Virus record (IMG/VR): IMGVR_UViG_3300033143_001932
DNA length: 64,000 bases
Source: an uncultured virus (IMG/VR IMGVR_UViG_3300033143_001932)
Lineage: Duplodnaviria > Heunggongvirae > Uroviricota > Caudoviricetes > Crassvirales
Strand: one strand, 5' to 3'
In this document: in pieces, positions 1 to 64,000 of the stretch
Layout: the number at the start of each line of letters is the position of its first letter
How positions within the stretch are numbered: the first letter of the stretch is position 1
The notes under the pieces: model-generated
Told to the model about the DNA's origin: nothing
Database searches by the model: none
Seen by the model: only the letters and a program-made list of their open reading frames with translations
Made by a program: the position numbers and the translations under genes

Positions 1-4
1 AATT

Positions 5-610
5 ATGGCAACAATACCAAGTAATGAGCAGTTTGTAGGGATTAACGCCTCTCAAGACTTAACAGAGAGAAGTTCTGCTCAAACGAATAGTGCAAGAGAA
101 ATATATACCTATGCAGAACTAATGGCAGGAGCCACTGGAGCCACCGAACTAGAAAGTGGGACAGGTGGAATTTTTGCAGGAGTAAGCAAATTAGGAGCCA
201 CCTACAATATAGGGGGTGTTGAGTATGACTCTTATAACTTAAAGTGTATTGTGTCTCTAACTCCCGAAGCTACAGTTCATATTGTAACAATAGGGTCTAT
301 CGAAGTAGGCGCGGGAAACATATTTTTCATTAACAACCGATCTAATATTGAGTCTGTAGACTTTAATGGATTAGGAGGGTATACAAATAACCCATTAAAC
401 CTTGGAGCGATGGTTGATGATGCCACAGACACATCACGACCACTAGCAGGATTATTTTACGTTAATCAAGAAAACGTACCAACCTATCCTGTAGAGTTTA
501 ATGCGATGTATATTATAGCCGCAGATGCAGCAAATTTCGAGGCAGATGTGTATGTGGACATGGACTTTATCGCTCAAAAAGATACAACCGTAGAATTTAC
601 AATAGCTTAA
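5..610 (+). CDS. virion structural/tail-associated protein (hypothetical)
   Basis: 201-aa ORF, acidic and Gly/beta-rich, in the late + strand block. Confidence 0.5.
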   Translation: MATIPSNEQFVGINASQDLTERSSAQTNSAREIYTYAELMAGATGATELESGTGGIFAGVSKLGATYNIGGVEYDSYNLKCIVSLTPEATVHIVTIGSIEVGAGNIFFINNRSNIESVDFNGLGGYTNNPLNLGAMVDDATDTSRPLAGLFYVNQENVPTYPVEFNAMYIIAADAANFEADVYVDMDFIAQKDTTVEFTIA

Positions 611-619
611 AAATAAATA

Positions 620-1045
620 ATGGAAAGAATAATAACAGTAACAGACGATAAAGGAACGGTTCTTAGACCTATAGATGCAACTTTTGAAGTAGACTACAAG
701 TATTCGGGAGAAGCTGCACCTGAAAGAGTATTAGAAGGTGAAGTGAAAAGAGGGGGAGTAGTTGCGAACCCATTTCCTGAAGCTGACCCTACAAAAACTT
801 TGGAGTATTCAGAAATATCAATTACAGTTAAAGACAAACCAGGGGGATGGGATGCTTATTCATCAAAGTCTCGTAGATTTGCGGGGAGAATTCCTGTGAA
901 AGATTCTCCTAAAGAAGGCGTAGATATGCAATTACCATTTAAGGGTGTAATACCGACTACAAAACAAGAGAAAAGAGAAGCGTTACAAAATAGAAGAGAC
1001 GTTATTTTTAATGCTCTTGAAAAAATATACCCGCCCAAAAAATAG
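620..1045 (+). CDS. hypothetical protein
   Basis: 141-aa ORF with A-rich initiation region, tightly packed with neighbours. Confidence 0.6.
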   Translation: MERIITVTDDKGTVLRPIDATFEVDYKYSGEAAPERVLEGEVKRGGVVANPFPEADPTKTLEYSEISITVKDKPGGWDAYSSKSRRFAGRIPVKDSPKEGVDMQLPFKGVIPTTKQEKREALQNRRDVIFNALEKIYPPKK

Positions 1046-1050
1046 AAACA

Positions 1051-1305
1051 ATGTTAAATAACTTAGTATATGCTATATGCAATATTGCAACAGATTTGCA
1101 AAACATTGATTTTTCACAAGTAGGGCAAAGTTCAGCTGGAACAATTAGAAGAAGTTTAGATGATACTCTTTTTGTAATTAAATACAATATAGAGCCTACA
1201 TTTATAAAGGACGGCACTGTTGTACCAAGTCAAACGTTAACACATGAAGAAGCACTTACCTTAATGAGTACCCCAGCCTGGGAAGAACCTATTCCTGAAC
1301 AATAA
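1051..1305 (+). CDS. small phage protein, possibly tail-fibre associated
   Basis: 84 aa with IDFSQV...TIRRSLD...FVIKY and a C-terminal W; resembles small proteins seen beside tail genes in aquatic phages. Confidence 0.55.
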   Translation: MLNNLVYAICNIATDLQNIDFSQVGQSSAGTIRRSLDDTLFVIKYNIEPTFIKDGTVVPSQTLTHEEALTLMSTPAWEEPIPEQ

Positions 1306-1311
1306 AAGGAG

Positions 1312-1683
1312 ATGTCGCCCGATGAAATACATATAAACATTAAGGATGTTATATATATCATTGGATTTATTGTAACTTTATTAACAGCGTGGTTTAAATT
1401 AAAGCACGACAATGATAGGCAAACGGAAAAAATTAAAGAATTAAGTGTCCGGGCTGATCGTTATTACAACGAATGTAAAGAGGAATTTATGAACGCTAAA
1501 AACGGCAGAGTATCTATTCGTAGAGATATAGACACTAGAATGGAAAAATTAAACGAGGTTATTCAATCTAATAAAGACCTGGTTAATTCTGAAATGAAAG
1601 AAATGTCCACAGCTATTAATAAAGTTAAATCAGACACAGCAGAAATAAAAGGGATGATATCAACCCTTCTAAATAAAAAGTAA
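1312..1683 (+). CDS. membrane-anchored coiled-coil protein of lysis cassette (holin/antiholin-like)
   Basis: single N-terminal TM helix (VIYIIGFIVTLLTAWF) followed by a coiled coil; stop overlaps the endolysin start. Confidence 0.55.
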   Translation: MSPDEIHINIKDVIYIIGFIVTLLTAWFKLKHDNDRQTEKIKELSVRADRYYNECKEEFMNAKNGRVSIRRDIDTRMEKLNEVIQSNKDLVNSEMKEMSTAINKVKSDTAEIKGMISTLLNKK

Positions 1684-2285
1684 TGAAAGGCGTATCTACG
1701 TATGATGTTATTAGATCTTTAAAAAGACTTAATTATTCAGTATATGAGCATGACTCAAAACCTTACAACCTTAACATAGTAGGGATTAGAGCAACCAATC
1801 CAGTTGTTAACGACTTCAACGATTTAATGTGTGTTTTTTGGAAATTCAAAGGAAATTGGAATGCATACAAAATGGTTTGCACTACCTTACCAGGATTAAA
1901 ATATTTAGAAACACCTCTCAACCCGGCTGGATGTGCAATACTCGTACCCAACCAATATAAGGGGGTTTATTGTGTTGATAAACATAATGGGAAGTATGAC
2001 GCTTTATGTCAGCGACTGGGAGATGTTACAGTTTATCGAGATGATGACAAAGATCAAAATTATGACATGATAGACGTGTCAGAACAAACAGGAATGTTTG
2101 GAATAAATATTCATCAAGCTGATGATGAGTTTAGTATAGACCATGTAAATGGTTATTCAGCTGGTTGCCAAGTAATTCAAAATCCAAAGGAATATGAGAT
2201 TCATATGGATATTGTGAAAATGTCAGCCGAAGTATGGGGAAATAGTTTCACCTATACATTAATTAACGAAAAAGATTTATTATGA
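1683..2285 (+). CDS. putative endolysin, L,D-transpeptidase (YkuD)-like His/Cys peptidase
   Basis: GINIHQA...SAGCQV catalytic-type motif and YNLNIVGIR N-terminal motif; flanked by membrane proteins. Confidence 0.7.
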   Translation: MKGVSTYDVIRSLKRLNYSVYEHDSKPYNLNIVGIRATNPVVNDFNDLMCVFWKFKGNWNAYKMVCTTLPGLKYLETPLNPAGCAILVPNQYKGVYCVDKHNGKYDALCQRLGDVTVYRDDDKDQNYDMIDVSEQTGMFGINIHQADDEFSIDHVNGYSAGCQVIQNPKEYEIHMDIVKMSAEVWGNSFTYTLINEKDLL

Positions 2286-2461
2286 AAAATAGGTTATTCT
2301 CAAACTACGTTACCACTATATTAGGTGTGTTGATTATTATTTTTTGCGGTGTTATGCTGTTTATGGAAAAAGCCACGCCTATGGACATGTCTGGCTGGCT
2401 TGCAGTTGGATTATTGTTTTTAAGATCAAAAGATTCTTTAATTGCACTTCCTAAAGAGTAG
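2282..2461 (+). CDS. putative holin, 59 aa, 2 TM (not in ORF track)
   Basis: MKNRLFSNYVTTILGVLIIIFCGVMLFMEKATPMDMSGWLAVGLLFLRSKDSLIALPKE; ATGA overlap with the endolysin stop. Confidence 0.7.
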   Translation: MKNRLFSNYVTTILGVLIIIFCGVMLFMEKATPMDMSGWLAVGLLFLRSKDSLIALPKE

Positions 2462-2882
2462 CATATTAATTTTATTGTTAGTAGCCTGTTCACCTCAAAA
2501 AAGGATGAATAGGCTTATTAGCAAACATCCTGAATTACTCGAACAAGATACTTTAAATTTAATTTTACATGATACTGTAGTAATAGAATCAGTTTCACAC
2601 GATACTACTACTCAGCTTATTTATCATGACTCTACGATTATAGTTAATAATGAAAAAGTATTTGCTAAGTATTATTATGACACTATCACACGAGAGTTTC
2701 ATCATTACGTGGAATGCAAAGGAGATACAGTTACTATTATTAAAGAAATAGCTATTCCTTTTGAGAAAGTAGTTATCAAGGAATTAACTTGGTGGCAGAA
2801 ATATGGAAGCATTATTCTTATACTTTCTTTTTTATTTCTGTTTTTGCTCATCCTAAAGAGGTTTGGAAAATTATTATTATAA
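2442..2882 (+). CDS. putative unimolecular spanin (lipoprotein with C-terminal TM)
   Basis: signal peptide with lipobox LLVA-C, beta-rich middle, C-terminal hydrophobic helix; last gene of the lysis cassette. Confidence 0.65.
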   Translation: MHFLKSSILILLLVACSPQKRMNRLISKHPELLEQDTLNLILHDTVVIESVSHDTTTQLIYHDSTIIVNNEKVFAKYYYDTITREFHHYVECKGDTVTIIKEIAIPFEKVVIKELTWWQKYGSIILILSFLFLFLLILKRFGKLLL

Positions 2883-2887
2883 ATTAC

Positions 2888-2895
2888 TATCTTTG
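2888..2895 (+). promoter_or_regulatory. Bacteroidota-type -7 promoter element TATCTTTG
   Basis: matches TAnnTTTG; intergenic, 17 nt before ATG 2912. Confidence 0.7.
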
Positions 2896-2911
2896 TATAA
2901 ACACAATTATT

Positions 2912-3133
2912 ATGGCACATAAAAGAGATTTAAGCAGCCCGCTTGCGGCTACACCTGATTTTAATTTTTTAAAACCAGATCCAGACAAAAAAGCAGCTAG
3001 GCAAGCTAAGAAAAAGGCCAGGAAAAATGCTAGAGGTGCTCGTAAAGCTTTGAAAAGCTCTAAAAGACTAGAGGCTGGAAAAGGAAAAGGGGTTCAACCC
3101 GTACAGGAAAAATATTATCCTTTAAATGATTAA
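2912..3133 (+). CDS. small basic protein (true start probably 2912, MAHKRDLSSPLAATPDF)
   Basis: ATG downstream of the promoter; K/R-rich with KAARQAK motif. Confidence 0.65.
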   Translation: MAHKRDLSSPLAATPDFNFLKPDPDKKAARQAKKKARKNARGARKALKSSKRLEAGKGKGVQPVQEKYYPLND

Positions 3134-3135
3134 AA

Positions 3136-3447
3136 ATGAGAGAACCTAAATACAATAGTATAGGCTTTAAAGATTCTTTTATTGATCGTGAGGAGAGAAA
3201 AGCGGCTAGGCAAGCTAAAAGAAAGAAACGTAGAGAGGATTGGAAAAAGCGAAACGAACTCACTTCTTATGTAGTGGGTCAAAACGAACAAGGGAACGAT
3301 ATTATTAGAGTTACAACTAATAAGAGAAAGAAGAGGATGGAAAAACAAGCGGATCGCAACAAAAGACGTAATGAAAGAAAAGCTAACACAAAAAAATCCA
3401 AGGGGAAGAAAGTTAAACAAACAAGGAGAGTTAGAGCTCAATTTTAA
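3136..3447 (+). CDS. small highly basic protein
   Basis: 103 aa, K/R-rich; shares KAARQAK with the upstream gene. Confidence 0.65.
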   Translation: MREPKYNSIGFKDSFIDREERKAARQAKRKKRREDWKKRNELTSYVVGQNEQGNDIIRVTTNKRKKRMEKQADRNKRRNERKANTKKSKGKKVKQTRRVRAQF

Positions 3448-3484
3448 TCATGCCAAGTAAAGTGATATTTAAAAAGAAAAAGAA

Positions 3485-5113
3485 ATGACCAAGATTGCTT
3501 TATACCCAACTACTTTACCAGAACTAACTGATATGTTAATTGGTACTGACGTTAATAATAATAACGCAACCAAAAACTTTACTGTAGGAGATGTGGTAGA
3601 TTTAGCCACTGGCGGTGGAGGTGGACCAGGGATTTTTGGATCTACTTATTTTGTAGCTCCGGAAGGTGATGACGCCACAGGTACGGTGGGAACTTTGTCT
3701 AAACCATGGAAGACTATTTCAGCGGCCAGGGATCAAGCGGTAGAAGATGGTTTGCCTAGTTCTTTAATATTTGTGTATCCAGGTGAATATAATGAAGCGG
3801 AAATTCAATACCCTAATGGTCAGTTATATCTTTCACCAGGCGCTCTTATTGTTCCTCCTCCACAAATTAATGGTCAATTGACAGCCGGTGTAACAGCTAT
3901 AAATCAAGTATTAAAAAAGTTTAGATTCAATGGAAACTGGGCAGCTTATTTAGAAGTTGGCTCTAGGTTTATTGTTAATGAAGGTGGGTTAAATCAGATT
4001 CCATTTACTATAGTAACTGTAGAGGATGATGGGGCTGAAACCGTCATAGAAGTGTTGGAAGACATTCCATCTCCATTACTTTTAGGATACTTGCGAAATA
4101 CGGCTGCGGTTATAGCTTTAGGAGTAATTCCTTTAAATGCTCCCGTTACCAGTTCTTCGGAAAAGTTCTCAGTTTTTGGCGAAGGAGATATTAATGTATT
4201 AGAAAGTGTAGATAACAATTGGGCTGGAGGTATAGTGAGAAGCGAGGGGACTTCAGAATTTTATGGTGAAGCTGTAAGCTGGAGACAAGAACAAGGTGTA
4301 ATGTTAACCGCTTTAGATAGTTCTAAGTTAGTTTTTAATGGTAGTCTAATGGAGATATACGGTGCCGGTGGATATATTTGTACCGCCAGAGACACCTCTC
4401 AAACAACTTTTAATTTTGATAGAATTAAAAATTCAGGTAGTTGGACTTTTTACTGTAGAGGAGGTAATACACCAAGTTTCTCAGGAACATGTGTAGTTAC
4501 AGCTAATAGGATTACTCAAACAGGAGCTTTTCAAGTTTATGCAGTACAGGATATGGTGGATGGAGCTAACGTGGTTGTAAACTGTCCTATTGTGGAGTGT
4601 GAAAACTATATAGTAAACTTTAATGATATTTCAGGAGGCTCGTACATAGTTAATGGGAATTTATTTTCTACTACCGCAACAGGGAATGGATTAATAGGTC
4701 AAAATATGTCAGGAGGTAGTATTACTATCAACGGAAACATAACCACAGAAACTGGTCGGGCAATTCTAACCCTAGGCGGTATGACTGGGGGAGATATAAG
4801 ACTTAATGGAGAGTTGAGTTGTCCAAGCGGAAACGATATTGATTTAGTAGAGATAACCGGGACAGGAACTAATTACTATTTAGATGGATCTATAACAAAC
4901 ACTAATGGCGGAACCTGTGTTGGAATTACCAAAAAGGGAGGTAATTTAGTGATAGGAAATTTAAAGATTCTTTGTGACGGAGATAGCATTGACGCCACTA
5001 CACCACAAGATATTAATGTAATTCACAGCCTAGCAGCCAACACAGCTCTAGACGCTAACATTACAAATATAGTTACAGGTAGTAATGTAATAATTGATGC
5101 AAACGTAATATAA
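3485..5113 (+). CDS. tail fibre/spike with pectin-lyase-like beta-helix
   Basis: N-terminal MTKIALYP..DMLIGTD attachment motif; YFVAPEGDDATG..SKPWKTISAA..IFVYPGEY beta-helix cap; G/N/T-rich repeats. Confidence 0.7.
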   Translation: MTKIALYPTTLPELTDMLIGTDVNNNNATKNFTVGDVVDLATGGGGGPGIFGSTYFVAPEGDDATGTVGTLSKPWKTISAARDQAVEDGLPSSLIFVYPGEYNEAEIQYPNGQLYLSPGALIVPPPQINGQLTAGVTAINQVLKKFRFNGNWAAYLEVGSRFIVNEGGLNQIPFTIVTVEDDGAETVIEVLEDIPSPLLLGYLRNTAAVIALGVIPLNAPVTSSSEKFSVFGEGDINVLESVDNNWAGGIVRSEGTSEFYGEAVSWRQEQGVMLTALDSSKLVFNGSLMEIYGAGGYICTARDTSQTTFNFDRIKNSGSWTFYCRGGNTPSFSGTCVVTANRITQTGAFQVYAVQDMVDGANVVVNCPIVECENYIVNFNDISGGSYIVNGNLFSTTATGNGLIGQNMSGGSITINGNITTETGRAILTLGGMTGGDIRLNGELSCPSGNDIDLVEITGTGTNYYLDGSITNTNGGTCVGITKKGGNLVIGNLKILCDGDSIDATTPQDINVIHSLAANTALDANITNIVTGSNVIIDANVI

Positions 5114-5122
5114 ATATAAGCT

Positions 5123-5248
5123 ATGGCAAACCCGATTGAAACATCAAACCAAGAGGCTGACGAGATATATTTTAAATTGTTTGGATACTATCCTTCGGAT
5201 GTTCCTCCCAATCCTAATGTACCTACACCTCCAGAAGGTAGAAAATAA
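5123..5248 (+). CDS. 41-aa Pro-rich hypothetical protein (not in ORF track)
   Basis: MANPIETSNQEADEIYFKLFGYYPSDVPPNPNVPTPPEGRK fills the intergenic gap. Confidence 0.45.
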   Translation: MANPIETSNQEADEIYFKLFGYYPSDVPPNPNVPTPPEGRK

Positions 5249-5275
5249 ATTAATAATAAAATAAAATAAAATAAA

Positions 5276-5533
5276 ATGTCAAAAAACAAACTAGATTCTT
5301 CGGAGTTAGAAAAACTTCGTACACTCAATAAACAAGTATTTGATTCTATGTCTAAATTAGGTGAAGTTGAATTTGCTATACACAACATGGAGGACAAAAA
5401 GAAGTCTTTACTTGAAGATCACAAAACAGCAAGAAGATATTTACAGGCAGAACAAAAAGCTTTAGCAGAAAAATACGGAGAAGGGCGTGTAGACCTGGAC
5501 ACTGGATCTGTTCAAGAAGATGTCAATAGTTAG
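5276..5533 (+). CDS. small coiled-coil protein (possible tail-fibre chaperone)
   Basis: 85-aa coiled coil ending in LAEKYGEGRVDLDTG. Confidence 0.55.
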   Translation: MSKNKLDSSELEKLRTLNKQVFDSMSKLGEVEFAIHNMEDKKKSLLEDHKTARRYLQAEQKALAEKYGEGRVDLDTGSVQEDVNS

Positions 5534-5744
5534 AAAAATTTCTATAGGAAGTGATTACACTAACTCTATGAATTACGTTGTAGGTCAGCCTGTACTTCGC
5601 GTATACACAATTCATTTAATTAAAAAAAATCACTCTCAACAAGAAGTTGAAATATATATCGAGCATGAAAATGGAGAAATAACACTCTGGAAAAGCGTTA
5701 GTATGACTATGCCTTTTTTGATAGAGTATAATATTAATTTTTAA
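5520..5744 (+). CDS. hypothetical phage protein
   Basis: 74 aa, MSIVRKISIG...IEYNINF; translationally coupled to neighbours. Confidence 0.6.
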   Translation: MSIVRKISIGSDYTNSMNYVVGQPVLRVYTIHLIKKNHSQQEVEIYIEHENGEITLWKSVSMTMPFLIEYNINF

Positions 5745-6340
5745 TGAAGTCTCCTTATTGTTTTGTAGTATCTCCCGTAGACGGTGTTAAGTATAATATA
5801 TTTAGTCAATATGGTGATGGAAAATTAATTACCAGTACGTCTAAAGAAAATCACTTAGCTACTAATAGGTTTGGAATTGTTAAATCTATTCCTTTAAATT
5901 ATGGAGGGGATGTAGAAGTAGGCGATACAGTTGTAGTTCATCACAATGTGTTTAGAAAATACTACGACATGAAGGGTAGAGAGCGATCAGGTCCCTGTCA
6001 TTTTAAACATGATATATATATTGTAGAAGTAGATCAAGTGTATTTACACTTAAATAATAATGAATGGAAATGTCCTGAACCTTATTGCTTTTTAAAGCCA
6101 TTAGCAAAAGTTCATCAAGATTTATTATCTTTAGAAACAGAAGAAAAAGAAGTTGGAGAACTTGTATTTCTTAATACAGAGTTAATTCGTTTAGGTTTAA
6201 AAAAAGGGGATGTAGTATCTTTTTTACCTGATTCAGAGTATGAATTTACAATAGATGGAGAGAAGTTATACCGTATGAGGACACGGAACATAACTGTAAA
6301 TCTTACTCAATGGAAAGTCAGAAACTTAAAGAACGAATAA
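5744..6340 (+). CDS. GroES-like (tandem co-chaperonin-fold) protein
   Basis: two GroES-like units (GIVKSIP..VEVGDTVVVHH and GELVFLN..LKKGDVVSF..EFTIDGEKLYRM). Confidence 0.55.
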   Translation: MKSPYCFVVSPVDGVKYNIFSQYGDGKLITSTSKENHLATNRFGIVKSIPLNYGGDVEVGDTVVVHHNVFRKYYDMKGRERSGPCHFKHDIYIVEVDQVYLHLNNNEWKCPEPYCFLKPLAKVHQDLLSLETEEKEVGELVFLNTELIRLGLKKGDVVSFLPDSEYEFTIDGEKLYRMRTRNITVNLTQWKVRNLKNE

Positions 6341-6582
6341 TAAGCGCTGGTCGCGTGGCTGTAACTCAATTAATTGCAGTCGCAGAAGAGCGTATTATAT
6401 CGCCAGATCCTGAAGATGATTTGGCAGCAGATAGATTAAAGAATGCGGCAGCTACTAAAAAGCTCGCAATTTTTGATGCATTTGAAATATTGTCCAGAAT
6501 TGAAGACGAGCAAGCTATGTTAGAGGGTAGGACTTTACAGAAAAAAGTTTCAAGTGGTTTTGCTGAAAAAAGAGCGTCATGA
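6310..6582 (+). CDS. putative terminase small subunit
   Basis: 90-aa helical protein overlapping the start of the large terminase. Confidence 0.5.
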   Translation: MESQKLKERIISAGRVAVTQLIAVAEERIISPDPEDDLAADRLKNAAATKKLAIFDAFEILSRIEDEQAMLEGRTLQKKVSSGFAEKRAS

Positions 6583-8798
6583 ATCTAGACTTATACACTA
6601 TAGAAACAAACCTTATACCCAAAACCGTTTTGGTAAATGGGAATAAGCACAAATCCTGGAAATATGGATATAACGAAAAGTATGATGTTGTTATAGTGTC
6701 TAAAGATGGAACATTAGGAGAGGTTTACAATATTCAGGGATTAAAAGTAGGCTTACCATTAGCTCCAAATGGTTTAAAAACCGGTGCAAATAAATGGGAG
6801 GTTCAAGATATTCCCGAAACATTAATAAAGATTAGAAGTATTTTTGAGTGGAACAAAAGAGATGAAGCTTTTAAAAATAAGTGGATTGAATATATTGAAG
6901 GTGAGTTTGATAAACGCGAGGATGGTTATTGGTTTGTAAACAACAACAAGCCTACATATATAACTGGAACTCATTATATGTATCTTCAATGGACTAAAAT
7001 AGATATTGGCAAGCCTGAGTTTAGGGAAGCTAATAGAATTTTTTATTTGTTCTGGGAAGCGTGTGTAGCTGACCACAGATCTTTCGGGATGTGCTATTTA
7101 AAAAATAGGCGTTCCGGTTTTTCATTTATGAGCTCATGTGAAGGAGTGAATACAGCTACTCAGAGTCGTAATTCGCGAATAGGTATACTTTCTAAAACAG
7201 GAACAGATGCTAAAAAAATGTTTACAGACAAGGTGGTTCCAATATCTAATAATTATCCTTTCTTTTTCAAACCCATACAAGATGGTATGGATAAGCCTAA
7301 AACAGAGTTAGGATATAGAGTCCCGGCCTCTAAAATAACAAGAAACAATTTAGATCATGTAGAGGAAGTTAGTTTAGATGGTTTAGATACAGTAATAGAT
7401 TGGAAAAACACCTCTGACAATAGTTATGATGGTGAAAAATTAAAGCGTTTAATTCACGATGAAAGCGGTAAGTGGGAAAGACCGGAAAACATAAAGAACA
7501 ACTGGCGAGTAACTAAAACCTGTTTGCGTCTAGGTCGTAAAATCGTAGGAAAATGTTTAATGGGTTCTACGTCTAATGCTTTAGATAAAGGGGGGCAAAA
7601 CTTTAAGGATTTGTATGAAGACGCTAAAGTTGAAACTAGGAATGCTAATGGTCAAACTAAAACGGGACTATACGCACTATTTATCCCTATGGAATGGAAT
7701 TTTGAGGGATATTTAGATGAGTATGGTATGCCTGTTTTTTACACACCTGAAACCCCCGTGAGAGGTATAGATGGGGAAATGATAAAGACGGGAGTTATTG
7801 ATTATTGGAATAATGAAGTAGAATCATTAAAAAATGATGCAGACGCTTTAAATGAGTTTTATCGTCAATTCCCTAGAACAGAAGAGCATGCGTTTAGAGA
7901 TGAGAGTAAGAATTCACTATTTAATTTGACTAAGATTTATCAACAAATGGATTACAATGATAATTTAGTTAAGTCTCATTATTTAACAAGAGGAAGATTT
8001 CATTGGAAAAATGGAGAAAAAGATACAGAAGTAATTTGGGAGCCCGACAATCACGGGAGATTTTTAGTTTCATGGCTTCCGCCAGCCCACTTACAAAACC
8101 GAATACAATTTAGGAGAGGCGTGAAGTATCCTGGTAATGAGCATATTGGGGCTTTTGGTTGTGATCCTTATGACATATCCGCGACAGTAGATGGAAGGGG
8201 GTCTAATGGTTCGCTGCATGGAAAAACAAGCTTTACTTTAGATGAGGCGCCTAGTGATGAGTTTTTTTTAGAATATGTAGCTCGACCTCAAACAGCGGAG
8301 ATATTTTTTGAAGAAGTGTTAATGGCTTGTGTGTTTTACGGAATGCCTGCCTTAATTGAGAATAACAAAACCCGACTATTATATCATTTTAAAAACAGAG
8401 GTTATAGGGGGTTTTCTATGAATAGGATAGATAAGAAATTTAATAAGCTATCTAACTCTGAAAAGGAATTAGGAGGAATGCCAAACTCTTCGGAAGATAT
8501 AAAACAAGCTCACGCTTCATCTATTGAGACTTATATTGAAAGGAGAGTAGGATTAGATTTGTCAGAAAGATATCGTGATCCAGACGAAATGGGCTCTATG
8601 TATTTTAATAGAACCTTAAAGGATTGGGCTAGATTTGACATTAACAAACGAACTAAATTTGATGCCTCTATTAGTTCAGGATTAGCCATTATGGCCACGC
8701 AAAAACATGTTTATACACCTCAACGGCAAGAGTCAAAAATAAGCATTAACTTTGCAAAGTATAAAAACACAGGAATGGTTAGTGAAATTATAAAGTAA
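6579..8798 (+). CDS. terL: terminase large subunit
   Basis: LKNRRSGFS Walker-A-like and LIHDESGK Walker-B motifs, MGST coupling motif, FGCDPYD nuclease motif and LIENNK. Confidence 0.9.
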   Translation: MNLDLYTIETNLIPKTVLVNGNKHKSWKYGYNEKYDVVIVSKDGTLGEVYNIQGLKVGLPLAPNGLKTGANKWEVQDIPETLIKIRSIFEWNKRDEAFKNKWIEYIEGEFDKREDGYWFVNNNKPTYITGTHYMYLQWTKIDIGKPEFREANRIFYLFWEACVADHRSFGMCYLKNRRSGFSFMSSCEGVNTATQSRNSRIGILSKTGTDAKKMFTDKVVPISNNYPFFFKPIQDGMDKPKTELGYRVPASKITRNNLDHVEEVSLDGLDTVIDWKNTSDNSYDGEKLKRLIHDESGKWERPENIKNNWRVTKTCLRLGRKIVGKCLMGSTSNALDKGGQNFKDLYEDAKVETRNANGQTKTGLYALFIPMEWNFEGYLDEYGMPVFYTPETPVRGIDGEMIKTGVIDYWNNEVESLKNDADALNEFYRQFPRTEEHAFRDESKNSLFNLTKIYQQMDYNDNLVKSHYLTRGRFHWKNGEKDTEVIWEPDNHGRFLVSWLPPAHLQNRIQFRRGVKYPGNEHIGAFGCDPYDISATVDGRGSNGSLHGKTSFTLDEAPSDEFFLEYVARPQTAEIFFEEVLMACVFYGMPALIENNKTRLLYHFKNRGYRGFSMNRIDKKFNKLSNSEKELGGMPNSSEDIKQAHASSIETYIERRVGLDLSERYRDPDEMGSMYFNRTLKDWARFDINKRTKFDASISSGLAIMATQKHVYTPQRQESKISINFAKYKNTGMVSEIIK

Positions 8799-8799
8799 A

Positions 8800-11226
8800 A
8801 TGAAGGAAATAAAAACAATTTTAAATCCAATTAACTTTCCAAATCAACTTGCAACAGATGCGGAAAAAGCAACTGAAGACTACGGGTTAAGAATAGGTCA
8901 AGCTATTCAGTATGAATGGTTTAAGAGAGATGGACAGTCGTGTAGGTATTGGAGTAGATGGATGGAGTTTAATAATAGACGGCTCTATGCTAGAGGAGAG
9001 CAAAGTATCGCTAAGTATAAAAAAGAATTCGCAGTTGATGGGGATATATCTTACTTAAATCTAGACTGGACTCCAGTTCCTATTATTCCTAAGTTTGTAG
9101 ATATTGTAGTTAACGGAATGAGTGACAGGCTTTTTACTGTTAAAGCTTTTGCTCAAGACGCTTTAGCTGCTGAAGCTAGAAATGCATATCAAGAAAACAT
9201 TGAAAAAGACATGGTTGCAAAACCATTGTTAATGCAAGCAGACGAACAATTAGGAGTGGATATTTTTAACACACCTAAAGAAGATTTACCCGAAAGCTCG
9301 GAAGAGCTACAGCTCCACATGCAACTTAATTATAAGCCAGCTATAGAAATTGCTGAAGAAGAGGGGTTGAGTACGATTTTTGAAATGAATCATTATGAGG
9401 ATATTCAAAAAAGAACCAATTATGATATGAGTGTCATAGGTATGGGTGTCAATAAGCATTCATTTTATCCAGGAACGGGTGTAAAAATTGATTATGTAGA
9501 CCCCGCTACTTTTGTGTGGAGCTACACAGAAGATCCTTTCTTTAAGGATTGTTTTTATTTTGGAGAAGTAAAGCAAGTTCCCTTAACTGAGTTATTGAAA
9601 ATAAAGCCTGATTTAACTAGAGATGAATTAAAAGAAATTCAAGAACTGGGGTCTGCGTGGTTTAATTATTATGGAATGATTAGACCTTACATGAATGATT
9701 TGTTTAATAAGGATGTGGTTACATTACTTTATTTTAATTACAAAACATTTACCAATGTAGTTCATAAGAAAAAGAAGAAAGAGAATGGTGGCGACAGGGT
9801 TATATTAAGAGATGAAGGATTTAATCCGCCAGAAGAAACGGAAAACTTCTCTAAAATTCACCAAAAAGATGAGGTGTGGTATGAAGGTATAATGGTAATG
9901 GGTAGTAGTTATTTACTTCAATGGGAAATAGCTGAAAACATGGTAAAACCTGATTCTGCCACTCAAAGAGTAAGACCAAACTATGTGTTGTGTGCTCCAA
10001 GAATGTATAAAGGAGCTATTGATTCTTTAGTTAAAAGAATGATACCATTTGCGGATTTGATTCAAATGACACACCTGAAACTACAACAAGTAATTTCTCG
10101 AGTGGTGCCAGATGGTATATTCATAGATGCTGATGGATTAAATGAAGTAGATTTAGGAACGGGCGCTGCTTACAATCCAGAAGACGCTCTTAAGTTGTAT
10201 TTTCAAACGGGTAGTGTTATTGGTAGAAGTTTTACTCAAGATGGAGAGTTTAATCATGGGAAAATTCCTATTCAAGAACTAGGAACAAGTAGTGGCCAAC
10301 AAAAAATGGCCGCTTTAATTGGTAACTACAATCATTATCTAAATATGATAAGGGACGTGACCGGACTTAATGAAGCTAGGGACGCCTCTACACCTGATCC
10401 TAATTCGTTAGTTGGTCTACAGAAATTAGCAGCCCTTAACTCAAACACTGCTACTAGGCATATATTGGACGCTAGTTTATTCATTACTAGGACATTAGCT
10501 GAAGATTTATCTTGTCGTATTTCTGATATATTAGAATACGCTTCATTTAGAAATCAATTTGCTAACCAGATAGGTAAAAATAATGTAGCAATCTTAGAAG
10601 ATATAAAAAATCTTTACCTACATGACTTTGGTATTTTCATTGAAGTGTCTCCAGATGAAGAACAAAAATCTCAACTTGAAGCTAACATCCAAATGGCTCT
10701 TAGTAGAGATCAGATAGATTTAGAAGATGCAATTGATATTAGGGAGGTTAAAAACCTAAAAGTAGCTAATCAGTTACTTAAGTTGAAAAGAAAAAGAAAA
10801 GAAGAAAGGGATCAAGCAAGAGAAAATGAGAAAATGCAAATGCAAGGAGAGGTTAATCAACAATCTGCTCAAGCTGCGGCATCTGCTAAAATGGAACAAA
10901 TTCAAGCTCAAGCTCAAGCTGATATTCAAGTTCAAGAAATGGAGGCTGCTTTTCAAATTAAAAAAATGCAAGGAGAGGCTCAATTGAAAAAAGATTTAAT
11001 GAAGGTAGAGTTTGAGTATAATATGCAACTAAGAAAGGTAGACTCAGACAACATTAAAGGGAGAGAAGAGATGAAAGAAAAGGCAAAAGATAAAAGAATA
11101 AGCTTAAACAACTCTGAACAATCTCAACTTATTGAACAAAGACAAAATAAAGGACAGCCTAAGAATTTTGAATCTAATGAAGATAGTTTAGATGGTTTTG
11201 ATTTTTCTGAATTTAATCCACGTTAA
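8800..11226 (+). CDS. portal protein
   Basis: 808 aa directly after TerL; PIIPKFVDIVVNG and IRDVTGLNEARD motifs; Q-rich coiled-coil C-terminus. Confidence 0.85.
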   Translation: MKEIKTILNPINFPNQLATDAEKATEDYGLRIGQAIQYEWFKRDGQSCRYWSRWMEFNNRRLYARGEQSIAKYKKEFAVDGDISYLNLDWTPVPIIPKFVDIVVNGMSDRLFTVKAFAQDALAAEARNAYQENIEKDMVAKPLLMQADEQLGVDIFNTPKEDLPESSEELQLHMQLNYKPAIEIAEEEGLSTIFEMNHYEDIQKRTNYDMSVIGMGVNKHSFYPGTGVKIDYVDPATFVWSYTEDPFFKDCFYFGEVKQVPLTELLKIKPDLTRDELKEIQELGSAWFNYYGMIRPYMNDLFNKDVVTLLYFNYKTFTNVVHKKKKKENGGDRVILRDEGFNPPEETENFSKIHQKDEVWYEGIMVMGSSYLLQWEIAENMVKPDSATQRVRPNYVLCAPRMYKGAIDSLVKRMIPFADLIQMTHLKLQQVISRVVPDGIFIDADGLNEVDLGTGAAYNPEDALKLYFQTGSVIGRSFTQDGEFNHGKIPIQELGTSSGQQKMAALIGNYNHYLNMIRDVTGLNEARDASTPDPNSLVGLQKLAALNSNTATRHILDASLFITRTLAEDLSCRISDILEYASFRNQFANQIGKNNVAILEDIKNLYLHDFGIFIEVSPDEEQKSQLEANIQMALSRDQIDLEDAIDIREVKNLKVANQLLKLKRKRKEERDQARENEKMQMQGEVNQQSAQAAASAKMEQIQAQAQADIQVQEMEAAFQIKKMQGEAQLKKDLMKVEFEYNMQLRKVDSDNIKGREEMKEKAKDKRISLNNSEQSQLIEQRQNKGQPKNFESNEDSLDGFDFSEFNPR

Positions 11227-11244
11227 TCTTAAAAAAAAGTTTAT

Positions 11245-11252
11245 TATCTTTG
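11245..11252 (+). promoter_or_regulatory. -7 promoter element TATCTTTG
   Basis: intergenic, upstream of scaffold and capsid genes. Confidence 0.7.
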
Positions 11253-11272
11253 TATAACTTAAATATAATATA

Positions 11273-12349
11273 ATGGATAAAATACAAGTAAAAATAGTAG
11301 ATGACACTATAGAAGATAAAGGGGTTCAGCAAATTGAACAAGAGTTGGTAGATAAACACAACAAAGAAGTTGCTGAAGCTAATGAAGAATTAAAAGAAGA
11401 AAACCCTGAAACGGAGGGTATAAATGACGTTGACGTTCTTTCATATATTAAAAATAGATACGATAGAGATATCAAATCTATTGATGAGTTGTTTGACGCG
11501 AGACAACAAAATGAAGAGTTACCAGAAGATGTGGCTAGTTTTTTTCAATTTAAAAAAGAAACAGGTCGAGGAATGGAGGACTTTTTAAAAGCGCAACAAG
11601 ATGTAGAAGATATTTCAGATACTGATTTAATTTCTAATTATTGGAGCGACACTCAACCTCACTTAGACGGAGAAGATATAAAATTTGAATTTAATAATAA
11701 ATTTGGATTTAATCCGGATGAAGATGATGAGTCTTTTGTAAGGGAGAGAAAAATCGCTAGAAAAGCAGAACTTGCTAAAGCTAAGAAACACTTTAAAGAG
11801 CTTCAAGATAAATACAAAACACCTTTATTTGAGTCAAATACTGGTGAATTTACCTCGGAAGATCACAAAGAATTTCTAGCTTACAAGGAAGCTCAAAACC
11901 AAGCACGCACCCAGCAAGAAGAAAGAAGCCGGTATTTTACCGAAAAAACTAATGATGTTTTTAATGATGAGTTTGAAGGTTTCAACTTTACTATTAATGA
12001 CAACACTTTTTCATATAAACCGGGGGATGCTAATAAAATGCGTGAATCACAATCTGATTTACAAAATTTTATGAAGCAACATTTAACTGATGAAGGGTAT
12101 ATTGCAGACGCTAGAAAGTATCATAGAGCCTTAGCGGCAGCTATGAACCCAGATGCATTTGCAAGATATTTTTACGAGCAGGGTCAGTCGGATCAAGTTA
12201 CCGAATCAGCTAAAAGATCAAAAAACATTAACATGGGAGATGATTTAAGGCGATCACCACAAGGAAAAATTTCTAGTGGTTTCAAGGTAGCAAGTGTTCC
12301 TACTAGTCACGGTAATGGGCTACGAATAAGAAGTAAAAATAAAAACTAA
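11273..12349 (+). CDS. putative capsid scaffolding protein
   Basis: acidic helical 358 aa between portal and capsid genes. Confidence 0.7.
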   Translation: MDKIQVKIVDDTIEDKGVQQIEQELVDKHNKEVAEANEELKEENPETEGINDVDVLSYIKNRYDRDIKSIDELFDARQQNEELPEDVASFFQFKKETGRGMEDFLKAQQDVEDISDTDLISNYWSDTQPHLDGEDIKFEFNNKFGFNPDEDDESFVRERKIARKAELAKAKKHFKELQDKYKTPLFESNTGEFTSEDHKEFLAYKEAQNQARTQQEERSRYFTEKTNDVFNDEFEGFNFTINDNTFSYKPGDANKMRESQSDLQNFMKQHLTDEGYIADARKYHRALAAAMNPDAFARYFYEQGQSDQVTESAKRSKNINMGDDLRRSPQGKISSGFKVASVPTSHGNGLRIRSKNKN

Positions 12350-12367
12350 AATTTAAAATTTAAAATT

Positions 12368-13789
12368 ATGGCATTAAATGTACCAGGGTTTCAATTAGAG
12401 CCCTCAGCGGAGAAAATCGCTACTGCCTCAAATTATATCACAGATTTTAATTTTATGAATCAGTATTTACCTGATACATACGAGAAAGAATTTGAGAGAT
12501 ATGGTAATAGAACGATTTCGTCCTTCCTTAGAATGGTTGGCGCTGAAATGCCTACTAACTCTGACCTTATTAAATGGGCGGAACAAGGTAGGTTACACAC
12601 CAAATATGAAGGTTGCACTTTTGGCGCGTTTGCGGCAGGGCAACAAACTTTTACTGTAGCAGGTGGTGCAAATTGCAACTTTAGAGTTGGACAAACAGTA
12701 ATGTTGTCTTCTGAGCAAGTAGCAAGTGAATCAGCAAAAGCACTAATCGTAACAGCAGCTTTAAATTCTTCAACTTTTACAGTGGCTTACTACGATGCTT
12801 TGGTAGCGAGTCCTTTTACAGGGGCTACATTAGGAGTTACTGCTTTCGTTTATGGTTCTGAGTTCCGACAAGGAACTGCCGGAATGGAAGATTCTTTAGA
12901 GGCTCAAGATGAGTTCTTTGACAACAAACCAATTATCATTAAGGACAAGTACATTGTATCTGGTTCTGACATGGCTCAAATTGGTTGGGTTGAAATTACA
13001 ACAGAGAACGGAGCAAACGGATATCTATGGTATTTGAAATCAGAACACGAAACTAGACTTCGTTATGATGATTATCTAGAAATGTCAATGATTGAAGGTA
13101 TCCCTGCTGAAGCGGGATCTGGAGCAGCAACTGCATTAAATGCAACGACAGCATATCCAGCTGGTTCGGTATTGGATGTAGGCGCGGGTACGCAAGGTCT
13201 TTTTGACGCTGTAGAACAACGTGGAAACGTATGGACTGGAGCTGGACCTGTTGCTTTAGCTGACTGGGATACAATTGTAGACCGTTTAGATAAGCAAGGA
13301 TCTATTCAAGAGAATGTAGTGTTTGTTAATAGAGATTTCGGTTTTGACATAGATGATATGTTAGCTGCTCAAAACTCTTATGGCGCAGGCGGTACTTCTT
13401 TTGGACTGTTTGATAATGATGAGGAAATGGCTCTTAATTTAGGTTTTACAGGGTTTAGAAGAGGTTACGACTTCTACAAAACTGACTGGAAATATCTAAA
13501 TGATATTACTTTAAGAGGTGGTCTTGTTGGTGGTAAAGTTAATGGAATTATGGTTCCAGCTGGCTCTACAACTGTATACGATCAAGTTTTAGGTAAAAAC
13601 GCTAAGAGACCATTCTTACACGTTAGATATAGAGCTTCAGAAACTGAAGACAGACGCTACAAAACTTGGTTGACTGGTTCTGCTGGTGGAGCAAGAACAA
13701 GCGATCTAGATGCGATGGAAGTTAACTTCCTATCTGAAAGAGCATTATGTACTTTAGGTGCAAATAACTTTGTGTTATTCAATGCTTAA
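12368..13789 (+). CDS. major capsid protein
   Basis: 473 aa; position after scaffold, IKWAEQGRLH motif, followed by a terminator. Confidence 0.85.
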   Translation: MALNVPGFQLEPSAEKIATASNYITDFNFMNQYLPDTYEKEFERYGNRTISSFLRMVGAEMPTNSDLIKWAEQGRLHTKYEGCTFGAFAAGQQTFTVAGGANCNFRVGQTVMLSSEQVASESAKALIVTAALNSSTFTVAYYDALVASPFTGATLGVTAFVYGSEFRQGTAGMEDSLEAQDEFFDNKPIIIKDKYIVSGSDMAQIGWVEITTENGANGYLWYLKSEHETRLRYDDYLEMSMIEGIPAEAGSGAATALNATTAYPAGSVLDVGAGTQGLFDAVEQRGNVWTGAGPVALADWDTIVDRLDKQGSIQENVVFVNRDFGFDIDDMLAAQNSYGAGGTSFGLFDNDEEMALNLGFTGFRRGYDFYKTDWKYLNDITLRGGLVGGKVNGIMVPAGSTTVYDQVLGKNAKRPFLHVRYRASETEDRRYKTWLTGSAGGARTSDLDAMEVNFLSERALCTLGANNFVLFNA

Positions 13790-13809
13790 TTAGATTTCTA
13801 ATATAACCC

Positions 13810-13840
13810 AAAGCCCCATGTAATGTGGGGCTTTAATTTT
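13810..13840 (+). terminator. intrinsic terminator after capsid gene
   Basis: AAAGCCCCA-N7-TGGGGCTTT hairpin plus T-rich tail. Confidence 0.7.
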
Positions 13841-13861
13841 AATACAATAAAATATAATATA

Positions 13862-14611
13862 ATGAAACCAAAAAAATTTACACCTCAAGATAGGATTTAT
13901 CGTCTTAAGACAAAACAAACTCCTTTAGCGCTATTAATCGACACAGGAAGCGCAAAAAAGAAACCCCTCATTGTGTGGGATGAAGAAAAACAAGAAAATA
14001 GAGCTATTCGTTACGCAGCTAATCAACGTACATGTTATGTAGATGAGCAAGATGGAAATGCTGTTTTATCACCTATTATTTTTGAAGATGGTTTTTTAAT
14101 GGTCCCTAAAACCAATCCAGTCTTACAACAGTTCTTGCAAATGCACCCAAGAAACAATTCATTGTTTGAAGAGGTTAATGAAGAAGCTAATGCTAGTGAG
14201 GAATTACACTATATGGATATGCAAGATGAGGCTAGGCAAATAGCTAAAGACTTGACTATAGATCAAACCGAAATGATTGCTAGAATTTTAATGGGAAGTG
14301 AAGTAGAAAACTTAAAAAGCTCAGAATTAAGGAGAGATGTTAGGTTGTACGCAACTCAAAATCCAGGAGAGTTTTTAGAACTTTTAGATGATCCAGACAT
14401 TAAATTAGAAAACGTAGTAGCTAAAGCATTAGATGGTAGATATATCGCTTATAGAAACAACAAAAGAGATATTCACTGGAACTTAAAAGAGAATAAAAAA
14501 AGACTCATAACGGTACCTAAAGATGTAGAGCCTAACAGAGCTTTAGTGTCTTATTTATTATCTGAAGAAGGGGAAGAAGCTTTAACTATACTTGAAAAAT
14601 TAGTTGAATAA
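13862..14611 (+). CDS. hypothetical head-associated/assembly protein (start probably 13862)
   Basis: the ORF-track start lies inside the terminator; ATG 13862 has an A-rich leader. Confidence 0.65.
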   Translation: MKPKKFTPQDRIYRLKTKQTPLALLIDTGSAKKKPLIVWDEEKQENRAIRYAANQRTCYVDEQDGNAVLSPIIFEDGFLMVPKTNPVLQQFLQMHPRNNSLFEEVNEEANASEELHYMDMQDEARQIAKDLTIDQTEMIARILMGSEVENLKSSELRRDVRLYATQNPGEFLELLDDPDIKLENVVAKALDGRYIAYRNNKRDIHWNLKENKKRLITVPKDVEPNRALVSYLLSEEGEEALTILEKLVE

Positions 14612-14617
14612 TTTTGT

Positions 14618-14625
14618 TATCTTTG
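14618..14625 (+). promoter_or_regulatory. -7 promoter element TATCTTTG
   Basis: intergenic TAnnTTTG match. Confidence 0.65.
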
Positions 14626-14655
14626 TTAAATATTAATAACTAAAAACTTTTAAAA

Positions 14656-15159
14656 ATGTCTAATTATATTTCAATACCTGTTGCCGCATCACCAGCTTCT
14701 GGAACAACTTCAGGAACATCCGCTGATCAATTAGTTGATGCAGGGCAAGATTTTTTAACCTCAGTCACTGTAGGTGATGTAGTGTGGAACACCACTGATG
14801 AAACATCAGCTATTGTTACTAATGTAGTAGATGATGATACGCTAGATCTTTCTGATGATATTATGGTGAGTGGAAATACTTTTATCATATTATCTCCTAC
14901 CGAAGTGGCTTCTAGTCAACTTGTGAACGGTGAGTTAGTTGTTTTAGTGGTTGCGTCTAGCACTATTGAAACAGTTCTATCTCTAGGTACAGCAGCTAAC
15001 AACACTGTAACTATTGCACACGCTCCTAACGCAAACGCAGCGGAACTTATTCAGGACGCTATTTTAGCTCCTAAACAAAACACTAGACCTTACCAACCTA
15101 ATGCTTCAGTAGAAGGTGGTTCAGATGGTCTATTAGTTGAATCTATAGCTGTAAGTTAA
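14656..15159 (+). CDS. virion structural protein (possible capsid decoration)
   Basis: 167 aa, S/T/V/D-rich; has its own promoter and terminator. Confidence 0.6.
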   Translation: MSNYISIPVAASPASGTTSGTSADQLVDAGQDFLTSVTVGDVVWNTTDETSAIVTNVVDDDTLDLSDDIMVSGNTFIILSPTEVASSQLVNGELVVLVVASSTIETVLSLGTAANNTVTIAHAPNANAAELIQDAILAPKQNTRPYQPNASVEGGSDGLLVESIAVS

Positions 15160-15201
15160 TTGTTTGCCTGTATTTAATTAGGCATTTTGTAATGGCAATT
15201 C

Positions 15202-15238
15202 AAGAGAAGGGCACTCCAAAAAGAGTGCTCTTTTTTTT
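15202..15238 (+). terminator. intrinsic terminator
   Basis: AGGGCACTC-CAAAAA-GAGTGCTCT hairpin followed by a T-run. Confidence 0.75.
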
Positions 15239-15240
15239 GT

Positions 15241-15248
15241 TATCTTTG
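15241..15248 (+). promoter_or_regulatory. -7 promoter element TATCTTTG
   Basis: immediately after the terminator and before the tail genes. Confidence 0.65.
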
Positions 15249-15264
15249 TAGGAAATGATTCCTA

Positions 15265-16062
15265 ATGATAAATGAAGTCCGTAATACAGTCCTAGCTCTT
15301 CTTAATAAAAACAACAATGGATACTTAACTCCAGAAGAGTTTAATTTATTAGCCAAGCAAGCTCAGTTAGAGATATATGAAGCATACTTCTATAACTATA
15401 ACGATTGGTTAAATAAACGTAACGCTAGAGTTTCTAATAGTGAATCAGCAGATATTGCTAGAGGATACATAGAAGTAATAGATGGTTTCAGAGAACCTAA
15501 TGTACAATTAACTAAAGGGCTTTTAGGTAACGGATACTTTGAACTACCTAATAACTGGTATACTGTAGATGATGTTTATTTAGACCCTACAGGATTAGGT
15601 GTTAATTTTGAATCTTTTGTTCAAGCTGATAGAGTGAGCGCTACTAAAGCTTCTAGACTGTTAAGGTCTAACCTAACTACTCCAACTGTTGAATACCCTA
15701 TTTATTTTATGGCTGAGGACACTAACAATCCCCAACCAGGAAACACCACTGAAAGTGGAATTAAATTTTATCCTATTTTCTTAAGCGATGGTGTAACACC
15801 AGTTGACACAGGAGATGTATATATAAACTATGTAAGATATCCTTTGGACCCTAAGTGGACTTATCAAAGTATAGGTGCGGATGGGGATCCTATTTTTGAT
15901 CCAAATCAACCTGATTATCAAGATTTTGAAATACCTCTTGCTGATTTCATAGGTTTGGTTATCAAGATTTTAGAATACTCAGGATTAGTTATTAGAGAGC
16001 AAGAAGTTATGGCTTTCGCTAACTCTGAGGATATGGAAATTACACAACAAGATAATAGCTAA
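15265..16062 (+). CDS. tail ring/adaptor (head-tail connector) protein
   Basis: LLNKNNNGYLTPEEFNLLAKQAQLEI motif resembling ring proteins of Bacteroidota podoviruses; position. Confidence 0.65.
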   Translation: MINEVRNTVLALLNKNNNGYLTPEEFNLLAKQAQLEIYEAYFYNYNDWLNKRNARVSNSESADIARGYIEVIDGFREPNVQLTKGLLGNGYFELPNNWYTVDDVYLDPTGLGVNFESFVQADRVSATKASRLLRSNLTTPTVEYPIYFMAEDTNNPQPGNTTESGIKFYPIFLSDGVTPVDTGDVYINYVRYPLDPKWTYQSIGADGDPIFDPNQPDYQDFEIPLADFIGLVIKILEYSGLVIREQEVMAFANSEDMEITQQDNS

Positions 16063-16982
16063 TGGCATATATAACCGCATATCAATACTATACTAATGGA
16101 GGTGTAGCACCCACTAATGCAAATTGGGGGAGCTATCAGTACGTTTCACTTAAAGACATTGTAAACAATTTTATGTTAATGTACCAGGGTGATGACAAGC
16201 TTCTAAATAACGTAAGCAAACATTTAGTTTTATTTCACGCTAAACGAGGGATACAAGAATTAAATTATGATGCTTTAAGAAGTATTAAGGTTTTAGAATT
16301 AAGCGTCTGTCATGATTTGAAGTTTATTCTTCCTCCTGATTATGTTAATTATGTAAGAATATCTTTAGAAGTGGGTGGCATTTTATATCCACTGCATGAA
16401 AATTCCCAAGTTAATTACGCTACAGCTTATTTACAAGACAACAATTGTGAGGTTCTTTTTGATATTGATGGAGATGTGTTAGAGGCTGAAGAATCTGAAT
16501 TAGTCAAAGCTAGGATTGAAGGGGTGTCTTTACAGCAATACTTATTAGCTGGACCTTATTACGGTAGATGGGGCTGGTGTTTAGATGGTTGTTGGTATTT
16601 TGGATACGGAGTGGGCGGATATTTTGGATTAAATACAGCCGAAGCTAATGTTAACCCTTCTTTTAGAATAGATAAAGCTGGAGGAGTTATAAACTTTAGT
16701 TCCGGGGTTAGAGATAAATTAGTAGTCTTAGAATATATTTCAGACGGAATGGAAAATGGAGATAACGCTAGTGTCACTATTAATAAACTAGCTGAAGAAT
16801 TTTTGTATAGCTATATTAGATGGGCTATTTTAGACAATAAAATAGGCGTTCAAGAATATGTAGTGAGAAGGGCTAGGAAAGATAAATGGGCTACTTTAAG
16901 GAACGCAAAAATAAGATTGAGTAATATTCACCCTGGCAGATTATTAATGCCTTTACGAGCACGTGATAATTGGATTAAATGA
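16062..16982 (+). CDS. tail ring/tubular protein
   Basis: 306 aa with LPPDYVNYVRIS and VLEYISDG motifs; position. Confidence 0.65.
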   Translation: MAYITAYQYYTNGGVAPTNANWGSYQYVSLKDIVNNFMLMYQGDDKLLNNVSKHLVLFHAKRGIQELNYDALRSIKVLELSVCHDLKFILPPDYVNYVRISLEVGGILYPLHENSQVNYATAYLQDNNCEVLFDIDGDVLEAEESELVKARIEGVSLQQYLLAGPYYGRWGWCLDGCWYFGYGVGGYFGLNTAEANVNPSFRIDKAGGVINFSSGVRDKLVVLEYISDGMENGDNASVTINKLAEEFLYSYIRWAILDNKIGVQEYVVRRARKDKWATLRNAKIRLSNIHPGRLLMPLRARDNWIK

Positions 16983-19900
16983 AATTAACTAGAGGATTTA
17001 TAGCCGGCATTATGAATAAAGACCTGGATGAGCGATTGCTCCCTCCTGGTCAATATAGAGATGCTTTAAATGTAGGAGTTTCAACGTCAGCAGAATCTGA
17101 CGTGGGAGCTATTGAAAACCAATTAGGCAACACTAACATGTCTAATTTAACGTTAGATCCTAGCGCTGTAACAATAGGAGCTGTATCTAACGATTCTGAT
17201 AAGAATATTTATTGGCTGGTTTCTTCAGACACCTTTGATTACGTTTTTAGATATAATGAAGATTTAAATCTAACAACCACGCTACTTCAAGACACTAAAG
17301 GGAGGTTATTAAATTTTGATTCCGCATACTTGGTAACAGGTATTAATATCATTAATGATTTATTATTTTGGACCGACAACTTAAACCCACCTAGAAAGCT
17401 AAATGTAACTAGAAACTATTTAGTAGACGGTTTTGAGGAAGACGACATCTCAGTAATTGTTAAACCTCCATTATTTGCTCCTATAATAAATATGGGAAGC
17501 ACGTTGCCTGTAGGTGGAGCAGGGAATATAACCGGTCAAGAAAACAACTTAGAAGAAACGTTTGTTGAGTTTTCTTATAGGTATAAGTACCTAGATAATG
17601 AGTATAGCGCCATGGCTCCTTTTTCCTCAGCCGCTTTTAATGCCTCTGTTTATCAATATGATTATGCTAATTGGTATTTAAAATCTATGACGAATGCCAA
17701 TAATTTGGTGAACATAACTTTTAGAGTAGGGGGTCCCCAAGTAAAAGAAATACAACTATTATTTAGAGAATCCCAAAGCACTAATGTATATGTAGTAGAG
17801 TCTTATGACTATAGCGCGCCATTTAATTGGGATTTCGGAGACAACGCGCAGGCGGGCGCCTACGCAGCCGCAGTAGCCTTAACTACTTCTTTCCCTGGAA
17901 ATGTGGCATTTACAACCCAACCGGGGTTTGGCTTTGGTTTATCAGGAGAAGGTATCCCAGATAGTTATGAAGTTGGTGACACTGTTTTCATTGATCAAGA
18001 TCCAGGTTTTACTCATGCTTCATACAATGGAGAACACATTATTGTAGAGATTATAGATAGGTATACTATTGTTATTGATGTATTATTCGCAGGCGCTACA
18101 CCTGTGGAGTCGGGTTCAGTAACCCTTGAAACAAAAACGATTGAATTTGTCAATAATAAAATATATACCGTTTTACCTTCAGATGAGTTGGGTAGGCTGT
18201 TTGATAACGTCCCATTAAAGGCTTTAGGTCAAGAATTGATAGGTAGTAGATTGGTGTATGGAAATTATGTGCAATTTTTTGATTTAGTGAATCAAAACAA
18301 TGAAGCTATAGCTTTAGATTTTGACCTATATTTAGAATCTAGAGCGGTAGGAGGTTTGCCGGAACGAACTTTTAGAAGCGATAGAGATTATGAAATAGGT
18401 ATTTGTTATTTAGATAGTTATGGCAGAATGACTACTGTATTAACTGCTCGCGAAAACAATCTTTATATTTCTCCCGATAACTCTAATTCAGTTAATGATA
18501 TTCAAGTATACATTAATAGTCCAGCTCCATCATTTGCTAGCCATTATAGATTATACATTAAACAAGCTAAAGGAGATTATCAAAACATTATACCTTCCTT
18601 TTTTGTACAAGAGGGTTTAAAAAGATGGTTTCAAATTGGCCCCGGAGATATAAATAAAGTAAAAAAAGGGGAATATCTTATTTGTAAACACACTCCAGAA
18701 GGACCCACTTTTAGTAATACTCAATATAAAGTTTTAGACATTGAGTCCAAGCCAAAGGATTTTTTAAACATACCTGGCACGCCTCAAACAGCGGGGGTTT
18801 ATTTTTGCATTAATGACCCTTCGGGCTTATTTAATACCGCTAGTTTAGATATTTACGCAACTACAAATAGTAGTGTTGGTGGACCGGTAGGATTTGCGAA
18901 TTTGGGTAATATTTTTTATAGTCAAATAGATAATCCCATATTTTACGGGCAATCTACCACGGCAGACCGCGTAAAAGTCGTTGCTGTCCCTGGAATTGCA
19001 GCTAGTACAGCTCATCAGTCAGCACAATACAAAGCCTTCAGAATTAAACTTACTGTAGTTAATGGGGCGACTAATGAATTTAAGTATGAATTTATGTCTC
19101 AGGAGGGAGCTTACTCCAACCCCTTAATGGTAGATACTTCGCTTAGTTCTTTCACACTAACAATGTCTAATAATCCAGCCGCCCCTAATATTTTTTATAA
19201 CATAACAGTAAATTCAGTAGGGGCAGTAATCTATGGTGATCCAGTTGCCGCGGTTGTGTGGCCAGATTTACCTAACTCTTATTTAACTAACGACTATTTT
19301 ATCATTAACGTACACTCGGAAGAGGCTAAATATACTCTTGATAATAACCTAAATGAAACCCAAGGGAGTGTCCCTGTGCCAGCCACCACCTTTTCCAATG
19401 TAGGATACCCTAAAGACAAGGTAATACAAGCGGGCGCGCAGATTACTTTTAAGTTAACACATCACAGGTCTACTGGAGAGAATTATGAGGATCCCGCCCA
19501 GGTGTTTATCTCTAGCAAAGAATATCTAAATTTAGAAGAATGGTTTTGGGAAGATCAAATTTATAGTGCGTTTAATAATCTAACTCCAGAGGGAACCTCC
19601 GGTGGATTTGGAGGGAATCAAAGCAATACAGGTGCAAGTTTAATAAGTTTTGCTCGAGCGTGGGCGACAGGTGTGAACTCAAGTGGAAACACTTATGATG
19701 TGTGGCAAAGTAACACTTCTGGACCCTTTAGTGGTTACGCTAATTGGAATGAACTTTTAGTATCTGAGGGAAGTATTTGCATGAGAATTGGGACTCCGAT
19801 AAGTGCTCTAAACGCTGGTACTGGAGTTGGTTGGTCTTTAACTGTTACTTTTGAAGTTATACAAACCCCAGGGTTGACAGTATTTGAAACCCTACCAGCT

Positions 19901-22834
19901 GATAATGTACCAGAAATTTACTTTGAAACCAATAAAACTTTTGCTATATCTAACGGTGTGCATGAGGGGAACCTCCAGAATCAAGTCTTAGGACAATCCC
20001 CAGCTAAAGTAAGCTTAAATCCAGGTGTACTTACAGGGGCGACCACAGAAGATAAAGAGAATAGCAACTTTAACGCATGGGTCTTTTCTAATGCCTTAGA
20101 AAGTTATCGAATTAAAGACGCTTGGAATGGCTATCAACTTAAATACAGCCCTAGAGCAAGTACCGTAATAGATGACTATGAAGAACAAAGGGCTGCTGAA
20201 GCTCTTACCTACAGTGGTATATATAGAGAAAACACAGGTGTTAATAATCTAAACGAGTTTAATCTTTCTATAGCTAACTTTCGATACTTAGATAAGTTCT
20301 TTGGGTCTATTCAAAAACTTCATGCTCGAGATACGGATGTAATTGTTTTTCAAGAGGATAAAATAACTAAAGTTTTATATGGTAAAAACTTATTAAATGA
20401 CGCTATAGGTGGTGGAGATATTGTTTCAATTCCCGAGGTTTTAGGTACGCAAATTCCTTTTGAAGGTGAATATGGGATAAGTAGTAATCCTGAAAGTTTT
20501 GATTATTGGGGGCCAGACATGTTTTGTACTGATGCAAAAAGAGGTAGTGTGTTGAGTATAAACTCACAAGGCATATACCCTATTTCATCTTCAGGAATGA
20601 TGGATTACTTTAAAGATGTTTTCATATCTTCTCCTAACACTCGAAAAATAGGAGGTGTTGATCCTTTTAAACAGTTTTATACTTTATTTGAAAGCGATAT
20701 AGAGTTTCCGTGTACTTTTAAATTATCGGTTGGTAAAGAGCGTCCTTGGGTTAATCCATTTGATTTATCTTGGAGATCTAGAAACGTATGTGTAACCATC
20801 AGTTCTAATGCGACTTGGGGTATTACTTTAGTGGATACAGGTGATGGTACCGCTTGGTGTCAAATAAATGGATTCCCGGGACCCACGTATTCCGGTCTAG
20901 GCAACGCACAAGTCTGTTTTAATTTTAATAACAATAACAGTGGAGCAACTAGGTCTCTCCAAATTATATTTCAAGGTTGTGATGAAAGTTATGTCTACAA
21001 CGTTAATCAATCAGCGTGGAGACCTATTGAGGTTGATAGTTGGGTGATTGGAAGTCCGATATTAAAACCTCTTAACCCTGTGTGTGTGGGAGATGACGGT
21101 GAGTATGTTTCAGATGTGGAATATGATTTTAGCTCTAACACTGGGGGTCCTATTGAATTCCCTTCCACTAGAATGAGAAATAAGCCTATTTCTTTTGTCA
21201 ATAGATATAAAGGTATCGCTGGTCAACAGTCTGTACCTACACCTGGTGACACTGTTACGTTAAAAGCTTATACAGCGCAAACCCTTAGTAAACAAGGGTT
21301 TAATATTGATTTTGGAAACACACTAAGATACTTGGTTTCAGATGTTCCATACACTGAAGAACAAGTAGAGGATTTATTAGCTCTTTCTACTGCCGCACCA
21401 TTAGTTCCAGGGGCTGGGTTTGTAGAAGGTAGTTTTACGTTTAATGTTCCCAATGATGAAGGGTTTTTATATTTAATTTGGGATTTTAGAAACATAAGAA
21501 ATCCAGGTGTAAGTATTGTGTCTCCTTCAGGTTCAGAAGGCACAACCTATCATAGTATAAACTACAATGACACGGTAGGTGTTTCTAGAATAAACTATAA
21601 TGCCAATGCTATAGCTAACAGGTTTAGGGTTAAATATGGAAACACAGAAGTATTTGATACTGGTTTTGTGGTAGGTGCTGGCTCTTTTAATATTCAGAAA
21701 AGTGTTAAAGAAATAGAGAGCGCTTGCTTGATTGTAGAAACTAGCGGTGTAGATGACGGATGGGACGTGGTTCCTGATCCAACCGCATTAACAAGTTTCT
21801 TAACCAATAACGCTGGCACTACTTTTCCACTTATATGTGCGGCTCCCGTCCCTGTGACTACTAGGTGGCACAACGGAATAAACCCTCTTCCTGTTTTAGG
21901 GGACACTATTTTTGAAAACCCTTTTGGTAGTTCAGTTTTACCTGGTGGTGACTTATATTGGAGAGTAGGGGTTGGTCCCGATGGAGATTATGTTTCATTT
22001 GGTGATGATGGAGTAGTGTTTATAGAAAATAATTGTGCTGCATGTACTGAGGTGGCGGTACCTGTTATAACGGTTCCTGATTTAAACCTCGAGTTAGGTC
22101 AAGAAATAAGTCTGCAACTTACAGCTACTAATAACCCTGAGTCATGGAATTTAGTTAGTTCTTGCGTTTCTTATTCCTTTTTAGGTGGAGAAACGGGTGG
22201 AATTTATGAATACACATCTTGTGAAGACGGTGTAATTAGAGAGGTTTCAGTTCCTCTTCAAGGAAGACAAGTTATATGCTCTTCGACTGTCCCTGTTTTA
22301 ATTGACGGTTCAGATTCTAGTTTTACTGTTGTAGATATTTGTGAGGCGGAGGTAATGCCTCCAACTTTACGATTAGATCAATTTAAAGGCGTGTTAAGCG
22401 GAACTATTACCGAAACAGGTGTTTATCCAATTGTTATAGAAGCTACTAATTGTTTTGGTACTAGTGCTCCTACTACGTTTGTTGTAGATGTGATTAATGC
22501 TAGCGCTTACCGTAGATTCAACATGAATACCAACAATCCTGAAACTAATGCCTTAGCCGCGTGTGGAGTTGCTGCAACTTACAGAATATACTACCATAGT
22601 GGATTAAGTCCTTATCCGGTAGTAAATGATTTTGTATACTTTAGATCGGACCGAACAGGTGAATATTTTCCATACAACGGTGGGTATTTATGGTATCTTA
22701 CAGATGGTGGTGAAGCTATAAGAATAGATAGCGTTGGACAAGTGGTAGATGTTAGCATTTGTGGCGTAACAAAAACCACAGAAGCTGGTGATGACAAAAC
22801 AACAGAAAATGATTTAGACAAAACAATAGAATAA
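16979..22834 (+). CDS. tail stabilisation/muzzle protein (N-terminal part) with Ig-like extensions
   Basis: MNKDLDERLLPPGQYRDALN start; LFWTDNLNPPRKLN, SRLVYGNY and YGISSNPESF motifs; C-terminal Ig-like module (GVLSGTITETGVYPIVIEATN). Confidence 0.75.
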   Translation: MKLTRGFIAGIMNKDLDERLLPPGQYRDALNVGVSTSAESDVGAIENQLGNTNMSNLTLDPSAVTIGAVSNDSDKNIYWLVSSDTFDYVFRYNEDLNLTTTLLQDTKGRLLNFDSAYLVTGINIINDLLFWTDNLNPPRKLNVTRNYLVDGFEEDDISVIVKPPLFAPIINMGSTLPVGGAGNITGQENNLEETFVEFSYRYKYLDNEYSAMAPFSSAAFNASVYQYDYANWYLKSMTNANNLVNITFRVGGPQVKEIQLLFRESQSTNVYVVESYDYSAPFNWDFGDNAQAGAYAAAVALTTSFPGNVAFTTQPGFGFGLSGEGIPDSYEVGDTVFIDQDPGFTHASYNGEHIIVEIIDRYTIVIDVLFAGATPVESGSVTLETKTIEFVNNKIYTVLPSDELGRLFDNVPLKALGQELIGSRLVYGNYVQFFDLVNQNNEAIALDFDLYLESRAVGGLPERTFRSDRDYEIGICYLDSYGRMTTVLTARENNLYISPDNSNSVNDIQVYINSPAPSFASHYRLYIKQAKGDYQNIIPSFFVQEGLKRWFQIGPGDINKVKKGEYLICKHTPEGPTFSNTQYKVLDIESKPKDFLNIPGTPQTAGVYFCINDPSGLFNTASLDIYATTNSSVGGPVGFANLGNIFYSQIDNPIFYGQSTTADRVKVVAVPGIAASTAHQSAQYKAFRIKLTVVNGATNEFKYEFMSQEGAYSNPLMVDTSLSSFTLTMSNNPAAPNIFYNITVNSVGAVIYGDPVAAVVWPDLPNSYLTNDYFIINVHSEEAKYTLDNNLNETQGSVPVPATTFSNVGYPKDKVIQAGAQITFKLTHHRSTGENYEDPAQVFISSKEYLNLEEWFWEDQIYSAFNNLTPEGTSGGFGGNQSNTGASLISFARAWATGVNSSGNTYDVWQSNTSGPFSGYANWNELLVSEGSICMRIGTPISALNAGTGVGWSLTVTFEVIQTPGLTVFETLPADNVPEIYFETNKTFAISNGVHEGNLQNQVLGQSPAKVSLNPGVLTGATTEDKENSNFNAWVFSNALESYRIKDAWNGYQLKYSPRASTVIDDYEEQRAAEALTYSGIYRENTGVNNLNEFNLSIANFRYLDKFFGSIQKLHARDTDVIVFQEDKITKVLYGKNLLNDAIGGGDIVSIPEVLGTQIPFEGEYGISSNPESFDYWGPDMFCTDAKRGSVLSINSQGIYPISSSGMMDYFKDVFISSPNTRKIGGVDPFKQFYTLFESDIEFPCTFKLSVGKERPWVNPFDLSWRSRNVCVTISSNATWGITLVDTGDGTAWCQINGFPGPTYSGLGNAQVCFNFNNNNSGATRSLQIIFQGCDESYVYNVNQSAWRPIEVDSWVIGSPILKPLNPVCVGDDGEYVSDVEYDFSSNTGGPIEFPSTRMRNKPISFVNRYKGIAGQQSVPTPGDTVTLKAYTAQTLSKQGFNIDFGNTLRYLVSDVPYTEEQVEDLLALSTAAPLVPGAGFVEGSFTFNVPNDEGFLYLIWDFRNIRNPGVSIVSPSGSEGTTYHSINYNDTVGVSRINYNANAIANRFRVKYGNTEVFDTGFVVGAGSFNIQKSVKEIESACLIVETSGVDDGWDVVPDPTALTSFLTNNAGTTFPLICAAPVPVTTRWHNGINPLPVLGDTIFENPFGSSVLPGGDLYWRVGVGPDGDYVSFGDDGVVFIENNCAACTEVAVPVITVPDLNLELGQEISLQLTATNNPESWNLVSSCVSYSFLGGETGGIYEYTSCEDGVIREVSVPLQGRQVICSSTVPVLIDGSDSSFTVVDICEAEVMPPTLRLDQFKGVLSGTITETGVYPIVIEATNCFGTSAPTTFVVDVINASAYRRFNMNTNNPETNALAACGVAATYRIYYHSGLSPYPVVNDFVYFRSDRTGEYFPYNGGYLWYLTDGGEAIRIDSVGQVVDVSICGVTKTTEAGDDKTTENDLDKTIE

Positions 22835-22852
22835 ATTTAATAACTTTACATT

Positions 22853-23278
22853 ATGGTTAAAATATCTCAATACACATCAATATCTACACTGGCTGATGAG
22901 GATTTATTTGACACTTCTCAATATGATCCCGTAGCCTTAGATTATAATACTAGGTCCATTTCTTATGAAGACATGATAGAGTCTATTAAAACGGATATAT
23001 ATACAAGTACGACCGTAGATGCGGCAGCGTCTCCAGGTGTAGGAAACAATAGAACTGTATTTTATTCAGCTACAGCTCCAGGGAGTATGAGTTTGCCTCT
23101 TCCTATTGCGGGTCGAATGATTACATTTGTAAGAATTGCTAATGGTGGTACAGCAGCCACTATCGCAACGACAGGTCCGGGAGTTTTAATTAATGGGGCT
23201 GCTCTTTTTGCGACTGATACTACATTGTATTCAATCCAAACCGCCCATTGTGACGGAACTAATTGGTTTATAGCATAA
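22853..23278 (+). CDS. short tail fibre-like protein
   Basis: MVKISQY N-terminal motif; C-terminal SLPLPIAGRMITF...CDGTNWFIA module. Confidence 0.55.
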   Translation: MVKISQYTSISTLADEDLFDTSQYDPVALDYNTRSISYEDMIESIKTDIYTSTTVDAAASPGVGNNRTVFYSATAPGSMSLPLPIAGRMITFVRIANGGTAATIATTGPGVLINGAALFATDTTLYSIQTAHCDGTNWFIA

Positions 23279-24036
23279 TGGGAGATACGATAACATATTC
23301 GTCAACTGCTAACGGCACCGGTGGATGGACATCCAGGTGGTCTTATGAGCCAGAGTGGATGATAGGAATGAATAGTATTTTTTATTCGTTTAAAAACGGA
23401 AACATATACAAGCATTGGAACAACCCAAGTAGAAATCAATTCTATGGTGTTAATTACCCATCTACTGTAACGCCCATCTTTAACGACAATCCTATAGAGT
23501 CTAAAATGTTTTTAACGTTAGACTTGGAAGGAACAGACGCTTGGGACGTGGCGGTTACAACAGATTTAAGTGAAGGTTTTATTGATAAAGATTATTTCGT
23601 TAAAAAAGAAGGTGTTTATTACTCTAACATTAGACGATATTTTAACGATGACGACCTAAGTCAAACTTCAGCTCAAGGGATTGGTCAAGCTTCTAATGTT
23701 ACAGGTGCGGCTCCAGTTGTTATTGAATTCACTCAACCCATTAGTGGTTTATTGAGTGTAGGCGATATGGCTTATATTGGAGCAGCTGGAGGAATTACTC
23801 AAATAGGAGAGGTGTCTAGTTATGTGAATGGCGTTTTTCCTTTACCCTCTTCAATTACTATTAACTTCCCTGTTAATTTACCTGTAATTGGTGATTTTAT
23901 TATGTTCTTAAAGAATAGCGAAGTAGAATCTTACGGATCTCGCGGTTATTATGCTTCTGTCACATTAACCAATAACTTAACAACAGAATCAGAATTATTT
24001 GCGGTCAGCGCTGAAGTATTTAAAAGTTTCCCTTAA
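23278..24036 (+). CDS. tail stabilisation protein C-terminal-like module (start probably 23278)
   Basis: GWTSRWSYEPEWMIGMNSIFYSFKNGNIYKH...RGYYASVTL..ELFAVSAEVFKS; TAATG coupling with the upstream stop. Confidence 0.6.
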   Translation: MGDTITYSSTANGTGGWTSRWSYEPEWMIGMNSIFYSFKNGNIYKHWNNPSRNQFYGVNYPSTVTPIFNDNPIESKMFLTLDLEGTDAWDVAVTTDLSEGFIDKDYFVKKEGVYYSNIRRYFNDDDLSQTSAQGIGQASNVTGAAPVVIEFTQPISGLLSVGDMAYIGAAGGITQIGEVSSYVNGVFPLPSSITINFPVNLPVIGDFIMFLKNSEVESYGSRGYYASVTLTNNLTTESELFAVSAEVFKSFP

Positions 24037-24041
24037 TTTAG

Positions 24042-24049
24042 TATCTTTG
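24042..24049 (+). promoter_or_regulatory. -7 promoter element TATCTTTG
   Basis: intergenic, upstream of the ejection-protein genes. Confidence 0.65.
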
Positions 24050-24074
24050 TAAAACACCATTTTAATTTACTATT

Positions 24075-24869
24075 ATGATAGGAACAGCTATGGCAATTGC
24101 TCAAGTGGGGATGTCAGCAGTAAAACTGATGAATGAAAAAAATGACCAAAGAGACTTGCGTATAAAATCCGCTAATTTAAAAAAAGAAGCTTACGCTTAT
24201 TTAGACTCATTAACTAATGAGTTTGCAGCTTTTCAAGCTAGCGATACTAAAGAGCGATTAGCTATGGACCAACAGGCTCAAAATGTAGCTAATGCTATGG
24301 AGGTGGCGTCTTCTACAGCTGAAGGAGCGGCACAACTTAGTAACTTGGTAAGAGCTCAAGATAGAACCAATCTAGAATTAATGGCTGGATTAGATGAAAA
24401 AGAAATGAATGCTCAACAAGTGAGAATGCAAGGGGCGGAAAATCTGCGAGACACTCAAGCTAAATATAGAATGGACTTCAACAAGCAAGAGCTTATAGGA
24501 ACTAATGAAGCGTTAGCTGCAAGTAAAGCGAATCAAGGTCAGTTAGAAGCTCAACTAATAGGTGGTATAGGTGATTTAGGGGGAGCAATAGTAGATGATT
24601 TTGTTGACCCCTTTGCTGGAACAGCTGGAGCTAAGTTAGGAGATGCAAAAGCTAAAGAAGCTAAAATCACCGATAAGATGGATAAGACCAATGAAAGGTA
24701 TAACAAAAAGGGGGCAGATTGGTCTGATAAGAAGGTTAAGCGAGTGGGCAATAGACAAGCTAGGAGAAATACACGTCTTTCACAAAACGCAAGAAACATT
24801 GAAACTCTACAAGATATAATTAAAAATCATGGTCTTGGTTATATGGTAGGTAAGGACGAGTTGGAATAA
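24075..24869 (+). CDS. putative internal virion/ejection protein 1
   Basis: A/Q/M-rich helical protein with Gly-rich hydrophobic segments; first of three genes of increasing size. Confidence 0.6.
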   Translation: MIGTAMAIAQVGMSAVKLMNEKNDQRDLRIKSANLKKEAYAYLDSLTNEFAAFQASDTKERLAMDQQAQNVANAMEVASSTAEGAAQLSNLVRAQDRTNLELMAGLDEKEMNAQQVRMQGAENLRDTQAKYRMDFNKQELIGTNEALAASKANQGQLEAQLIGGIGDLGGAIVDDFVDPFAGTAGAKLGDAKAKEAKITDKMDKTNERYNKKGADWSDKKVKRVGNRQARRNTRLSQNARNIETLQDIIKNHGLGYMVGKDELE

Positions 24870-24879
24870 ATTAATTATT

Positions 24880-26880
24880 ATGGCAAACGGAAGAACAAGC
24901 GGAAGTTATTATGGTTACAAAGCTCCACAGGGAAATGTTCCTGACTATGCAGGGGCTTTTAGGTCTGCGCGTAAAAGTGTAACAGACGCATTAGATAGAA
25001 AGAGAGCTGTAAGAGAAAAAGCAGATAAAGAATATCAAGACTCCAAAAACGCCTTAAGTGAAGTTCAAAACGGAAAAGACAAAGAATTTAACGACCTTAT
25101 TGGTGAGGGGTTAAACAACACCAGGGACGCTCTTTTTGAAAAACAAAAGCTTTTATATGCAGGGAAAATAAAACCATACGATTGGACCGCTTATAATAAT
25201 AATTTAAAAAATAGTATGACCGCACTTAGTGAGGTATCTACTAATTACAATGAAGTATTTGCTAGTTTCTTAGAAAGGCAACAAATAGATCCTGAAACAG
25301 GTAGAGCCCCTGCGGGGATTCAAGAGGATTTCGCAGCTACTGAATTGGGTGAGTTTGCTGATTTTTCTCATAGAAAACTAATGGCAGACCCTAGTGGTAA
25401 CTTCTTTTTTGCTTATGAGAATGATGACGGTAGTATAGATCCAGATAAGTCGGTTAATGTAAATTATGTTAATAGATTACAAAACCACCAAACTAACGCA
25501 GTCGATTTACCTAGCGCAGTTGCTTCTTATACGGAGCAATTTGGAGACTTTAAAAAAGTTATAGATGATGAAAACATTCAAACAACTGAAGGGTTAAATG
25601 CTTTAGAAGGTGCTGGTTTCTTAAATGAAGCTTTAGAAAATTTATATGGCATGTACATAAATAGCCCAAGTAAATTGATGAGTGTGTTGGGAGATAATAG
25701 CGTGTATAGTGTAAGTGGCACAGCTGGAGATCAAGCTTATTTCACATATAAAACTACAGATTTAGTAGACCCTAAAGACCCTAGTAAGGGGTTTAAGGAC
25801 GATTCTAAACATAAAGGCAAGCCTTTAAATCAAGGTATTTTAATGGAGTTAAATCCCGCTGGAGATTGGGAACCTAAATTAAATGAAGATCAAGTCACAC
25901 AAGCTAAAAAGGTAATAAGGCAACAATTTTATTTATCTATGGGGATTAAAGAAACAGCCAAGCCTCAATATAGCAACGACAGTAACAACTTAAGCGTAAG
26001 TCAACAAACCGAATTAAAAAAAGCAAAAAACCTCTACAACAACGCTATGAGTATTGCGACAGGTGAGGTTGCTCAGTTAAACGGTGTTGAGTACAACAAT
26101 GGACGAATAGAAGGGGCGAGACCGCATAAAGGTGGTATTCAGTTTTATGTAGTTCAAAAAGATGGAAGTAAACAGCCTGTGGTAATAAAAAGACCACGTA
26201 ACGCAAAAGGTGAAAATTTAACCGAAAATGAATTAGCTACTAAATTTGCTAGAAAAGTAATAGCTCCTATTTTACAAAACACTGACCCAACAACAGTAGA
26301 TACAAGGTTTATGACTGGCTCTAAAAACTATAGCCAAAAATATAAAACAGATAACTATCTTAGGTATGATACGGACCCATGGGATTTAGAGTCTTATGGT
26401 CCATACATTGACTTAGATACAAGGGTAGGGAAAATTACTCCTCAAGCACCGGGAACTAAAGATAAGCAATCAGCTGGAACTACGATATATAGGATAATCC
26501 CTCAAACATCCTGGAAAGGAGCTGTTAAAACCTTATCTCAAGGTAATCCTAAAAATAAAGACGATCAATCTGGATATGCTTGGAATGACACCAATAAAAC
26601 TAAAGCGTTTTTAATGGAAGACATACAATCGTTAACCGAAAAAGCTATGGGAGATTTTATGGGTCAAAAACTCGCTAAGTCAGATGTGGTAGTGACTCCA
26701 CAAGGTAAAGATTCCGCGGTAGTAAGTATTACAGTTTTCAATGAATCTAATCCACTTCTCCCCCCTAAGAAAGTGCAGTATGTGTTTAAAAAAGGAAATG
26801 ACGAAACTATTTATAATGAAAACTTACAAGCTCTTAATAAAGCGGGGAGAGAGGTTTACAGATTACATTACGGAAAATAA
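24880..26880 (+). CDS. putative internal virion/ejection protein 2
   Basis: 666 aa; position. Confidence 0.55.
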   Translation: MANGRTSGSYYGYKAPQGNVPDYAGAFRSARKSVTDALDRKRAVREKADKEYQDSKNALSEVQNGKDKEFNDLIGEGLNNTRDALFEKQKLLYAGKIKPYDWTAYNNNLKNSMTALSEVSTNYNEVFASFLERQQIDPETGRAPAGIQEDFAATELGEFADFSHRKLMADPSGNFFFAYENDDGSIDPDKSVNVNYVNRLQNHQTNAVDLPSAVASYTEQFGDFKKVIDDENIQTTEGLNALEGAGFLNEALENLYGMYINSPSKLMSVLGDNSVYSVSGTAGDQAYFTYKTTDLVDPKDPSKGFKDDSKHKGKPLNQGILMELNPAGDWEPKLNEDQVTQAKKVIRQQFYLSMGIKETAKPQYSNDSNNLSVSQQTELKKAKNLYNNAMSIATGEVAQLNGVEYNNGRIEGARPHKGGIQFYVVQKDGSKQPVVIKRPRNAKGENLTENELATKFARKVIAPILQNTDPTTVDTRFMTGSKNYSQKYKTDNYLRYDTDPWDLESYGPYIDLDTRVGKITPQAPGTKDKQSAGTTIYRIIPQTSWKGAVKTLSQGNPKNKDDQSGYAWNDTNKTKAFLMEDIQSLTEKAMGDFMGQKLAKSDVVVTPQGKDSAVVSITVFNESNPLLPPKKVQYVFKKGNDETIYNENLQALNKAGREVYRLHYGK

Positions 26881-26891
26881 CAAGAAATACA

Positions 26892-29800
26892 ATGAACGAT
26901 AAGACATTAGAATCATTATATAAAAAATTAGGCTTAGAAGCTAATAATGTAAGTTTTGAAGATTTTAAAGGAGCTTTAGAGGAGTACCCAGAATACAGGG
27001 ATAATATATTTACAGCGCTTGTAGACGCAAAAGAATATACTCAAGAAGAAAGGGGCGCATTTGATGACTTGTTAAAAAAAAAAGAAGAAACTTCGGAGTT
27101 GGTTGGAAATCAAGCTCCTACCACTACTACATTGGCTACCGATCAGTCGGCTCAGGAAGCTGTTTCGGCTTCTTCCGATTTAGAAAGTAGTCAAGAACCT
27201 CAAAACCCTCAAGATGTAATTCAAGATGAGCAAGAGGTAGTTCAAGCTCAAGACGATACGGAATTACAAATTCAACAAGAGAACACTCAAGAAAATACAC
27301 CTCCACCTGTTATGGCTAACGCTACGGTAGACCAGCCTGAGATTACTAGCGCCACACCTATAATAGAAAACCAAACAGACATGACTCCTCCGGCAGAAAT
27401 GCCAGATGAATTTGCGCCAATTAATGCAGATGATTTAATGACTAGTAAAAGCGAAACTGGTCTGTATCCACAAACGCAAGTAGGCTTTGAAGCGGGTAAT
27501 GAAGAAGATGGAAATTTAGCCAACAAAAAAATGGATTATACTTTTTATCAGATTCCTGTTTCTGAAATGGAGCCCGACCAGGCTTCAAGAGTGGTTAATT
27601 ATATGCAAGAAAATGGGCTAACTGAATTAGAGGCTAGAATAAAAAATCCTGACATCTTTATAAACCAAAAGCAATTAGACGCTTTAGAACAAGAGAGAGA
27701 AGAAACAAATGAATTTTTAGAAGAAGGGGTTGGGAATATAATAAACACTATAGGTGATGACATATACAACGATGGATTAGAAGTAACAGAAGGAGAAAAT
27801 ATACCATCGGATTGGAGTACAGAATTATATACTGCACCTAATGGATCTACCTATGACAATAAATTAGAATTTATTAACTCCCCAGAGGGTAGGCAATTGA
27901 TTATGGAAGAAAAAACTTCTATAGCTGGAGGTGATATAATGAATTTTGACATTAATCGTCACATTTTAGAAGATGCTTTTGTTTTCTCAGGAGCCGACCC
28001 AGAACAGTTCGGTTATTATAAAAACGAAGACGGTGAATGGGGTGGACCCAGAAGGATGTTTGACTATAGAGGTCTTACTCAAGAATCCTCTGGTCCTGGA
28101 TTACAGAATGTATTTGATTGGGGAAGTTTTATTAACCCCGAAACCAATAAACCTTACGACTTAACCAAGGTAAAAAGCTATGATGATTTATCCGTCTTGT
28201 GGGATAAGATGTCTCTACACATGAACGATGATCAAGCTCAACGCATAATGCAAGAGGCTTATAATCAAAGTATAAATAGTGTTAATAATAAAATTTATGA
28301 CTACGGTCAAAATTATTTAGATAGAGCCGACCAAGGGGTTTCTAGGTCTTATAAGCAATTAAGAAACGCTCAATACGACTTAAACTTAATAGTAAATAAT
28401 CTTGCATACTATGAAGGTTTAGATGATAAAATGAAATTTGCTTATGACTCTAAATACACAGAAGCAACAGGATTATCGTATGGCGCCTATTTAGCACAAC
28501 AATGGGATTTCCAGCAGGCTAATGTAGAAACAGCTTTATTAGAATATGAACAACAACGTTCCTCTTGGTATAGTGATGAAACTGAACTGATAGATTTAAA
28601 AACAGGTAAGTTAATCAACTACGCAGACGCGGATCAAGAAACTTTAGACTATCATCAAAACATAGATGAAAGTGCGTTAAAATTAGTTAGAAGAAAAGGA
28701 AATAACCAAGGGTTTTTAGACGAACACTTAAGACGTTCATATTATAATCTAATGGCAATTTCATCTACAATGCCTGATAATTTTGCCGAAGCTTGGTGGG
28801 AAGGAAATTCTTACTTTGATGTAGCTCAAGGAGCTTTATTAGAAGGAATGGTAGGGTTATCAGCAGAAGCTAATAAACTGTTTTTTGATGATGAAGAAAT
28901 GTATAACAACATTAAAGAGATAGGAAATAGCTTTTCTAAATGGGGAGGGACTGACAAGCAGACCCTTATCAATTCATCTATGTATGATAAAAACGAAGCC
29001 CCTGAATTAAGAGATATGAGGATGAAAAAGCTTTGGTATTTAGATGGTAACTCACCTTGGATAAATACCTTTAATGAGGCTTTATATGATTTTCAATCAG
29101 CTAATAGAGCTGTAGTGTTAAATGAAGATTACATTCAAAAGGCTAAATTAAACCCTGAGAATAAATTTAATATGTACACCAGGGACTTGTTTATGTCCTT
29201 TGATTATCCTGACACACCAGGGACTCCTGACGATCCAATGAGTTTTGGTAAATACGGACCAAAAGAGGCTGCCAATCATTGGTCTCAAGTTTTACAACAA
29301 AATGGAGTGCAAATATCAGATGAAGACATGGCTTTTATGGAACAAACTTTTGCAGAAAAGGGAATTCATATGAGTGCTCAAATGACTAATTTCCTATATA
29401 AATTTGCTTTAACTAGAGGTATGTTTAAAGGAGTAGTGGGAACCACGGGCGCTACAGCAGCAGCTCCTCAAGGAGTATATAGATGGGACGCTGTTACGGC
29501 AGGGTTGGCGGGCTTAGGTCAAAGTAAAGCGTATCAACAATCAGTGTTTCTTCTTTCATCTATGTTGCAAGAAGGGTTAATAATGGAGGCTTATCAAGAA
29601 GGTTTTGAAGGTGGAGAAGGAATGGGTTTTTTAGAGGGTGCCGCTCTCGCTGGAGGCTCTGGCGCAATGAATATGGCGTGGAAGGCTATTAATAAAATTC
29701 CATTTATGGCTAAAATGCCAGCTACCATGGAGAAATTTCTCAATAGTCAATCTCAAGTCGTAGGGGGTATGGGAGGTATGTACACTTCTGAACTAGTTCA

Positions 29801-32800
29801 CGAATTAGGTCATAATAAAGAGTGGGGAGAAATAGTAAATAATGTGTTTGCTGGTCCTGACAATAGCCCCGGAGAAAAAGCTTTGTTGCTTTATTTTATG
29901 ACCGCTGGTATTCAGTATTCTAAAACTGGGAAAGAAGATATTACACAGTTTAGAGATGCTATAAAAAAAGACATTCAAAACATATATAATCGAAGCTATA
30001 AAAGAGTGCCAGCTTCAATAGCGGCTAATTACAAAAAATTAGGAATACGTCCTGACGCAACTGACCAGGAAGTAGTAGACGCTTATTTAAAGGCTTCCGA
30101 AAAATATGAAGATAAAGGCGGTTACAGAGATCCTAATAAAATGGAAGAGTTTATGGAGCTTCATGAGGCTTACACCACTGTTAAAAACCATAGAGGACAA
30201 AAATCCAACATAGAACAAGGGTTGGGGGAAATAGCTAAACAAGAACAACAAGATAAATCTAATCAAGAGCGATATGATCATTTAGATGATTTAGCAATTA
30301 AAACTACAGATCCTAGAACTGTAATGTTGGGGATTCCAACCTCAACTGAAAATTTAACAACCCTACCTTCAGAACAAAGGATATTAGAAGAAATGCAACC
30401 CACGTTTAATGCGGAGGAAGCTAACTTTTGGGCTAACAAGAGTGAAGTAGAGATTAAAGATTCTTATGGTTATATAAATAATTTAGTAAAACAAGGCGAA
30501 GTTACATCACTTCAAGGAGAACACATGAAGCAACAAATTTCTAATGTTCGTGAAATGATGAAAGGATTAGAGGTGATTGAAAACCCTGAAGCCAAGGCAG
30601 AGGCTTATGATTTATCTAATGAATTAATTCAACAAGAAAGATTATTAAACCTATATCAATCATCAAAAGTGTCTCCATCTCAAAAAATCAAGCAAGTTGA
30701 AGCTAGAATAAAAGAGATTAATAGTCGATTAACCGAAATAGGAAATAACATTGAAGCACCCGCAAGTCCTATAGAAAAAGCGCAAAATGAATTCAACAGG
30801 CTTTTAGAAGAAAAAAGAATGATTGAAAGCCCAAGCTTTAGAAGTAGTAACTCTAAAGAATATGTAGAACAAATGTTGAGAGATATTAACGGTAAGATTA
30901 GTGCTCAAGAGGAAAAAATGATTAACGAGTTTGGTGGTCAGTTTTCTGGGGGAGGTTCTAATAGAGTTTACGTAGAAGAAGTAGGTCCTTCTAAGTCTAA
31001 AACCGAAACGGAAAAGGGAGATAGAATAAAAGTAGGAGAGCAAGAGGTTATTGAGGAAGTTCCTGAAAACTTAGAAAGAGAAAATCCAGAGCTGTTAGAC
31101 GCAGAGCAAAAATCATCTCGAGACCAAAAGATAGAGGAAATGCAAGCAGAGGGAGAACAAGCTAGGATTACTCAACTCAAAGATTACATAAAAGAATTAA
31201 AAGAAAAAGGTGGAGATGAAAAGCGCGTACAGGAATTAGAAAAAGAATTAAACGATTTAGAGTCGAAACAAGTTGAACCATTAAAAACTGAAAAAGATGC
31301 CGATAGTGAGCCAGAACCAATGGAAGTACCTAGCGAAGAACAAGCCGAAAGTGTTCAAGAGACTGAAGAGATACAACCCGATGACGCGACTCCAGGACCT
31401 TCCGAAGTCAGCGCCCAACCGAAAGCCGACAAGACGACCCCACCGAAACGTTACAAGGACCTAAGAGATTCTGAAAACACCTCTGGAGACCCTCAATTAG
31501 AAAGAGTATATGGCGAGATTGAAAGTGAAATTGCTGAAAAAGTTGAAGCTAGAGACAGAAGAGATAGATACGTGAAAGACAGGTCAGCTATGACTACTAA
31601 ACAACAAGAAGCTACAGACCGAAGGGTAAATGCGGAAACTAAAGAGGCTGCTTTAGAATACTTAATGAGGTCTAAATGGTATGAAAACGCCACAGACCTA
31701 CAAAGAGATGCCGCCTTTAAAGAGGTGAGTTATCGATTTGGAGCGCCTAAGAAGCGATTAAACGCTCAAGACAGAGCTAACCAAGCTGTAGGGAATAAAG
31801 GACGTCAGAAGTTCGTAGATGAGCTCCAAATGCTTAAAGATCAATTTAAGATAGCTAATAAGGCTGGGAAAGATGTTAGGTATATAGTAGACAATATTCG
31901 TAAATATGTAGATCGAAACTTCACTTCTAAAAAAGGAGGGGTAAAAATCAACTGGACTACCGGTGACGCTAAGAAGCTTTATAAAAACCTAACAGATGAA
32001 AGAGCTGTTCTAGAAAAAGCTTACACAAATAAAAACGGAGACAGGATTAAAAAGTCTATTGCTCGTTTAGAAGAAATAACGAAAGAGATAGACCAGCTTA
32101 TAGAAAACAAAACTCGCCCTACTTATGTAGCGTGGTTAAAAGAAAATACGGTAGTAGATAATTTAACTACTGAGTCTGGTAGTGCTCAAATCTCGGTGAA
32201 TAAAATTAAAGAACTAAGACAGTATGTGGATAATTTAAAAAAACCATTTGAGGAAATGACCACTACCGAACTAGAGCAAACTATTAGTGATGTTCAACAA
32301 ATTATAAAAGAAGGTAAAGACGCTAAAACATTAGAGAGAAGTCGTAAGCAAAAATCTCAAATGGAAAATAAGGGTAAAATAGCAAAAGAGTTATATGTTG
32401 AAGGGGAAGATTTTAGCCAAGATGTAAACACCTACGAGGAGGCTGAGGCATATTTAGGATCTCAGAAAACTGACCTTAAACAACCCTTAAAAACTTTAGA
32501 ATTAGACCAAGAAAAAACTTTTAAAAACGAACAAGGAGAAGAGGTGTCGTTAGAAAAAGGAATTAGCGACAAGCGATCAAAATTAAGAAAATTAAGAGAA
32601 GAGGCAGAAAATATTGAAGAGGAAGTAATTGCTGATGAGGTGGTTGCTGATGAGGTGGTTGCGGAAGAACCTGTCTCAGATGAGGTAATAGAATTAGAAC
32701 CAATAGACCCAACAGAAGCTGACTTTTCATCTTATGATGTTAAAAACGCTGAAGAGAATCCAGCATTGGAGCCCTATATTAATTCAGAGGTGGAATCATC

Positions 32801-35800
32801 TAGAGATATGTTAGGGGGTCCAAAAGCTATTCAAGAAACGGCAGAATTAGGAAAAAAATTAGATGCAGACAATGCTAATGTGGTGTTTAAGAGAGATTTA
32901 GGGATTGTAGGTGGTCGAAGAATATTTGAATTTGAAGTAGAAGGTACAGGAGAAAAATTCTTAATGTACAAATCTAAAGGAGAGGGAACTGGTCCTGAAT
33001 CAAAAGGAAAATGGGTTCCTTTAAAATACTTCGCTAAAGACGGTTGGTTTGTTAAAGGAAGAGTAGATAACGAGGGTAACTTAAGTATGGAGCCACTTAC
33101 TAACGAAAACAATCCGAAGTTTAATAAATACGGAAGTGAGACCTTTAAAGAGTTAGCCAAAAAACTAGAAGCTGACGCAGAAGCTGTAAAAAATGAAAAC
33201 ACTACCGAAACTAAAGAAGAGGTTGCAACAGAAGAAGTGGCGGAAACTAAGAGAACTAAAGAAGATGTACAAAAAGAAATCGAAGCTACTGAAAATGAAA
33301 TTGAACAATTAGAAGAGGTTTTAAATGAACTACCTACTCAAGCAGAATTAGACGCTGCTAGAGACAGGTTGATTAATGAAGCTAGAGATTCAGACGCTAT
33401 AGATAAAATTGAAAATGCATACGAAAAAGCTTCTAAACGTTTAAGACAGGAAGAGGCAAGTTCAAGTGTAACTTTTGATCCTAGGGACGGTTTTGTATTG
33501 GTTACAACGAAAGACGGAAAGACGTATCTCGTTAAAAGTAAATCAGACTTAAATAAAATTGACCCAGAGGAATTTGAGTCAGGAACTGGATATGTCAGTA
33601 AAGATGTTCAAATTAGTAGACAACAACAACAAGCTATTCAAGGTGAAGAATTAAAGGATAAACTAAAAAGCGAAGCGGAAAAAGCTGTTAAAAAGATAGC
33701 AAAACCTTTCCATGGAGCCTCTATTAAAACTATCAAAACTCTATTAGAAAGAGTGGGTCTAGGTAAGCCAGAACTAAAAGAAGCTACTGTTGATATTTAT
33801 GAAGACATTGTAGCGGCTAGAAGAAATATTCAAAAACTTGCTGATGAGTTAACCACATCGCTAAATGAAGTGAAAAAAGAAAACAAAATCACTGATAAGT
33901 TTTTATTGAAAGCTAAATCAAAAGATGGTAAATCAAGCACAAGAAATATTATAAAACACGAAACTCCAGAATCTTCTTATGAGATTACCAATGACACAGC
34001 CGTAGATTTATATATGCTTAAAATAGCGGAAGGTAAATACAGGTTAGAGCAAACAGGTGTAGATGTAGCTGAATTGGACTCCTATATGGACGCCAATCCA
34101 GAGCTAAAAAAATACGCAGAAGACATGTTAGACTGGTATGAGTCTACAAGACCTTATTTTAAAGATGTGTTTGAAGATGTAACAGGTAGAACTTTTGAGG
34201 ACTTCAATAGAAACCCTGACGGAGAAGAGTTGCGTTATATGCCTATTTGGGCAAAAGGCACAAGTGAGAGACCAGGGTCAGATCTTATAACAAGTGATAA
34301 TTTTACTTTAGGTATAAAAGGCGGTAAAGATCAAAACTATTCTAGCAGTGTAATGACTGATCGTTTTAAACAAAGAAATGATAGATGGGTAATGAGTAAA
34401 GACGGTAGATGGGAGCGCCCTGAAGGTCCATATCAAATGACAGGAGCTAACACAAAGGCATTAGATTACATTAAAGAGATGACTCATACTAATGAGATGT
34501 GGGATGTCAACCAAAAAATTAAAGGGCTAATTAACCCACAAACAGAAGGGAAATTAATTGACATGATGGGAGAAGAGAACTATAGATCTCTTAAGTCTCA
34601 ATTAGACGAAATAACGGGCGGAGAAAATAAATACCAAACTCAAGTTGAGTCTGTTATAAATAAAGTTAATAAAGCTGGTGTGGTATATAGACTAGCATTT
34701 AACACCTTGAATATAGCCAAACAAGCAACTACCGCCACTCATTGGCTTGGAGCTGGAATAAAAGACGGGGTATACCCTTGGGATATGGTGGCGCAGTCCG
34801 GATTAAGCGTTACTGACCTGGTTGGTAAAAACGGGAAAGAAAAGGTAAATTTCATTTGGGATATAATAACAGATCCTCAAATAAAAAATAGATGGAAAAA
34901 AACCGCTATAGACCCTGCCTTTGAAGAGTTTATTAATAAAGCGTCTACCACTAAAGAATGGAGCGTTACCCAAAAGAGAAGAATGTTAGGTAAACTTTTA
35001 ACTGACATAGGAATGAAGCCTACGCAAGTTGGGGATATGCTTGGAGTTTTAGGCGGAGGAATTCCTTACGCGTTAGCTTATAGGACGAAGTACATAAAAG
35101 ACGGATACTCTAAAGCTCAAGCTTCAGAAATGGCTCTAGGTAAAATGACTAAGCTAATGAACGAGTTACAGCAATCTCAAGAAGGTTACGCTACTACACC
35201 ACTACAAAGAAGTTTATTAGGTAGAACGTTTGTGACTCAATATAAGAGTTCTCAAATTCAAGCTGTAAACAAACAAATGCAAGTAATTCAAGAAATAAGA
35301 GATTCTAAAAACGCTACCACTAATGAGAAGGCTCAAATGGCATACGATTTTATTTATTGGAGCATGTTTAACGCTGGCTTTAGTGCTTTCGCAACAGGAT
35401 ACGCAGCGGATGTATTAGGTCTTAGTGATTCTGACGATAAAGGTGAAGAACGAACACAACACAACTTTATAGAAGGTATGATGAGTTCACAACTTCAAGG
35501 TATGGGTATGTTAGGGTTAGTAGCTGAATTTGGAATGAATGAATTTATTGGACAAGACTGGAAAAACAACAACCCAATGATTGACTTTATAAGTGATATT
35601 ACTGGAGCTGTCTATGAGGCAAGCACAACAGGTATTGGGGATATGACTGAAAAGGTGGAGAAAGGAGATTTACTAAAAAGTGTAATTGACTTAGAAATAA
35701 AAAATAAAATAATTGAAGCCGCTGAAAATGATGGATGGAGTACGGCTATTGATATGTATGACGATTATATGTTTTCTACACATGGAGATAAATTAGAAGG

Positions 35801-36128
35801 AGAAGGAGAAGTAAGTAAATTGTGGGCAGAAAAATTTGAAAAAGAACGAAACGCTTTAATTAAATTTAGTGAAAAAGAAAGCTTTATAAAAGCTATAACC
35901 CCCAATGGTTTAGCTAAGATTTTTGATGCAATTTCAGGGGATGCAGAATTGTTAGACCTTGTTATTAAGCGAGTTCAAGGATATGATGAAATAAAAGAAA
36001 AAGAGAAAAGAAGAGTAGATAAATTATTTGAACTAACTAAAGGTAAAAAATACATTGAAGACGAACCAAAGAAACAGACTGAGAAAGCGAACGTGTTGAA
36101 GTATGAAGACGAAAACTCGGCTTATTGA
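26892..36128 (+). CDS. giant internal virion/ejection protein (3078 aa) with degenerate J-domain
   Basis: last gene of the structural block; helical, with Gly-rich hydrophobic segments and a J-domain-like stretch at about aa 1046-1098. Confidence 0.7.
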   Translation: MNDKTLESLYKKLGLEANNVSFEDFKGALEEYPEYRDNIFTALVDAKEYTQEERGAFDDLLKKKEETSELVGNQAPTTTTLATDQSAQEAVSASSDLESSQEPQNPQDVIQDEQEVVQAQDDTELQIQQENTQENTPPPVMANATVDQPEITSATPIIENQTDMTPPAEMPDEFAPINADDLMTSKSETGLYPQTQVGFEAGNEEDGNLANKKMDYTFYQIPVSEMEPDQASRVVNYMQENGLTELEARIKNPDIFINQKQLDALEQEREETNEFLEEGVGNIINTIGDDIYNDGLEVTEGENIPSDWSTELYTAPNGSTYDNKLEFINSPEGRQLIMEEKTSIAGGDIMNFDINRHILEDAFVFSGADPEQFGYYKNEDGEWGGPRRMFDYRGLTQESSGPGLQNVFDWGSFINPETNKPYDLTKVKSYDDLSVLWDKMSLHMNDDQAQRIMQEAYNQSINSVNNKIYDYGQNYLDRADQGVSRSYKQLRNAQYDLNLIVNNLAYYEGLDDKMKFAYDSKYTEATGLSYGAYLAQQWDFQQANVETALLEYEQQRSSWYSDETELIDLKTGKLINYADADQETLDYHQNIDESALKLVRRKGNNQGFLDEHLRRSYYNLMAISSTMPDNFAEAWWEGNSYFDVAQGALLEGMVGLSAEANKLFFDDEEMYNNIKEIGNSFSKWGGTDKQTLINSSMYDKNEAPELRDMRMKKLWYLDGNSPWINTFNEALYDFQSANRAVVLNEDYIQKAKLNPENKFNMYTRDLFMSFDYPDTPGTPDDPMSFGKYGPKEAANHWSQVLQQNGVQISDEDMAFMEQTFAEKGIHMSAQMTNFLYKFALTRGMFKGVVGTTGATAAAPQGVYRWDAVTAGLAGLGQSKAYQQSVFLLSSMLQEGLIMEAYQEGFEGGEGMGFLEGAALAGGSGAMNMAWKAINKIPFMAKMPATMEKFLNSQSQVVGGMGGMYTSELVHELGHNKEWGEIVNNVFAGPDNSPGEKALLLYFMTAGIQYSKTGKEDITQFRDAIKKDIQNIYNRSYKRVPASIAANYKKLGIRPDATDQEVVDAYLKASEKYEDKGGYRDPNKMEEFMELHEAYTTVKNHRGQKSNIEQGLGEIAKQEQQDKSNQERYDHLDDLAIKTTDPRTVMLGIPTSTENLTTLPSEQRILEEMQPTFNAEEANFWANKSEVEIKDSYGYINNLVKQGEVTSLQGEHMKQQISNVREMMKGLEVIENPEAKAEAYDLSNELIQQERLLNLYQSSKVSPSQKIKQVEARIKEINSRLTEIGNNIEAPASPIEKAQNEFNRLLEEKRMIESPSFRSSNSKEYVEQMLRDINGKISAQEEKMINEFGGQFSGGGSNRVYVEEVGPSKSKTETEKGDRIKVGEQEVIEEVPENLERENPELLDAEQKSSRDQKIEEMQAEGEQARITQLKDYIKELKEKGGDEKRVQELEKELNDLESKQVEPLKTEKDADSEPEPMEVPSEEQAESVQETEEIQPDDATPGPSEVSAQPKADKTTPPKRYKDLRDSENTSGDPQLERVYGEIESEIAEKVEARDRRDRYVKDRSAMTTKQQEATDRRVNAETKEAALEYLMRSKWYENATDLQRDAAFKEVSYRFGAPKKRLNAQDRANQAVGNKGRQKFVDELQMLKDQFKIANKAGKDVRYIVDNIRKYVDRNFTSKKGGVKINWTTGDAKKLYKNLTDERAVLEKAYTNKNGDRIKKSIARLEEITKEIDQLIENKTRPTYVAWLKENTVVDNLTTESGSAQISVNKIKELRQYVDNLKKPFEEMTTTELEQTISDVQQIIKEGKDAKTLERSRKQKSQMENKGKIAKELYVEGEDFSQDVNTYEEAEAYLGSQKTDLKQPLKTLELDQEKTFKNEQGEEVSLEKGISDKRSKLRKLREEAENIEEEVIADEVVADEVVAEEPVSDEVIELEPIDPTEADFSSYDVKNAEENPALEPYINSEVESSRDMLGGPKAIQETAELGKKLDADNANVVFKRDLGIVGGRRIFEFEVEGTGEKFLMYKSKGEGTGPESKGKWVPLKYFAKDGWFVKGRVDNEGNLSMEPLTNENNPKFNKYGSETFKELAKKLEADAEAVKNENTTETKEEVATEEVAETKRTKEDVQKEIEATENEIEQLEEVLNELPTQAELDAARDRLINEARDSDAIDKIENAYEKASKRLRQEEASSSVTFDPRDGFVLVTTKDGKTYLVKSKSDLNKIDPEEFESGTGYVSKDVQISRQQQQAIQGEELKDKLKSEAEKAVKKIAKPFHGASIKTIKTLLERVGLGKPELKEATVDIYEDIVAARRNIQKLADELTTSLNEVKKENKITDKFLLKAKSKDGKSSTRNIIKHETPESSYEITNDTAVDLYMLKIAEGKYRLEQTGVDVAELDSYMDANPELKKYAEDMLDWYESTRPYFKDVFEDVTGRTFEDFNRNPDGEELRYMPIWAKGTSERPGSDLITSDNFTLGIKGGKDQNYSSSVMTDRFKQRNDRWVMSKDGRWERPEGPYQMTGANTKALDYIKEMTHTNEMWDVNQKIKGLINPQTEGKLIDMMGEENYRSLKSQLDEITGGENKYQTQVESVINKVNKAGVVYRLAFNTLNIAKQATTATHWLGAGIKDGVYPWDMVAQSGLSVTDLVGKNGKEKVNFIWDIITDPQIKNRWKKTAIDPAFEEFINKASTTKEWSVTQKRRMLGKLLTDIGMKPTQVGDMLGVLGGGIPYALAYRTKYIKDGYSKAQASEMALGKMTKLMNELQQSQEGYATTPLQRSLLGRTFVTQYKSSQIQAVNKQMQVIQEIRDSKNATTNEKAQMAYDFIYWSMFNAGFSAFATGYAADVLGLSDSDDKGEERTQHNFIEGMMSSQLQGMGMLGLVAEFGMNEFIGQDWKNNNPMIDFISDITGAVYEASTTGIGDMTEKVEKGDLLKSVIDLEIKNKIIEAAENDGWSTAIDMYDDYMFSTHGDKLEGEGEVSKLWAEKFEKERNALIKFSEKESFIKAITPNGLAKIFDAISGDAELLDLVIKRVQGYDEIKEKEKRRVDKLFELTKGKKYIEDEPKKQTEKANVLKYEDENSAY
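31297..31464 (+). CDS. nested +1-frame 55-aa basic protein
   Basis: MPIVSQNQWKYLAKNKPKVFKRLKRYNPMTRLQDLPKSAPNRKPTRRPHRNVTRT; A-rich leader; resembles MPFxSxxQxxYLxxNxP small phage proteins. Confidence 0.6.
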   Translation: MPIVSQNQWKYLAKNKPKVFKRLKRYNPMTRLQDLPKSAPNRKPTRRPHRNVTRT

Positions 36129-36322
36129 TTTACTTTTTTAGGTTTGTCGTGAGATTTTAATACATCTTTAAGGGTTATAATTAAGGCGCCAACACTGTCG
36201 TGAAGCGCCTCAATATCTCTATCTACCAAGTCTTCGTAGATATCATCTGTTAAGCCGTTTATTTCCCTCATTAAAGAGTTTATATAAACAAGCCGCCTTA
36301 TGTCTTGTTGTGGGTCAGACAT
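36122..36322 (-). CDS. hypothetical protein
   Basis: 66 aa; last gene of the - strand block. Confidence 0.55.
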   Translation of the reverse strand: MSDPQQDIRRLVYINSLMREINGLTDDIYEDLVDRDIEALHDSVGALIITLKDVLKSHDKPKKVNQ

Positions 36323-36599
36323 CCGGGCAAGGATGATTTAGTATATTTTTTTCTTCCATAGTTATTTCATCCCACTTATATGTTGGGAGATTTCCGTAAT
36401 CATCTTCATTGGTGTAATAAGGCTCATTCTTAGTGTTAAAGAATAAGGGTATCCTTAAACTTAATTCTTCTTGAAGCATAAAAGACATATAAACTTCTCT
36501 GTAAGATACTTTATACATTTCCGCTATTTCTTCCAAGGTTTTACCTTTTACAATATGTAAATGAATACGATCTGCTTGATATTTTGTTAGTGAACCCAT
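36315..36599 (-). CDS. HTH-containing protein
   Basis: GKTLEEIAEMYKVSYREV helix-turn-helix. Confidence 0.55.
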   Translation of the reverse strand: MGSLTKYQADRIHLHIVKGKTLEEIAEMYKVSYREVYMSFMLQEELSLRIPLFFNTKNEPYYTNEDDYGNLPTYKWDEITMEEKNILNHPCPDV

Positions 36600-36907
36600 C
36601 TTAGTTGATTTTTCCGTAGTTTTACTTTCCTGTTTTCTAAAATTAAATCTAAATATCGATCACACGATATTGTCTCCATGAAATCTACTAAATATTCGTT
36701 TCCAGGTCGCAGTTCAAAATAAAATTCTATAAACACTGGTTCGTTAGTATCTTGCAAATGAAAGACATGTCCTAGAGACATAGGTTCAGTAAGTATGTTA
36801 TCCATTCGCTCTATCATTTGGATAATGTCTTCCCATTTTATATCTTCATAGGTTTGGAGTTGATCGATAAAATCTATTGATAATGTTATTTTAGGTATTT
36901 TTACCAT
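36587..36907 (-). CDS. hypothetical protein
   Basis: 106-aa ORF overlapping both neighbours. Confidence 0.55.
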   Translation of the reverse strand: MVKIPKITLSIDFIDQLQTYEDIKWEDIIQMIERMDNILTEPMSLGHVFHLQDTNEPVFIEFYFELRPGNEYLVDFMETISCDRYLDLILENRKVKLRKNQLRWVH

Positions 36908-37139
36908 TGTATATTTCTGTTTTACATCCGTGTTTTTGGAGTTCTTTCAGCCTGTATTTTTGAAGCTTAGAAAGTCTTCCGGTTGGTTTTTTAATTTCTG
37001 AAAACAATACACCTGAATCTGGCGGTATCGCTATAAGGTCAGGTATACCGTGTTTGTTTGTGGTGATTAATTTAATGACATAATAGCCCTCAGCTTCTAG
37101 TTGCTTTATTCTCTTAGCTTGTATGTCTTGTTCTTTCAT
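36891..37139 (-). CDS. VRR-NUC / Holliday-junction-resolvase-like nuclease (start probably 37139)
   Basis: MKEQDIQ..GIPDL..FSEIKKPTGRLSKLQKYR motifs. Confidence 0.8.
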   Translation of the reverse strand: MKEQDIQAKRIKQLEAEGYYVIKLITTNKHGIPDLIAIPPDSGVLFSEIKKPTGRLSKLQKYRLKELQKHGCKTEIYNGKNT

Positions 37140-37140
37140 T

Positions 37141-38004
37141 TTATAATCCACAATAACCGCTATCACATTCTGTGAAGTCATCATCAAATAAAGACACTTG
37201 CTTTAAAGAGTCTTTAATCTGTTGATAAGACATGTCGGTTTTAAATAATCGTTTGCCTTTTCCGTATCCTACATCTTGTTCTTGTTTTACGAACCAATTG
37301 AATTTATTAGGATGTCTTTCGCTCATGTGTTTTAAAAGTACAGCATTTCTGTGAAAACACCCAACGCAATTGTTCATGTACGCAAATGTTACTGGTTTTC
37401 CTTTCCAGTATTTTTCTATATCATCTTTATATAATCCGTCCGTAATTAAAGGGAAGTTAGGTTTTTGATACTTCATTCTTTCCCACCTGTTAGGTCTAAT
37501 GGTCCCCTTAGACTTACCCACGATAAACTTGTCGTATATAAACCCATCATCTTCACATCTTTCTAGCATAGATTTAGCCCTATTCATTTCATTAGCTCTA
37601 AATCCTATTCTAACCTCTATAGGAGTTCGTATGTTTGCATACCAAAATACTTTAATAGGCTCTACTTTCATTAAGGAAGTGCAAAACCGTTGAACTTTGT
37701 TAGGTAGGTACTTATTTTTGCCTCGGGTAATAAGCTTATCAAAAGACAGTCCAGCCACCCAATTTATTTCCTGTCCTATATATTGTTCAAGTTCTAGTAT
37801 GGTTTGAATGATTACATCTTCTTCCAGGGTGCCAATAAATTCTTTTCCGATTTTATCTGATACCATTTGCCTAATCTTAGGATCAGGATATAAACAATCC
37901 TTATCATCCGTAGTTACTAGTGCGAATACGTTATAGTCAGCTGGATAATTGGCTGCTATATAAGCTGAGGTTTTACCTCCCGATATACTATTAAGCGTTA
38001 TCAT
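37141..38004 (-). CDS. PAPS-reductase-family (PP-loop) protein
   Basis: SISGGKTSA PP-loop, RFCTSLMK, IGFRANE, NNCVGCF and C-terminal ECDSGYCG. Confidence 0.75.
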   Translation of the reverse strand: MITLNSISGGKTSAYIAANYPADYNVFALVTTDDKDCLYPDPKIRQMVSDKIGKEFIGTLEEDVIIQTILELEQYIGQEINWVAGLSFDKLITRGKNKYLPNKVQRFCTSLMKVEPIKVFWYANIRTPIEVRIGFRANEMNRAKSMLERCEDDGFIYDKFIVGKSKGTIRPNRWERMKYQKPNFPLITDGLYKDDIEKYWKGKPVTFAYMNNCVGCFHRNAVLLKHMSERHPNKFNWFVKQEQDVGYGKGKRLFKTDMSYQQIKDSLKQVSLFDDDFTECDSGYCGL

Positions 38005-38371
38005 TTAATAATTTTTGTCTCAATTCTTTAAAATTAGTTGTTCTACTTAAATGTTTTTCGTGAGCTAAATCCCGATTAAGTTTTGCTAGTTGTAATTCTA
38101 ATGTGTTTACTCTTTCTTCTAATTCACCTTTCTGCTTATGTGATTCGTATAAATAGGGTATTACATCATGGAAGTATCTTAAATTAGTTAAATAGTTCCA
38201 GAGTTCAAAGGTTTTCTTTCCACATCCTTTAAATCTTCTCAGTTCTACATCTTTTAATTCGTGCATGTATACAACTCCCGACTTGTTTAAGATTTTTATT
38301 AACCGTGTTCCGGTTTTTCCCCTTAACGTGCCTAGTTTGATGTGTGTGTTTATCCATTCTTGTATTTCCAT
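37991..38371 (-). CDS. RNA polymerase alpha-CTD-like (HhH) protein with coiled coil
   Basis: TRLIKILNKSGVVYMHEL..VELRRFKGCGKKT aligns by eye with the alpha-CTD pattern. Confidence 0.55.
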   Translation of the reverse strand: MEIQEWINTHIKLGTLRGKTGTRLIKILNKSGVVYMHELKDVELRRFKGCGKKTFELWNYLTNLRYFHDVIPYLYESHKQKGELEERVNTLELQLAKLNRDLAHEKHLSRTTNFKELRQKLLNDNA

Positions 38372-38375
38372 TTTA

Positions 38376-39611
38376 TTATATATTAAAATCGTTTCTAAAG
38401 TGTTTTAACGTATAGTCTTTTTTGCTATTTACAGCTTTATATATATTGTCCTCAATCCCATCTTCTGCAAAAATCCAATATATTTTATTGTGTGTTCTGT
38501 CTTTAGTTGTCATACGATCTCTACTTTGCCAATAGCTAGTGGCACTAAAGTCTATATTGTAATATACTAAATACTTAGCATTTCGTAAAGAAATACCTTC
38601 TCGTCCACTTACAATTTGAAGGGCAATATTTTTATCTCCTTCATTAAACTCTTCTATTTCGGTAGTTAAATCATCTCCAAACACTTCTTTCAAAGCCTCT
38701 AATTCTGCCTTGAATTTGTAAAATATTCCTATCTTTTTACCTTCAAATCTTTTTTTAATAAACAGTGCCTTGGATAAATCTAAAACCTGTTTTTTACCTG
38801 ACTCAAAAATAACAGTACCTGAAAACATTTGATGAAGCTTTCCCATCAACTTAACACCAGTGTCGGCTAAGATGATCTCATTTTCCCCCTCAATAACTTT
38901 ATCTCTTCGTAATGTACTACACAACTGATAAGTAGTAGAACTCATTGGAACGTGAAGTATCTCTTCATCTATATTAGATTTAAACCCCGCTTCTTTCTGA
39001 GTAAAGTTAATAGTGTAAGGCTTCATGTCTTTGATTATCTTAACCTCGACAGCTCTAGAGTAATCTGTTACCGTATGGGTTCCTAAATACTTTACCCTTT
39101 TGTTTACGTAATCATCAGCCCATCTATAAAAGTTCTTGTATTGCTTGAAGGGGTTATTGGGGTGTCCATAAACCTGGTGATACATTTGAGAAAAACTCTC
39201 TGGTGTAGGTGTTCCTGACATTAAAATTAATTTAGATTTCCATATAGCTAAATCATTCTTTAATTGTTTAGCCCGCTTAGATGGAGTAGCGAAAGCCCCT
39301 AGTGAGTGGGCTTCGTCTGCAATAATTACATCAGGATAAAATCCTAGTCCTATTTTATGGACACTTTCATAATTAATAACCTCTAATTCAAAGGAGGGTT
39401 TAAGTAATTTATAGTCTGACACAATACTACTAATAGCTTTTTTCTTAGTAATAAATAAGACTCGTTGAGCTTTAATCTTTTGGCAAATTCCTAGTGAGGT
39501 AAGGGTTTTGCCTGTTCTTACCTCCATCGCTAAATATAGCAATCCGTTTTTAAGTATAATATCTGTTCCTTGTTTTATAATTTCATTTTGGTAATCTCTA
39601 AACTTAATCAT
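38376..39611 (-). CDS. SF2/SNF2-like helicase
   Basis: EVRTGKT Walker A, IADEAH, MSGTP, GREGISL and QSRDR motifs. Confidence 0.85.
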   Translation of the reverse strand: MIKFRDYQNEIIKQGTDIILKNGLLYLAMEVRTGKTLTSLGICQKIKAQRVLFITKKKAISSIVSDYKLLKPSFELEVINYESVHKIGLGFYPDVIIADEAHSLGAFATPSKRAKQLKNDLAIWKSKLILMSGTPTPESFSQMYHQVYGHPNNPFKQYKNFYRWADDYVNKRVKYLGTHTVTDYSRAVEVKIIKDMKPYTINFTQKEAGFKSNIDEEILHVPMSSTTYQLCSTLRRDKVIEGENEIILADTGVKLMGKLHQMFSGTVIFESGKKQVLDLSKALFIKKRFEGKKIGIFYKFKAELEALKEVFGDDLTTEIEEFNEGDKNIALQIVSGREGISLRNAKYLVYYNIDFSATSYWQSRDRMTTKDRTHNKIYWIFAEDGIEDNIYKAVNSKKDYTLKHFRNDFNI

Positions 39612-41982
39612 CTAAATTTAATTTTACTTGCTTTATTGGTTCTCTAAATATAAAATATATACCCTCTGTCCTTCTTCCTTCCCTAACCTTTTGACCAGTT
39701 AAGTAGTTTCCAGCTAATCTCATCCACTTGTTCCAAGCACTGTGAGACATCTTGTTGAAGTCAGGGTTCTGTAGTACAAACTCTAACCTTAATACATTAC
39801 TTATTATTTCTGTTTCATAAGGCACAAGGTGTTGGTTTTCGTATAAAAACTGTACAAACTCTCTGCATGTCTCAGCTTCAAACTTTCTATCTTTAAGGTT
39901 CTTGAATGGAGCTGTAATGAATCCAGTCTTTAAATAGTTTTTAAGGCAGTTAACCATATAGTTATCAAACTTACACCACTCATCATCTCCCCATTCTGAA
40001 AAGAATAGTCTTTTAAATTCATCATAAGGGGTGTATGTCTTAGAGTAATGAGCAAAAAATTCTAACTCCCACTTTCTTCTTTCGTATGAATTCCCCTTAC
40101 CTTTAATAGCGTAGTTTGTTGTGATCACTACTTTGGGGGAAGAATGAAATGGAATCTTAATAGCGTCTTTGTTTTTCTTTTCTAATGTTATTCCTTCTGT
40201 TATAACACTAAACAATCTTTCAAACTCAAAGTTCTTTTTAACATCATCAAACGTAAGTATTTGAGTGTCAGCAGATACTAATTGATATGCAAAGGATCTT
40301 TCAAAGTAAAAAGCCTTCCCATCTATAGTAACCATTTTCTTTAATTGGGCCACACCTTGAACGAAGAGACCTTTTCCAGTACCACCCTCGGGGTCGTCTG
40401 ATATCACCTCATCATTAATAATTATAGCTGGACAATACCCCATGTTCTTATAACCGTGAAGTAAAAATCCTATGGTGCTTTCTACAGCTTTTATACGTTG
40501 TGAATTGTCTTCGCTTATGTTGTGGATAAACTTCTTATAATCACAATCTGTATCATCACACACATAAAAGTTTCTATTTATTACCTGGTCTTTCCAAACA
40601 TATCCATCTAAGTCGTCATATTCAATCTCATCAATTCCGTTCTTGGTTATTCGAATGGCTACATTATCAAAATATATATAAGCTTCTTTTGCTGTGTCTT
40701 TCTTAAACGACACCTCACTATAATTTAAAAGCGATAAGAAATCTTCTTTAAAGTATCTAGTCTTGTCTGCGAAATGATTGTATATAGATAAGTCTTCAAG
40801 GTTAGCTAAGTAATTCAACACATAATCTTTCATCTTATCCTCAGTGGTGTTGTCTATACGGTTAGACTTTATATGTATGAAAACATAATTATTACTCCCC
40901 GGTGGTTGATATTTAAAGAATCCGTGATCTTGTAAAAACTCTTTAAACTTAAATGGTATAATTCTAACCACTCCCTTTTCTGACCTTACCCAAAAGTCTT
41001 TCTTCTCAATTGACTCTTCTTCTTTCTTAATTACTAAATCAACCTCTTCGCTCTCAAACCCAGAGTCTCTTAATTTAGAGCGAATTTCCTTTTTTGGTAC
41101 ACCACACTTTAGTTGGTACCTAACCTGGTCTACCGAGTTAGTGTCTTCAAAATACTTAGTATTAAAATTAGATGAGTTTTTATAAGCGCTATTAATGGTG
41201 GTATTCATTTCTTTCTGTGAAAACCCATTACCAATATACTCCCCCATCACATAGGTAGCAAAACTCTTATCAACACCGAAGTCGTTTAAGGCGGCAGCTA
41301 ATATGTATATGTTGTTATTTCTTTCCCCTTCAACCATGCCATACTTAGCCTCCCACCATTTTTTTAGTCGGGACACAATTACATCTTGTTCTTTTATTAT
41401 TAAAGTAGGAGGATCTATAGAATATTCATATTGCTCATAACTAACAGTCTCCATACTGGTATAGGTCTCACTGTCATTGTTGTAATATAAATTAGGGTCA
41501 TAACTTTCATAACACACCCTTGATATGTTTTTAGATGTGGGGTCAAACTCATCACAATGATAATAATCTTGTAAAGAGAGAAAATATTTTTTATGATTAT
41601 CAGGGTCTTCTGGAATAGCTACTAATACCTTTAATCCATTACCACTAGGAGAAGTAAATACAGCTCTAGTGTATTTATCTTTTTCTATTTCTAATCTTTT
41701 TTGTTTTAAGCTTTTTTTAGTTTTAAACCCATCAAAGTCTAAACAAATCAAACCGCTATGCTCGATAATTGCTTTATCCTCTCGCTTGTTAAATTTTCCT
41801 GAAAAACATATAGCTGGAAGCTGTTGCTTTAATAACGATCTTGACTCTTTATCTTTTTCTTTTCTAATATTTTCAACTAAATCTTGAGAATTACCTTCCT
41901 TTATTCTTAATAATATTACTTCCAAACTCCTATAAAAAGGAACAGAAGTATCACGAATACTCTTAAATATGGTTATAAGCAT
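39604..41982 (-). CDS. primase-helicase (VirE-N/BT4734-like primase, PriCT and P-loop helicase)
   Basis: HSGLICLDFD, FTSPSGNGLK, GERNN, GGTGKG, TFDD and VITTNY motifs. Confidence 0.85.
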   Translation of the reverse strand: MLITIFKSIRDTSVPFYRSLEVILLRIKEGNSQDLVENIRKEKDKESRSLLKQQLPAICFSGKFNKREDKAIIEHSGLICLDFDGFKTKKSLKQKRLEIEKDKYTRAVFTSPSGNGLKVLVAIPEDPDNHKKYFLSLQDYYHCDEFDPTSKNISRVCYESYDPNLYYNNDSETYTSMETVSYEQYEYSIDPPTLIIKEQDVIVSRLKKWWEAKYGMVEGERNNNIYILAAALNDFGVDKSFATYVMGEYIGNGFSQKEMNTTINSAYKNSSNFNTKYFEDTNSVDQVRYQLKCGVPKKEIRSKLRDSGFESEEVDLVIKKEEESIEKKDFWVRSEKGVVRIIPFKFKEFLQDHGFFKYQPPGSNNYVFIHIKSNRIDNTTEDKMKDYVLNYLANLEDLSIYNHFADKTRYFKEDFLSLLNYSEVSFKKDTAKEAYIYFDNVAIRITKNGIDEIEYDDLDGYVWKDQVINRNFYVCDDTDCDYKKFIHNISEDNSQRIKAVESTIGFLLHGYKNMGYCPAIIINDEVISDDPEGGTGKGLFVQGVAQLKKMVTIDGKAFYFERSFAYQLVSADTQILTFDDVKKNFEFERLFSVITEGITLEKKNKDAIKIPFHSSPKVVITTNYAIKGKGNSYERRKWELEFFAHYSKTYTPYDEFKRLFFSEWGDDEWCKFDNYMVNCLKNYLKTGFITAPFKNLKDRKFEAETCREFVQFLYENQHLVPYETEIISNVLRLEFVLQNPDFNKMSHSAWNKWMRLAGNYLTGQKVREGRRTEGIYFIFREPIKQVKLNLDD

Positions 41983-42155
41983 GTTACTTTTTAATGATTT
42001 ATGTTGGTTTTATGTTGGTTTTTTAGACCTAACTAACTAGTTCTTAGATACTTATGTTATAATGTTGGTTTTTACGCACACACACACAAGAAGTAAATAT
42101 AATATTAATAATAAATATTATTTGTATATGGCGAAAATTCTTAACATTTCAACAT
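41981..42155. repeat. origin-like iteron array 1 (5x ATGTT plus 2x inverted AACAT)
   Basis: ATGTT at 41981, 42001, 42012, 42054, 42062; AACAT at 42143, 42151; AT-rich spacer; abuts the primase start. Confidence 0.7.
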
Positions 42156-42157
42156 AT

Positions 42158-42229
42158 AAAAAAGAGAGAAGTATGACAGGCAAACAAAAGCTAACCCTGC
42201 GTGGACCTCGCGGCAACCACCTTCTCTCT
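42158..42229 (-). terminator. terminator-like branched hairpin upstream of origin/primase
   Basis: AGAGAGAAG/CTTCTCTCT stem plus U-tract enclosing two internal hairpins. Confidence 0.5.
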
Positions 42230-42249
42230 AATATATACATTCTATTTAT

Positions 42250-42549
42250 TTAGAACGGCAAATCCGCTGGATCCTCATCTTCAAAGCTTTCTTGTGCTTC
42301 ACCAACAGCGGGTTGTGGTTCAGGCGTAACTTCTTGTTTCTTAGGTTCCCAAGTGTTTAATTCACAATATAGCCCACCCTTTTTTGATAACTTAACAGTT
42401 ACTCTACACTTGCCATTAGGCTTCATGTGTTGTTTTAAAAAGACGATTGCATCTTCTACATTAAATTCGATATCACCTATAATAAATTCAGGTGCGTTTT
42501 CATTTTGGTAAAAATTAATACCGTTTGCAAAAATTTTCTCTGTACTCAT
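42250..42549 (-). CDS. putative ssDNA-binding protein
   Basis: 99 aa with acidic tail ending DLPF; next to the recombination genes. Confidence 0.6.
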   Translation of the reverse strand: MSTEKIFANGINFYQNENAPEFIIGDIEFNVEDAIVFLKQHMKPNGKCRVTVKLSKKGGLYCELNTWEPKKQEVTPEPQPAVGEAQESFEDEDPADLPF

Positions 42550-42568
42550 AGTTTTACTTTTTTATTGT

Positions 42569-43303
42569 TTATAATATGCCAGACACATAATATTGTTCTA
42601 TGTCTTGCGTTTTGTTTTCTCCATAAAAGGCTTCATAATTAGCGGTGGCCATTCTTACTTTCTCTGCTCCAGCTTCAATAAACTCTGTAGAGCATTCAAA
42701 GAACCCCATCCGACACGTTTTCTTTTCTATTACTATAAATTGTAAAGGTTTACCAAAGATTGTTTGGTATATGTAAGCCTGGCTATCGTAATTGTATTTC
42801 CTAGCCGAATACCTAAACCCATCCAAATCTGATGTTGTTTTAATATCTACAATACTCTTGTCAAGTATCCTGTCAGCTTTAGCTTTCCACATATTTCCTT
42901 CAATCTCAGCGATCCCAGGGACTTCATTTTCCCCTGGCAACCCCCATATCATATCAGAAATCTCTAAATTTGATTTCAACGCTTTAACCATAGCTGTCAA
43001 TTCATCTACTTCTTTTTGAAGGAGAATCATTTCATCTGTATGATTTAGCATTTCTTCTTTATATATTTTAGTATTTCTACTAGAAGAATCACTAATAGGA
43101 TATGTACTTAGTTTAGCAGATTCTAAACAAGCGGTGTGTAGGTATCTACCTTTCAACATAGGAAGGGTAAACTTACTTTTCTTGAAAGAGTGTAGGTCGT
43201 ATAAAAGAGCCCCTATATCAGAATTTGATAAATAAGTTTTGCCAAATTCACCATAGTATTGTTCGTCATCTTTTAACTTAGTAAGAATTTGATTATTTGT
43301 CAT
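42569..43303 (-). CDS. PD-(D/E)XK exonuclease (RecE/ExoVIII-like)
   Basis: LSNSDI, GRYLHTACLE, KAKADRI..IVDIKTT and YNYDSQAYIY motifs. Confidence 0.8.
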   Translation of the reverse strand: MTNNQILTKLKDDEQYYGEFGKTYLSNSDIGALLYDLHSFKKSKFTLPMLKGRYLHTACLESAKLSTYPISDSSSRNTKIYKEEMLNHTDEMILLQKEVDELTAMVKALKSNLEISDMIWGLPGENEVPGIAEIEGNMWKAKADRILDKSIVDIKTTSDLDGFRYSARKYNYDSQAYIYQTIFGKPLQFIVIEKKTCRMGFFECSTEFIEAGAEKVRMATANYEAFYGENKTQDIEQYYVSGIL

Positions 43304-44021
43304 CTTTACTCTCCTTTAGTTTTTTTAGTTCTACTCCCAGCTCCTTCTTTACAGCTGCGGAAATTCTGTACTTCAAACCCAATGTTTTAGCCACTTGAGT
43401 TAAAGATTGATCCTTATTGTTTGCTATGTAGGTCATTACTTTTTTCCAATTATTATCATCTTTACTTAAGTCAATTAACTCTCGTTTAACAGGCTTATTA
43501 GCTTTAGTAGGTTGAGGTGATGGAGCACTTGTTTTAAGCTTAGAACTACCATTAACACTTGCCCTTGGAGTTTCTCCTTCATCTATTATGTCATCGCCAG
43601 TATATAAACCTAGCCCCAATCCAAACAACGCTAAATTCTTAACTAAACACCGCATAATAGCTTTGTTTATATCAAACATTGAAGCTCCAGCTACCGCCTT
43701 CTCTCCATACCTGGTAGTGTATTTGTAAGGTTGAGCCTTCATAGCCTTGTGAGATCCATCCATAACCGGCAAGTGCATTCCTAGTGTTTCACCACATACA
43801 GTTACTGTAGTAGAAACCATGTACCCTAAGTGCTCATCATACAGATAAGGTTTTCCTTCATATTCAGTTACGTTGTACGTTGCGGTGGAGTCTCTTTGTT
43901 TTATTATCCCCCAAGCCTGAGACCAGGGCAAATAAGTAAGACCGTTTTTTTCTTCTACTTTTGTAGACACGTCAATTGTGGCTAACGTCTTAAACGTTAA
44001 CTTTTCTTCTTTTTTATCCAT
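43293..44021 (-). CDS. Sak3/DUF1071-like single-strand annealing protein
   Basis: KNGLTYLPWSQAW, LPVMD and DINKAIMRCLVKNLALFGLGLGLYTGDD motifs. Confidence 0.8.
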   Translation of the reverse strand: MDKKEEKLTFKTLATIDVSTKVEEKNGLTYLPWSQAWGIIKQRDSTATYNVTEYEGKPYLYDEHLGYMVSTTVTVCGETLGMHLPVMDGSHKAMKAQPYKYTTRYGEKAVAGASMFDINKAIMRCLVKNLALFGLGLGLYTGDDIIDEGETPRASVNGSSKLKTSAPSPQPTKANKPVKRELIDLSKDDNNWKKVMTYIANNKDQSLTQVAKTLGLKYRISAAVKKELGVELKKLKESKDDK

Positions 44022-44026
44022 AATTA

Positions 44027-44368
44027 TTATTTTATGATTTTGTTTTTACTAAGGATTTTATCTCCTTTTTTCTGTCCATACACTATGTTACCGTGAGTTA
44101 CTGTATAACCCCTAGTTTTCATGTAGCGTAATATATCAACAGGTTTACATCCATCTTTCTTGCATAGCGAATAAAAGATGAATCGAGACTCGGCAATATG
44201 AGTTTCTCGAGTTTTTGAAAACATTTCATTTTCAGTTACTCTACACATCTCACACACCTCAGACACTCTTTCGTCTAGTTTAGTGTAGTTTAGCATTTCG
44301 TGTTGAATTTTTAATTGTATTGTATTATAATCTTGCAGACATACTGCCATTTCTTTTGTTCTTCCCAT
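44027..44368 (-). CDS. DnaA domain-IV-like HTH protein (start probably 44368)
   Basis: MFSKTRETHIAESRFIFYSLC...HGNIVYG resembles the DnaA C-terminal DNA-binding domain. Confidence 0.6.
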   Translation of the reverse strand: MGRTKEMAVCLQDYNTIQLKIQHEMLNYTKLDERVSEVCEMCRVTENEMFSKTRETHIAESRFIFYSLCKKDGCKPVDILRYMKTRGYTVTHGNIVYGQKKGDKILSKNKIIK

Positions 44369-44374
44369 AAAAAG

Positions 44375-44406
44375 CAAATATATAAATAATATGTTATATT
44401 AACAAG
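44375..44406 (-). promoter_or_regulatory. Bacteroidota-type promoter for the replication operon
   Basis: - strand CTTG-N20-TATATTTG. Confidence 0.7.
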
Positions 44407-44595
44407 TTATTCAAATATTTTTTTAATCTTATTAAGAAGTTTTACATCATCTTTTGAATCTCTAATTAAAGTTCTAACTGATTCTAAAACCTTTAACATT
44501 CCTATAGCGTACATTTTTTGTGATTGCGATCCGTGATTTAATTTTTCCATCGCCAACTTACTTAAGTCTTCTATTTGGTGTTTTATTTCGCTCAT
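44407..44595 (-). CDS. hypothetical protein
   Basis: 62-aa ORF in the early cluster. Confidence 0.5.
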   Translation of the reverse strand: MSEIKHQIEDLSKLAMEKLNHGSQSQKMYAIGMLKVLESVRTLIRDSKDDVKLLNKIKKIFE

Positions 44596-44596
44596 T

Positions 44597-44815
44597 TTAT
44601 TTTTTTCTTTTAGAGTAATAAGGACTATCGATTATATTTATTCTATTAATATTATATAGTTTCCCAACCTCTAGTGTATCTTTTGAAAGAATAACCTCTA
44701 CTTGTTTAGTTTTAGGGTTTTGTAAATGGTAGAGCTGAACATCCAGCTTACTAACTACTTCAAACTTAGAACACCCTAAAAGGGTTGCTAAAAAAATGGG
44801 GTAAAGGTTTTTCAT
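44597..44815 (-). CDS. small lipoprotein
   Basis: MKNLYPIFLATLLG-C lipobox. Confidence 0.6.
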   Translation of the reverse strand: MKNLYPIFLATLLGCSKFEVVSKLDVQLYHLQNPKTKQVEVILSKDTLEVGKLYNINRINIIDSPYYSKRKK

Positions 44816-45076
44816 TCTATTCCGTATTTTATTTTTTTCTGCCCTGACGCTTTTAAAGATACACCTTTTTCATTTGTCATCTTTTTTCTTTTTCATTTTA
44901 TTTAAATACATATCGTCAAATTTATTTAACAATATCAGTAATATAAAATTAATATACCCTTTCATCGTGTTTGAGATTTTATGTTACATATTCTGATGTA
45001 AAGCTCTACATTAAAAGAGCCTTCGTTATTTCTGGTCCACCAGCTAATTTGATCACTTAATTCTATCTTCATTTTA

Positions 45077-45742
45077 TTATGCTTGCATACGTTCTATTTC
45101 TTTTAAAGCTTCTTTTTTGGTAGTGCTTACAAATTCCTCTAGGCTCCATTCCATATACCATCCTTTTTTATATTCATCACCTAGCTTATGGTAATCCTCT
45201 ACTAAATAAACTAAAGTTCCCCAATCTGTATCTACACTCTTGCCCCATACTGGTAAGTCGTATTCTTCCATATTCATAAGCACTCCATTTATAGATTGCC
45301 ATACAGCTCCATATCCCTGCTCTTCTTCCCATTCAAAAGTGAATGTTGGGATATCTTGGGATAGTTTGCGAATTATTTCTTCACTAGGTGGAGACCAAGC
45401 GGAAGTAAAGTTGTATACTCCATCATCATACTGATTATCATAACAACCCCATTTAGTTCCCCATACTTTATTAGCCCAGTCATACCAATTAGAGGCACCG
45501 TATTTCTTAATTAGGTTTTTAACCCTTTTCTTGGTAGTTCGATACGTTTTGAAACTTCCATTATCTACAACAGGTTCTTTTTTATACTCTTCCTCACTCA
45601 CGATCGTAGGGGGAGAAGTAGTGTTTTCTATTTCTTTTGGCATAGGTGCGTAGTATTTACACAAACCTACTTTAGATATTTCTTCTAATTTATCAGCATA
45701 CTGTTCTTCAACTGATATTATGTTATAAACGTGATTAGGCAT
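45077..45742 (-). CDS. Api92/DUF1281-like ferredoxin-fold protein
   Basis: MPNHVYN, NWYDWANKVWGTKW and FTSAWSPP motifs. Confidence 0.7.
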   Translation of the reverse strand: MPNHVYNIISVEEQYADKLEEISKVGLCKYYAPMPKEIENTTSPPTIVSEEEYKKEPVVDNGSFKTYRTTKKRVKNLIKKYGASNWYDWANKVWGTKWGCYDNQYDDGVYNFTSAWSPPSEEIIRKLSQDIPTFTFEWEEEQGYGAVWQSINGVLMNMEEYDLPVWGKSVDTDWGTLVYLVEDYHKLGDEYKKGWYMEWSLEEFVSTTKKEALKEIERMQA

Positions 45743-45747
45743 ATTTT

Positions 45748-46125
45748 TTATTTTAAATCTTCTAGTTCTTCTATTATGTTTTCTACGTCTTCTTTTTCTA
45801 ATCTAGCGTTCCATTTATCGCTTAGTGTTGACGACTCGCTTAGTATCTCTTCTCCTTTAATGTACACAAACATATTTACTACTTTTTCGGCATCACTAAA
45901 GTCTGTGCTACAATCTCCAAAGTGTAATTGTTCGTATTGTTTTATTTCTTCTATAGCATTAAACACCCCTCCATTTTCTTGAAGCCACTCTTTAGCTAGT
46001 GCAGTGCCTATAATGTAGTAATCCTCATTAAAGATGTAATTGTGTAAGTCGCATCCATAGTTGCCTTCTCCTCTATCATTTACTCCTTCAATTGCGTGAT
46101 CTACTAATTCTTCTAAATGTTTCAT
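45748..46125 (-). CDS. acidic hypothetical protein (start probably 46125)
   Basis: MKHLEELVD...; D/E-rich; the ORF-track start crosses a terminator. Confidence 0.6.
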   Translation of the reverse strand: MKHLEELVDHAIEGVNDRGEGNYGCDLHNYIFNEDYYIIGTALAKEWLQENGGVFNAIEEIKQYEQLHFGDCSTDFSDAEKVVNMFVYIKGEEILSESSTLSDKWNARLEKEDVENIIEELEDLK

Positions 46126-46149
46126 TTTATTTAAATTAAAATCCATAAT

Positions 46150-46176
46150 AAAAAGGCGAAAGTTATTATTACGCCT
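46150..46176 (-). terminator. probable intrinsic terminator
   Basis: - strand AGGCG...CGCCTTTTT. Confidence 0.5.
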
Positions 46177-46340
46177 AGTATCCATATATATTCTGTCCAG
46201 TAATGTTTCATTTTTTCTTTTTTAAAACTATTAACATCACCGCCATTACCAGGGTAAATATTAACATTATTTTTATTGTTCCCATAATTTTTTTATTTTT
46301 TTAATAATAGATCACTTTTTGATCACTTTTTTACAGGTCG

Positions 46341-46799
46341 CTACCAAGATGCTCGATACCATAAATCTCCATCTTGTTCGTTTTTCAATAAATCACTTAT
46401 CACTTCGAGAGTTTCTTGACAACAATCATAGTAGTATTCATCATACATTAAGCTACCAAAAAAGAACCCGCTGTCTGTGGGTAGGTGTTTGGCTGAGGTT
46501 TCCTCATCTTTATGGTGAAGGACAATTGTTAGTGTTGACACAAGATCAGCTAATATAGACCTATCTATATAGATCTCTTGACACTCGTCATTACCATCTG
46601 CGCAATTATCAATAAAGAACTTATGGATGTGATTAGCTTTTCGCCAATACATTATTTGTTCAACGGTTTCTGTGATTCGTTCAGGTTTTATTTCATGACC
46701 ACACTCTCTTTTAATGGTTATGTTATATCTTCTCTCTTTAGGAGTATGATTCCAATTTTCTACATACGTCCTTTTGTTTAAAAACATGTCTAATCCCAT
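46341..46799 (-). CDS. conserved phage hypothetical protein
   Basis: MGLDMFL..YWRKANHIHKFF..LPTDSGFFFGS..YRASW motif set. Confidence 0.7.
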   Translation of the reverse strand: MGLDMFLNKRTYVENWNHTPKERRYNITIKRECGHEIKPERITETVEQIMYWRKANHIHKFFIDNCADGNDECQEIYIDRSILADLVSTLTIVLHHKDEETSAKHLPTDSGFFFGSLMYDEYYYDCCQETLEVISDLLKNEQDGDLWYRASW

Positions 46800-46811
46800 A
46801 GTTTCTATTTG

Positions 46812-47018
46812 TTATTTTCCATAATTTATATATTTACTCGTCAGAGGTTCAATTATAAAATCATCTAATGATTCTTGTGAATCTTCATCTCTTTGAGCAT
46901 TGTGTTCCTCTAACCATTTCTCAGGGTTGTTAGTTATTACTTGTAATTCTTTTTCCCCGTCCCATTGACCGAGAGTTGAATAGTCAAAATATATTGCATA
47001 TTTTCTTGGTTCACTCAT
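46812..47018 (-). CDS. hypothetical protein
   Basis: 68 aa with AATAGAAATTATG leader. Confidence 0.55.
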   Translation of the reverse strand: MSEPRKYAIYFDYSTLGQWDGEKELQVITNNPEKWLEEHNAQRDEDSQESLDDFIIEPLTSKYINYGK

Positions 47019-47036
47019 AATTTCTATTTGTTATTA

Positions 47037-47288
47037 TTAATCTACTACACCACCTCTGTAGTAATTCCTTATTGTGTGGTGGTTAGGAAAGAATTCTTCG
47101 TGATATCTTCTGCGTACTTCATCACTTACAAAAGTGTAATGACATCCATTACAGTATTTTAATTCATTATTTAGGTTGTAATACTTTGCAAAAGATGCAT
47201 CTGTATCTGGCCAATCTTCTGTCCTTACTAATTCTGATTTAGCTCCTTGATATTTTACGTTCCAATATTCTACTTTAAATGTTTTCAT
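47037..47288 (-). CDS. hypothetical protein
   Basis: 83-aa ORF. Confidence 0.55.
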   Translation of the reverse strand: MKTFKVEYWNVKYQGAKSELVRTEDWPDTDASFAKYYNLNNELKYCNGCHYTFVSDEVRRRYHEEFFPNHHTIRNYYRGGVVD

Positions 47289-47289
47289 C

Positions 47290-47723
47290 TTATTTGTTAT
47301 ATTGTTTAATAAATTCTACTACTGCATTGTAGGTAGCATCTAGTTTGTTATCTCCATTCATTTCAATAATAATATCCATTGATTCTCCATCAAGTATGTA
47401 AACAAAATGTTGTTCTATTCTGAAATTATATAAATGACCTCTCATCGAATCTCCATCATTTCCGTCTTGAAAACTCTCTATCTTCTCCACTACAGGCATA
47501 AGCCAATCCCAAGAGGTGTGGTAATAAGCCAATCCCAAGAGGTGTGGTATTCAAGACAATCTTTAGGTATCTCCCATATTAGGTTGTCGTTTTCCACTCT
47601 ATTACTACACCACTCTCTATGGTCACTGGCTAGAAATTGAGGCAAACTATCTGACAATAGATACTCTCCCCTATCCGATATTTTATATCCCATAAATTCT
47701 GCTATTAGTTTATTGTTCTCCAT
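47290..47723 (-). pseudogene. LIAEFMG/YHTSWDWLMPVVEKIE-family gene frameshifted by a 26-bp duplication
   Basis: removing one repeat copy joins ORFs 47490-47723 and 47290-47538 into a single 135-aa ORF. Confidence 0.8.
47498..47549. repeat. perfect 26-bp tandem duplication
   Basis: ATAAGCCAATCCCAAGAGGTGTGGTA at 47498-47523 and 47524-47549. Confidence 0.95.
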
Positions 47724-47913
47724 CGTTATATTGTTTAATAAATTCTACTACTGATGGATATGTTACTTCAATATCTCCTACATATTCAAATTCTGGTTTT
47801 ATAAACAGTATTCTATTTACCACAGGCATTAACCAATCCCAAGCGTAAAATTCTCCATCAACTATTTCTAATTGATATCCCATAAATTCTGCTATTATTT
47901 CATTTTGCTCCAT
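47710..47913 (-). CDS. short paralogue of the 47290-47723 gene
   Basis: shares IAEFMGY, WDWLMPVV and VVEFIKQYN; 29-bp identity between 47725-47753 and 47296-47324. Confidence 0.7.
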   Translation of the reverse strand: MEQNEIIAEFMGYQLEIVDGEFYAWDWLMPVVNRILFIKPEFEYVGDIEVTYPSVVEFIKQYNDGEQ

Positions 47914-48098
47914 AATTTCTATTTTTTATTTAGGTTATTAATTTCAGAATAAAAGTCGTATCCGTATGACTCTTGATGTTCATCATCTTTGTTGAATCTA
48001 TCGTATACTACTCCCTCTGTGTCGAATTTTATTTGTATATAGTCACCACTTGGTAAGTATATATATCTATATTCTCCGTCCATTGTTTAACTTATTAC

Positions 48099-48341
48099 TT
48101 ATTGTTTTAATAAGAGTTGTATTTTATCTCTTGTTTGTTCTAGTTGTTCTATATCTCTTTGTAAGTGTGGGTTGCAATCCTGGTTGCCGGTTTGTTCAGA
48201 CAACAGGAGCTGAAACTTCTTACTGTCAATTAATATGGTTAACTCTGTTATTACAGATATTAACCCCTTTGCTGTGTTTACGTCCATTTTATTAAGATTA
48301 GATATATCATTATTAATATGTTGAGCATTATGCTTATACAC
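48099..48341 (-). CDS. hypothetical protein
   Basis: 80-aa ORF, start uncertain. Confidence 0.45.
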   Translation of the reverse strand: MYKHNAQHINNDISNLNKMDVNTAKGLISVITELTILIDSKKFQLLLSEQTGNQDCNPHLQRDIEQLEQTRDKIQLLLKQ

Positions 48342-48378
48342 GCTAATTCAAATGCTCTTTTGGCTCTGTGGCTATACT

Positions 48379-48666
48379 TCATATTAAGTCTAGCTTTTCG
48401 ATTAGTTCTTGTGACTTATACTTTAACATTTTCTCACTATGCGCCTCTAGTATCATTCTATTTAGTACACTCGTTATTCCGCTAATTCCATCTACCATGA
48501 AATATGTAGCACTACTGTTATTATTTTTCCTGAAATAATAGAAGCTAGAACCACCATATTTGTTTGATAATTTTGTAATATCAGCAGCAAACTTGTCTAT
48601 TAATTCTCTGCACTCTGCGTTTACTTTAATTTGAAGTGCTTTTTCTATTGCGTTTGTTGTTTCCAT
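48379..48666 (-). CDS. hypothetical protein
   Basis: 95-aa ORF. Confidence 0.55.
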   Translation of the reverse strand: METTNAIEKALQIKVNAECRELIDKFAADITKLSNKYGGSSFYYFRKNNNSSATYFMVDGISGITSVLNRMILEAHSEKMLKYKSQELIEKLDLI

Positions 48667-48824
48667 TTATTTGTTTTTTGGTGAATAATTTTGAATTACA
48701 TATTTAGCGAACTCTACATAAATGTATTGTTCGTCATACATAAAATAGATTTTGTTTTTATGTATGGCTTTGAGGTATAGTTTTTTAAATTCTTCAAAGG
48801 CTTCCGGGGTGAAGTCAATCATTT

Positions 48825-49076
48825 TTAAGTTATTTCATTTACGTTATTTATAATTCGTGATTGGTCTTTGTCGTATTGTTTATAGTCTATAATAAACCCA
48901 ACTAAGACTATTATGTTCATTCCACAAGAGGCTAATATCTCATGAAGATCCGCATACACATTTAAAGATAAATGGATATGCCCTACCATCCAAAAGGGGA
49001 CGGCAAGGTTTTGACTTATCCATATTAAAGTAAACTTTGTTATGCTTTTTATTTTTAATTTATTTATAGTATACAT
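48825..49076 (-). CDS. small membrane protein
   Basis: 83 aa with two hydrophobic segments. Confidence 0.55.
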   Translation of the reverse strand: MYTINKLKIKSITKFTLIWISQNLAVPFWMVGHIHLSLNVYADLHEILASCGMNIIVLVGFIIDYKQYDKDQSRIINNVNEIT

Positions 49077-50136
49077 TTGTCATTTCATCTATTTGTTCAT
49101 CTTTATAGGTACTACAAGTCATGCAATAAAGCCTAGCTTCATACTCATCATACCACAACTCATCAGAACAGTTATTACAATCAACTCCAGCTTCCATAAC
49201 TTCACCTTCCATTCTTTCTTCTAAAGGGACATCTTCAAACTTTGGATTGTAATATTCCCAATTACCATCATCAGCCCATCTATCTTCTAATAAATAGCTG
49301 TCTACATACGATTGATGATGAACCCCACTATCCTTAACGGTGTCGTTAAAGTATGTCCACGCCTCTACTATCTCTCCGTTACTTAGTCGTATTGGAGTCT
49401 TTTGTCTTTTATACCAATTGGGGTGTCCTTCTAACATATCTATGTCTATCATTGTGTCTTTGTCAACTAGAAACACATCTACATCTACATTATGTCCTAC
49501 TCCCTTTTTACTTAGTAGGTATGGTAGTCCCTCTACTATAAGGGGATATTTGTATACAGTTTCACCTGAGTCTACATATTCTGATTGTGTTAGGTAGCTA
49601 TAATAATTACTATGTTTATATTTAAGCGTTCCGTATACAGCCATAAAACTAAACCCTAACACATTCTTCTTGCTATACATAATTCCATCGCTGTCGCTGT
49701 GCCACAGTTTAGGATTATATATTTCAAATGTTTTTTCTTTAGTATTAGCAACTACATATCTACAATTTGTCATTTCCAACACTTTCCTCCAACGACTTGG
49801 TGCTAAATCTGCTAGTATTTCAGCCAGCTCCTCAGTGTCGGTTGTTAGTAAATTCCCCAATCCTGGTACTGTTCCATTTTGGAATAAAAGATTGTCTTTA
49901 TCAATACTAAACGGATGACAGTTGTTGAGGTTTATTTTACCTACAGTTGCATACCTAAAGTGAGCTATAAACGGTCTAGGCGTTAACAGTTTTTCATATT
50001 TTTCACTTGGTATTTTTTCTAGTTCAAAAGTATCTAACCATATAATTCCTAGTCCGTCAGGGTTTTTTAGTGCTGAAGCAACAAGGGTTGCATGGTTAAT
50101 GATGTTTTTGTTTTCTTTAATTATTATTACACACAT
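49060..50136 (-). CDS. class-II glutamine amidotransferase fused to gamma-glutamylcyclotransferase (AIG2-like)
   Basis: N-terminal Cys (MCVII), NPDGLG, HFRYATVG, NCHPF, QNGT and TDTE; then AVYGTLK..IDMLEGHPNWYKR; C-terminal CxxC..CxxC. Confidence 0.85.
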   Translation of the reverse strand: MCVIIIKENKNIINHATLVASALKNPDGLGIIWLDTFELEKIPSEKYEKLLTPRPFIAHFRYATVGKINLNNCHPFSIDKDNLLFQNGTVPGLGNLLTTDTEELAEILADLAPSRWRKVLEMTNCRYVVANTKEKTFEIYNPKLWHSDSDGIMYSKKNVLGFSFMAVYGTLKYKHSNYYSYLTQSEYVDSGETVYKYPLIVEGLPYLLSKKGVGHNVDVDVFLVDKDTMIDIDMLEGHPNWYKRQKTPIRLSNGEIVEAWTYFNDTVKDSGVHHQSYVDSYLLEDRWADDGNWEYYNPKFEDVPLEERMEGEVMEAGVDCNNCSDELWYDEYEARLYCMTCSTYKDEQIDEMTNVYYK

Positions 50137-50137
50137 A

Positions 50138-51433
50138 TTATCTATCGTTTGATGGGTTAATGAATTCTTCTATTGAGTCGCTTACTTCATCAGCGATCAA
50201 GTAAGTTCTAAATGCACAAGCTAAGTCTATAATTTTCTTAACTTTCGCTTTATCGCCATACATTTTCATTAATATAGGCTTTACTCTTTTTATTAAAATT
50301 CCAAAGGGCGCTGAACCTTGTCCAACACTGGCATTTACAATTTGATACATTAAGTCATATCTTAGCTTTAGTTGTCTGGTGTTTTGAACTCTGTTCGGCA
50401 ATCTTATTTCTATAGCACTAATGTTTCTTTTTACCACTACAGTAGAATAATGAGGCGGGTGAGGTAGGTCCATCTTTTTATTATGCCTACAATGAGTGTT
50501 GTTTAATCGATATCTCCATAAAGCATACACTATAGATAAGTTTCCTCTCATTTTTTCAAGTAGATTTACGGGATTCATAAACAACTTCTTTTTAGCAAGA
50601 GTAGGGTGTAGAGCTGCGCTAATAGTGATATGTCCCCCACAGTCGGTATCACACTCCTCATCTATAATACACTCTGCCTCATCTATCCAATCAAATACTA
50701 TCTTTCTTTTTTTACTCCTAACCGGTGAGAGAGGTAATATGTGGGTTATAGCTTCCAATCCACAACTACTATCCGTTTCGAATTTAGCAAACAAGTCATA
50801 TTCTCCTATCTCCTCTCCTACATCATCTTGCCCATATCCATTAATGGTTGTTTTCTCAATTTCAAACCCTATTCTAAATTGAGCATTCATTGATTTATCC
50901 TCCGGGTCTGGACCTTTGTGATATTCACTAATGTGATCACATCCTCCATTTTCTTCTACAACATTGTCTTCATCCCAATAATAACACTCACGAGATTCAC
51001 ACCAGTGGGCGTCATCCTCGTGAACATAATCATCAATATCCTCACAATAACTCACGTCTTCATAATATACCCACTGTCCATCAGCCATACCATACGACAC
51101 ACACTTAAAATCATCTGAGTCTTCTAGCCATTCTTCAGTAGCCGCATTCTCACACCAAGTCATCATAATGTCTTGATTATGTATCCATTCCCCCATCATG
51201 TCGGACCACTGTACATCATCTAAGTGATATCTACAATCCCTAGAATCAACATAAGGAAAATCGTCTTCGTGGTCTTGGTGAATAAACCCCCGAGCAGGCG
51301 AAATGTTTTCTAAGGTTTCTTCTTTAAGAATGTATTCTTCTTGATATTCACTATAAACTATTTCGTCCGAGTGAACATCCATTGGTTCGTCTACATTGTA
51401 AACGGCAACCAGCTCTTTGCTTTGTGTTTTCAT
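50138..51433 (-). CDS. putative amidoligase (COOH-NH2 ligase) with acidic N-terminal repeats
   Basis: IGFEIE, ETDSSCGLEAIT, CGGHITIS and IEIRLP motifs; adjacent to the GATase. Confidence 0.75.
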   Translation of the reverse strand: MKTQSKELVAVYNVDEPMDVHSDEIVYSEYQEEYILKEETLENISPARGFIHQDHEDDFPYVDSRDCRYHLDDVQWSDMMGEWIHNQDIMMTWCENAATEEWLEDSDDFKCVSYGMADGQWVYYEDVSYCEDIDDYVHEDDAHWCESRECYYWDEDNVVEENGGCDHISEYHKGPDPEDKSMNAQFRIGFEIEKTTINGYGQDDVGEEIGEYDLFAKFETDSSCGLEAITHILPLSPVRSKKRKIVFDWIDEAECIIDEECDTDCGGHITISAALHPTLAKKKLFMNPVNLLEKMRGNLSIVYALWRYRLNNTHCRHNKKMDLPHPPHYSTVVVKRNISAIEIRLPNRVQNTRQLKLRYDLMYQIVNASVGQGSAPFGILIKRVKPILMKMYGDKAKVKKIIDLACAFRTYLIADEVSDSIEEFINPSNDR

Positions 51434-51443
51434 ATATTGTTAT

Positions 51444-51674
51444 TTACTTATTAACTTCTTCGTTTAAGAAATAGATGGTTTCATCTATGACTTCTAGGTA
51501 GATTTTACCTAACACAGGATCTATAGTGCCGTCTTGTATATCTTCATTCATATACTCTTGCATTTCATACATATTCTCTAATGCATATTCTACACGATAA
51601 CTCCTAACTGTGTTGTAGGTGGTAAATGACATTACTCCCAATGTCATAAACCCTAAGATTATTTTCTTCATCAT
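51444..51674 (-). CDS. small exported/membrane-anchored protein
   Basis: signal peptide MMKKIILGFMTLGVMS; paralogue of 53368-53634. Confidence 0.6.
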   Translation of the reverse strand: MMKKIILGFMTLGVMSFTTYNTVRSYRVEYALENMYEMQEYMNEDIQDGTIDPVLGKIYLEVIDETIYFLNEEVNK

Positions 51675-51675
51675 C

Positions 51676-51930
51676 TTAACTTATTACGGGAAACGTCCAG
51701 TCTTTTCCATCTTTACTTTGTCCAAACAACGCTCCACCATCATTACCCTCATCATCTCTTGAAGGCAACACAAGTGAGCCGTCATCAAACTCAATTACTA
51801 ATGGTCGATTGTACCAACCCATGTGTTCTTGTTCTTCTTGTGTAATGTATCTTACACTTTTTACTTTCTTACCGACAAGTCTCGTCCTTGCGTAGCTTGT
51901 CCATTGTAACTCTATGTTTTCTTTAGCCAT
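51676..51930 (-). CDS. conserved phage hypothetical protein
   Basis: LVGKKVKSVRY..PSRDDEGNDGGALF motif. Confidence 0.65.
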   Translation of the reverse strand: MAKENIELQWTSYARTRLVGKKVKSVRYITQEEQEHMGWYNRPLVIEFDDGSLVLPSRDDEGNDGGALFGQSKDGKDWTFPVIS

Positions 51931-52113
51931 AACTTTTATTTTATTTATAATTATTATTCATAGCGCCATGTATTACATTTTCTTCTAAGAATTCTACTAA
52001 ATCATTTATAAACTTGTTTGAATGTGGATTAGGTAATCCATATTTTTTACCGTTTACATAATCATTTACCATGAATACTATCTCTTGTAATGCTTCTTTA
52101 TCGCTCATATTAT

Positions 52114-52338
52114 TTATTTTACTTGATTTTTATAATTTATTATTTTGTTTATTTTTACCACTTGTATCCACTCTCTATAAGACCATTCACCCTCATATCC
52201 CATTTCCTTAGCTTCTTCTATCTCTTTTATACAGTCTTCTTCACTTTGCAATAGTTCATGAGATGAAAAAAGTTTATTATTTAATAATATGTCCCAATTC
52301 TCATCTCTTGTCCATTCTTTTCCATCATTATGTCCCAT
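52114..52338 (-). CDS. hypothetical protein
   Basis: 74 aa with AAATAAATGTTATG leader. Confidence 0.5.
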   Translation of the reverse strand: MGHNDGKEWTRDENWDILLNNKLFSSHELLQSEEDCIKEIEEAKEMGYEGEWSYREWIQVVKINKIINYKNQVK

Positions 52339-52354
52339 AACATTTATTTTATTT

Positions 52355-52612
52355 TTAATCGTATAAATCTATTAGAACTGCCATATACATTTCTTCTTGA
52401 TATATGAAGTTTCTACAAAGTCCCGTTTTATAATAAATATCATAATAATGTTCACACAACAACCACTCAAGCATTTCTTCTCCTTCTTGATCTAATGTGA
52501 TTACTTCTATTACTGGATAATACATATCCATTAACTTCATCTCAAAGTGTTCTTTTGCGTGTTCAATTATCCCTGCGGGCAGAGGTAATTCTCTTGGTTT
52601 TATGTGTTCCAA
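52355..52612 (-). CDS. hypothetical protein
   Basis: 85-aa ORF. Confidence 0.5.
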   Translation of the reverse strand: MEHIKPRELPLPAGIIEHAKEHFEMKLMDMYYPVIEVITLDQEGEEMLEWLLCEHYYDIYYKTGLCRNFIYQEEMYMAVLIDLYD

Positions 52613-52902
52613 ACTTGTATGTATTTATATAAATGTTCTGAGATATCTTGAGTCATAACGCGGTATCCCTCTGCCACAGTATATGCTTCAGCCTCCTTGT
52701 ATGTGTGAAATCCCACAAAAATTCTTTCCTTGGTGTATCTGCCATGTTTATCATTAACAGTATATACATTCCACTCAAATCCATTTAGATCAGCTTCGCT
52801 TTTATAATCTTCACCCCACCCATCGTCATTTAATAGGTTGATGGTTGCAGGGTCATTCCATCGTAGCTCTATCCACGCTTCTGGTTTTGTATCTTCACCC
52901 AT
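52600..52902 (-). CDS. hypothetical protein
   Basis: 100 aa; same leader as the gene starting at 52338. Confidence 0.55.
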   Translation of the reverse strand: MGEDTKPEAWIELRWNDPATINLLNDDGWGEDYKSEADLNGFEWNVYTVNDKHGRYTKERIFVGFHTYKEAEAYTVAEGYRVMTQDISEHLYKYIQVWNT

Positions 52903-52928
52903 AACATTTATTTATTTATATATCCAAT

Positions 52929-52959
52929 AAAAAAAGCCAACGCTAATGATAGGTTGACT
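52929..52959 (-). terminator. probable intrinsic terminator
   Basis: - strand AGTCAAC...GTTGGCT followed by a T-run. Confidence 0.5.
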
Positions 52960-53002
52960 AATAACATCAAGATATCTCCTTGATACTTCTTTATAAATTG
53001 TT

Positions 53003-53371
53003 TCATTGATTCAATAATTTTGTTAGGTGATACGCTTGTTTTAGACTTATTGTACCTTGCTCTACAAGATACGCCTCAAGTTTTGCTTCATCTTCTTCAC
53101 GCTCTTCTTTAGTACGGTCGTCAATATTAACTTGACTCTCCATTCTAAGTAGATGTTTTTGTTCTTCAGAAAGCAGATGAGTCAATAGTCCCTGGACCGC
53201 TTCATACTTTTCAGCAGCTTCTTCTAATTGACTAATCCATTCGTCTTGTTCCTCTTCGCTTTTAAAAGGTTCGTTTGTTGCGTTGGGGTATAGTTTGGGG
53301 AAAAAAGTCACTGACCCAAATATATTGGATAAAGCGTCTTCTACTAGTTGTCTAAATTTTCTCTTTTTCAT
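53003..53371 (-). CDS. hypothetical protein
   Basis: 122 aa, helical. Confidence 0.55.
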   Translation of the reverse strand: MKKRKFRQLVEDALSNIFGSVTFFPKLYPNATNEPFKSEEEQDEWISQLEEAAEKYEAVQGLLTHLLSEEQKHLLRMESQVNIDDRTKEEREEDEAKLEAYLVEQGTISLKQAYHLTKLLNQ

Positions 53372-53634
53372 TTTGTAGTCCTTTCTATTTTATTTAAATT
53401 ATTATACACTACTATCAATCGATCTATGGTTACTTCATACTGCTTTATGTATAAGTCCCCTATCTCTTCATTAAGAGTCCCATTCTCAATGTCTTGCATT
53501 GCCCACTCTATATAATCTTGAAGGTCATTGATTGATTCGCTTACCTCAAACTTAGTCAACTCTAGCTTAGTTTGACCCATACATACTGACATCATTCCGA
53601 CCATCAGTATACTTAATGTAATTAGTTTTTTCAT
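53368..53634 (-). CDS. small exported protein
   Basis: signal peptide ending in G-Q; paralogue of 51444-51674. Confidence 0.6.
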   Translation of the reverse strand: MKKLITLSILMVGMMSVCMGQTKLELTKFEVSESINDLQDYIEWAMQDIENGTLNEEIGDLYIKQYEVTIDRLIVVYNNLNKIERTTK

Positions 53635-53840
53635 CTTAGCATTGTTCCGTAACCTTTTCGTCTTGTCATTTTTGCTATTGTTTCAGCATCTTCTCTTGAC
53701 AATATCTCTATACTGTTACCTGTTTTATGATTAATAACTGGTGAACAACCGTACTTTTGCACAGTTGAACACTTAACACATACTTTATACCCCAAGTCTA
53801 TCCGTCCTTGAGGTATTACTTGATTGCATTTACATTTCAT
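53631..53840 (-). CDS. TraR/DksA-type C4 zinc-finger protein
   Basis: CKCNQVIPQGRIDLGYKVCVKC. Confidence 0.65.
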   Translation of the reverse strand: MKCKCNQVIPQGRIDLGYKVCVKCSTVQKYGCSPVINHKTGNSIEILSREDAETIAKMTRRKGYGTMLR

Positions 53841-54178
53841 TTCTTCATAATCTAATTTTGCTTGATTAGTCTTAGTTCTTCTTTTTCAACAAAATCAGCC
53901 ACAGCTCCTACACTAAATGGTTGGTTTTTTTCGACTAAATCATCTATTGCTTGTCGGACTATACGCCCATGAGTTTTAAGCATTATTTCATTGAAGTGAT
54001 CTTCGTTAAGTTGTTTTTTATTTTTCGGCATAACATTTTTTTAGCTCAATAAACCCATCTTTAAGGACGGTTAGTTCATTGAATAGTTCAACATAAAAAG
54101 GTTCTGATAGTCTAAAGGCTCGGTGGGCTACATAATCAATATGTTTAGCCCACGCCTTAAGGTTTTTGATTGGCTCTA

Positions 54179-54394
54179 CTACCATCCTTTTGTTTCCTTT
54201 AATTTAGCTATTTTTTGATTAATCTTTTCGCTAGAGTTTAACACCTTTCTTTTATAGGCTGCTCTTTCTTTAGCTTTTAAAACTTTCCTAGCTTCGCCTA
54301 CAGTTAAGCTTTTTGTGTTCATAATTTCTCTTAACTTGTCGTATTTTGCAATACCGTCCCAAACTTGTTTAGATATTCTTTCGTTTTGTGTCAT
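54179..54394 (-). CDS. hypothetical basic protein (start probably 54394)
   Basis: MTQNERISKQ... with ATGTTATG leader. Confidence 0.5.
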   Translation of the reverse strand: MTQNERISKQVWDGIAKYDKLREIMNTKSLTVGEARKVLKAKERAAYKRKVLNSSEKINQKIAKLKETKGW

Positions 54395-54483
54395 AACATA
54401 TTTATTTAAAAAACGGTTGCATTTGAAACGTAGCAACCTCCACGCCAATTTATTTATGTAAATGAATTCTTCTGTTCTAGTCA

Positions 54484-54729
54484 TTATCCAAGGTTTTTGA
54501 ATTCCCACTGGACCAGCTTCTCCATTCGTTTATTGTGTAATATTTTCTTTGCTTTATCGAAAGTACAGTCGTATATCTTTTGACACATCTTAATACTTTC
54601 TAAATATGAAGTCATATCTCCCTCACCTAAATCTTTACTTTGTTTTGTTGTTTCAGCTATCAGCTGTTGCTCTTCCTCGCAAACGAACTGTCTAACAGTC
54701 GGTCTGCGTCTTTTGTTTGTGTTTGTCAT
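54484..54729 (-). CDS. hypothetical protein
   Basis: 81-aa ORF. Confidence 0.5.
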   Translation of the reverse strand: MTNTNKRRRPTVRQFVCEEEQQLIAETTKQSKDLGEGDMTSYLESIKMCQKIYDCTFDKAKKILHNKRMEKLVQWEFKNLG

Positions 54730-54746
54730 AATATGTTTTTAATATT

Positions 54747-55148
54747 TTAATAGAACCAACCCTGATGATAACAATCTTCAGGTCTTTCGTTTACCCATTC
54801 AGATATTGGGTTTCTAACTACATTAGGCACAAGTCCTTCAGGCATTTGCTCAAGTATTTGGTCGTAGGTGTAGCTATTTTTGTTTAAAAATTCTTCGTGC
54901 TGGTAATACAGTTTACGCTTTTCTTCCGGTGTCTTAACGAGATCTATCTCGGACCAAATTCTTCTTGATTCTTTGAATGTTTTTCTAGTCATAAACCTAC
55001 CATATCCGTCATAAACTCCTCCATAAGTGTTACCTAAATGGTCTATTATATATGCAGTTTTAGTGAATGGCTCGCTCGGTGTTCCTTCATAGTATTGATT
55101 CGTTACCGATTCGTTAGTGTCTTGTGTTATGTAGCTAAAAAATCCCAT
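54747..55148 (-). CDS. conserved phage hypothetical protein
   Basis: MGFFSYITQDT..YDGYGRF..DCYHQGWFY; preceded by AGGAGG. Confidence 0.65.
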   Translation of the reverse strand: MGFFSYITQDTNESVTNQYYEGTPSEPFTKTAYIIDHLGNTYGGVYDGYGRFMTRKTFKESRRIWSEIDLVKTPEEKRKLYYQHEEFLNKNSYTYDQILEQMPEGLVPNVVRNPISEWVNERPEDCYHQGWFY

Positions 55149-55163
55149 TTTACTTTCCTCCTT

Positions 55164-55265
55164 TTAAAATTGGTTTGTAATATACATTAAGAATATGTGT
55201 AGCATTACAGCTACTGTAGCACCGATCAGCGCCACTACTCCATCATTGTTTAATAACTCTTTCAT
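55164..55265 (-). CDS. 33-aa single-TM peptide (not in ORF track)
   Basis: MKELLNNDGVVALIGATVAVMLHIFLMYITNQF; preceded by AAAAGGAGGAAAGTAAA. Confidence 0.55.
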   Translation of the reverse strand: MKELLNNDGVVALIGATVAVMLHIFLMYITNQF

Positions 55266-55282
55266 TTTACTTTCCTCCTTTT

Positions 55283-55477
55283 TTAATTGATTAATCTCAT
55301 TATTTCGTACACATCTGTAGTTGCATACTGTTTCTTTTTTAGTTCTATAAACCCTTCAGCTTTTAGAAGTTTTTGGTGGTATCTCTTTCTTTGTTCGATA
55401 TTGAATATATTGTAGTATAACACTACTAATCTATTAGCTTCTTTAAGCTGGTCGAGTTCTGTTTTAAATTGTGCCAT
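55283..55477 (-). CDS. hypothetical protein
   Basis: 64-aa ORF. Confidence 0.5.
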   Translation of the reverse strand: MAQFKTELDQLKEANRLVVLYYNIFNIEQRKRYHQKLLKAEGFIELKKKQYATTDVYEIMRLIN

Positions 55478-55576
55478 TTTACTTATTTAATGATTTAATA
55501 AATTGTCTTAACTGATTCACTCTAACATTAGAGCTGTCATTAAGAGCTTCTTTGATTTGCTGTTGTATTTTGTCCA

Positions 55577-55641
55577 TAGTGGCAATACAGAGAATCGAAC
55601 TCCGTTACCTATTATTTCAGTTTGTCAACCTGACTATTGCC
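55577..55641 (-). ncRNA. tRNA-like element lacking a D-arm
   Basis: acceptor stem GGCAATA/TATTGCC, T-arm CGGAG-TTCGATT-CTCTG, hairpin TCAGG-TTGACAA-ACTGA, 3' end ACTA. Confidence 0.55.
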
Positions 55642-55644
55642 AAT

Positions 55645-55679
55645 AAAAAAAGAGGGCAACTTTTATTGTTACCCTCTTT
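55645..55679 (-). terminator. intrinsic terminator closing the non-coding region
   Basis: AGAGGGTAAC-N7-GTTGCCCTCT followed by T6. Confidence 0.75.
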
Positions 55680-56378
55680 AGTTTTATCTCCTTATCCATC
55701 ATTGTCATATATCCGACCTCAGTCTTAATTTTTGACTTAGATATAATTTAACTTTTGAACAGGATCTGCTCTCCTTATTTATAAACACAACCTAGCAGTT
55801 GATAGGAAGCTTAGTATTTCGGCAGTTTTTACCTGCTTTACCCACTTACCAAATATTTCAATTCAGTTGTCTTTAAACATAGGGTGCAACTTTACACAAT
55901 GCGCCTCGCTTTACGTGTTTTCGCTATATATTTAACCAGCTCCTGATCGAAAAATCAGTCCATACCTTAGACCTCAGTTCTAGTTAAACTCTCTGCTTCT
56001 TTAGTCCATTTATGCGCACTACTCGAACGCTTTCGCACTCAAAACTTACCTAAATTGCATCTCTAGACATACATACCTGCCTAGATGGTTTTTAAACTTT
56101 CAAAGGGTTAAATAAAACGTGCTGAATTGTTATTGAATTCGCCATTTAAACAACTATAAGAACGCTTATAAATGCTGCTAAATGCTTTACGGTAGAGGTT
56201 CTAACATTAAGACCTTAAGAACGCTTAAAATCTGTCAGATTTGCTACAATTAACCTTTGAATTAACGCCCAATTAAAAGGGCGTTAAACGCTTAATTAAA
56301 AAAGATATAAAGAACTATTTGCCGTCAACACTCAGTTAAAAAACTGTCAACCCTTCGGAAGTTGAAATGGTGTTTTAC
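55680..56378 (-). ncRNA. putative large structured non-coding RNA
   Basis: about 700 nt with no ORF of 60 aa or more in any frame, many hairpins, one long-range helix, bounded by terminators. Confidence 0.55.
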
Positions 56379-56403
56379 AAAAAGGGGGCTATTTTGCCCC
56401 CTT
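56379..56403 (-). terminator. intrinsic terminator after the first early gene
   Basis: AAGGGGGC-AAAATA-GCCCCCTTTTT. Confidence 0.75.
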
Positions 56404-56407
56404 ATAT

Positions 56408-56839
56408 TTATTTAGAATTCTTTGATAGTCTGCTCAATACGTTGCAAACTTGGTGAGTAGAAAAATACTCTTTTTTAACATCTGTAATAGTGTACTTATT
56501 ACCCTCTTTTACGCTTTTAAACCTTTCGTATCTAGTCAAATTAGATAAGAAAGACTTAACCGTTAACGCTGAGATATTTAACTTTGATTTGTTGCTCTTA
56601 TTCAGGTAATCAATAAACGCTTGCGTTTGCTCTAATCCCTCACCTTTACAGAATTTAACTATCCCGTTTGCGCTCCTAGTAGTTTCTAGGTATTTGCTTT
56701 TTACAATTCTTCTCAATTGTACGTTTTCGTTGATTTTAGGTGTTTTTTTAGTTGACTTTGCACCTGATAAACTAACTTCTTCTGTTGTTGTTCTTTTACT
56801 ATTCTTCGAAGAAACAACGCTTTTTATTTGTGTTTTCAT
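56408..56839 (-). CDS. basic hypothetical protein, first gene of the early block
   Basis: 143 aa, K/S/T-rich. Confidence 0.65.
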   Translation of the reverse strand: MKTQIKSVVSSKNSKRTTTEEVSLSGAKSTKKTPKINENVQLRRIVKSKYLETTRSANGIVKFCKGEGLEQTQAFIDYLNKSNKSKLNISALTVKSFLSNLTRYERFKSVKEGNKYTITDVKKEYFSTHQVCNVLSRLSKNSK

Positions 56840-56843
56840 ATTG

Positions 56844-56875
56844 CAATAATACGTTATAAATATTTAATAAACAAA
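56844..56875 (-). promoter_or_regulatory. early promoter (nearly leaderless transcript)
   Basis: - strand TTTG-N20-TATTATTG ending 4 nt before ATG 56839. Confidence 0.6.
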
Positions 56876-56914
56876 TTATTTACAAGTTTTTTTTATTTTA
56901 TTTACATTTTACTG

Positions 56915-57260
56915 AGGTAATTAAGGGGACAACAAAGAGTTAATAAGACAATAGAAAGGTTTTAAGAGGGTTTAAAAGGGTTGAAATGTTAAGGGGTTTA
57001 AAGAGGGGTTAAGGGTGTTATCCCTTTGCTTAAAGGGTGCAAGGGTTAAGAGTTTAATGAAGGGTAAAGGGGGACGGGGTACGGGTACGGGGTTGAGTAT
57101 TGCAGTAATGAGGGGGGGGAGTTAGTGTGATCACGCGCGCGCGTGTCCACGCGTTAGCGCGCAAGCGCGCGAGTGCGTGCGAGGTGTGCGAAAACGTGAA
57201 AAAGTTCGGGCGAAATTTTTTAAAAAAAGAACCCCCCTTGTTTTTTAAATCGTTTTTCTG
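56915..57260. other. G-skewed and CG-alternating non-coding block at the strand switch
   Basis: repeated AAGGG(G)TT, G-tracts at 57062-57119 and CGCG runs at 57132-57182 in an otherwise AT-rich genome. Confidence 0.7.
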
Positions 57261-57326
57261 GTGGGGTCGAGTCGTCAGCGCGTGGGGGTCATCCCCTGGT
57301 TATATGTATGTGATAAAATTTTTTGC

Positions 57327-57334
57327 TATCTTTG
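57327..57334 (+). promoter_or_regulatory. -7 promoter element TATCTTTG
   Basis: 16 nt upstream of ATG 57351. Confidence 0.65.
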
Positions 57335-57350
57335 TTATAAACTATACAAC

Positions 57351-57563
57351 ATGAAAAAGATTAGACGAAAAAAGAATTTAAGCTACGATCACGATTATAC
57401 TATAAAGAAAGGTAGACTTATTAATAATGCTCCAGAAACAACAACAGGACTTTGGAAGGAAGCACAAAGAAGAAAGGCTATGAAAAGAGCTGACAAGGTT
57501 AGGATGATAGCTGAAGCAAACGAACTAGCTAACATGAATATAGACCTATTTAAAAAAATATAA
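57351..57563 (+). CDS. small basic protein (start probably 57351)
   Basis: MKKIRRKKNLSY...; lies between a promoter and a terminator. Confidence 0.6.
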   Translation: MKKIRRKKNLSYDHDYTIKKGRLINNAPETTTGLWKEAQRRKAMKRADKVRMIAEANELANMNIDLFKKI

Positions 57564-57595
57564 CGATTTCTTTTCTCCATAGTTCGTCTAAAATC

Positions 57596-57627
57596 GGGAA
57601 CGTTTTCACTCAGCGTTCCCTTTTTTT
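57596..57627 (+). terminator. intrinsic terminator
   Basis: GGGAACG...CGTTCCC followed by T7. Confidence 0.7.
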
Positions 57628-57804
57628 ATGTTATAAATCTAAGTTTTATGTTGGTTTTATGTTATAAATTCAAAGCTAACTTGTTGTAAACCAATAGTAT
57701 ATGTTACCATGTTACTTTCTACTCACACCCGTTAAGTATAAAAAAATAAAAAGTATAAAAAAAAATAAAAGTGATATAGGTACGGAAAACCAACATTCCA
57801 ACAT
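57628..57804. repeat. origin-like iteron array 2 (5x ATGTT plus 2x AACAT)
   Basis: ATGTT at 57628, 57648, 57659, 57701, 57709; AACAT at 57792, 57800. Confidence 0.7.
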
Positions 57805-57863
57805 TTTGCTACTCTTCATATTTTGCGTAGATTTGTATTAACAATAAACTACAATACAATACA

Positions 57864-59435
57864 ATGATAGTAAAAGATATTAGCTTTGGCGATGAAGCTA
57901 GAGGTGCCTTAATCGCAGGCATAAACAAAATCGCTAATGCTGTAAAAAGCACACTAGGTGCGCGAGGTCGCACAGTCTTAATTGAATCAACTGAGCACAT
58001 AGGCGGTATAACGGTAACAAAGGATGGAGTAACTGTTGCTAACAGCATCAACCTTATGGACCCGACTGAAAATTTAGCTGTAGTAATGATGCGTCAAGCT
58101 GCATCCAAGACAGCTAGTGAAGCTGGTGACGGAACGACTACAGCTATAGTGTTAGCTCAAGCATTGATCCATGAAGCTCAAACACGTATAAAGCCGGAGA
58201 TGAACTTGACTCAGATTATGAGAGCTATTCAATCTAGTTCGGATTACATACTAAAGCTATTAACTGACATGTCGGACCAGGTGAATGAGGATAGGCTGCT
58301 AGATGTCGCCTCTATTTCAGCTAATAATGATTCGGAGATTGGGGAAATAATATACAACGCTTACAATAATGTAGGTAAGCATGGAGTGGTGACGGTAGAG
58401 AATGCGCAAGGGTCTGAGACTTATTGCACAGTTAGTGAAGGTATGCGTATAGCCCGTGGGTATTTGTCTAGGTATTTTATAACTAACAAGAAAACCAGTG
58501 AATGCGTTTTGGAGAAACCATACATCTTAGTTCTTGATCAAGAGGTTGAGCAGTTCGGGAATATTGAACAGGTCCTGGCTGATGTGTACAAAGAAGGGCG
58601 TTCCATACTAATCATTTCTAACTTAAGTCCAAACATTATAAACACACTAAACCTCAACCGAGCTAGAAATGGTTTAAAGGTTTGTGCTATTCAACCACCG
58701 CAGTTTGGTTGGAAGTCAAACGAGCTGATGGAGGATATAGCGATAGCAACTGGCGCAACATATTTTAGTGAGTCGACTGGCGACAATCTACAATCAGTCT
58801 CCATAGCCGATCTTGGTTTCTGTGATAAAGTAATCGTAGACCAAACACATACCATACTAGTGCGAAACGAGGACAATGACCAAGTGGTTAATGACCGAGT
58901 GTCCGTCCTGTGGGAAGAGCATGATAACCATAAAAATAAAGACACTCAAGAATTTATTCGCGAGCGCATAGCTGTACTGTCAGGACGAATCGGAGTAATC
59001 CACGTAGGAGCCAATTCAGACATAGAGCAAAAAGAAAAGCGCGATAGGGTGGATGATGCTGTCTGCGCGACTCGCGCAGCACTGGAGGACGGAATTCTCT
59101 CCGGAGGTGGTGTCGCACTTAGGGACATCTCCACAAAGGTTGGCTCTCAAAAAGGATCATGTGAAGAAGATCAGGTCGCTTACGCAATTTTAGAAAAAGC
59201 ACTGCGTGCTCCTTATAATCAAATATTAGCCAATGCGGGTCTGGACTATCCAGCACCCTCTGGACAAAGAAAGGGCTACGGCATAAATGTCAAGACTATG
59301 AAAAGTGGGAACATGCGTAAGCTAGGCATCATTGACCCAACTAAAGTAACAAAGAGTGCTATAGTAAATGCGATATCTGTAGCTACAACTATCCTATCAA
59401 CTAATGCTATAATAACAAACATAAGACAACAATGA
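57864..59435 (+). CDS. groEL: phage chaperonin GroEL
   Basis: VKSTLGARGR, VTKDGVTVA, AGDGTTTA, RVDDAVCATRAALEDGILSGGG and IIDPTKVT motifs. Confidence 0.95.
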   Translation: MIVKDISFGDEARGALIAGINKIANAVKSTLGARGRTVLIESTEHIGGITVTKDGVTVANSINLMDPTENLAVVMMRQAASKTASEAGDGTTTAIVLAQALIHEAQTRIKPEMNLTQIMRAIQSSSDYILKLLTDMSDQVNEDRLLDVASISANNDSEIGEIIYNAYNNVGKHGVVTVENAQGSETYCTVSEGMRIARGYLSRYFITNKKTSECVLEKPYILVLDQEVEQFGNIEQVLADVYKEGRSILIISNLSPNIINTLNLNRARNGLKVCAIQPPQFGWKSNELMEDIAIATGATYFSESTGDNLQSVSIADLGFCDKVIVDQTHTILVRNEDNDQVVNDRVSVLWEEHDNHKNKDTQEFIRERIAVLSGRIGVIHVGANSDIEQKEKRDRVDDAVCATRAALEDGILSGGGVALRDISTKVGSQKGSCEEDQVAYAILEKALRAPYNQILANAGLDYPAPSGQRKGYGINVKTMKSGNMRKLGIIDPTKVTKSAIVNAISVATTILSTNAIITNIRQQ

Positions 59436-59689
59436 AAGCAATAGGTAAATATTTGCTGATTGAATCTCAAGCAGAAGAACACACTACCAAAAACGGATTG
59501 CTGATAACTGGAGATGATGTAGCTCAAGTTAGATATGCTCGCGGAAAAGTTATTAGTGTGGGATCGGATGTAAAACATATATCACAAGATGATATTATAT
59601 ATTACGACAAACGAAACACGCATATAGCAAGAATTGAAGGTGCTGCTTATCAAGTTGTTCCTGAAGCTTGTGTGGTAATTGTTTTGTAA
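59432..59689 (+). CDS. groES: co-chaperonin GroES
   Basis: 85 aa; TTKNGLLI mobile loop and GKVISVG; overlaps the groEL stop. Confidence 0.85.
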   Translation: MKAIGKYLLIESQAEEHTTKNGLLITGDDVAQVRYARGKVISVGSDVKHISQDDIIYYDKRNTHIARIEGAAYQVVPEACVVIVL

Positions 59690-59698
59690 AAAAATACT

Positions 59699-59706
59699 TA
59701 TCTTTG
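59699..59706 (+). promoter_or_regulatory. -7 promoter element TATCTTTG
   Basis: upstream of the basic-protein cluster. Confidence 0.65.
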
Positions 59707-59723
59707 GTGTATAAATTATACCA

Positions 59724-60020
59724 ATGGCAAAAACTTCTAAAGCAAGCATGCCTTGCAACAAACCAAGGAGATCTAATCGTCCAGGAAAAAAAATGATGGT
59801 TAAAGGCTGTGAAGGTGGAAAGGAAAAACTTCTACACTTTGGAGCTAAAGGTTATGGTCATAATTATTCTCCAGCAGCTCGTAGGTCATTCAGAGCTAGA
59901 CACAAATGTGCTACAGCTACAAGTAAATTAACGGCTAGATATTGGGCGTGTAAAAAACTGTGGGCTGGAAAAGGGGGCTCCACTAAAAGCTCTCCAAAAA
60001 ATAAACAAGGAAAATATTAA
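59724..60020 (+). CDS. conserved small basic viral protein
   Basis: LLHFGAKGY..RRSFRARHKC..TARYWAC motif. Confidence 0.7.
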   Translation: MAKTSKASMPCNKPRRSNRPGKKMMVKGCEGGKEKLLHFGAKGYGHNYSPAARRSFRARHKCATATSKLTARYWACKKLWAGKGGSTKSSPKNKQGKY

Positions 60021-60024
60021 CACA

Positions 60025-60210
60025 ATGAATTATAGAACATCACTTCCATTACATGAGACAGAGTTTCTTGATGAGTGGCCCAAAAAGAAAAGAAAAAATA
60101 AATCAAAAGGGAACAATAGGTCTATTAAGGATAAAAGAAGAGCTCATAAGAAGCAGCTAAAAAAGTGTGGTAAAAAAACCTTGGGAAGCTGTAAGGTTGT
60201 AAAAAGATAA
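60025..60210 (+). CDS. basic protein with RTSLPLHxTEF leader (copy 1)
   Basis: MNYRTSLPLHETEF followed by a K/R-rich tail. Confidence 0.7.
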   Translation: MNYRTSLPLHETEFLDEWPKKKRKNKSKGNNRSIKDKRRAHKKQLKKCGKKTLGSCKVVKR

Positions 60211-60254
60211 GATATAGCTAAGAAAAGAAAAGTAACTAGAAAAAAAAGTAAGAC

Positions 60255-60455
60255 ATGAGTAAGATGACTAACAGAAAACGCAAATGCCCTAAAGGAGAAA
60301 GGTTTAATAAGGGTAAAAACAAATGTGTAGAAACACTTATTAGTAAAGCTGGCATAGACAGCCCAGGGGCTGTAGCTGGTTTAATTGGTGTTTTAGGTGG
60401 AGGATTAGGAGCTTACGCTAAAGTAAAGTCGGATATTAAAAAGCAAGGACGATGA
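60255..60455 (+). CDS. small basic protein with Gly-rich hydrophobic segment
   Basis: KCPKGERFNKGKNKCV plus AVAGLIGVLGGGLGAYA. Confidence 0.6.
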   Translation: MSKMTNRKRKCPKGERFNKGKNKCVETLISKAGIDSPGAVAGLIGVLGGGLGAYAKVKSDIKKQGR

Positions 60456-60619
60456 ATTATAGAACATCGCTCCCGTTACACCCAACCGAATTTCCTGAAG
60501 TGTCTAAAAAAGATAGACGAAAGGTTAAAAGATATTCCCGCAAAGCGGTAAAAGGTAAGTCCACAAAGAAAAGTAGACGAGAGACTAGTAAGTTATATTA
60601 TAAAATAGTAGGATTGTAA
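60452..60619 (+). CDS. basic protein with RTSLPLHxTEF leader (copy 2; not in ORF track)
   Basis: MNYRTSLPLHPTEFPEVSKKDRRKVKRYSRKAVKGKSTKKSRRETSKLYYKIVGL; ATGA overlap with the upstream stop. Confidence 0.75.
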   Translation: MNYRTSLPLHPTEFPEVSKKDRRKVKRYSRKAVKGKSTKKSRRETSKLYYKIVGL

Positions 60620-60649
60620 AGAATCTTAAGAAACAAACAAGAAATAATT

Positions 60650-61066
60650 ATGTCATATAGAACCTCATTACCATTGCACCCAACTGAATTTGGAAAACCT
60701 TTAGTAACTAAGAAAAGGAAAAAACACGCCAGATCTATTCGCCCTACATCTAGAAAAAATCCAGATGGAAGTAGAAGTTCACATATAATGGAGTCTGGTG
60801 AGTCTGACGGCAAGTACAAATATCAAGTAAACCCAACCCTATTAAAAGAAGGCACAGCAGGGTGGAGAGAAGCACAGAAACGAGGAGAGGTATATGGATT
60901 TAAGAGTAAGAAAAGAGCTGAAAAGTTTGCTTATGGCAGTTGGAAAAAGGGAAAAGATAAAAGAACCGGCATGAAGCACTATCGTTGTGAGAAAAAAGGA
61001 TATACCTGGAACAACAATACCAATACTTGTGAGAAAAAGAAAACAGGTAAAAAAAGAAACAAATAA
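60650..61066 (+). CDS. basic protein with RTSLPLHxTEF leader (copy 3)
   Basis: MSYRTSLPLHPTEF; NPDGSRSSH..AQKRGEVYGF..AEKFAYGSWK. Confidence 0.7.
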   Translation: MSYRTSLPLHPTEFGKPLVTKKRKKHARSIRPTSRKNPDGSRSSHIMESGESDGKYKYQVNPTLLKEGTAGWREAQKRGEVYGFKSKKRAEKFAYGSWKKGKDKRTGMKHYRCEKKGYTWNNNTNTCEKKKTGKKRNK

Positions 61067-61095
61067 AATAACTATCTTTACAAAAAAACAAAATT

Positions 61096-61332
61096 ATGAA
61101 ACAAGGATATAACTCAAGACTAGATGAATCTTTAGGTGCAAAGCACGGAAAGAAGTCACAAAGCTATGCGTCAAGAAGACATGAAAGCGAAGCTATGGAA
61201 AAAAAATATCATGGTCACAAGTATGGATCAGATGCAGATATGTCTTATAGAGACAATTTTAAAGACAAGTGTGCGCACGTTGTAAAAGGTGGACACGTTG
61301 CTAAAGCACTAGAGCATCAATTTAGAAAATAA
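61096..61332 (+). CDS. small basic His-rich protein
   Basis: MKQGYNSRLDESLG..RRHESEAMEK; TATCTTTA at 61073-61080 upstream. Confidence 0.65.
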   Translation: MKQGYNSRLDESLGAKHGKKSQSYASRRHESEAMEKKYHGHKYGSDADMSYRDNFKDKCAHVVKGGHVAKALEHQFRK

Positions 61333-61335
61333 GAC

Positions 61336-61596
61336 ATGGCTAGTAAGTTAGAAAAAATGAGGGAAAAGCCCGGAGGTTCTAACGCTGGTAAATACAAAAA
61401 CGTTTCTAAAGGAGACTTTTGTGGACCATCAGGAGGAGCACCTCAAGGTAGTTACCCGGTAAACACAAGGGAGAGAGCTGAATCAGCTCTTAAGCTTGCT
61501 CACAATGCACCTAATCCAGAAGGGATTAAGTCTTGTGTGTATAGGAAATACCCAGGTCTTAAGAAAAAAAGCTTAATGCATAATCGTAAGAAGTAA
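61336..61596 (+). CDS. small basic protein
   Basis: FCGPSGG..SYPVNTRERAESALKLAHNAPNPEGIKSCV. Confidence 0.65.
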   Translation: MASKLEKMREKPGGSNAGKYKNVSKGDFCGPSGGAPQGSYPVNTRERAESALKLAHNAPNPEGIKSCVYRKYPGLKKKSLMHNRKK

Positions 61597-61964
61597 TGTC
61601 TAAACTAGGTGGAGGTAAGCACGAGCGTCAATTAAAGAGAGAGGAGCGTAGGCGTAGGCGTCAGTGGCAAAAAAGATCTTCAGCAAAAGGTGTAGAAAAA
61701 CCTAATTGCACTACTCTTTCTTGTCGAAACCCAGGGACTAAGAGTAAAGCTCAAAGACAAAGGGAGAGAGAGGCTCGTAAAGATGAGCGTCAAGACAACA
61801 GAGCTAAAAACAAGCAATTAAGAAAAGATAAAAGAGAGCTAAAAAAAGACATTAGAAAAGAAAAGAGAGCGGTGAGAAAGAGTTCTAAAACGAAACCCAT
61901 CCCATCTTTAATTGCTGGTCCTCCAAAATCTAAAGAAAAATCTAAAAACCCTAGGTTTATGTAG
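61596..61964 (+). CDS. very basic low-complexity protein
   Basis: 122 aa, R/K-rich. Confidence 0.6.
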   Translation: MSKLGGGKHERQLKREERRRRRQWQKRSSAKGVEKPNCTTLSCRNPGTKSKAQRQREREARKDERQDNRAKNKQLRKDKRELKKDIRKEKRAVRKSSKTKPIPSLIAGPPKSKEKSKNPRFM

Positions 61965-61965
61965 A

Positions 61966-62379
61966 TTACCATCTTCCTTGATTAATATCTTTTATAACCT
62001 TACGATAAACTTTATCATTATATGTAACCCGCTCTTTTAGGAGTGGGTTTCTTTTTGGTGTAGATGGAATCTTCTCTTCACCATTAAGTATTTTGTATGC
62101 TCTATTAACCAAAGTCTTAGCTTTATGTGAAAGCTCATAAAGAGAATACCCACGACCATGTTGTTTCCTCCAGGTCACAATCCACCCTTCATTCATTAAA
62201 CGTTTAAATCGTTTTCGCTCCCAATTAAAAACAGCTTCATAGTCATCAAATATTTTTTTAGTGAACCTACCTTCACTATATAAAAAAAGAATAAGATCTA
62301 AATCTGACTGATTTAAATTATATTTACGTTTGATGTAATAGCGAACTACGCGCCAATGTTTCAGGAAGTCTGTGTTCAT
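61966..62379 (-). CDS. winged-helix (MarR-like) regulator
   Basis: YNLNQSDLDLILFLY..FKRLMNEGWI..YELSHKAK; only - strand gene in the late block. Confidence 0.65.
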   Translation of the reverse strand: MNTDFLKHWRVVRYYIKRKYNLNQSDLDLILFLYSEGRFTKKIFDDYEAVFNWERKRFKRLMNEGWIVTWRKQHGRGYSLYELSHKAKTLVNRAYKILNGEEKIPSTPKRNPLLKERVTYNDKVYRKVIKDINQGRW

Positions 62380-62403
62380 AAAAACTAATATAACATTTTT
62401 ATT

Positions 62404-62411
62404 TATCTTTG
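62404..62411 (+). promoter_or_regulatory. -7 promoter element TATCTTTG
   Basis: divergent from the wHTH gene, upstream of ATG 62430. Confidence 0.65.
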
Positions 62412-62429
62412 CAATAAACCTAATTAAAT

Positions 62430-62594
62430 ATGAAAAGTAGAGGACTAGGAGATAGTATCCATAAAATTACCAAAGCTACAGGTGTTCACACCTTAGTTGA
62501 TAAAGGAGCGAAAGCTTTAGGAAAGTCAGATTGCGGGTGTGATAAGCGTAGGGATACATTGAATCGTTTAATACCTTATCGCAAAAATAAATAA
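62430..62594 (+). CDS. 54-aa conserved phage protein (not in ORF track)
   Basis: MKSRGLGDSIHKITKATGV...DCGCDKRRDTLN. Confidence 0.7.
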   Translation: MKSRGLGDSIHKITKATGVHTLVDKGAKALGKSDCGCDKRRDTLNRLIPYRKNK

Positions 62595-62595
62595 A

Positions 62596-63063
62596 ATGGC
62601 ATATCAAAAATTACAAGTAAGCAGAGCTCTAGTAGTTATACCTAGTGACACCGTAGACATTCCGTTCCCAGGAGCACTTATGATCAGTAGTACCACAACT
62701 GGAGTGCCAGCTGCTCTTAACGTGGTGGATTTAGGCGGAGATTTTATAAACAAAGGAGTAAGACCTGGGGATATTATTTACTCCGGAACTACTATAGCCG
62801 CCACCGTGGTTACTGTGGATAGCGCAACGGAATTAACCGCCACAGCTGCCGTACCAAACGCAACCGATTATAAGATATACAAGGCGGGGGCAAATGAAGG
62901 CTGCGTATTGTATGTGGGTACAGGTGGAAATGTAGATTTAATTACAGCTGGTGGAGACACTGTGTTGTACACTGGTGTCCCAACAGGTATGTTTATGCCG
63001 GTTCAAGTGAAAAGAGTAAAAGCCTCACTTACTGGAGCCTCAACCATTATAGCGCAGTGGTAA
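62596..63063 (+). CDS. virion structural protein
   Basis: VIPSDTVDI..CVLYVGTGGNV..GMFMPVQVKRV. Confidence 0.65.
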   Translation: MAYQKLQVSRALVVIPSDTVDIPFPGALMISSTTTGVPAALNVVDLGGDFINKGVRPGDIIYSGTTIAATVVTVDSATELTATAAVPNATDYKIYKAGANEGCVLYVGTGGNVDLITAGGDTVLYTGVPTGMFMPVQVKRVKASLTGASTIIAQW

Positions 63064-63064
63064 A

Positions 63065-64000
63065 ATGGGAATAATTAACGGAATAGGAGTAGCTATTGAA
63101 AGTAGCACACAAGACGGTGTTCCTCAAGGTGGGGGAGGATTTCCCAACACGTATTCGTTAGAATTTGACGGAGTTGACGATGTTGTAAATGGCGGCAATT
63201 CAAGTGAGTTACAAATTACATCTGACATAAGTATATCAGCTTGGTTTAAAACTACCTCAACTAGCACTATGATTATAGTTGCTAAAAGAGATAGTCCTCT
63301 TGGCGGAAGCACTTATGGTTATCAGGTATATTGTTCGGGGGGTAAAGTAGTGTTTTTAGTCACAAGGTCAGGACCAACAACAACTTCTATTTTAGGAACA
63401 ACAACTATTTCTGATGGTGCTTGGCATCATGTTTTATGTACTATTAATCAAGCTTCACAAATATCTATAATTTTAGATGGATCAACAGAAGGCACTGCTT
63501 TATTACCAGCGGGTACTTTTATTGATAGTGATAGTGACTTGAGAATAGGTTACAATCAAATTGGTTCTTCTAATTACTATTTTAATGGAACCATTGATGA
63601 AGTGGCTATTTTTGACTCATTACAAAGTGGCTCTGTTATTTATAATAATGGTAAACCCGATGATTTAACTCCACTTAATCCCGTTGCTTGGTATCGAAAT
63701 GGCGACAACGGTTCATACAAATCTCCACAGTGGTTAATACCTAATAATATTAATAAGGATAAAGTATCGAATTATAGTTTTGAGTTTGATGGTATTGGGG
63801 ACAATATAAACTTAGGCACAAGTGTCCTTGACGGCTTAGGTGCTTTTAGTATTTCTTTTTGGTTCAATACAAGTTATGATAATTGGCAGTATTTTATGGG
63901 TGATAATAGCTTTAGATTTACTATGAAGCAATCTACTGACGATGTAAGAATAAATTTTAATGGTAGTGCTGTTTATAGAGCTGACCCTTTACCTGTAACT
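63065..64000 (+). CDS. LamG/ConA-like lectin-domain tail protein (3' partial)
   Basis: YSLEFDGVDD, SISAWFKT, DGAWHHV and FNGTIDEVAIF; a second unit starts at YSFEFDG; open to the window end. Confidence 0.8.
   Translation, partial: MGIINGIGVAIESSTQDGVPQGGGGFPNTYSLEFDGVDDVVNGGNSSELQITSDISISAWFKTTSTSTMIIVAKRDSPLGGSTYGYQVYCSGGKVVFLVTRSGPTTTSILGTTTISDGAWHHVLCTINQASQISIILDGSTEGTALLPAGTFIDSDSDLRIGYNQIGSSNYYFNGTIDEVAIFDSLQSGSVIYNNGKPDDLTPLNPVAWYRNGDNGSYKSPQWLIPNNINKDKVSNYSFEFDGIGDNINLGTSVLDGLGAFSISFWFNTSYDNWQYFMGDNSFRFTMKQSTDDVRINFNGSAVYRADPLPVT

Follow-up and report, generated by a model that had tools for sequence, protein, structure and literature searches.

Genes nested within larger genes are already known in phages, and the spanin genes and phiX174 are the closest described parallels to the locus reported here. 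In phage lambda, Rz1 is a small gene within Rz, located on the same strand in another reading frame, similar to the arrangement that we describe. Spanin genes adopt embedded, overlapped and separated architectures, and embedding has been argued to arise from separate genes; in the part of the spanin survey on which we draw, no family has both embedded and non-embedded members (PMC6139136). In phiX174, the overlap of E is internal to D, and the portion of the study cited here describes disorder as easing the dual constraint (PMC8227390). However, Rz and Rz1 are fixed functional partners, whereas the family described below, which we refer to as MPFKS-type, occurs free, fused and embedded in two non-homologous hosts. 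Likewise, the nested frame of phiX174 is new and taxonomically restricted, whereas the nested MPFKS-type frame appears to be old and is widespread, and it is the host-frame segment that would be the newcomer. What is new is therefore not nesting itself, but one family that is free, fused and embedded in two unrelated hosts. To this we add a selection test within the lineage of the locus, a test of host switching, and a link to PHROG 1375 with its published proteomics.

Two groups of small proteins from cultured phages are also relevant. Members of PHROG 1375 and 5320 include Patience gp10, Barnyard gp9 and gp74-78 of the cluster B phages, and share with the MPFKS-type family a helix pair of the form F-x-S-x-x-Q-x-x-aromatic...W and a K/R tail. 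The actinophage members of PHROG 1375 differ in being free-standing, in having no MP start and in being extended at the N-terminus by a basic stretch. According to the portion of the Patience study used here, gp10 is made during infection and is listed as a virion protein (PMC4324244). The second group, gp4 of Patience and Adjutor, is a small basic accessory protein that binds capsid hexamers, as described in an excerpt of the structural report (PMC11965321).

The nested reading frame and its family

The window is the whole 64,000-nucleotide stretch of the uncultured virus record. On its plus strand, an open reading frame (ORF) at 31297..31464 begins with ATG at 31297, continues for 55 sense codons and ends with TAA at 31462-31464. 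It lies wholly within a gene of 3078 amino acids (26892..36128) on the same strand, in the +1 frame. A first-pass annotation had called this a true overlapping gene that opens with an ATG after an A-rich leader, in a GC- and CpG-rich segment where the host frame encodes an acidic linker. Coordinates and peptide are exactly as it gave them. GC content is 52%, compared to 36.5% for the host gene, and the 13 CpG dinucleotides equal the maximum of any 168-nt interval of that gene. Read in the host frame, the overlap (31296..31466, plus strand, residues 1469-1525) is an acidic, Pro-rich linker with 16 D/E and 5 K/R that begins DADSE, the local form of a recurrent D-A-[VI]-Q-E reading. The nested 55-residue peptide, P0001, is the reverse in character, with 16 K/R, a single D/E and a pI of ∼12. 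It has the 35-60-residue size and K/R-rich tail of the MPFKS-type family. Because it has neither Cys nor a hydrophobic signal or other hydrophobic stretch, and thus no lipobox, it is not a lipoprotein, and an embedded o-spanin of the Rz1 kind was rejected.

Length alone does not distinguish the ORF from chance, because five ATG-initiated ORFs of at least 50 amino acids occur in alternative frames across nine plus-strand genes of the window (27 kb), and the host gene is itself expected to contain ∼1.1 open runs of 55 codons. A second long ORF is present in the +1 frame of that gene (27973, 63 amino acids); it has no family match and was treated as chance. No sigma-70-type promoter was found near the nested ORF, a consensus that does not cover promoters of Bacteroidota, and no tRNA was found in the window. 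Nevertheless, P0001 ranks first with family profiles, its own frame is under selection and nesting occurs in this same phase in 92 of 254 distinct members among the matches listed. Based on these features, the ORF is very probably a genuine, separately translated gene encoding a small basic protein of the MPFKS type.

The first-pass annotation had proposed a homology search and had noted a resemblance to free-standing small phage proteins of the form MPFxSxxQxxYLxxNxP. Searches with P0001 as a single sequence came back empty. Neither word-indexed phmmer nor tblastn of GenBank phages gave a homologue, and phmmer against 1.84 billion representatives returned one match, a repetitive unrelated protein. 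P0001 matched nothing in Pfam, NCBIfam or PHROG (none at E ≤ 10 in the last), whereas the ESM Atlas placed it at 0.92 beside viral hypothetical proteins of 40-52 residues. DUF3008 (PF11450), with Atlas scores of 0.82 and 0.86, was treated as a lead only, as no row of the family profile A1 matches Pfam at E ≤ 0.01; nor does any match NCBIfam. Since single sequences fail, placing P0001 in the family needs a profile. Motif scans of IMG/VR gave 116, at least 120 and at least 121 loci (at least 357 overall), which reduce to 254 distinct peptides among the matches listed. Of these, 92 are nested in +1, 89 stand free, 64 form the N-terminal module of a longer protein, 7 are unclear and 2 are nested in +2; the noted resemblance to free-standing proteins is thereby borne out.

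Profile A1 leans towards P0001, because two of the scan patterns were chosen with P0001 in view. With P0001 and the closely related peptide L168 removed from it, A1 still placed P0001 at the top of the 2318 six-frame segments of the window, at ∼32.3 bits (E 1.1e-8) versus 8.8 for the runner-up, and with a narrow profile of free members only P0001 was again first of 2318 (11.8 bits). As the core residues are partly fixed by the search patterns, a profile of 39 nested peptides that were selected by their scaffold-like host is the fairer test, and here too P0001 was first of 2318 (∼24.6 bits). Shuffling gave best scores in 5000 of 13.5 for A1 and 20.9 for the scaffold-only profile, compared to ∼32.6 and ∼24.8 bits for P0001, respectively. 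P0001 is the only hit of the nested-gene type in the whole window, and it matches the profile with the core M1 P2 S5 Q8 N15 P17. Among 3820 candidates, A1 matched 2404 proteins at E ≤ 0.001, and those with names among the 120 matches listed are all hypothetical. However, 27 of the 52 A1 rows match PHROG 1375 at E ≤ 0.01. By this sequence evidence the family is linked to PHROG 1375, which neither P0001 nor the Elemovirus copy matches directly; for P0001 the link is indirect, through other rows of the family. No paper on the family or its nesting was found in the open-access literature.

Two variations within the family were observed. In one subfamily (L409, L428, L383, L433, L452 and L454), present in both host genes, a Cys pair (C-Y...W-[DN]-C) replaces the aromatic core and is a possible disulfide or metal site. 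In addition, GG falls within residues 23-45, right after the module, in 34 of the 64 N-terminal fusions, 7 of the 89 free copies and none of the 92 nested copies among the matches listed. The fusions often carry further GG repeats (L140, L252, L256, L259, L294, L314 and others), and the GG sites are possibly protease sites that release the module.

Constraint on the nested frame and its start site

For the lineage of the window itself, the informative comparison is one contig from sequencing run X8 that is 96% identical, with 56 differences in 1400 nt (40 listed, with 14 more outside the count). Twelve of the 40 listed differences are inside the nested ORF, where they fall on host codon positions 1, 2 and 3 in the ratio 7/2/3, compared to 3/3/22 outside (p = 0.0016). 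The ATG, the TAA and the open +1 frame are all kept, which leaves the frame uninterrupted in a close relative alongside the existence of standalone homologues; interruption of the one and absence of the other were the findings that the first-pass annotation had named as fatal to its reading. Changed host codons are non-synonymous in 8 of 10 cases inside the overlap, versus 6 of 25 outside, and 4 of the 9 changed nested codons are silent, the others being Y>F, K>E, V>I, R>K and N>S. No variant falls within the ORF in two near-identical contigs (L001 and L002), and runs X2, X3 and X5, which cover it only in part, have none there among those listed. Searches with the host protein returned only near-identical copies, searches of metagenome contigs gave nothing, and the sequencing runs listed as having matching DNA include no RNA dataset.

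The possibility that the gene was once real and is now decaying in this lineage has several points in its favor. Trp23, present in at least 90% of the family, is Leu in P0001, which also sits on a long branch and has no direct database match, and decay does occur in the family, as L407 lacks the ATG and a second copy in the cultured Elemovirus elemoF_6-3D is truncated to 10 codons. However, Leu23 is shared with two scaffold-nested peptides, L168 and L381, the closest relatives of P0001, and is therefore a mark of the subfamily. Neither the window nor the nearest record (G001) has a further copy, the X8 relative retains start, stop and frame, and its changes avoid host position 3. We consider decay improbable.

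A larger sample comes from the second host of the family, a scaffold-like gene. The best 80 of 337 loci, selected by the C-terminal part of the L168 host alone, gave 60 distinct genes, of which 58 have an intact +1 ORF. The 60 consist of 56 with an MP start, one with a divergent ATG, one with GTG, one with ACG in place of ATG and one without the segment; as these genes are related to one another, the counts do not represent independent events. From 22 disjoint pairs we obtained 0.113/0.064/0.070 differences per codon at host positions 1/2/3 in the overlap, compared to 0.126/0.078/0.158 in the linker before it, 0.157/0.092/0.243 in the linker after it and 0.084/0.055/0.201 within the core, with p values between 4e-4 and 3e-16. 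Stops in the +1 frame are absent from the overlap, yet make up 7-10% of codons in the flanking linker. Together with the X8 contig, in which changes likewise avoid host position 3 inside the ORF, these pairs answer the synonymous-constraint check that the first-pass annotation had proposed, and indicate that purifying selection acts in the nested frame.

Alternatively, the +1 ORF could be a by-product of selection on the host-frame D-A-[VI]-Q-E... motif, which might serve as a signal for cleavage or targeting. The motif does recur in two unrelated proteins, and twice in gp18 of Elemovirus. However, it is the host-silent third positions that are frozen, while the host amino acids change at the rate of the linker. 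At the host Ala codon from which the nested G-CC is read, 56 of 56 scaffold genes use GCC, versus 107 of 1177 elsewhere in them, and amino acid change per codon in the overlap is 0.157 for the host frame (flanks 0.174 and 0.198) and 0.103 for the +1 frame. In addition, the host-phase frame is closed within the gene in 87 of the 89 free-standing copies among the matches listed (at +8 nt in 59) and open through it in 2. The scaffold-pair rates thus largely refute selection on the host motif, which we regard as very improbable.

The leader directly before the ATG, TTAAAAACTGAAAAAG (31281..31296, plus strand), is A-rich, with adenines at -3, -6 and -11 to -14, and includes the upstream +1-frame stop, TAA at 31282-31284. 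According to the part of the work cited here, adenines at -3, -6, -12 and -13 promote initiation in Flavobacterium johnsoniae (PMC6847099). The host gene has 213 internal ATGs, and the nested ATG is one of only 4 with A at all four positions. The folding energy around it is -0.7 kcal/mol, compared to a median of -5.5 for internal ATGs. A start-site matrix derived from the genes of the window places the nested ATG 10th of the 213, with a score lower than the median for real starts. Among 56 scaffold-nested leaders, A is found at both -3 and -6 in 96%, versus 52% of same-phase control sites, and all four adenines are present in 39 of 56, versus 208 of 3816 control sites. The nested ATG therefore has a start context of the Bacteroidota type. 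Ribosomes would initiate at this internal ATG on the late structural transcript by means of the A-rich, unstructured leader.

An A-run (GAAAAAG) precedes the nested ATG, and ribosomal frameshifting into +1 could be imagined, which would cut the giant protein short and leave it with a basic tail at its C-terminus. However, frameshifting does not require a start codon, and yet one is preserved (ATG in 57 and GTG in 1 of the 60 scaffold genes from the best 80 of 337), the +1 frame is open for no more than 2-15 codons upstream of it (4 in the window gene), and the leaders carry the initiation adenines. Frameshifting is therefore disfavored, and we think it most unlikely.

Host genes and the origin of the overlap

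The 3078-residue host gene (26892..36128, plus strand) is the last of the structural module. The gene order of the window agrees with that of elemoF_6-3D (NC_055853), both ending in a giant structural gene, which is gp18 and annotated as "structural protein" in the latter. The first-pass annotation had called the host an ejection protein. Synteny with gp18 is compatible with this label; the protein has no significant match of its own (no PHROG match better than E 0.03, none in NCBIfam, and only a sub-threshold J-domain in Pfam). Its C-terminal part weakly resembles another giant protein, that of L130 (E 2e-6), and 3 of 12 other giant hosts scanned match internal-virion or DarB-like PHROGs. From this synteny and these matches, the host is a probable internal virion (ejection) protein. 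Elsewhere in the window, PHROG matches include terminase, portal, several virion structural proteins, primase/helicase and GroEL. Near-identical DNA is present in metagenomes of marine sediment, vent and seawater. A scaffold-like gene of 358 amino acids (11273..12349, plus strand) lies between the portal and the probable capsid gene, and matches 70 GenBank records, 68 of which are Flavobacterium elemo phages; the phage probably infects Bacteroidota. The scaffold-like gene is homologous to the L168 host (E 2e-48), and although homologous genes provide the second host of the nested gene, this one carries no copy itself. The labels scaffold and capsid are assigned from position; sequence searches did not confirm the identity of the probable capsid protein, for which the predicted model is poor (pLDDT 40).

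Three other features of the window were noted. A J-domain-like segment of the giant protein (30030-30191, residues 1047-1100) scores E 2.9e-5 with Pfam DnaJ, below the curated cut-off, and shows no HPD motif; the same phage encodes a GroEL at 57864-59435. Adjoining GroEL are three free-standing small basic ORFs at 59724-60620, of 98, 66 and 55 amino acids (starts 59724, 60255 and 60452), two of which were scanned and had no NCBIfam match; they resemble those that cluster beside free MPFKS-type copies in 023Pt_psg01 and C75C1. Finally, an acidic repeat of the giant gene at 34374-34390 differs by 15 gap positions, a multiple of three, from the near-identical contig L002.

Across the 140 nested loci that we examined, 118 hosts fall in one cluster of ∼400-residue proteins homologous to the window gene at 11273-12349, and the others are giant proteins in several clusters, of 1500 to more than 2800 residues wherever the locus extends far enough. 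We searched 15 records, of which 7 are at least 90% complete, and found exactly one family match in every one; the P0001-type gene is likewise the only copy in G001. In elemoF_6-3D and MW202828, the scaffold-like genes lack a copy and the giant genes carry it (gp18 in the former). The copy in elemoF_6-3D starts at NC_055853 position 52379 and would encode 42 amino acids. Neither nested copy is called in the GenBank/RefSeq records, as the first-pass annotation had anticipated of annotation pipelines. Free-standing members are missed too, with uncalled genes at L456:5001-5123, L457:6001-6111 and L459:5001-5105 in the GenBank records of P-RSP2, S-CBS2 and C75C1. The truncated second copy in gp18 consists of the 10 codons plus a leader, 396 nt upstream of the full copy (L452:22984-23016, NC_055853 about 51983), and suggests a partial duplication.

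The 89 free-standing and 64 fused distinct members among the matches listed, together with the actinophage relatives, rule out a de novo overprinted gene. As judged from these sequences, the nested gene is instead an old partner that was engulfed by the linker. Lys and Arg codons read one base back give text rich in Glu and Asp, so an acidic linker can accept the cassette as a stop-free stretch. Consistent with this, nesting is in +1 in 92 and in +2 in only 2 of the 254 distinct peptides among the matches listed, and T at third positions is 5.7% in the nested copies listed versus 25%, an avoidance required if the host frame is to remain without stops. Scaffold homologues without the nested segment are shorter. 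The gene would thus have entered the linker as an in-frame cassette, with the host tolerating its acidic, stop-free reading.

In a tree of 94 rows, the giant-nested label requires 13 changes for 14 rows. P0001, on its long branch, pairs with scaffold-nested L168 (100/91), and the peptide most closely related to that of Elemovirus, from MW202828, clusters with scaffold-nested L409 (97/96). On a 28-row subset, a division into giant-nested and scaffold-nested copies was rejected by an AU test (p = 7e-5). The alignment is 40 columns long, and we chose the 14 scaffold-nested rows of the test with the first tree already in view. For these reasons, and because of the long branch of P0001, it is likely but not proven that the cassette has switched repeatedly between scaffold-like and giant host genes. 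A stronger proposal can be put forward only tentatively, namely that an old head-internal basic protein acts as a portable, frame-compatible cassette that drops into disordered stretches of various structural genes and has moved repeatedly between the scaffold-like and giant genes of abundant aquatic phages.

The product and its relatives in cultured phages

AlphaFold2 predicts that P0001 has helices at residues 6-15 and 17-26 followed by an unstructured basic tail (mean pLDDT 79). Sequence and fold searches of solved structures with the 55-residue model gave no match, with nothing above Z 2.4, which does not show that the fold is new. A viral fold search led to Barnyard gp9 (E 1.0). The profile of the marine family scores Barnyard gp9 at 35 bits and Patience gp10 at 16 bits, and relatives of the former are found in 486 actinophage records, including Patience gp10; both belong to PHROG 1375 (E 1e-31 for Patience gp10). 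In contrast, Barnyard gp3, an annotated capsid accessory protein, scores below zero, which suggests that the capsid stabilizer gp4 of Patience and Adjutor belongs to a different family, although as described in the excerpt cited above it offers a possible model of how P0001 works. Free copies are found between portal and head genes in 023Pt_psg01 and Patience, and gp9 of Barnyard lies among head-region genes.

We would predict, from the structural-module hosts, the head-region neighbors and the N-terminal fusions, that the nested product is a basic peptide internal to the head that binds DNA or capsid, a role in which we place moderate confidence. It would act in head morphogenesis, its helical N-terminal module docking on the interior of the procapsid and its K/R tail binding packaged DNA. 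The full account, in which an old MPFKS-type gene is embedded in a disordered acidic linker and its product is head-internal, is one that we hold with similar reserve.

A real nested gene could also encode an intracellular microprotein that is not part of the virion and that binds nucleic acid or targets the host, with roles in late regulation, ribosome or nucleoid binding, or lysis timing, and that is found in late genes only because their acidic linkers are tolerant. A pI of ∼12 suits any nucleic-acid binder. The cluster B copy, Oosterbaan gp76, is near a DNA-binding gene and far from structural genes, and FlowerPower gp48 sits in the lysis region between peptidase and holin; both contexts favor an intracellular role. 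In the part of the Patience proteomics available to us (PMC4324244, Table S1), gp10 has 1 spectrum in particles versus 4 at 30 min and 2 at 2.5 h in infected cells, and its authors treated 3 spectra of gp21 as possible contamination; the portion of a second report that we used makes no statement on gp10 (PMC7150772). Patience gp10 is therefore expressed, with weak evidence for its presence in particles. Low particle counts are nonetheless to be expected, since K/R-rich proteins yield few usable tryptic peptides. Furthermore, every identified host is a structural-module gene, and the free copies of 023Pt_psg01, Barnyard and Patience are among head-region genes. An intracellular role is accordingly possible, but we find it less convincing than a head-internal one.

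Taken together, nested and free copies alike make up a widespread phage gene family that is hidden from annotation. The order of events in its overlaps appears to be the opposite of textbook overprinting, with an old nested gene and a new host reading, and the data suggest that overlaps may move between host genes. Cultured carriers, such as Elemovirus on Flavobacterium sp. BAL314 and Patience on M. smegmatis, make both the expression and the function of the family testable.

Follow-up and report, generated by a model that had tools for sequence, protein, structure and literature searches.

Large non-coding RNAs are known from several phages. ROOL (RF03087; 581 nt) and GOLLD (RF02032; often over 800 nt) occur in phages, often next to tRNAs, according to the accessible parts of the papers that describe them (PMC5737381, PMC12286853). 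The available portion of a preprint on the Bacteroidota phage phi14:2 reports abundant, stable early intergenic RNAs (bioRxiv 10.1101/2020.03.07.982082). The functions of GOLLD, ROOL and the phi14:2 RNAs are unknown. Two other kinds of system bear comparison with the locus described here: tRNA-mimic signals, such as RNase P sites of the pre-tmRNA type and mascRNA/menRNA (RF01684), and the antitermination systems lambda N/nut and HK022 put.

The DNA analyzed, hereafter the window, is a 64-kb stretch that encodes terminase, portal, primase/helicase, Sak-like annealing protein, GroEL and GroES, which is the gene content of a tailed-phage genome. Its terminase has 69% identity to that of an uncultured spring phage and 44% to those of Flavobacterium elemo phages, with the terminases of Cellulophaga, Tenacibaculum and Maribacter phages ranking below the latter in similarity. 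From these similarities the source is judged to be a GroEL-encoding Bacteroidota podovirus with affinities to Elemovirus and Pervagoviridae. The minus strand carries the early genes, from 56839 downwards, and the plus strand carries GroEL and the late genes, from 57351. Between the first early gene and the remaining early region lies a gap that the initial annotation had singled out as the longest ORF-free stretch; so it is, with 930 nt that contain no ATG ORF of at least 45 aa (55478-56407) against 511 nt for the runner-up, the rest of the genome being densely coding. The annotation had also named conserved small peptides as the finding that would speak against an RNA. None of the six frames has a coding trace (the longest minus-strand run without stops is 37 codons) or, with stops read as X, a PHROG match, and small peptides or a decayed gene were rejected on this basis. 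The gap probably holds a new, orphan early phage RNA. Our preferred reading, to which we give a probability of about 45%, is that it is a unit for an early, minus-strand non-coding RNA about 650 nt long, which would start at its own promoter, stop at an intrinsic terminator, be trimmed by RNase P and present twin loops to a protein.

Flavobacterial sigma-A promoters have the -7 consensus TAnnTTTG, as given in the accessible text of PMC9723704. A relaxed regex scan of the minus strand from 53000 to 57000 returned two matches only. The first promoter-like site, P1 (56874-56844; TTG ... TAttATTG, one mismatch to the consensus), precedes the first early gene. The second, P2 (56328-56300; TTG-N17-TAtcTTTT), agrees at 7/8 positions, the mismatch being the last G, and stands just after a GC-rich hairpin, T1 (56376-56403), which has a U5 tail on the minus strand and an A/T tail on the plus strand as well and is possibly a bidirectional terminator. 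At the far end of the gap is T2 (55641-55679), an intrinsic terminator with a 12-bp stem and a U7 tail. Of the two minus-strand terminators that had been said to bracket the gap, the 3' one was called on that strand by the scan, whereas the 5' one (56382-56403) was listed on the plus strand only, its U5 tail being seen by eye. With a transcription start predicted near 56297 from P2 and a 3' end predicted at the U tail of T2, the candidate RNA would likely extend from about 56297 to 55645, and so measure about 650 nt and not 730. The 616 nt between the terminators contain no promoter or terminator match. From T2 to 53000, too, the relaxed scan found no promoter match on the minus strand; transcription of the early genes that follow may therefore require polymerase to read through T2. 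No RNA run was listed as containing the gap. Contigs from three RNA runs of the same study cover only a low-complexity 33-nt stretch elsewhere and have no bearing either way on transcription.

All the motifs named in the initial annotation, including a tRNA-like element at 55580-55641, were found where it had placed them. The 5' domain of the predicted RNA (56290-56095, minus strand) begins with a perfect 9-bp hairpin (56262-56287), confirmed in the sequence, and continues with a long-range helix of 12 bp with one bulged base (56250-56261 with 56099-56111; pair probability 0.7-0.9), which closes a multibranch. Inside this are two G-U-containing TAAG-CGTT-CTTA hairpins with the common loop CGUU (56215-56228 and 56155-56170; pair probabilities 0.94 and 0.91) and a third hairpin. 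There follow, on the same strand, a 7-bp hairpin (56063-56084; p 0.93, with z -2.87 for 56058-56092), a GAAA-tetraloop stem of 8 bp, three of them G-U (56023-56042; p 0.78), a 10-bp stem round the first copy of a motif (CUGAG-GUC-loop-GAC-UGAU; 55930-55989; z -2.08) and the second copy of this motif (CUGAG-GUC-loop-GAC-AA-UGAU; 55699-55723), which has a tandem G-A and may be kink-turn-like. The word ACTGAGGTC occurs twice (55970-55978 and 55715-55723) and AAGCGTT four times, and repeated 6- to 9-mers are above chance (p 0.005-0.03; 2000 shuffles).

How much of the gap is structured? The 196 nt of the 5' domain score z -5.25 on the minus strand (0/200 shuffles), or -3.46 without the first hairpin. 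Genome-wide, one of 160 sense-strand windows of this length folds better, one having z below -5 and five below -4. The fold of the domain is thus unusual, though its ends were picked after the fold had been seen. The whole 759 nt score -4.0 on the minus strand and -1.6 on the plus, and the 616 nt between the terminators only -1.45, so the two terminators account for much of the full-length signal; for the 83 nt that follow T1 (56296-56378), z is 0.06. The description of about 730 structured nucleotides is hence supported for the 5' domain of about 200 nt but not over the whole length. The choice of the minus strand as the RNA strand is supported by the promoter match, the terminator and better folding on that strand. 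RNA folding energies are -52.4 (minus) versus -43.3 kcal/mol (plus) for the 5' domain and -92.7 versus -58.0 kcal/mol for the rest of the gap, and the domain reaches only z -2.77 as RNA on the plus strand. The flanking stem pairs of the two CGUU hairpins differ and both hairpins remain paired, their G-U pairs being readable on the minus strand only; a strand-neutral count of G-U against A-C, 1 to 1, is uninformative.

No Rfam family reaches its cut-off anywhere in the window, and at E<=10 the 2001 and 751 nt scanned at the locus gave only weak, short matches. The initial annotation had put forward such a cmscan as a check. The Rfam models of self-cleaving ribozymes, group I and II introns, tmRNA and RNase P RNA had no match, and by-eye resemblances to group I, group II domain 5, hammerhead, twister, RNase P and tmRNA were dropped; twister-P5 was found in 0/38 records, its controls likewise giving no match. 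RF02032 had no match at E<=10 on the 2001 and 751 nt, nor had RF03087 at E<=10, and at E<=1 each was found in 0/26 records, the near-identical record G001 among them. Since the family controls were likewise without match, this negative rests mainly on the direct scans. The suggested kinship with GOLLD and ROOL comes down to similar size and setting. Like ROOL, the gap has a similar length, a phage context and a tRNA-like element nearby, but ROOL is defined by six junctions and three pseudoknots with covariation, whereas the gap has no model match and the window no true tRNA. Like GOLLD, it would be a large phage non-coding RNA with a GAAA loop, but in GOLLD the 3' part is the best conserved, whereas the gap folds best at its 5' end and does not match that conserved region. 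As a functional parallel, the early RNAs of phi14:2 come closest; the accessible part of the preprint places them at the g004-g005 and g005-g006 junctions, and here too a Bacteroidota phage has a long intergenic stretch among its first early genes. There is no sequence or model match between them, however, and phi14:2, a crassvirus, has a virion RNA polymerase and RNAs that were seen by RNA-seq, whereas transcription here is predicted, from a host-type promoter. In phi14:2 itself (L294) one of the long early intergenic stretches, at about 4030-4500 and without annotation in the record shown, has ends that look tmRNA-like by eye (a GGGG start; T-arm plus acceptor end).

The tRNA-like element (55580-55641, minus strand) comprises a 7-bp acceptor and a T stem of 5 bp capped by the loop TTCGATT; it has no D arm. 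A true tRNA was rejected: the element scores 19 bits with the Rfam tRNA model (cut-off 29), the D arm is missing in the alignment, and ARAGORN finds no tRNA gene in the window. Its features suggest a candidate RNase P site. The accessible text of PMC10731613 states that RNase P recognises its substrates by the 12-bp acceptor/T stack, which it measures, by contact with the T loop and by a preferred U(-1)/G(+1), and that many pre-tRNAs lack an encoded CCA. The element has the 12-bp stack, the T loop and U(-1)/G(+1); it ends A-CTA, with no encoded CCA and without the 3' RCCA, and its acceptor pairs have a probability of 0.30 in the full-length ensemble. Known tRNA-mimic signals share the 7+5-bp stack, the TTCGA loop, U(-1)/G(+1) and a place between a long RNA and the sequence that follows, but here the element comes after a terminator and before a small ORF, and it scores 22 bits against a cut-off of 42.5 with RF01684 and has neither D arm nor RCCA. 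The small ORF (32 aa; 55479-55577, minus strand; no PHROG match) starts 3 nt past the element and is possibly the first gene of the downstream mRNA.

An acceptor-plus-T-arm descriptor matched the window once, exactly at 55580-55641. In relatives it gave 10 matches in 9/22 loci (213,665 bases in all, with some records contributing more than one locus; the match in L143 is weak), and in five Markov nulls 0, 1, 0, 0 and 0 matches. The tRNA-like element noted after the 3' end thus proved real in kind. In 15 loci scanned, three elements from relatives score above the Rfam tRNA cut-off, and ARAGORN calls none of the three. Several are bare acceptor-plus-T-arm mini-helices between small early genes (L140 8092-8133, L141 718-763, L142 3929-4068), that of L142 coming after a terminator nearly identical to T1. 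Others (L132 4681-4811, L136 9847-9968 and 10095-10191, L144 4212-4294, L145 5048-5151, L004 about 7990-8080) are tRNA look-alikes with D and T arms in which long, variable inserts replace the anticodon arm; ARAGORN misses them, and the acceptor GTCAGG/CCTGAC is common to several. A firmer side result is that the early regions of GroEL-encoding Bacteroidota podoviruses often contain tRNA mimics without an anticodon; this suggests that host RNase P serves to cut early phage transcripts. One of nine relatives examined, L134, repeats the layout of the window: after a promoter-like site there is an ORF-free stretch of about 400 nt (845-1260, minus strand), with no credible Rfam match, that ends in a tRNA-like element. 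It has no sequence similarity to the gap and folds no better than z -1.9.

Besides G001, no homologue of the gap was found in 58 related phage records, and blastn found only 34-37-nt terminator-level matches in GenBank phages and no homologue in plasmids. BLAST, nhmmer and two covariance models (R1 and R2) were run on 54-59 related records, which are distant (terminase 63-75%, GroEL about 50%), and gave no credible match outside G001. With BLAST, 14/54 IMG/VR records had matches of 16-47 nt (best E 7.5e-4), none of which extended. The covariance models matched 1/59 records, namely G001; each was built from two near-identical sequences, which limits its reach, and the 3' 240 nt are outside both. 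Motif scans were no more productive. The GAAA stem had 6 matches in IMG/VR, unrelated in the contexts shown; the twin-loop pattern occurs in at least 118 stretches in metagenomes and 26 in IMG/VR, and BLAST of 144 listed loci gave no homologue (best E 0.29 among the matches listed); a three-motif pattern has at least 119 stretches in genomes and again no homologue (best E 0.57 among the matches listed). Scans anchored on the neighbours (the first early protein, its relatives and ORF 54747-55148) yielded no locus. A literature search that covered mainly open-access papers found no paper on this RNA, and the accessible part of a preprint on language-model mining of non-coding RNAs (10.64898/2026.09.22.753630) has nothing on this element.

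Between G001 and the window there are 3 differences in the gap and 22 in the first early gene, but none in 48103-54852. Two of the three gap differences fall on predicted pairs in the 3' part and are uncompensated, one of them inside the repeated ACTGAGGTC; the 5' domain has none. Selection on an RNA was considered as a reason for so few changes in the gap and rejected, since 48103-54852 has no difference at all; it is the first early gene that is the odd tract, and the comparison is silent on the RNA. The 22 differences in that gene are mostly at third codon positions and the flanking kilobases are identical, so that, judged from this pattern, the gene is a recombined tract. It encodes a 143-aa Lys-rich protein (56408-56839, minus strand) with disordered residues 1-31 and a mainly helical core predicted with confidence. 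The protein has a few relatives in metagenomes and no Pfam or PHROG family; Foldseek matches have E>0.4, and the best VIA Z, 3.6 to ECF sigma region 2, is below any trustworthy level. In a close variant, P0012, the C-terminus differs, which hints at exchangeable DNA behind the gene. As a partner of the RNA the protein is a candidate only.

Could the gap instead be a cis-acting processive antiterminator, in which the nascent RNA modifies the polymerase to pass T2 into the early genes, either alone (as HK022 put does) or together with host Nus factors and the basic protein (in the manner of lambda N/nut)? The element sits between P2 and T2, and the lack of a minus-strand promoter match from T2 to 53000 leaves room for such a role. 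Common to this locus and the lambdoid systems are a small basic first early gene, a boxA-like word, a hairpin and terminators close together. The boxA-like word, GTTCTTTA (56315-56308, minus strand), resembles words ahead of the 16S/23S genes in two Bacteroidota genomes (AGTTCTTTGA, AGCTCTTTGA), and the L134 leader has GTTCTTTGA. However, the word is part of P2 and so precedes the predicted start; as it also comes after T1, it would be of no use for passing that terminator. Its 8-mer class occurs 13 times in the window, and the motif noted initially does not stand out from chance. The site moreover follows the first gene and its terminator, unlike nut and put, and is about ten times longer than these, which fall far short of 600 nt. 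Lambda N is an unstructured, arginine-rich protein, whereas the basic protein has Lys-rich disordered residues and a predicted folded helical core. The initial annotation had allowed for a cis-acting antiterminator: its attenuator form, by alternative pairing, is made unlikely by the core pairs of T2, which have a probability of 1.0 in the 727-nt ensemble and so give no sign of a classical attenuator, and the processive type, for which a T2 that stays folded in context is also unfavourable, is left as an unlikely explanation. Similarly unlikely, we think, is that the gap is not one RNA but an untranslated early leader made of separate pieces, of which the 5' domain, the terminators and the tRNA-like site matter and the other 400 nt or so are loose filler or decayed sequence. 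This fits the unremarkable folding of 55685-56095 (411 nt; z -1.48, not above chance) and of 55780-55925 (z +0.45), the two uncompensated G001 changes in the 3' part as against none in the 5' domain, and the absence of the gap from all 58 other records searched. Set against it are the lack of any promoter or terminator match inside the 616 nt, the motif repeated across the 3' part, the presence of AAGCGTT(C) in both 5' and 3' parts and a genome otherwise densely coding. Poor MFE scores are, besides, common for pseudoknotted RNAs.

Nor need the gap act as RNA at all. As a DNA-level element, it might have inverted repeats that extrude hairpins or bind a dimeric protein (the TAAG-N4-CTTA boxes), an example being a replication origin primed by transcription from P2. 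With DNA parameters the 5' domain does fold alike on the two strands (z -3.85 and -3.91), the cumulative GC skew has its minimum near 56 kb, and the phage encodes a primase/helicase. Yet the G-rich skew of the minus strand runs through most of the gap and flips only at about 56850, outside it and with gene direction; the stems depend on G-U pairs on one strand; and relatives that share its replication and structural genes do not have the element. A better control-region candidate is the GC-rich divergent gap at 56840-57350, in which the C/G strand skew is strong, CGCG-rich palindromic runs occur and AACCC(C/T)TT words recur; it is a candidate terminus or origin. RNA is the better reading, though not the sole one, and we consider the DNA element very improbable. 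We give as little credence to a highly diverged relative of GOLLD, ROOL or a similar ornate RNA, forming one fold unit and a self-assembling cage. The size of about 650 nt, the phage location and the tRNA-like neighbour would suit it, the twin identical loops and the GAAA loop could make intermolecular contacts, and there are some 5-6-nt loop complementarities, which are A/U-rich and might arise by chance; but neither RF02032 nor RF03087 matches at E up to 10, and outside the 5' domain nothing points to pseudoknots or multiple junctions.

In the preferred reading, that of an early non-coding RNA, host sigma-A polymerase would start near 56297 at P2, whose activity is suggested by its motif, with T1 insulating the unit from the first gene. 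The first 200 nt or so would form the multibranch domain, a fold with statistical support, and show two identical CGUU loops on long G-U-containing stems, and the remainder might form a looser chain of hairpins. Most transcripts would end at T2, a terminator by consensus, giving a discrete RNA. Read-through would enter the early genes, and host RNase P may then cut at the tRNA-like elbow, as its tRNA geometry and the like elements in relatives suggest; this would part the RNA from the mRNA and leave the latter with a protected 5' end, 64 nt upstream of the 32-aa ORF. Finally, the likeliest job of the RNA would be that of a scaffold or decoy, its repeated loops binding a host factor or the Lys-rich upstream product, but this last step, taken alone, is doubtful. 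The RNA reading is favored by the ORF-free gap with no coding trace, by promoter, terminator and folding strand all being minus, by the skew, by CGUU hairpins kept paired and by enriched repeated words, as well as by the descriptor statistics, the L134 layout, the RNase P determinants and the early RNAs of phi14:2. Against it count the missing homologue, the z of -1.45 for the 616 nt, a 5' domain that is equal as DNA on both strands, the uncompensated G001 changes, the P2 mismatch, the missing RCCA, the acceptor probability of 0.30 and the unlike sequence of L134. A stronger version, in which the whole 650 nt or so is one undescribed large phage RNA that forms an RNP with the Lys-rich protein through the twin CGUU loops, is improbable. 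Such an RNA would be made in the first minutes of infection; it and the protein would travel together as an exchangeable cassette with terminators and an RNase P site at its borders, and would act on the host, at the level of transcription, translation or defence. If real, the unit would add an unrelated further large phage non-coding RNA, equipped with a promoter and terminator of its own, a candidate partner protein and a site for processing, and compact enough to be transcribed and tested in vitro.

Several observations elsewhere in the window are recorded here. The best-folding 196-nt window genome-wide (15201-15396, plus strand; z -5.89) lies between two late ORFs. In the early region, two 30-nt copies that are 90% identical (55146-55175 and 55263-55292, minus strand) stand ahead of adjacent early ORFs and end in AAGGAGGAAAGTAAAATG. 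This word strongly resembles a Shine-Dalgarno sequence, although mRNAs of the phylum to which the phage is assigned, the Bacteroidota, are without such sequences according to the abstract of PMC6847099. A 3078-aa ORF (26892-36128, plus strand) has no PHROG match. After GroES there are about ten very basic small ORFs (59724-62594, plus strand), several of which share the N-terminal motif Y-R-T-S-L-P-L-H-x-T-E-F.

Follow-up and report, generated by a model that had tools for sequence, protein, structure and literature searches.

A dialect-rich terminal peptide on small basic proteins of uncultured marine phages and its possible role in loading the phage head

A near-invariant peptide of 13 residues stands at one end of many small, very basic and otherwise unrelated proteins encoded by a lineage of uncultured marine phages. 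This tag exists in several dialects, can be carried at either end of the protein and has an interchangeable counterpart in a second tag, and the lineage-wide system that they make up is real and apparently undescribed: no paper reporting the motif strings, or the concept in this lineage, was found in a literature search outside which lay most subscription papers and all supplements. We give a probability of roughly 0.5 to the reading that the peptide is an uncleaved docking tag for the interior of the procapsid, which would load predicted-disordered, basic and putatively DNA-binding proteins.

The window, by which we mean the whole 64,000-nt stretch of DNA that was analysed, covers nearly all of a complete phage genome of 64,586 nt with a 71-nt terminal repeat. 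This circular genome encodes a GroEL, is kin to those of Elemovirus and Callevirus, and contains genes for terminase (6579), portal protein (8800), tail proteins with the crAss muzzle C-terminal domain, GroEL and GroES. With Elemovirus phages of Flavobacterium the terminase shares 44% identity; for the capsid protein the identity is 49% to Elemovirus, 40% to Callevirus phage phi40:1 and 27% to Baltivirus; relatedness, and with it the placement with respect to Pervagoviridae, Pachyviridae and Elemovirus (family names as in the available part of PMC8776804), rests on these single-protein identities of terminase and capsid. Phage phi40:1 has been grouped with probable Flavobacteriaceae phages, and 36 members of the group have GroEL (PMC5332604, available part). 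An island of small Lys/Arg-rich ORFs lies 3′ of groEL/groES, which stand at its head (57864-59689, + strand; Pfam/PHROG), and its strand runs on via tail and lysis genes and ORFs 2912 and 3136 into the head genes. These encode the portal protein (8800-11226, +; PHROG), an inferred scaffold (11273-12349, +; acidic, recognized by composition and by position between the portal and capsid genes) and the inferred major capsid protein (12368-13789, +; PHROG 13704, “virion structural protein”). The scaffold has a conserved C-terminal G-L-R-I-[RK]-S-K, which may be a coat-binding peptide of its own. Elsewhere, besides the GroES adjoining GroEL, a second GroES-like protein of 198 aa is encoded just 5′ of the terminase gene (5744-6340, +); a 3078-aa protein (26892-36128, +) weakly resembles a DnaJ domain over residues 1047-1100 (E 2.9e-5, under the curated cut-off), and the early region encodes a fusion of glutamine-amidotransferase-like and gamma-glutamyl cyclotransferase domains (49060-50136, −).

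Three ORFs of the island, all on the + strand, begin with the tag in its H dialect, M-x-Y-R-T-S-x-P-L-H-x-T-E: 60025-60210 (61 aa, net charge +17), in which the tag takes up codons 1-13, 60452-60619 (55 aa, +14) and 60650-61066 (138 aa, +27). When all 64,586 nt were scanned in six frames without gaps (BLOSUM62), their starts scored 78, 73 and 70 and the next window 26. The preliminary description of this DNA, which had recognized the common start peptide, gave the positions of the three ORFs and quoted their DNA correctly, and its view that conservation acts on the peptide rather than on the DNA holds as well. Each pair of ORFs is alike at 29-33 of 42 nt, with 6 synonymous versus 1-2 non-synonymous codon differences; pS and pN are 0.84 and 0.13 over codons 2-13 of the three, 0.65 and 0.14 in 12 H-dialect coding sequences and 0.43 and 0.08 in 29 coding sequences of the A dialect. 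The bodies that follow are indeed unrelated, as no BLASTP similarity joins them (best E 7.9). The peptide had been given a length of 14 residues; position 14 is F in 33 and D in 31 of 73 family members, so that the core is set at 13. The claim that the ORF at 2912 (2912-3133, +, 73 aa) has a related start stands by way of another dialect, R-D-L-x-x-P-L-A-x-T, 11 of its first 14 residues being those of the database protein P0001, and fails by direct comparison, which left it outside the 25 best windows of the scan; its profile score is circular because it served as a profile seed. ORF 60452 had been called unannotated, which is not so everywhere: its cluster at 90% identity has five members, one of them from a 64,586-nt contig.

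The tagged genes are interleaved with untagged ones. The ATG of ORF 60452 overlaps the stop of ORF 60255-60455 (+), an untagged basic ORF with a Gly-rich hydrophobic stretch that lies between two tagged genes. On the 5′ side, the untagged basic neighbour at 59724-60020 (+, 98 aa; weak DUF5754, PHROG 7595, partial match to PHROG 220 minor head protein) anchors the island in relatives, and on the 3′ side the ORF list and Pfam/PHROG searches gave three more untagged small basic ORFs (61096, 61336 and 61596, together 61096-61964, +). Parts of the tagged starts were recovered, nearly unchanged, in contigs from four of four other sequencing runs, which excludes an assembly artefact as the source of the repeat. 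Two joints by which run contigs bypass the tagged block, with sides of 26-30 nt, were disregarded. The body of ORF 60650 varies between assemblies, with a 22-nt deletion and frameshift at 60830-60851 in another assembly of the same phage (L002:7107) and a 27-nt insertion near 60843 in run X1. An Atlas search with this ORF gave an unnamed best match (0.82), which is no more than a lead.

The tag belongs to a family far larger than could be seen from the window's sequence. An exact 12-residue pattern found only the same phage among viral contigs, and the impression of a motif private to one phage was overturned by relaxed patterns and profiles. Variants were first seen in the islands of 80 relatives fetched via gene 59724 (the best 80 of 596), and pattern scans added more. 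The family motif is R-x(1-5)-P-L-[ASH]-x-[TS]; in most cases a short spacer, acidic or Gly-Pro, and a run of Lys come next. Four dialects recur: the window's Y-R-T-S-x-P-L-H-x-T-E, Y-R-[IV]-S-x-P-L-A-x-T-Q-F, R-D-L-x-x-P-L-A-x-T-F and R-D-[FT]-P-L-A-x-T. H goes with E and A with Q. Among 156 loci collected without regard to the motif, it is present in 33 of 1032 small basic ORFs, compared with 1.0 (maximum 4) over 200 shuffles, and in 2 of 876 ORFs that are longer and non-basic; the expression tested was derived partly from these same loci, and the independent tests are therefore the database searches. A profile search for the motif, as the preliminary description had suggested, was run with the two Y-R dialects over 1.84 billion representatives and gave 74 matches at E up to 0.001. 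In 73 of them the motif is at residue 1 of a protein of 37-259 aa, and 72 of these 73 contain at least 19% K+R. Their bodies fall into 53 BLAST clusters, a number inflated by low-complexity masking, in keeping with the variable basic cargo that had been proposed. The top-scoring match, P0241, is a protein of 494 aa with six repeats inside it and was excluded as unrelated. Against proteins longer than 70 aa, a mixed profile found 356 matches; 118 of the 120 that were listed are N-terminal and form 34 clusters, and the other two resemble mis-called starts. No Pfam domain was found on these 120 or on 60 further matches scanned (0/60), and a search for the motif in solved structures returned just two weak chance rows.

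The bodies behind the tag are alike in character. In a charge-hydropathy plot, 184 of 185 tagged proteins fall on the disordered side, with a median length of 112 residues and a median net charge of +21. A Gly-rich hydrophobic stretch, seen as a hydrophobic 17-mer in 8 of the 185 (P0005, P0018 and P0286 among the proteins with such a stretch) and also present in the untagged ORF 60255-60455, could insert into membrane. Tag and body are exchangeable parts. Several dialects coexist within one locus (L088, L096, L122), the same body is found behind different dialects, and up to four tagged genes share a locus. In L185, the slot of ORF 60452 has upstream and tag DNA nearly as in the window joined to the body of ORF 60025, which shows that bodies swap at the tag boundary; in L029, two tagged genes are preceded by identical upstream DNA. 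A scan 5′ of tagged genes for sigma-70-like sites, which differ from Bacteroidota promoters, found 11 versus 15.1 in shuffles and so no shared promoter of this type. The ORF next to 2912, at 3136-3447 (+, 103 aa, basic), starts with a second tag, Y-N-S-x-x-F-[RK]-[ND]-x-x-[IV]-D. This tag, also present at L045:2222, L047:3835, L061:4396 and L075:5382, has 57 matches over 70 aa, 52 of them N-terminal; none of the 57 proteins also bears the first tag, and ten share their body with a first-tag protein. A segment F-R-x-A-F-S-x-A-[RK]-K-S-G-K-K-T-F was also observed behind three different tags or dialects (P0275, P0279, P0346, L031:386).

The word leader, used at the outset for the peptide, describes most copies and not all of them. 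Both profiles are biased towards N-terminal copies because the start Met was included in them. A position-blind DNA pattern for one dialect matched 59 metagenome and 12 viral stretches, giving 40 contexts, of which 30 are N-terminal, six C-terminal (0-2 residues before the stop) and four other; the C-terminal copies are confined to one or two related body families. Position-blind searches with further dialects found 15 of 15 copies N-terminal in one case and 7 of 13 in another, the remainder being in unrelated frames, and motif copies 7-16 residues from the start, plus a few more C-terminal ones, also occur. The suggestion of a processing signal is likewise weakened, since the main dialects have no common last residue and no protease family was recognized in 71 ORFs of the genome (43 compared with Pfam and PHROGs, 28 more with Pfam), a search that an unrecognized or a host protease could escape. 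The conserved gene directly 3′ of the capsid gene (13823-14611, +) was considered as a hidden protease or partner. Its structure model (pLDDT 77), with the first 13 codons left off, had no Foldseek match and matched unnamed proteins in the atlas; VIA-align gave a RecA C-terminal domain as best hit (Z 7.7, rmsd 1.9, 56 aligned) and a SAP domain at Z 5.5, both under the tool's noise level. In phi40:1 and phi18:3, the gene in this position carries no MS annotation as structural.

The tag is confined to one phage lineage and is optional within it. A marker gene of this lineage is present in 92 of 95 loci with a tagged gene, and GroES and GroEL flank 39 and 29 of these 95, respectively. In prokaryote genomes, the RDL-dialect pattern had 28 matches, 14 of them in frame and none near the start of a small basic protein. 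Fifty whole records were searched for the tag, 37 of which are the longer contigs among 79 island loci and were not picked for the motif. It occurs in 7 of these 37 and, among the 12 with a completeness of 90% or more, in 1; it was not found in MW202828, elemoF, phi40:1 or phi18:3 (0/4) by the same search that found it in five of five tagged records. On a quick capsid tree of 50 rows, with five of the 50 records omitted because their capsid gene is missing or cut, the tag needs 11 changes, at least seven of them forced, against a mean of 16.8 in shuffles. It is thus clustered yet repeatedly gained or lost, on a tree in which most tagged rows were picked for the tag and incomplete contigs may be wrongly scored as untagged. 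Tagged G050 and the complete, untagged G010 have identical capsid proteins, and no column in alignments of capsid, scaffold, portal and ORF 13823 proteins separates tagged from untagged genomes. Eight capsid and nine portal residues are peculiar to the H dialect; the 4-5 genomes that supply them are related and not independent, and these residues were discarded.

The link to the virion is indirect and runs through related cultured phages. In phi40:1 (Callevirus, Pervagoviridae), gp069 and gp080 are of the same size and charge class as the tagged proteins (28% and 32% K+R) and are annotated as structural from MS/MS; unlike the tagged proteins, both are without the tag, so basic proteins can be in particles without it. 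Homologues of gp080 share islands with tagged genes: they occur in 11 loci, two of which have tagged genes, and in L185 the homologue lies directly 3′ of two of these. Among the entries listed for the phi18:3 region there is no small MS-annotated protein, and the available part of PMC13288928, which reports phi38:1 proteomes, says nothing on these proteins. An AlphaFold capsid model from 19 sequences had a pLDDT of 40 and was unusable for reading a docking pocket. By eye, the tag has a faint likeness to the capsid N-arm (L-x-P-S), to a conserved Y-[KR]-x-P-[LV]-E-S at residues ~180-190 of the inferred scaffold (11273-12349) and to T-P-[LI] in ORF 13823. The motif profile picked none of these three proteins, and the idea that the tag mimics a segment of a head protein was dropped.

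The conservation of the peptide, its place at either free end of disordered polycations and the lack of a cut site shared by the dialects together suggest a docking motif. We propose that the 13-residue peptide is a short linear motif through which small, very basic, predicted-disordered proteins would attach by their free end, and without being cleaved, to a conserved site in the interior of the assembling head, on the capsid protein or the scaffold. The acidic or Gly-Pro spacer and the Lys/Arg-rich body would then face the lumen and neutralize the packaged DNA, and the basic bodies may perhaps enter the host along with it. Since dialects coexist and tagged and untagged phages can have identical capsids, the site is likely conserved in the lineage and optionally used. 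The late-gene position of the tagged genes and the annotation of the phi40:1 proteins point to the head, and uncleaved loading of the procapsid is therefore favoured. The lack of covariation with head proteins is a counterweight, in that it fits an optional cargo and gives no positive link to the head. Further points against this reading are the untagged virion proteins of phi40:1, the small share of unselected records that bear the tag, the restriction of C-terminal copies to one or two related body families and the pairing of H with E and A with Q, for which it does not account. The inferred capsid protein is our preferred candidate partner; portal and scaffold are further candidates, as are GroEL and GroES, by adjacency alone.

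A partner outside the head, encountered during infection, has in our judgment a small but appreciable chance of being the right answer. The tagged proteins could dock onto a host protein (of the nucleoid or ribosome, or a protease adaptor) or onto the phage GroEL/GroES and act in the cytoplasm late in infection, and the start of the island directly 3′ of groEL/groES, the chaperonin genes near other tagged loci and the absence of covariation with head proteins are all compatible with this. So is the patchy distribution on the capsid tree, patchy presence being common among host-interaction genes. However, the tag is near invariant across phages whose hosts probably differ, the RDL dialect has no host-side copy among the prokaryote matches, GroEL-bearing cultured relatives are without the tag, and related basic proteins are annotated as virion proteins. 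It is unlikely that the peptide is a T4-style propeptide, which would target the prohead core and then be removed by an unrecognized protease cutting, for instance, behind the Glu of P-L-H-x-T-E. The mostly N-terminal position agrees with such a role, as does the invariant E13 (56/56) that ends the H dialect and after which conservation falls, given that T4 gp21 cleaves after Glu (PMC9026906, available part). But E13 occurs only in that dialect: the A dialect has Q in its place and the RDL and RDF dialects have F directly after T, even though these dialects share bodies and genomes with the H dialect. Furthermore, C-terminal copies finish at the stop or a few residues before it, and neither the 71 ORFs nor the fold of the post-capsid protein offered a protease.

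Equally improbable, in our estimate, is that the tag serves self-association or anchors its bearers on the outside of the capsid or tail, so that basic tails are displayed outward or gathered into a condensate. The clustering of several tagged genes in one locus, the disordered bodies and the occasional hydrophobic 17-mer would suit such a function, whereas an Arg/Lys-rich disordered tail seems better matched to DNA than to an outer surface. Lastly, the shared DNA could be a translation-start module of little protein function, spread by recombination among newly born genes. Body exchange exactly at the tag boundary in L185 relative to the window, identical DNA 5′ of two genes in L029, bodies that tolerate indels and a codon bias in codons 3-6 (TCA in 39 of 41 coding sequences, for instance) speak for it. 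Across the same 41 coding sequences, all four codons are nevertheless used at P8, A10 and T12 while R4, S6, P8, L9 and T12 stay constant; the pattern that retrieved these sequences fixes the five residues, which are likewise invariant in the 73 profile matches. Together with a pN far under pS and the existence of C-terminal copies, this makes a mere translation module very improbable.

The tag can be compared with several known systems. The T4 capsid targeting sequence (CTS) needs just 10 residues for loading, and the T4 internal proteins that carry it are basic and non-essential, co-purify with the scaffold gp22 and are cut by gp21 (PMC9026906, PMC7697877, in the parts available). The analogy with these proteins, drawn in the preliminary description, remains apt. 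Here as in T4, a short conserved peptide is carried by otherwise unrelated small proteins of one phage; as with IPI, IPII and IPIII, the peptide is terminal and shared, its bearers are divergent, basic and non-essential, and the cargo set varies among relatives (PMC9026906, PMC7697877, same parts). Unlike the CTS, the tag belongs to an unrelated phage lineage with podovirus-type head genes; it is also found C-terminally, where a strictly N-terminal propeptide would not be; its dialects have no common Glu cut site and the genome no prohead protease that we could find; and several dialects and a second tag coexist in one genome. Encapsulins load their cargo by a peptide of ~10 residues, C- or N-terminal, that attaches to a luminal pocket of the HK97-type shell (PMC7355545, available part). 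Our tag resembles this peptide in occurring at either terminus, here known from sequence alone, and differs in its carrier, a DNA phage with terminase, portal and tail genes rather than a genome-free bacterial shell, and in its cargo, which is disordered and basic rather than an enzyme; the shell binding here is putative. On balance the tag seems to fit better with encapsulin cargo peptides than with the cleaved CTS of T4. A more distant parallel is the crassvirus phiCrAss001, in which cargo proteins gp45-gp50 are stored in head and tail and short segments bind portal and tail; these cargoes are large and conserved, and the available part of PMC10172136 describes no common terminal tag on them. 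This phage is a distantly related podovirus, and the window shares its crAss muzzle C-terminal domain. In phiX174, a short terminal segment holds the small basic DNA-binding protein J on the inside of the capsid. Protein J comes from one essential gene of an ssDNA phage, whereas the tag is portable and found on many bodies.

How non-essential proteins are directed into the head is understood in a handful of phages, chiefly T4, and a near-invariant 13-residue motif on hundreds of proteins in uncultured marine phages makes the question testable. The capsid protein of this lineage forms at least 8000 clusters at 90% identity, and the tag labels many small lysine-rich “hypothetical” genes of marine viromes. 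Were it to function at either end and without a protease, it would offer a simple means of loading phage-like particles. A bolder reading, which we hold only tentatively, is that head loading in these phages is modular and protease-free: at least two short docking tags, interchangeable and each directed to a conserved procapsid site, would recruit newly born polycationic disordered proteins from a rapidly changing pool, with the tag DNA serving as crossover for body swaps. Should this be true, a DNA phage would possess an encapsidation signal that acts from either end and needs no protease, and new genes would have an entry route into the virion.
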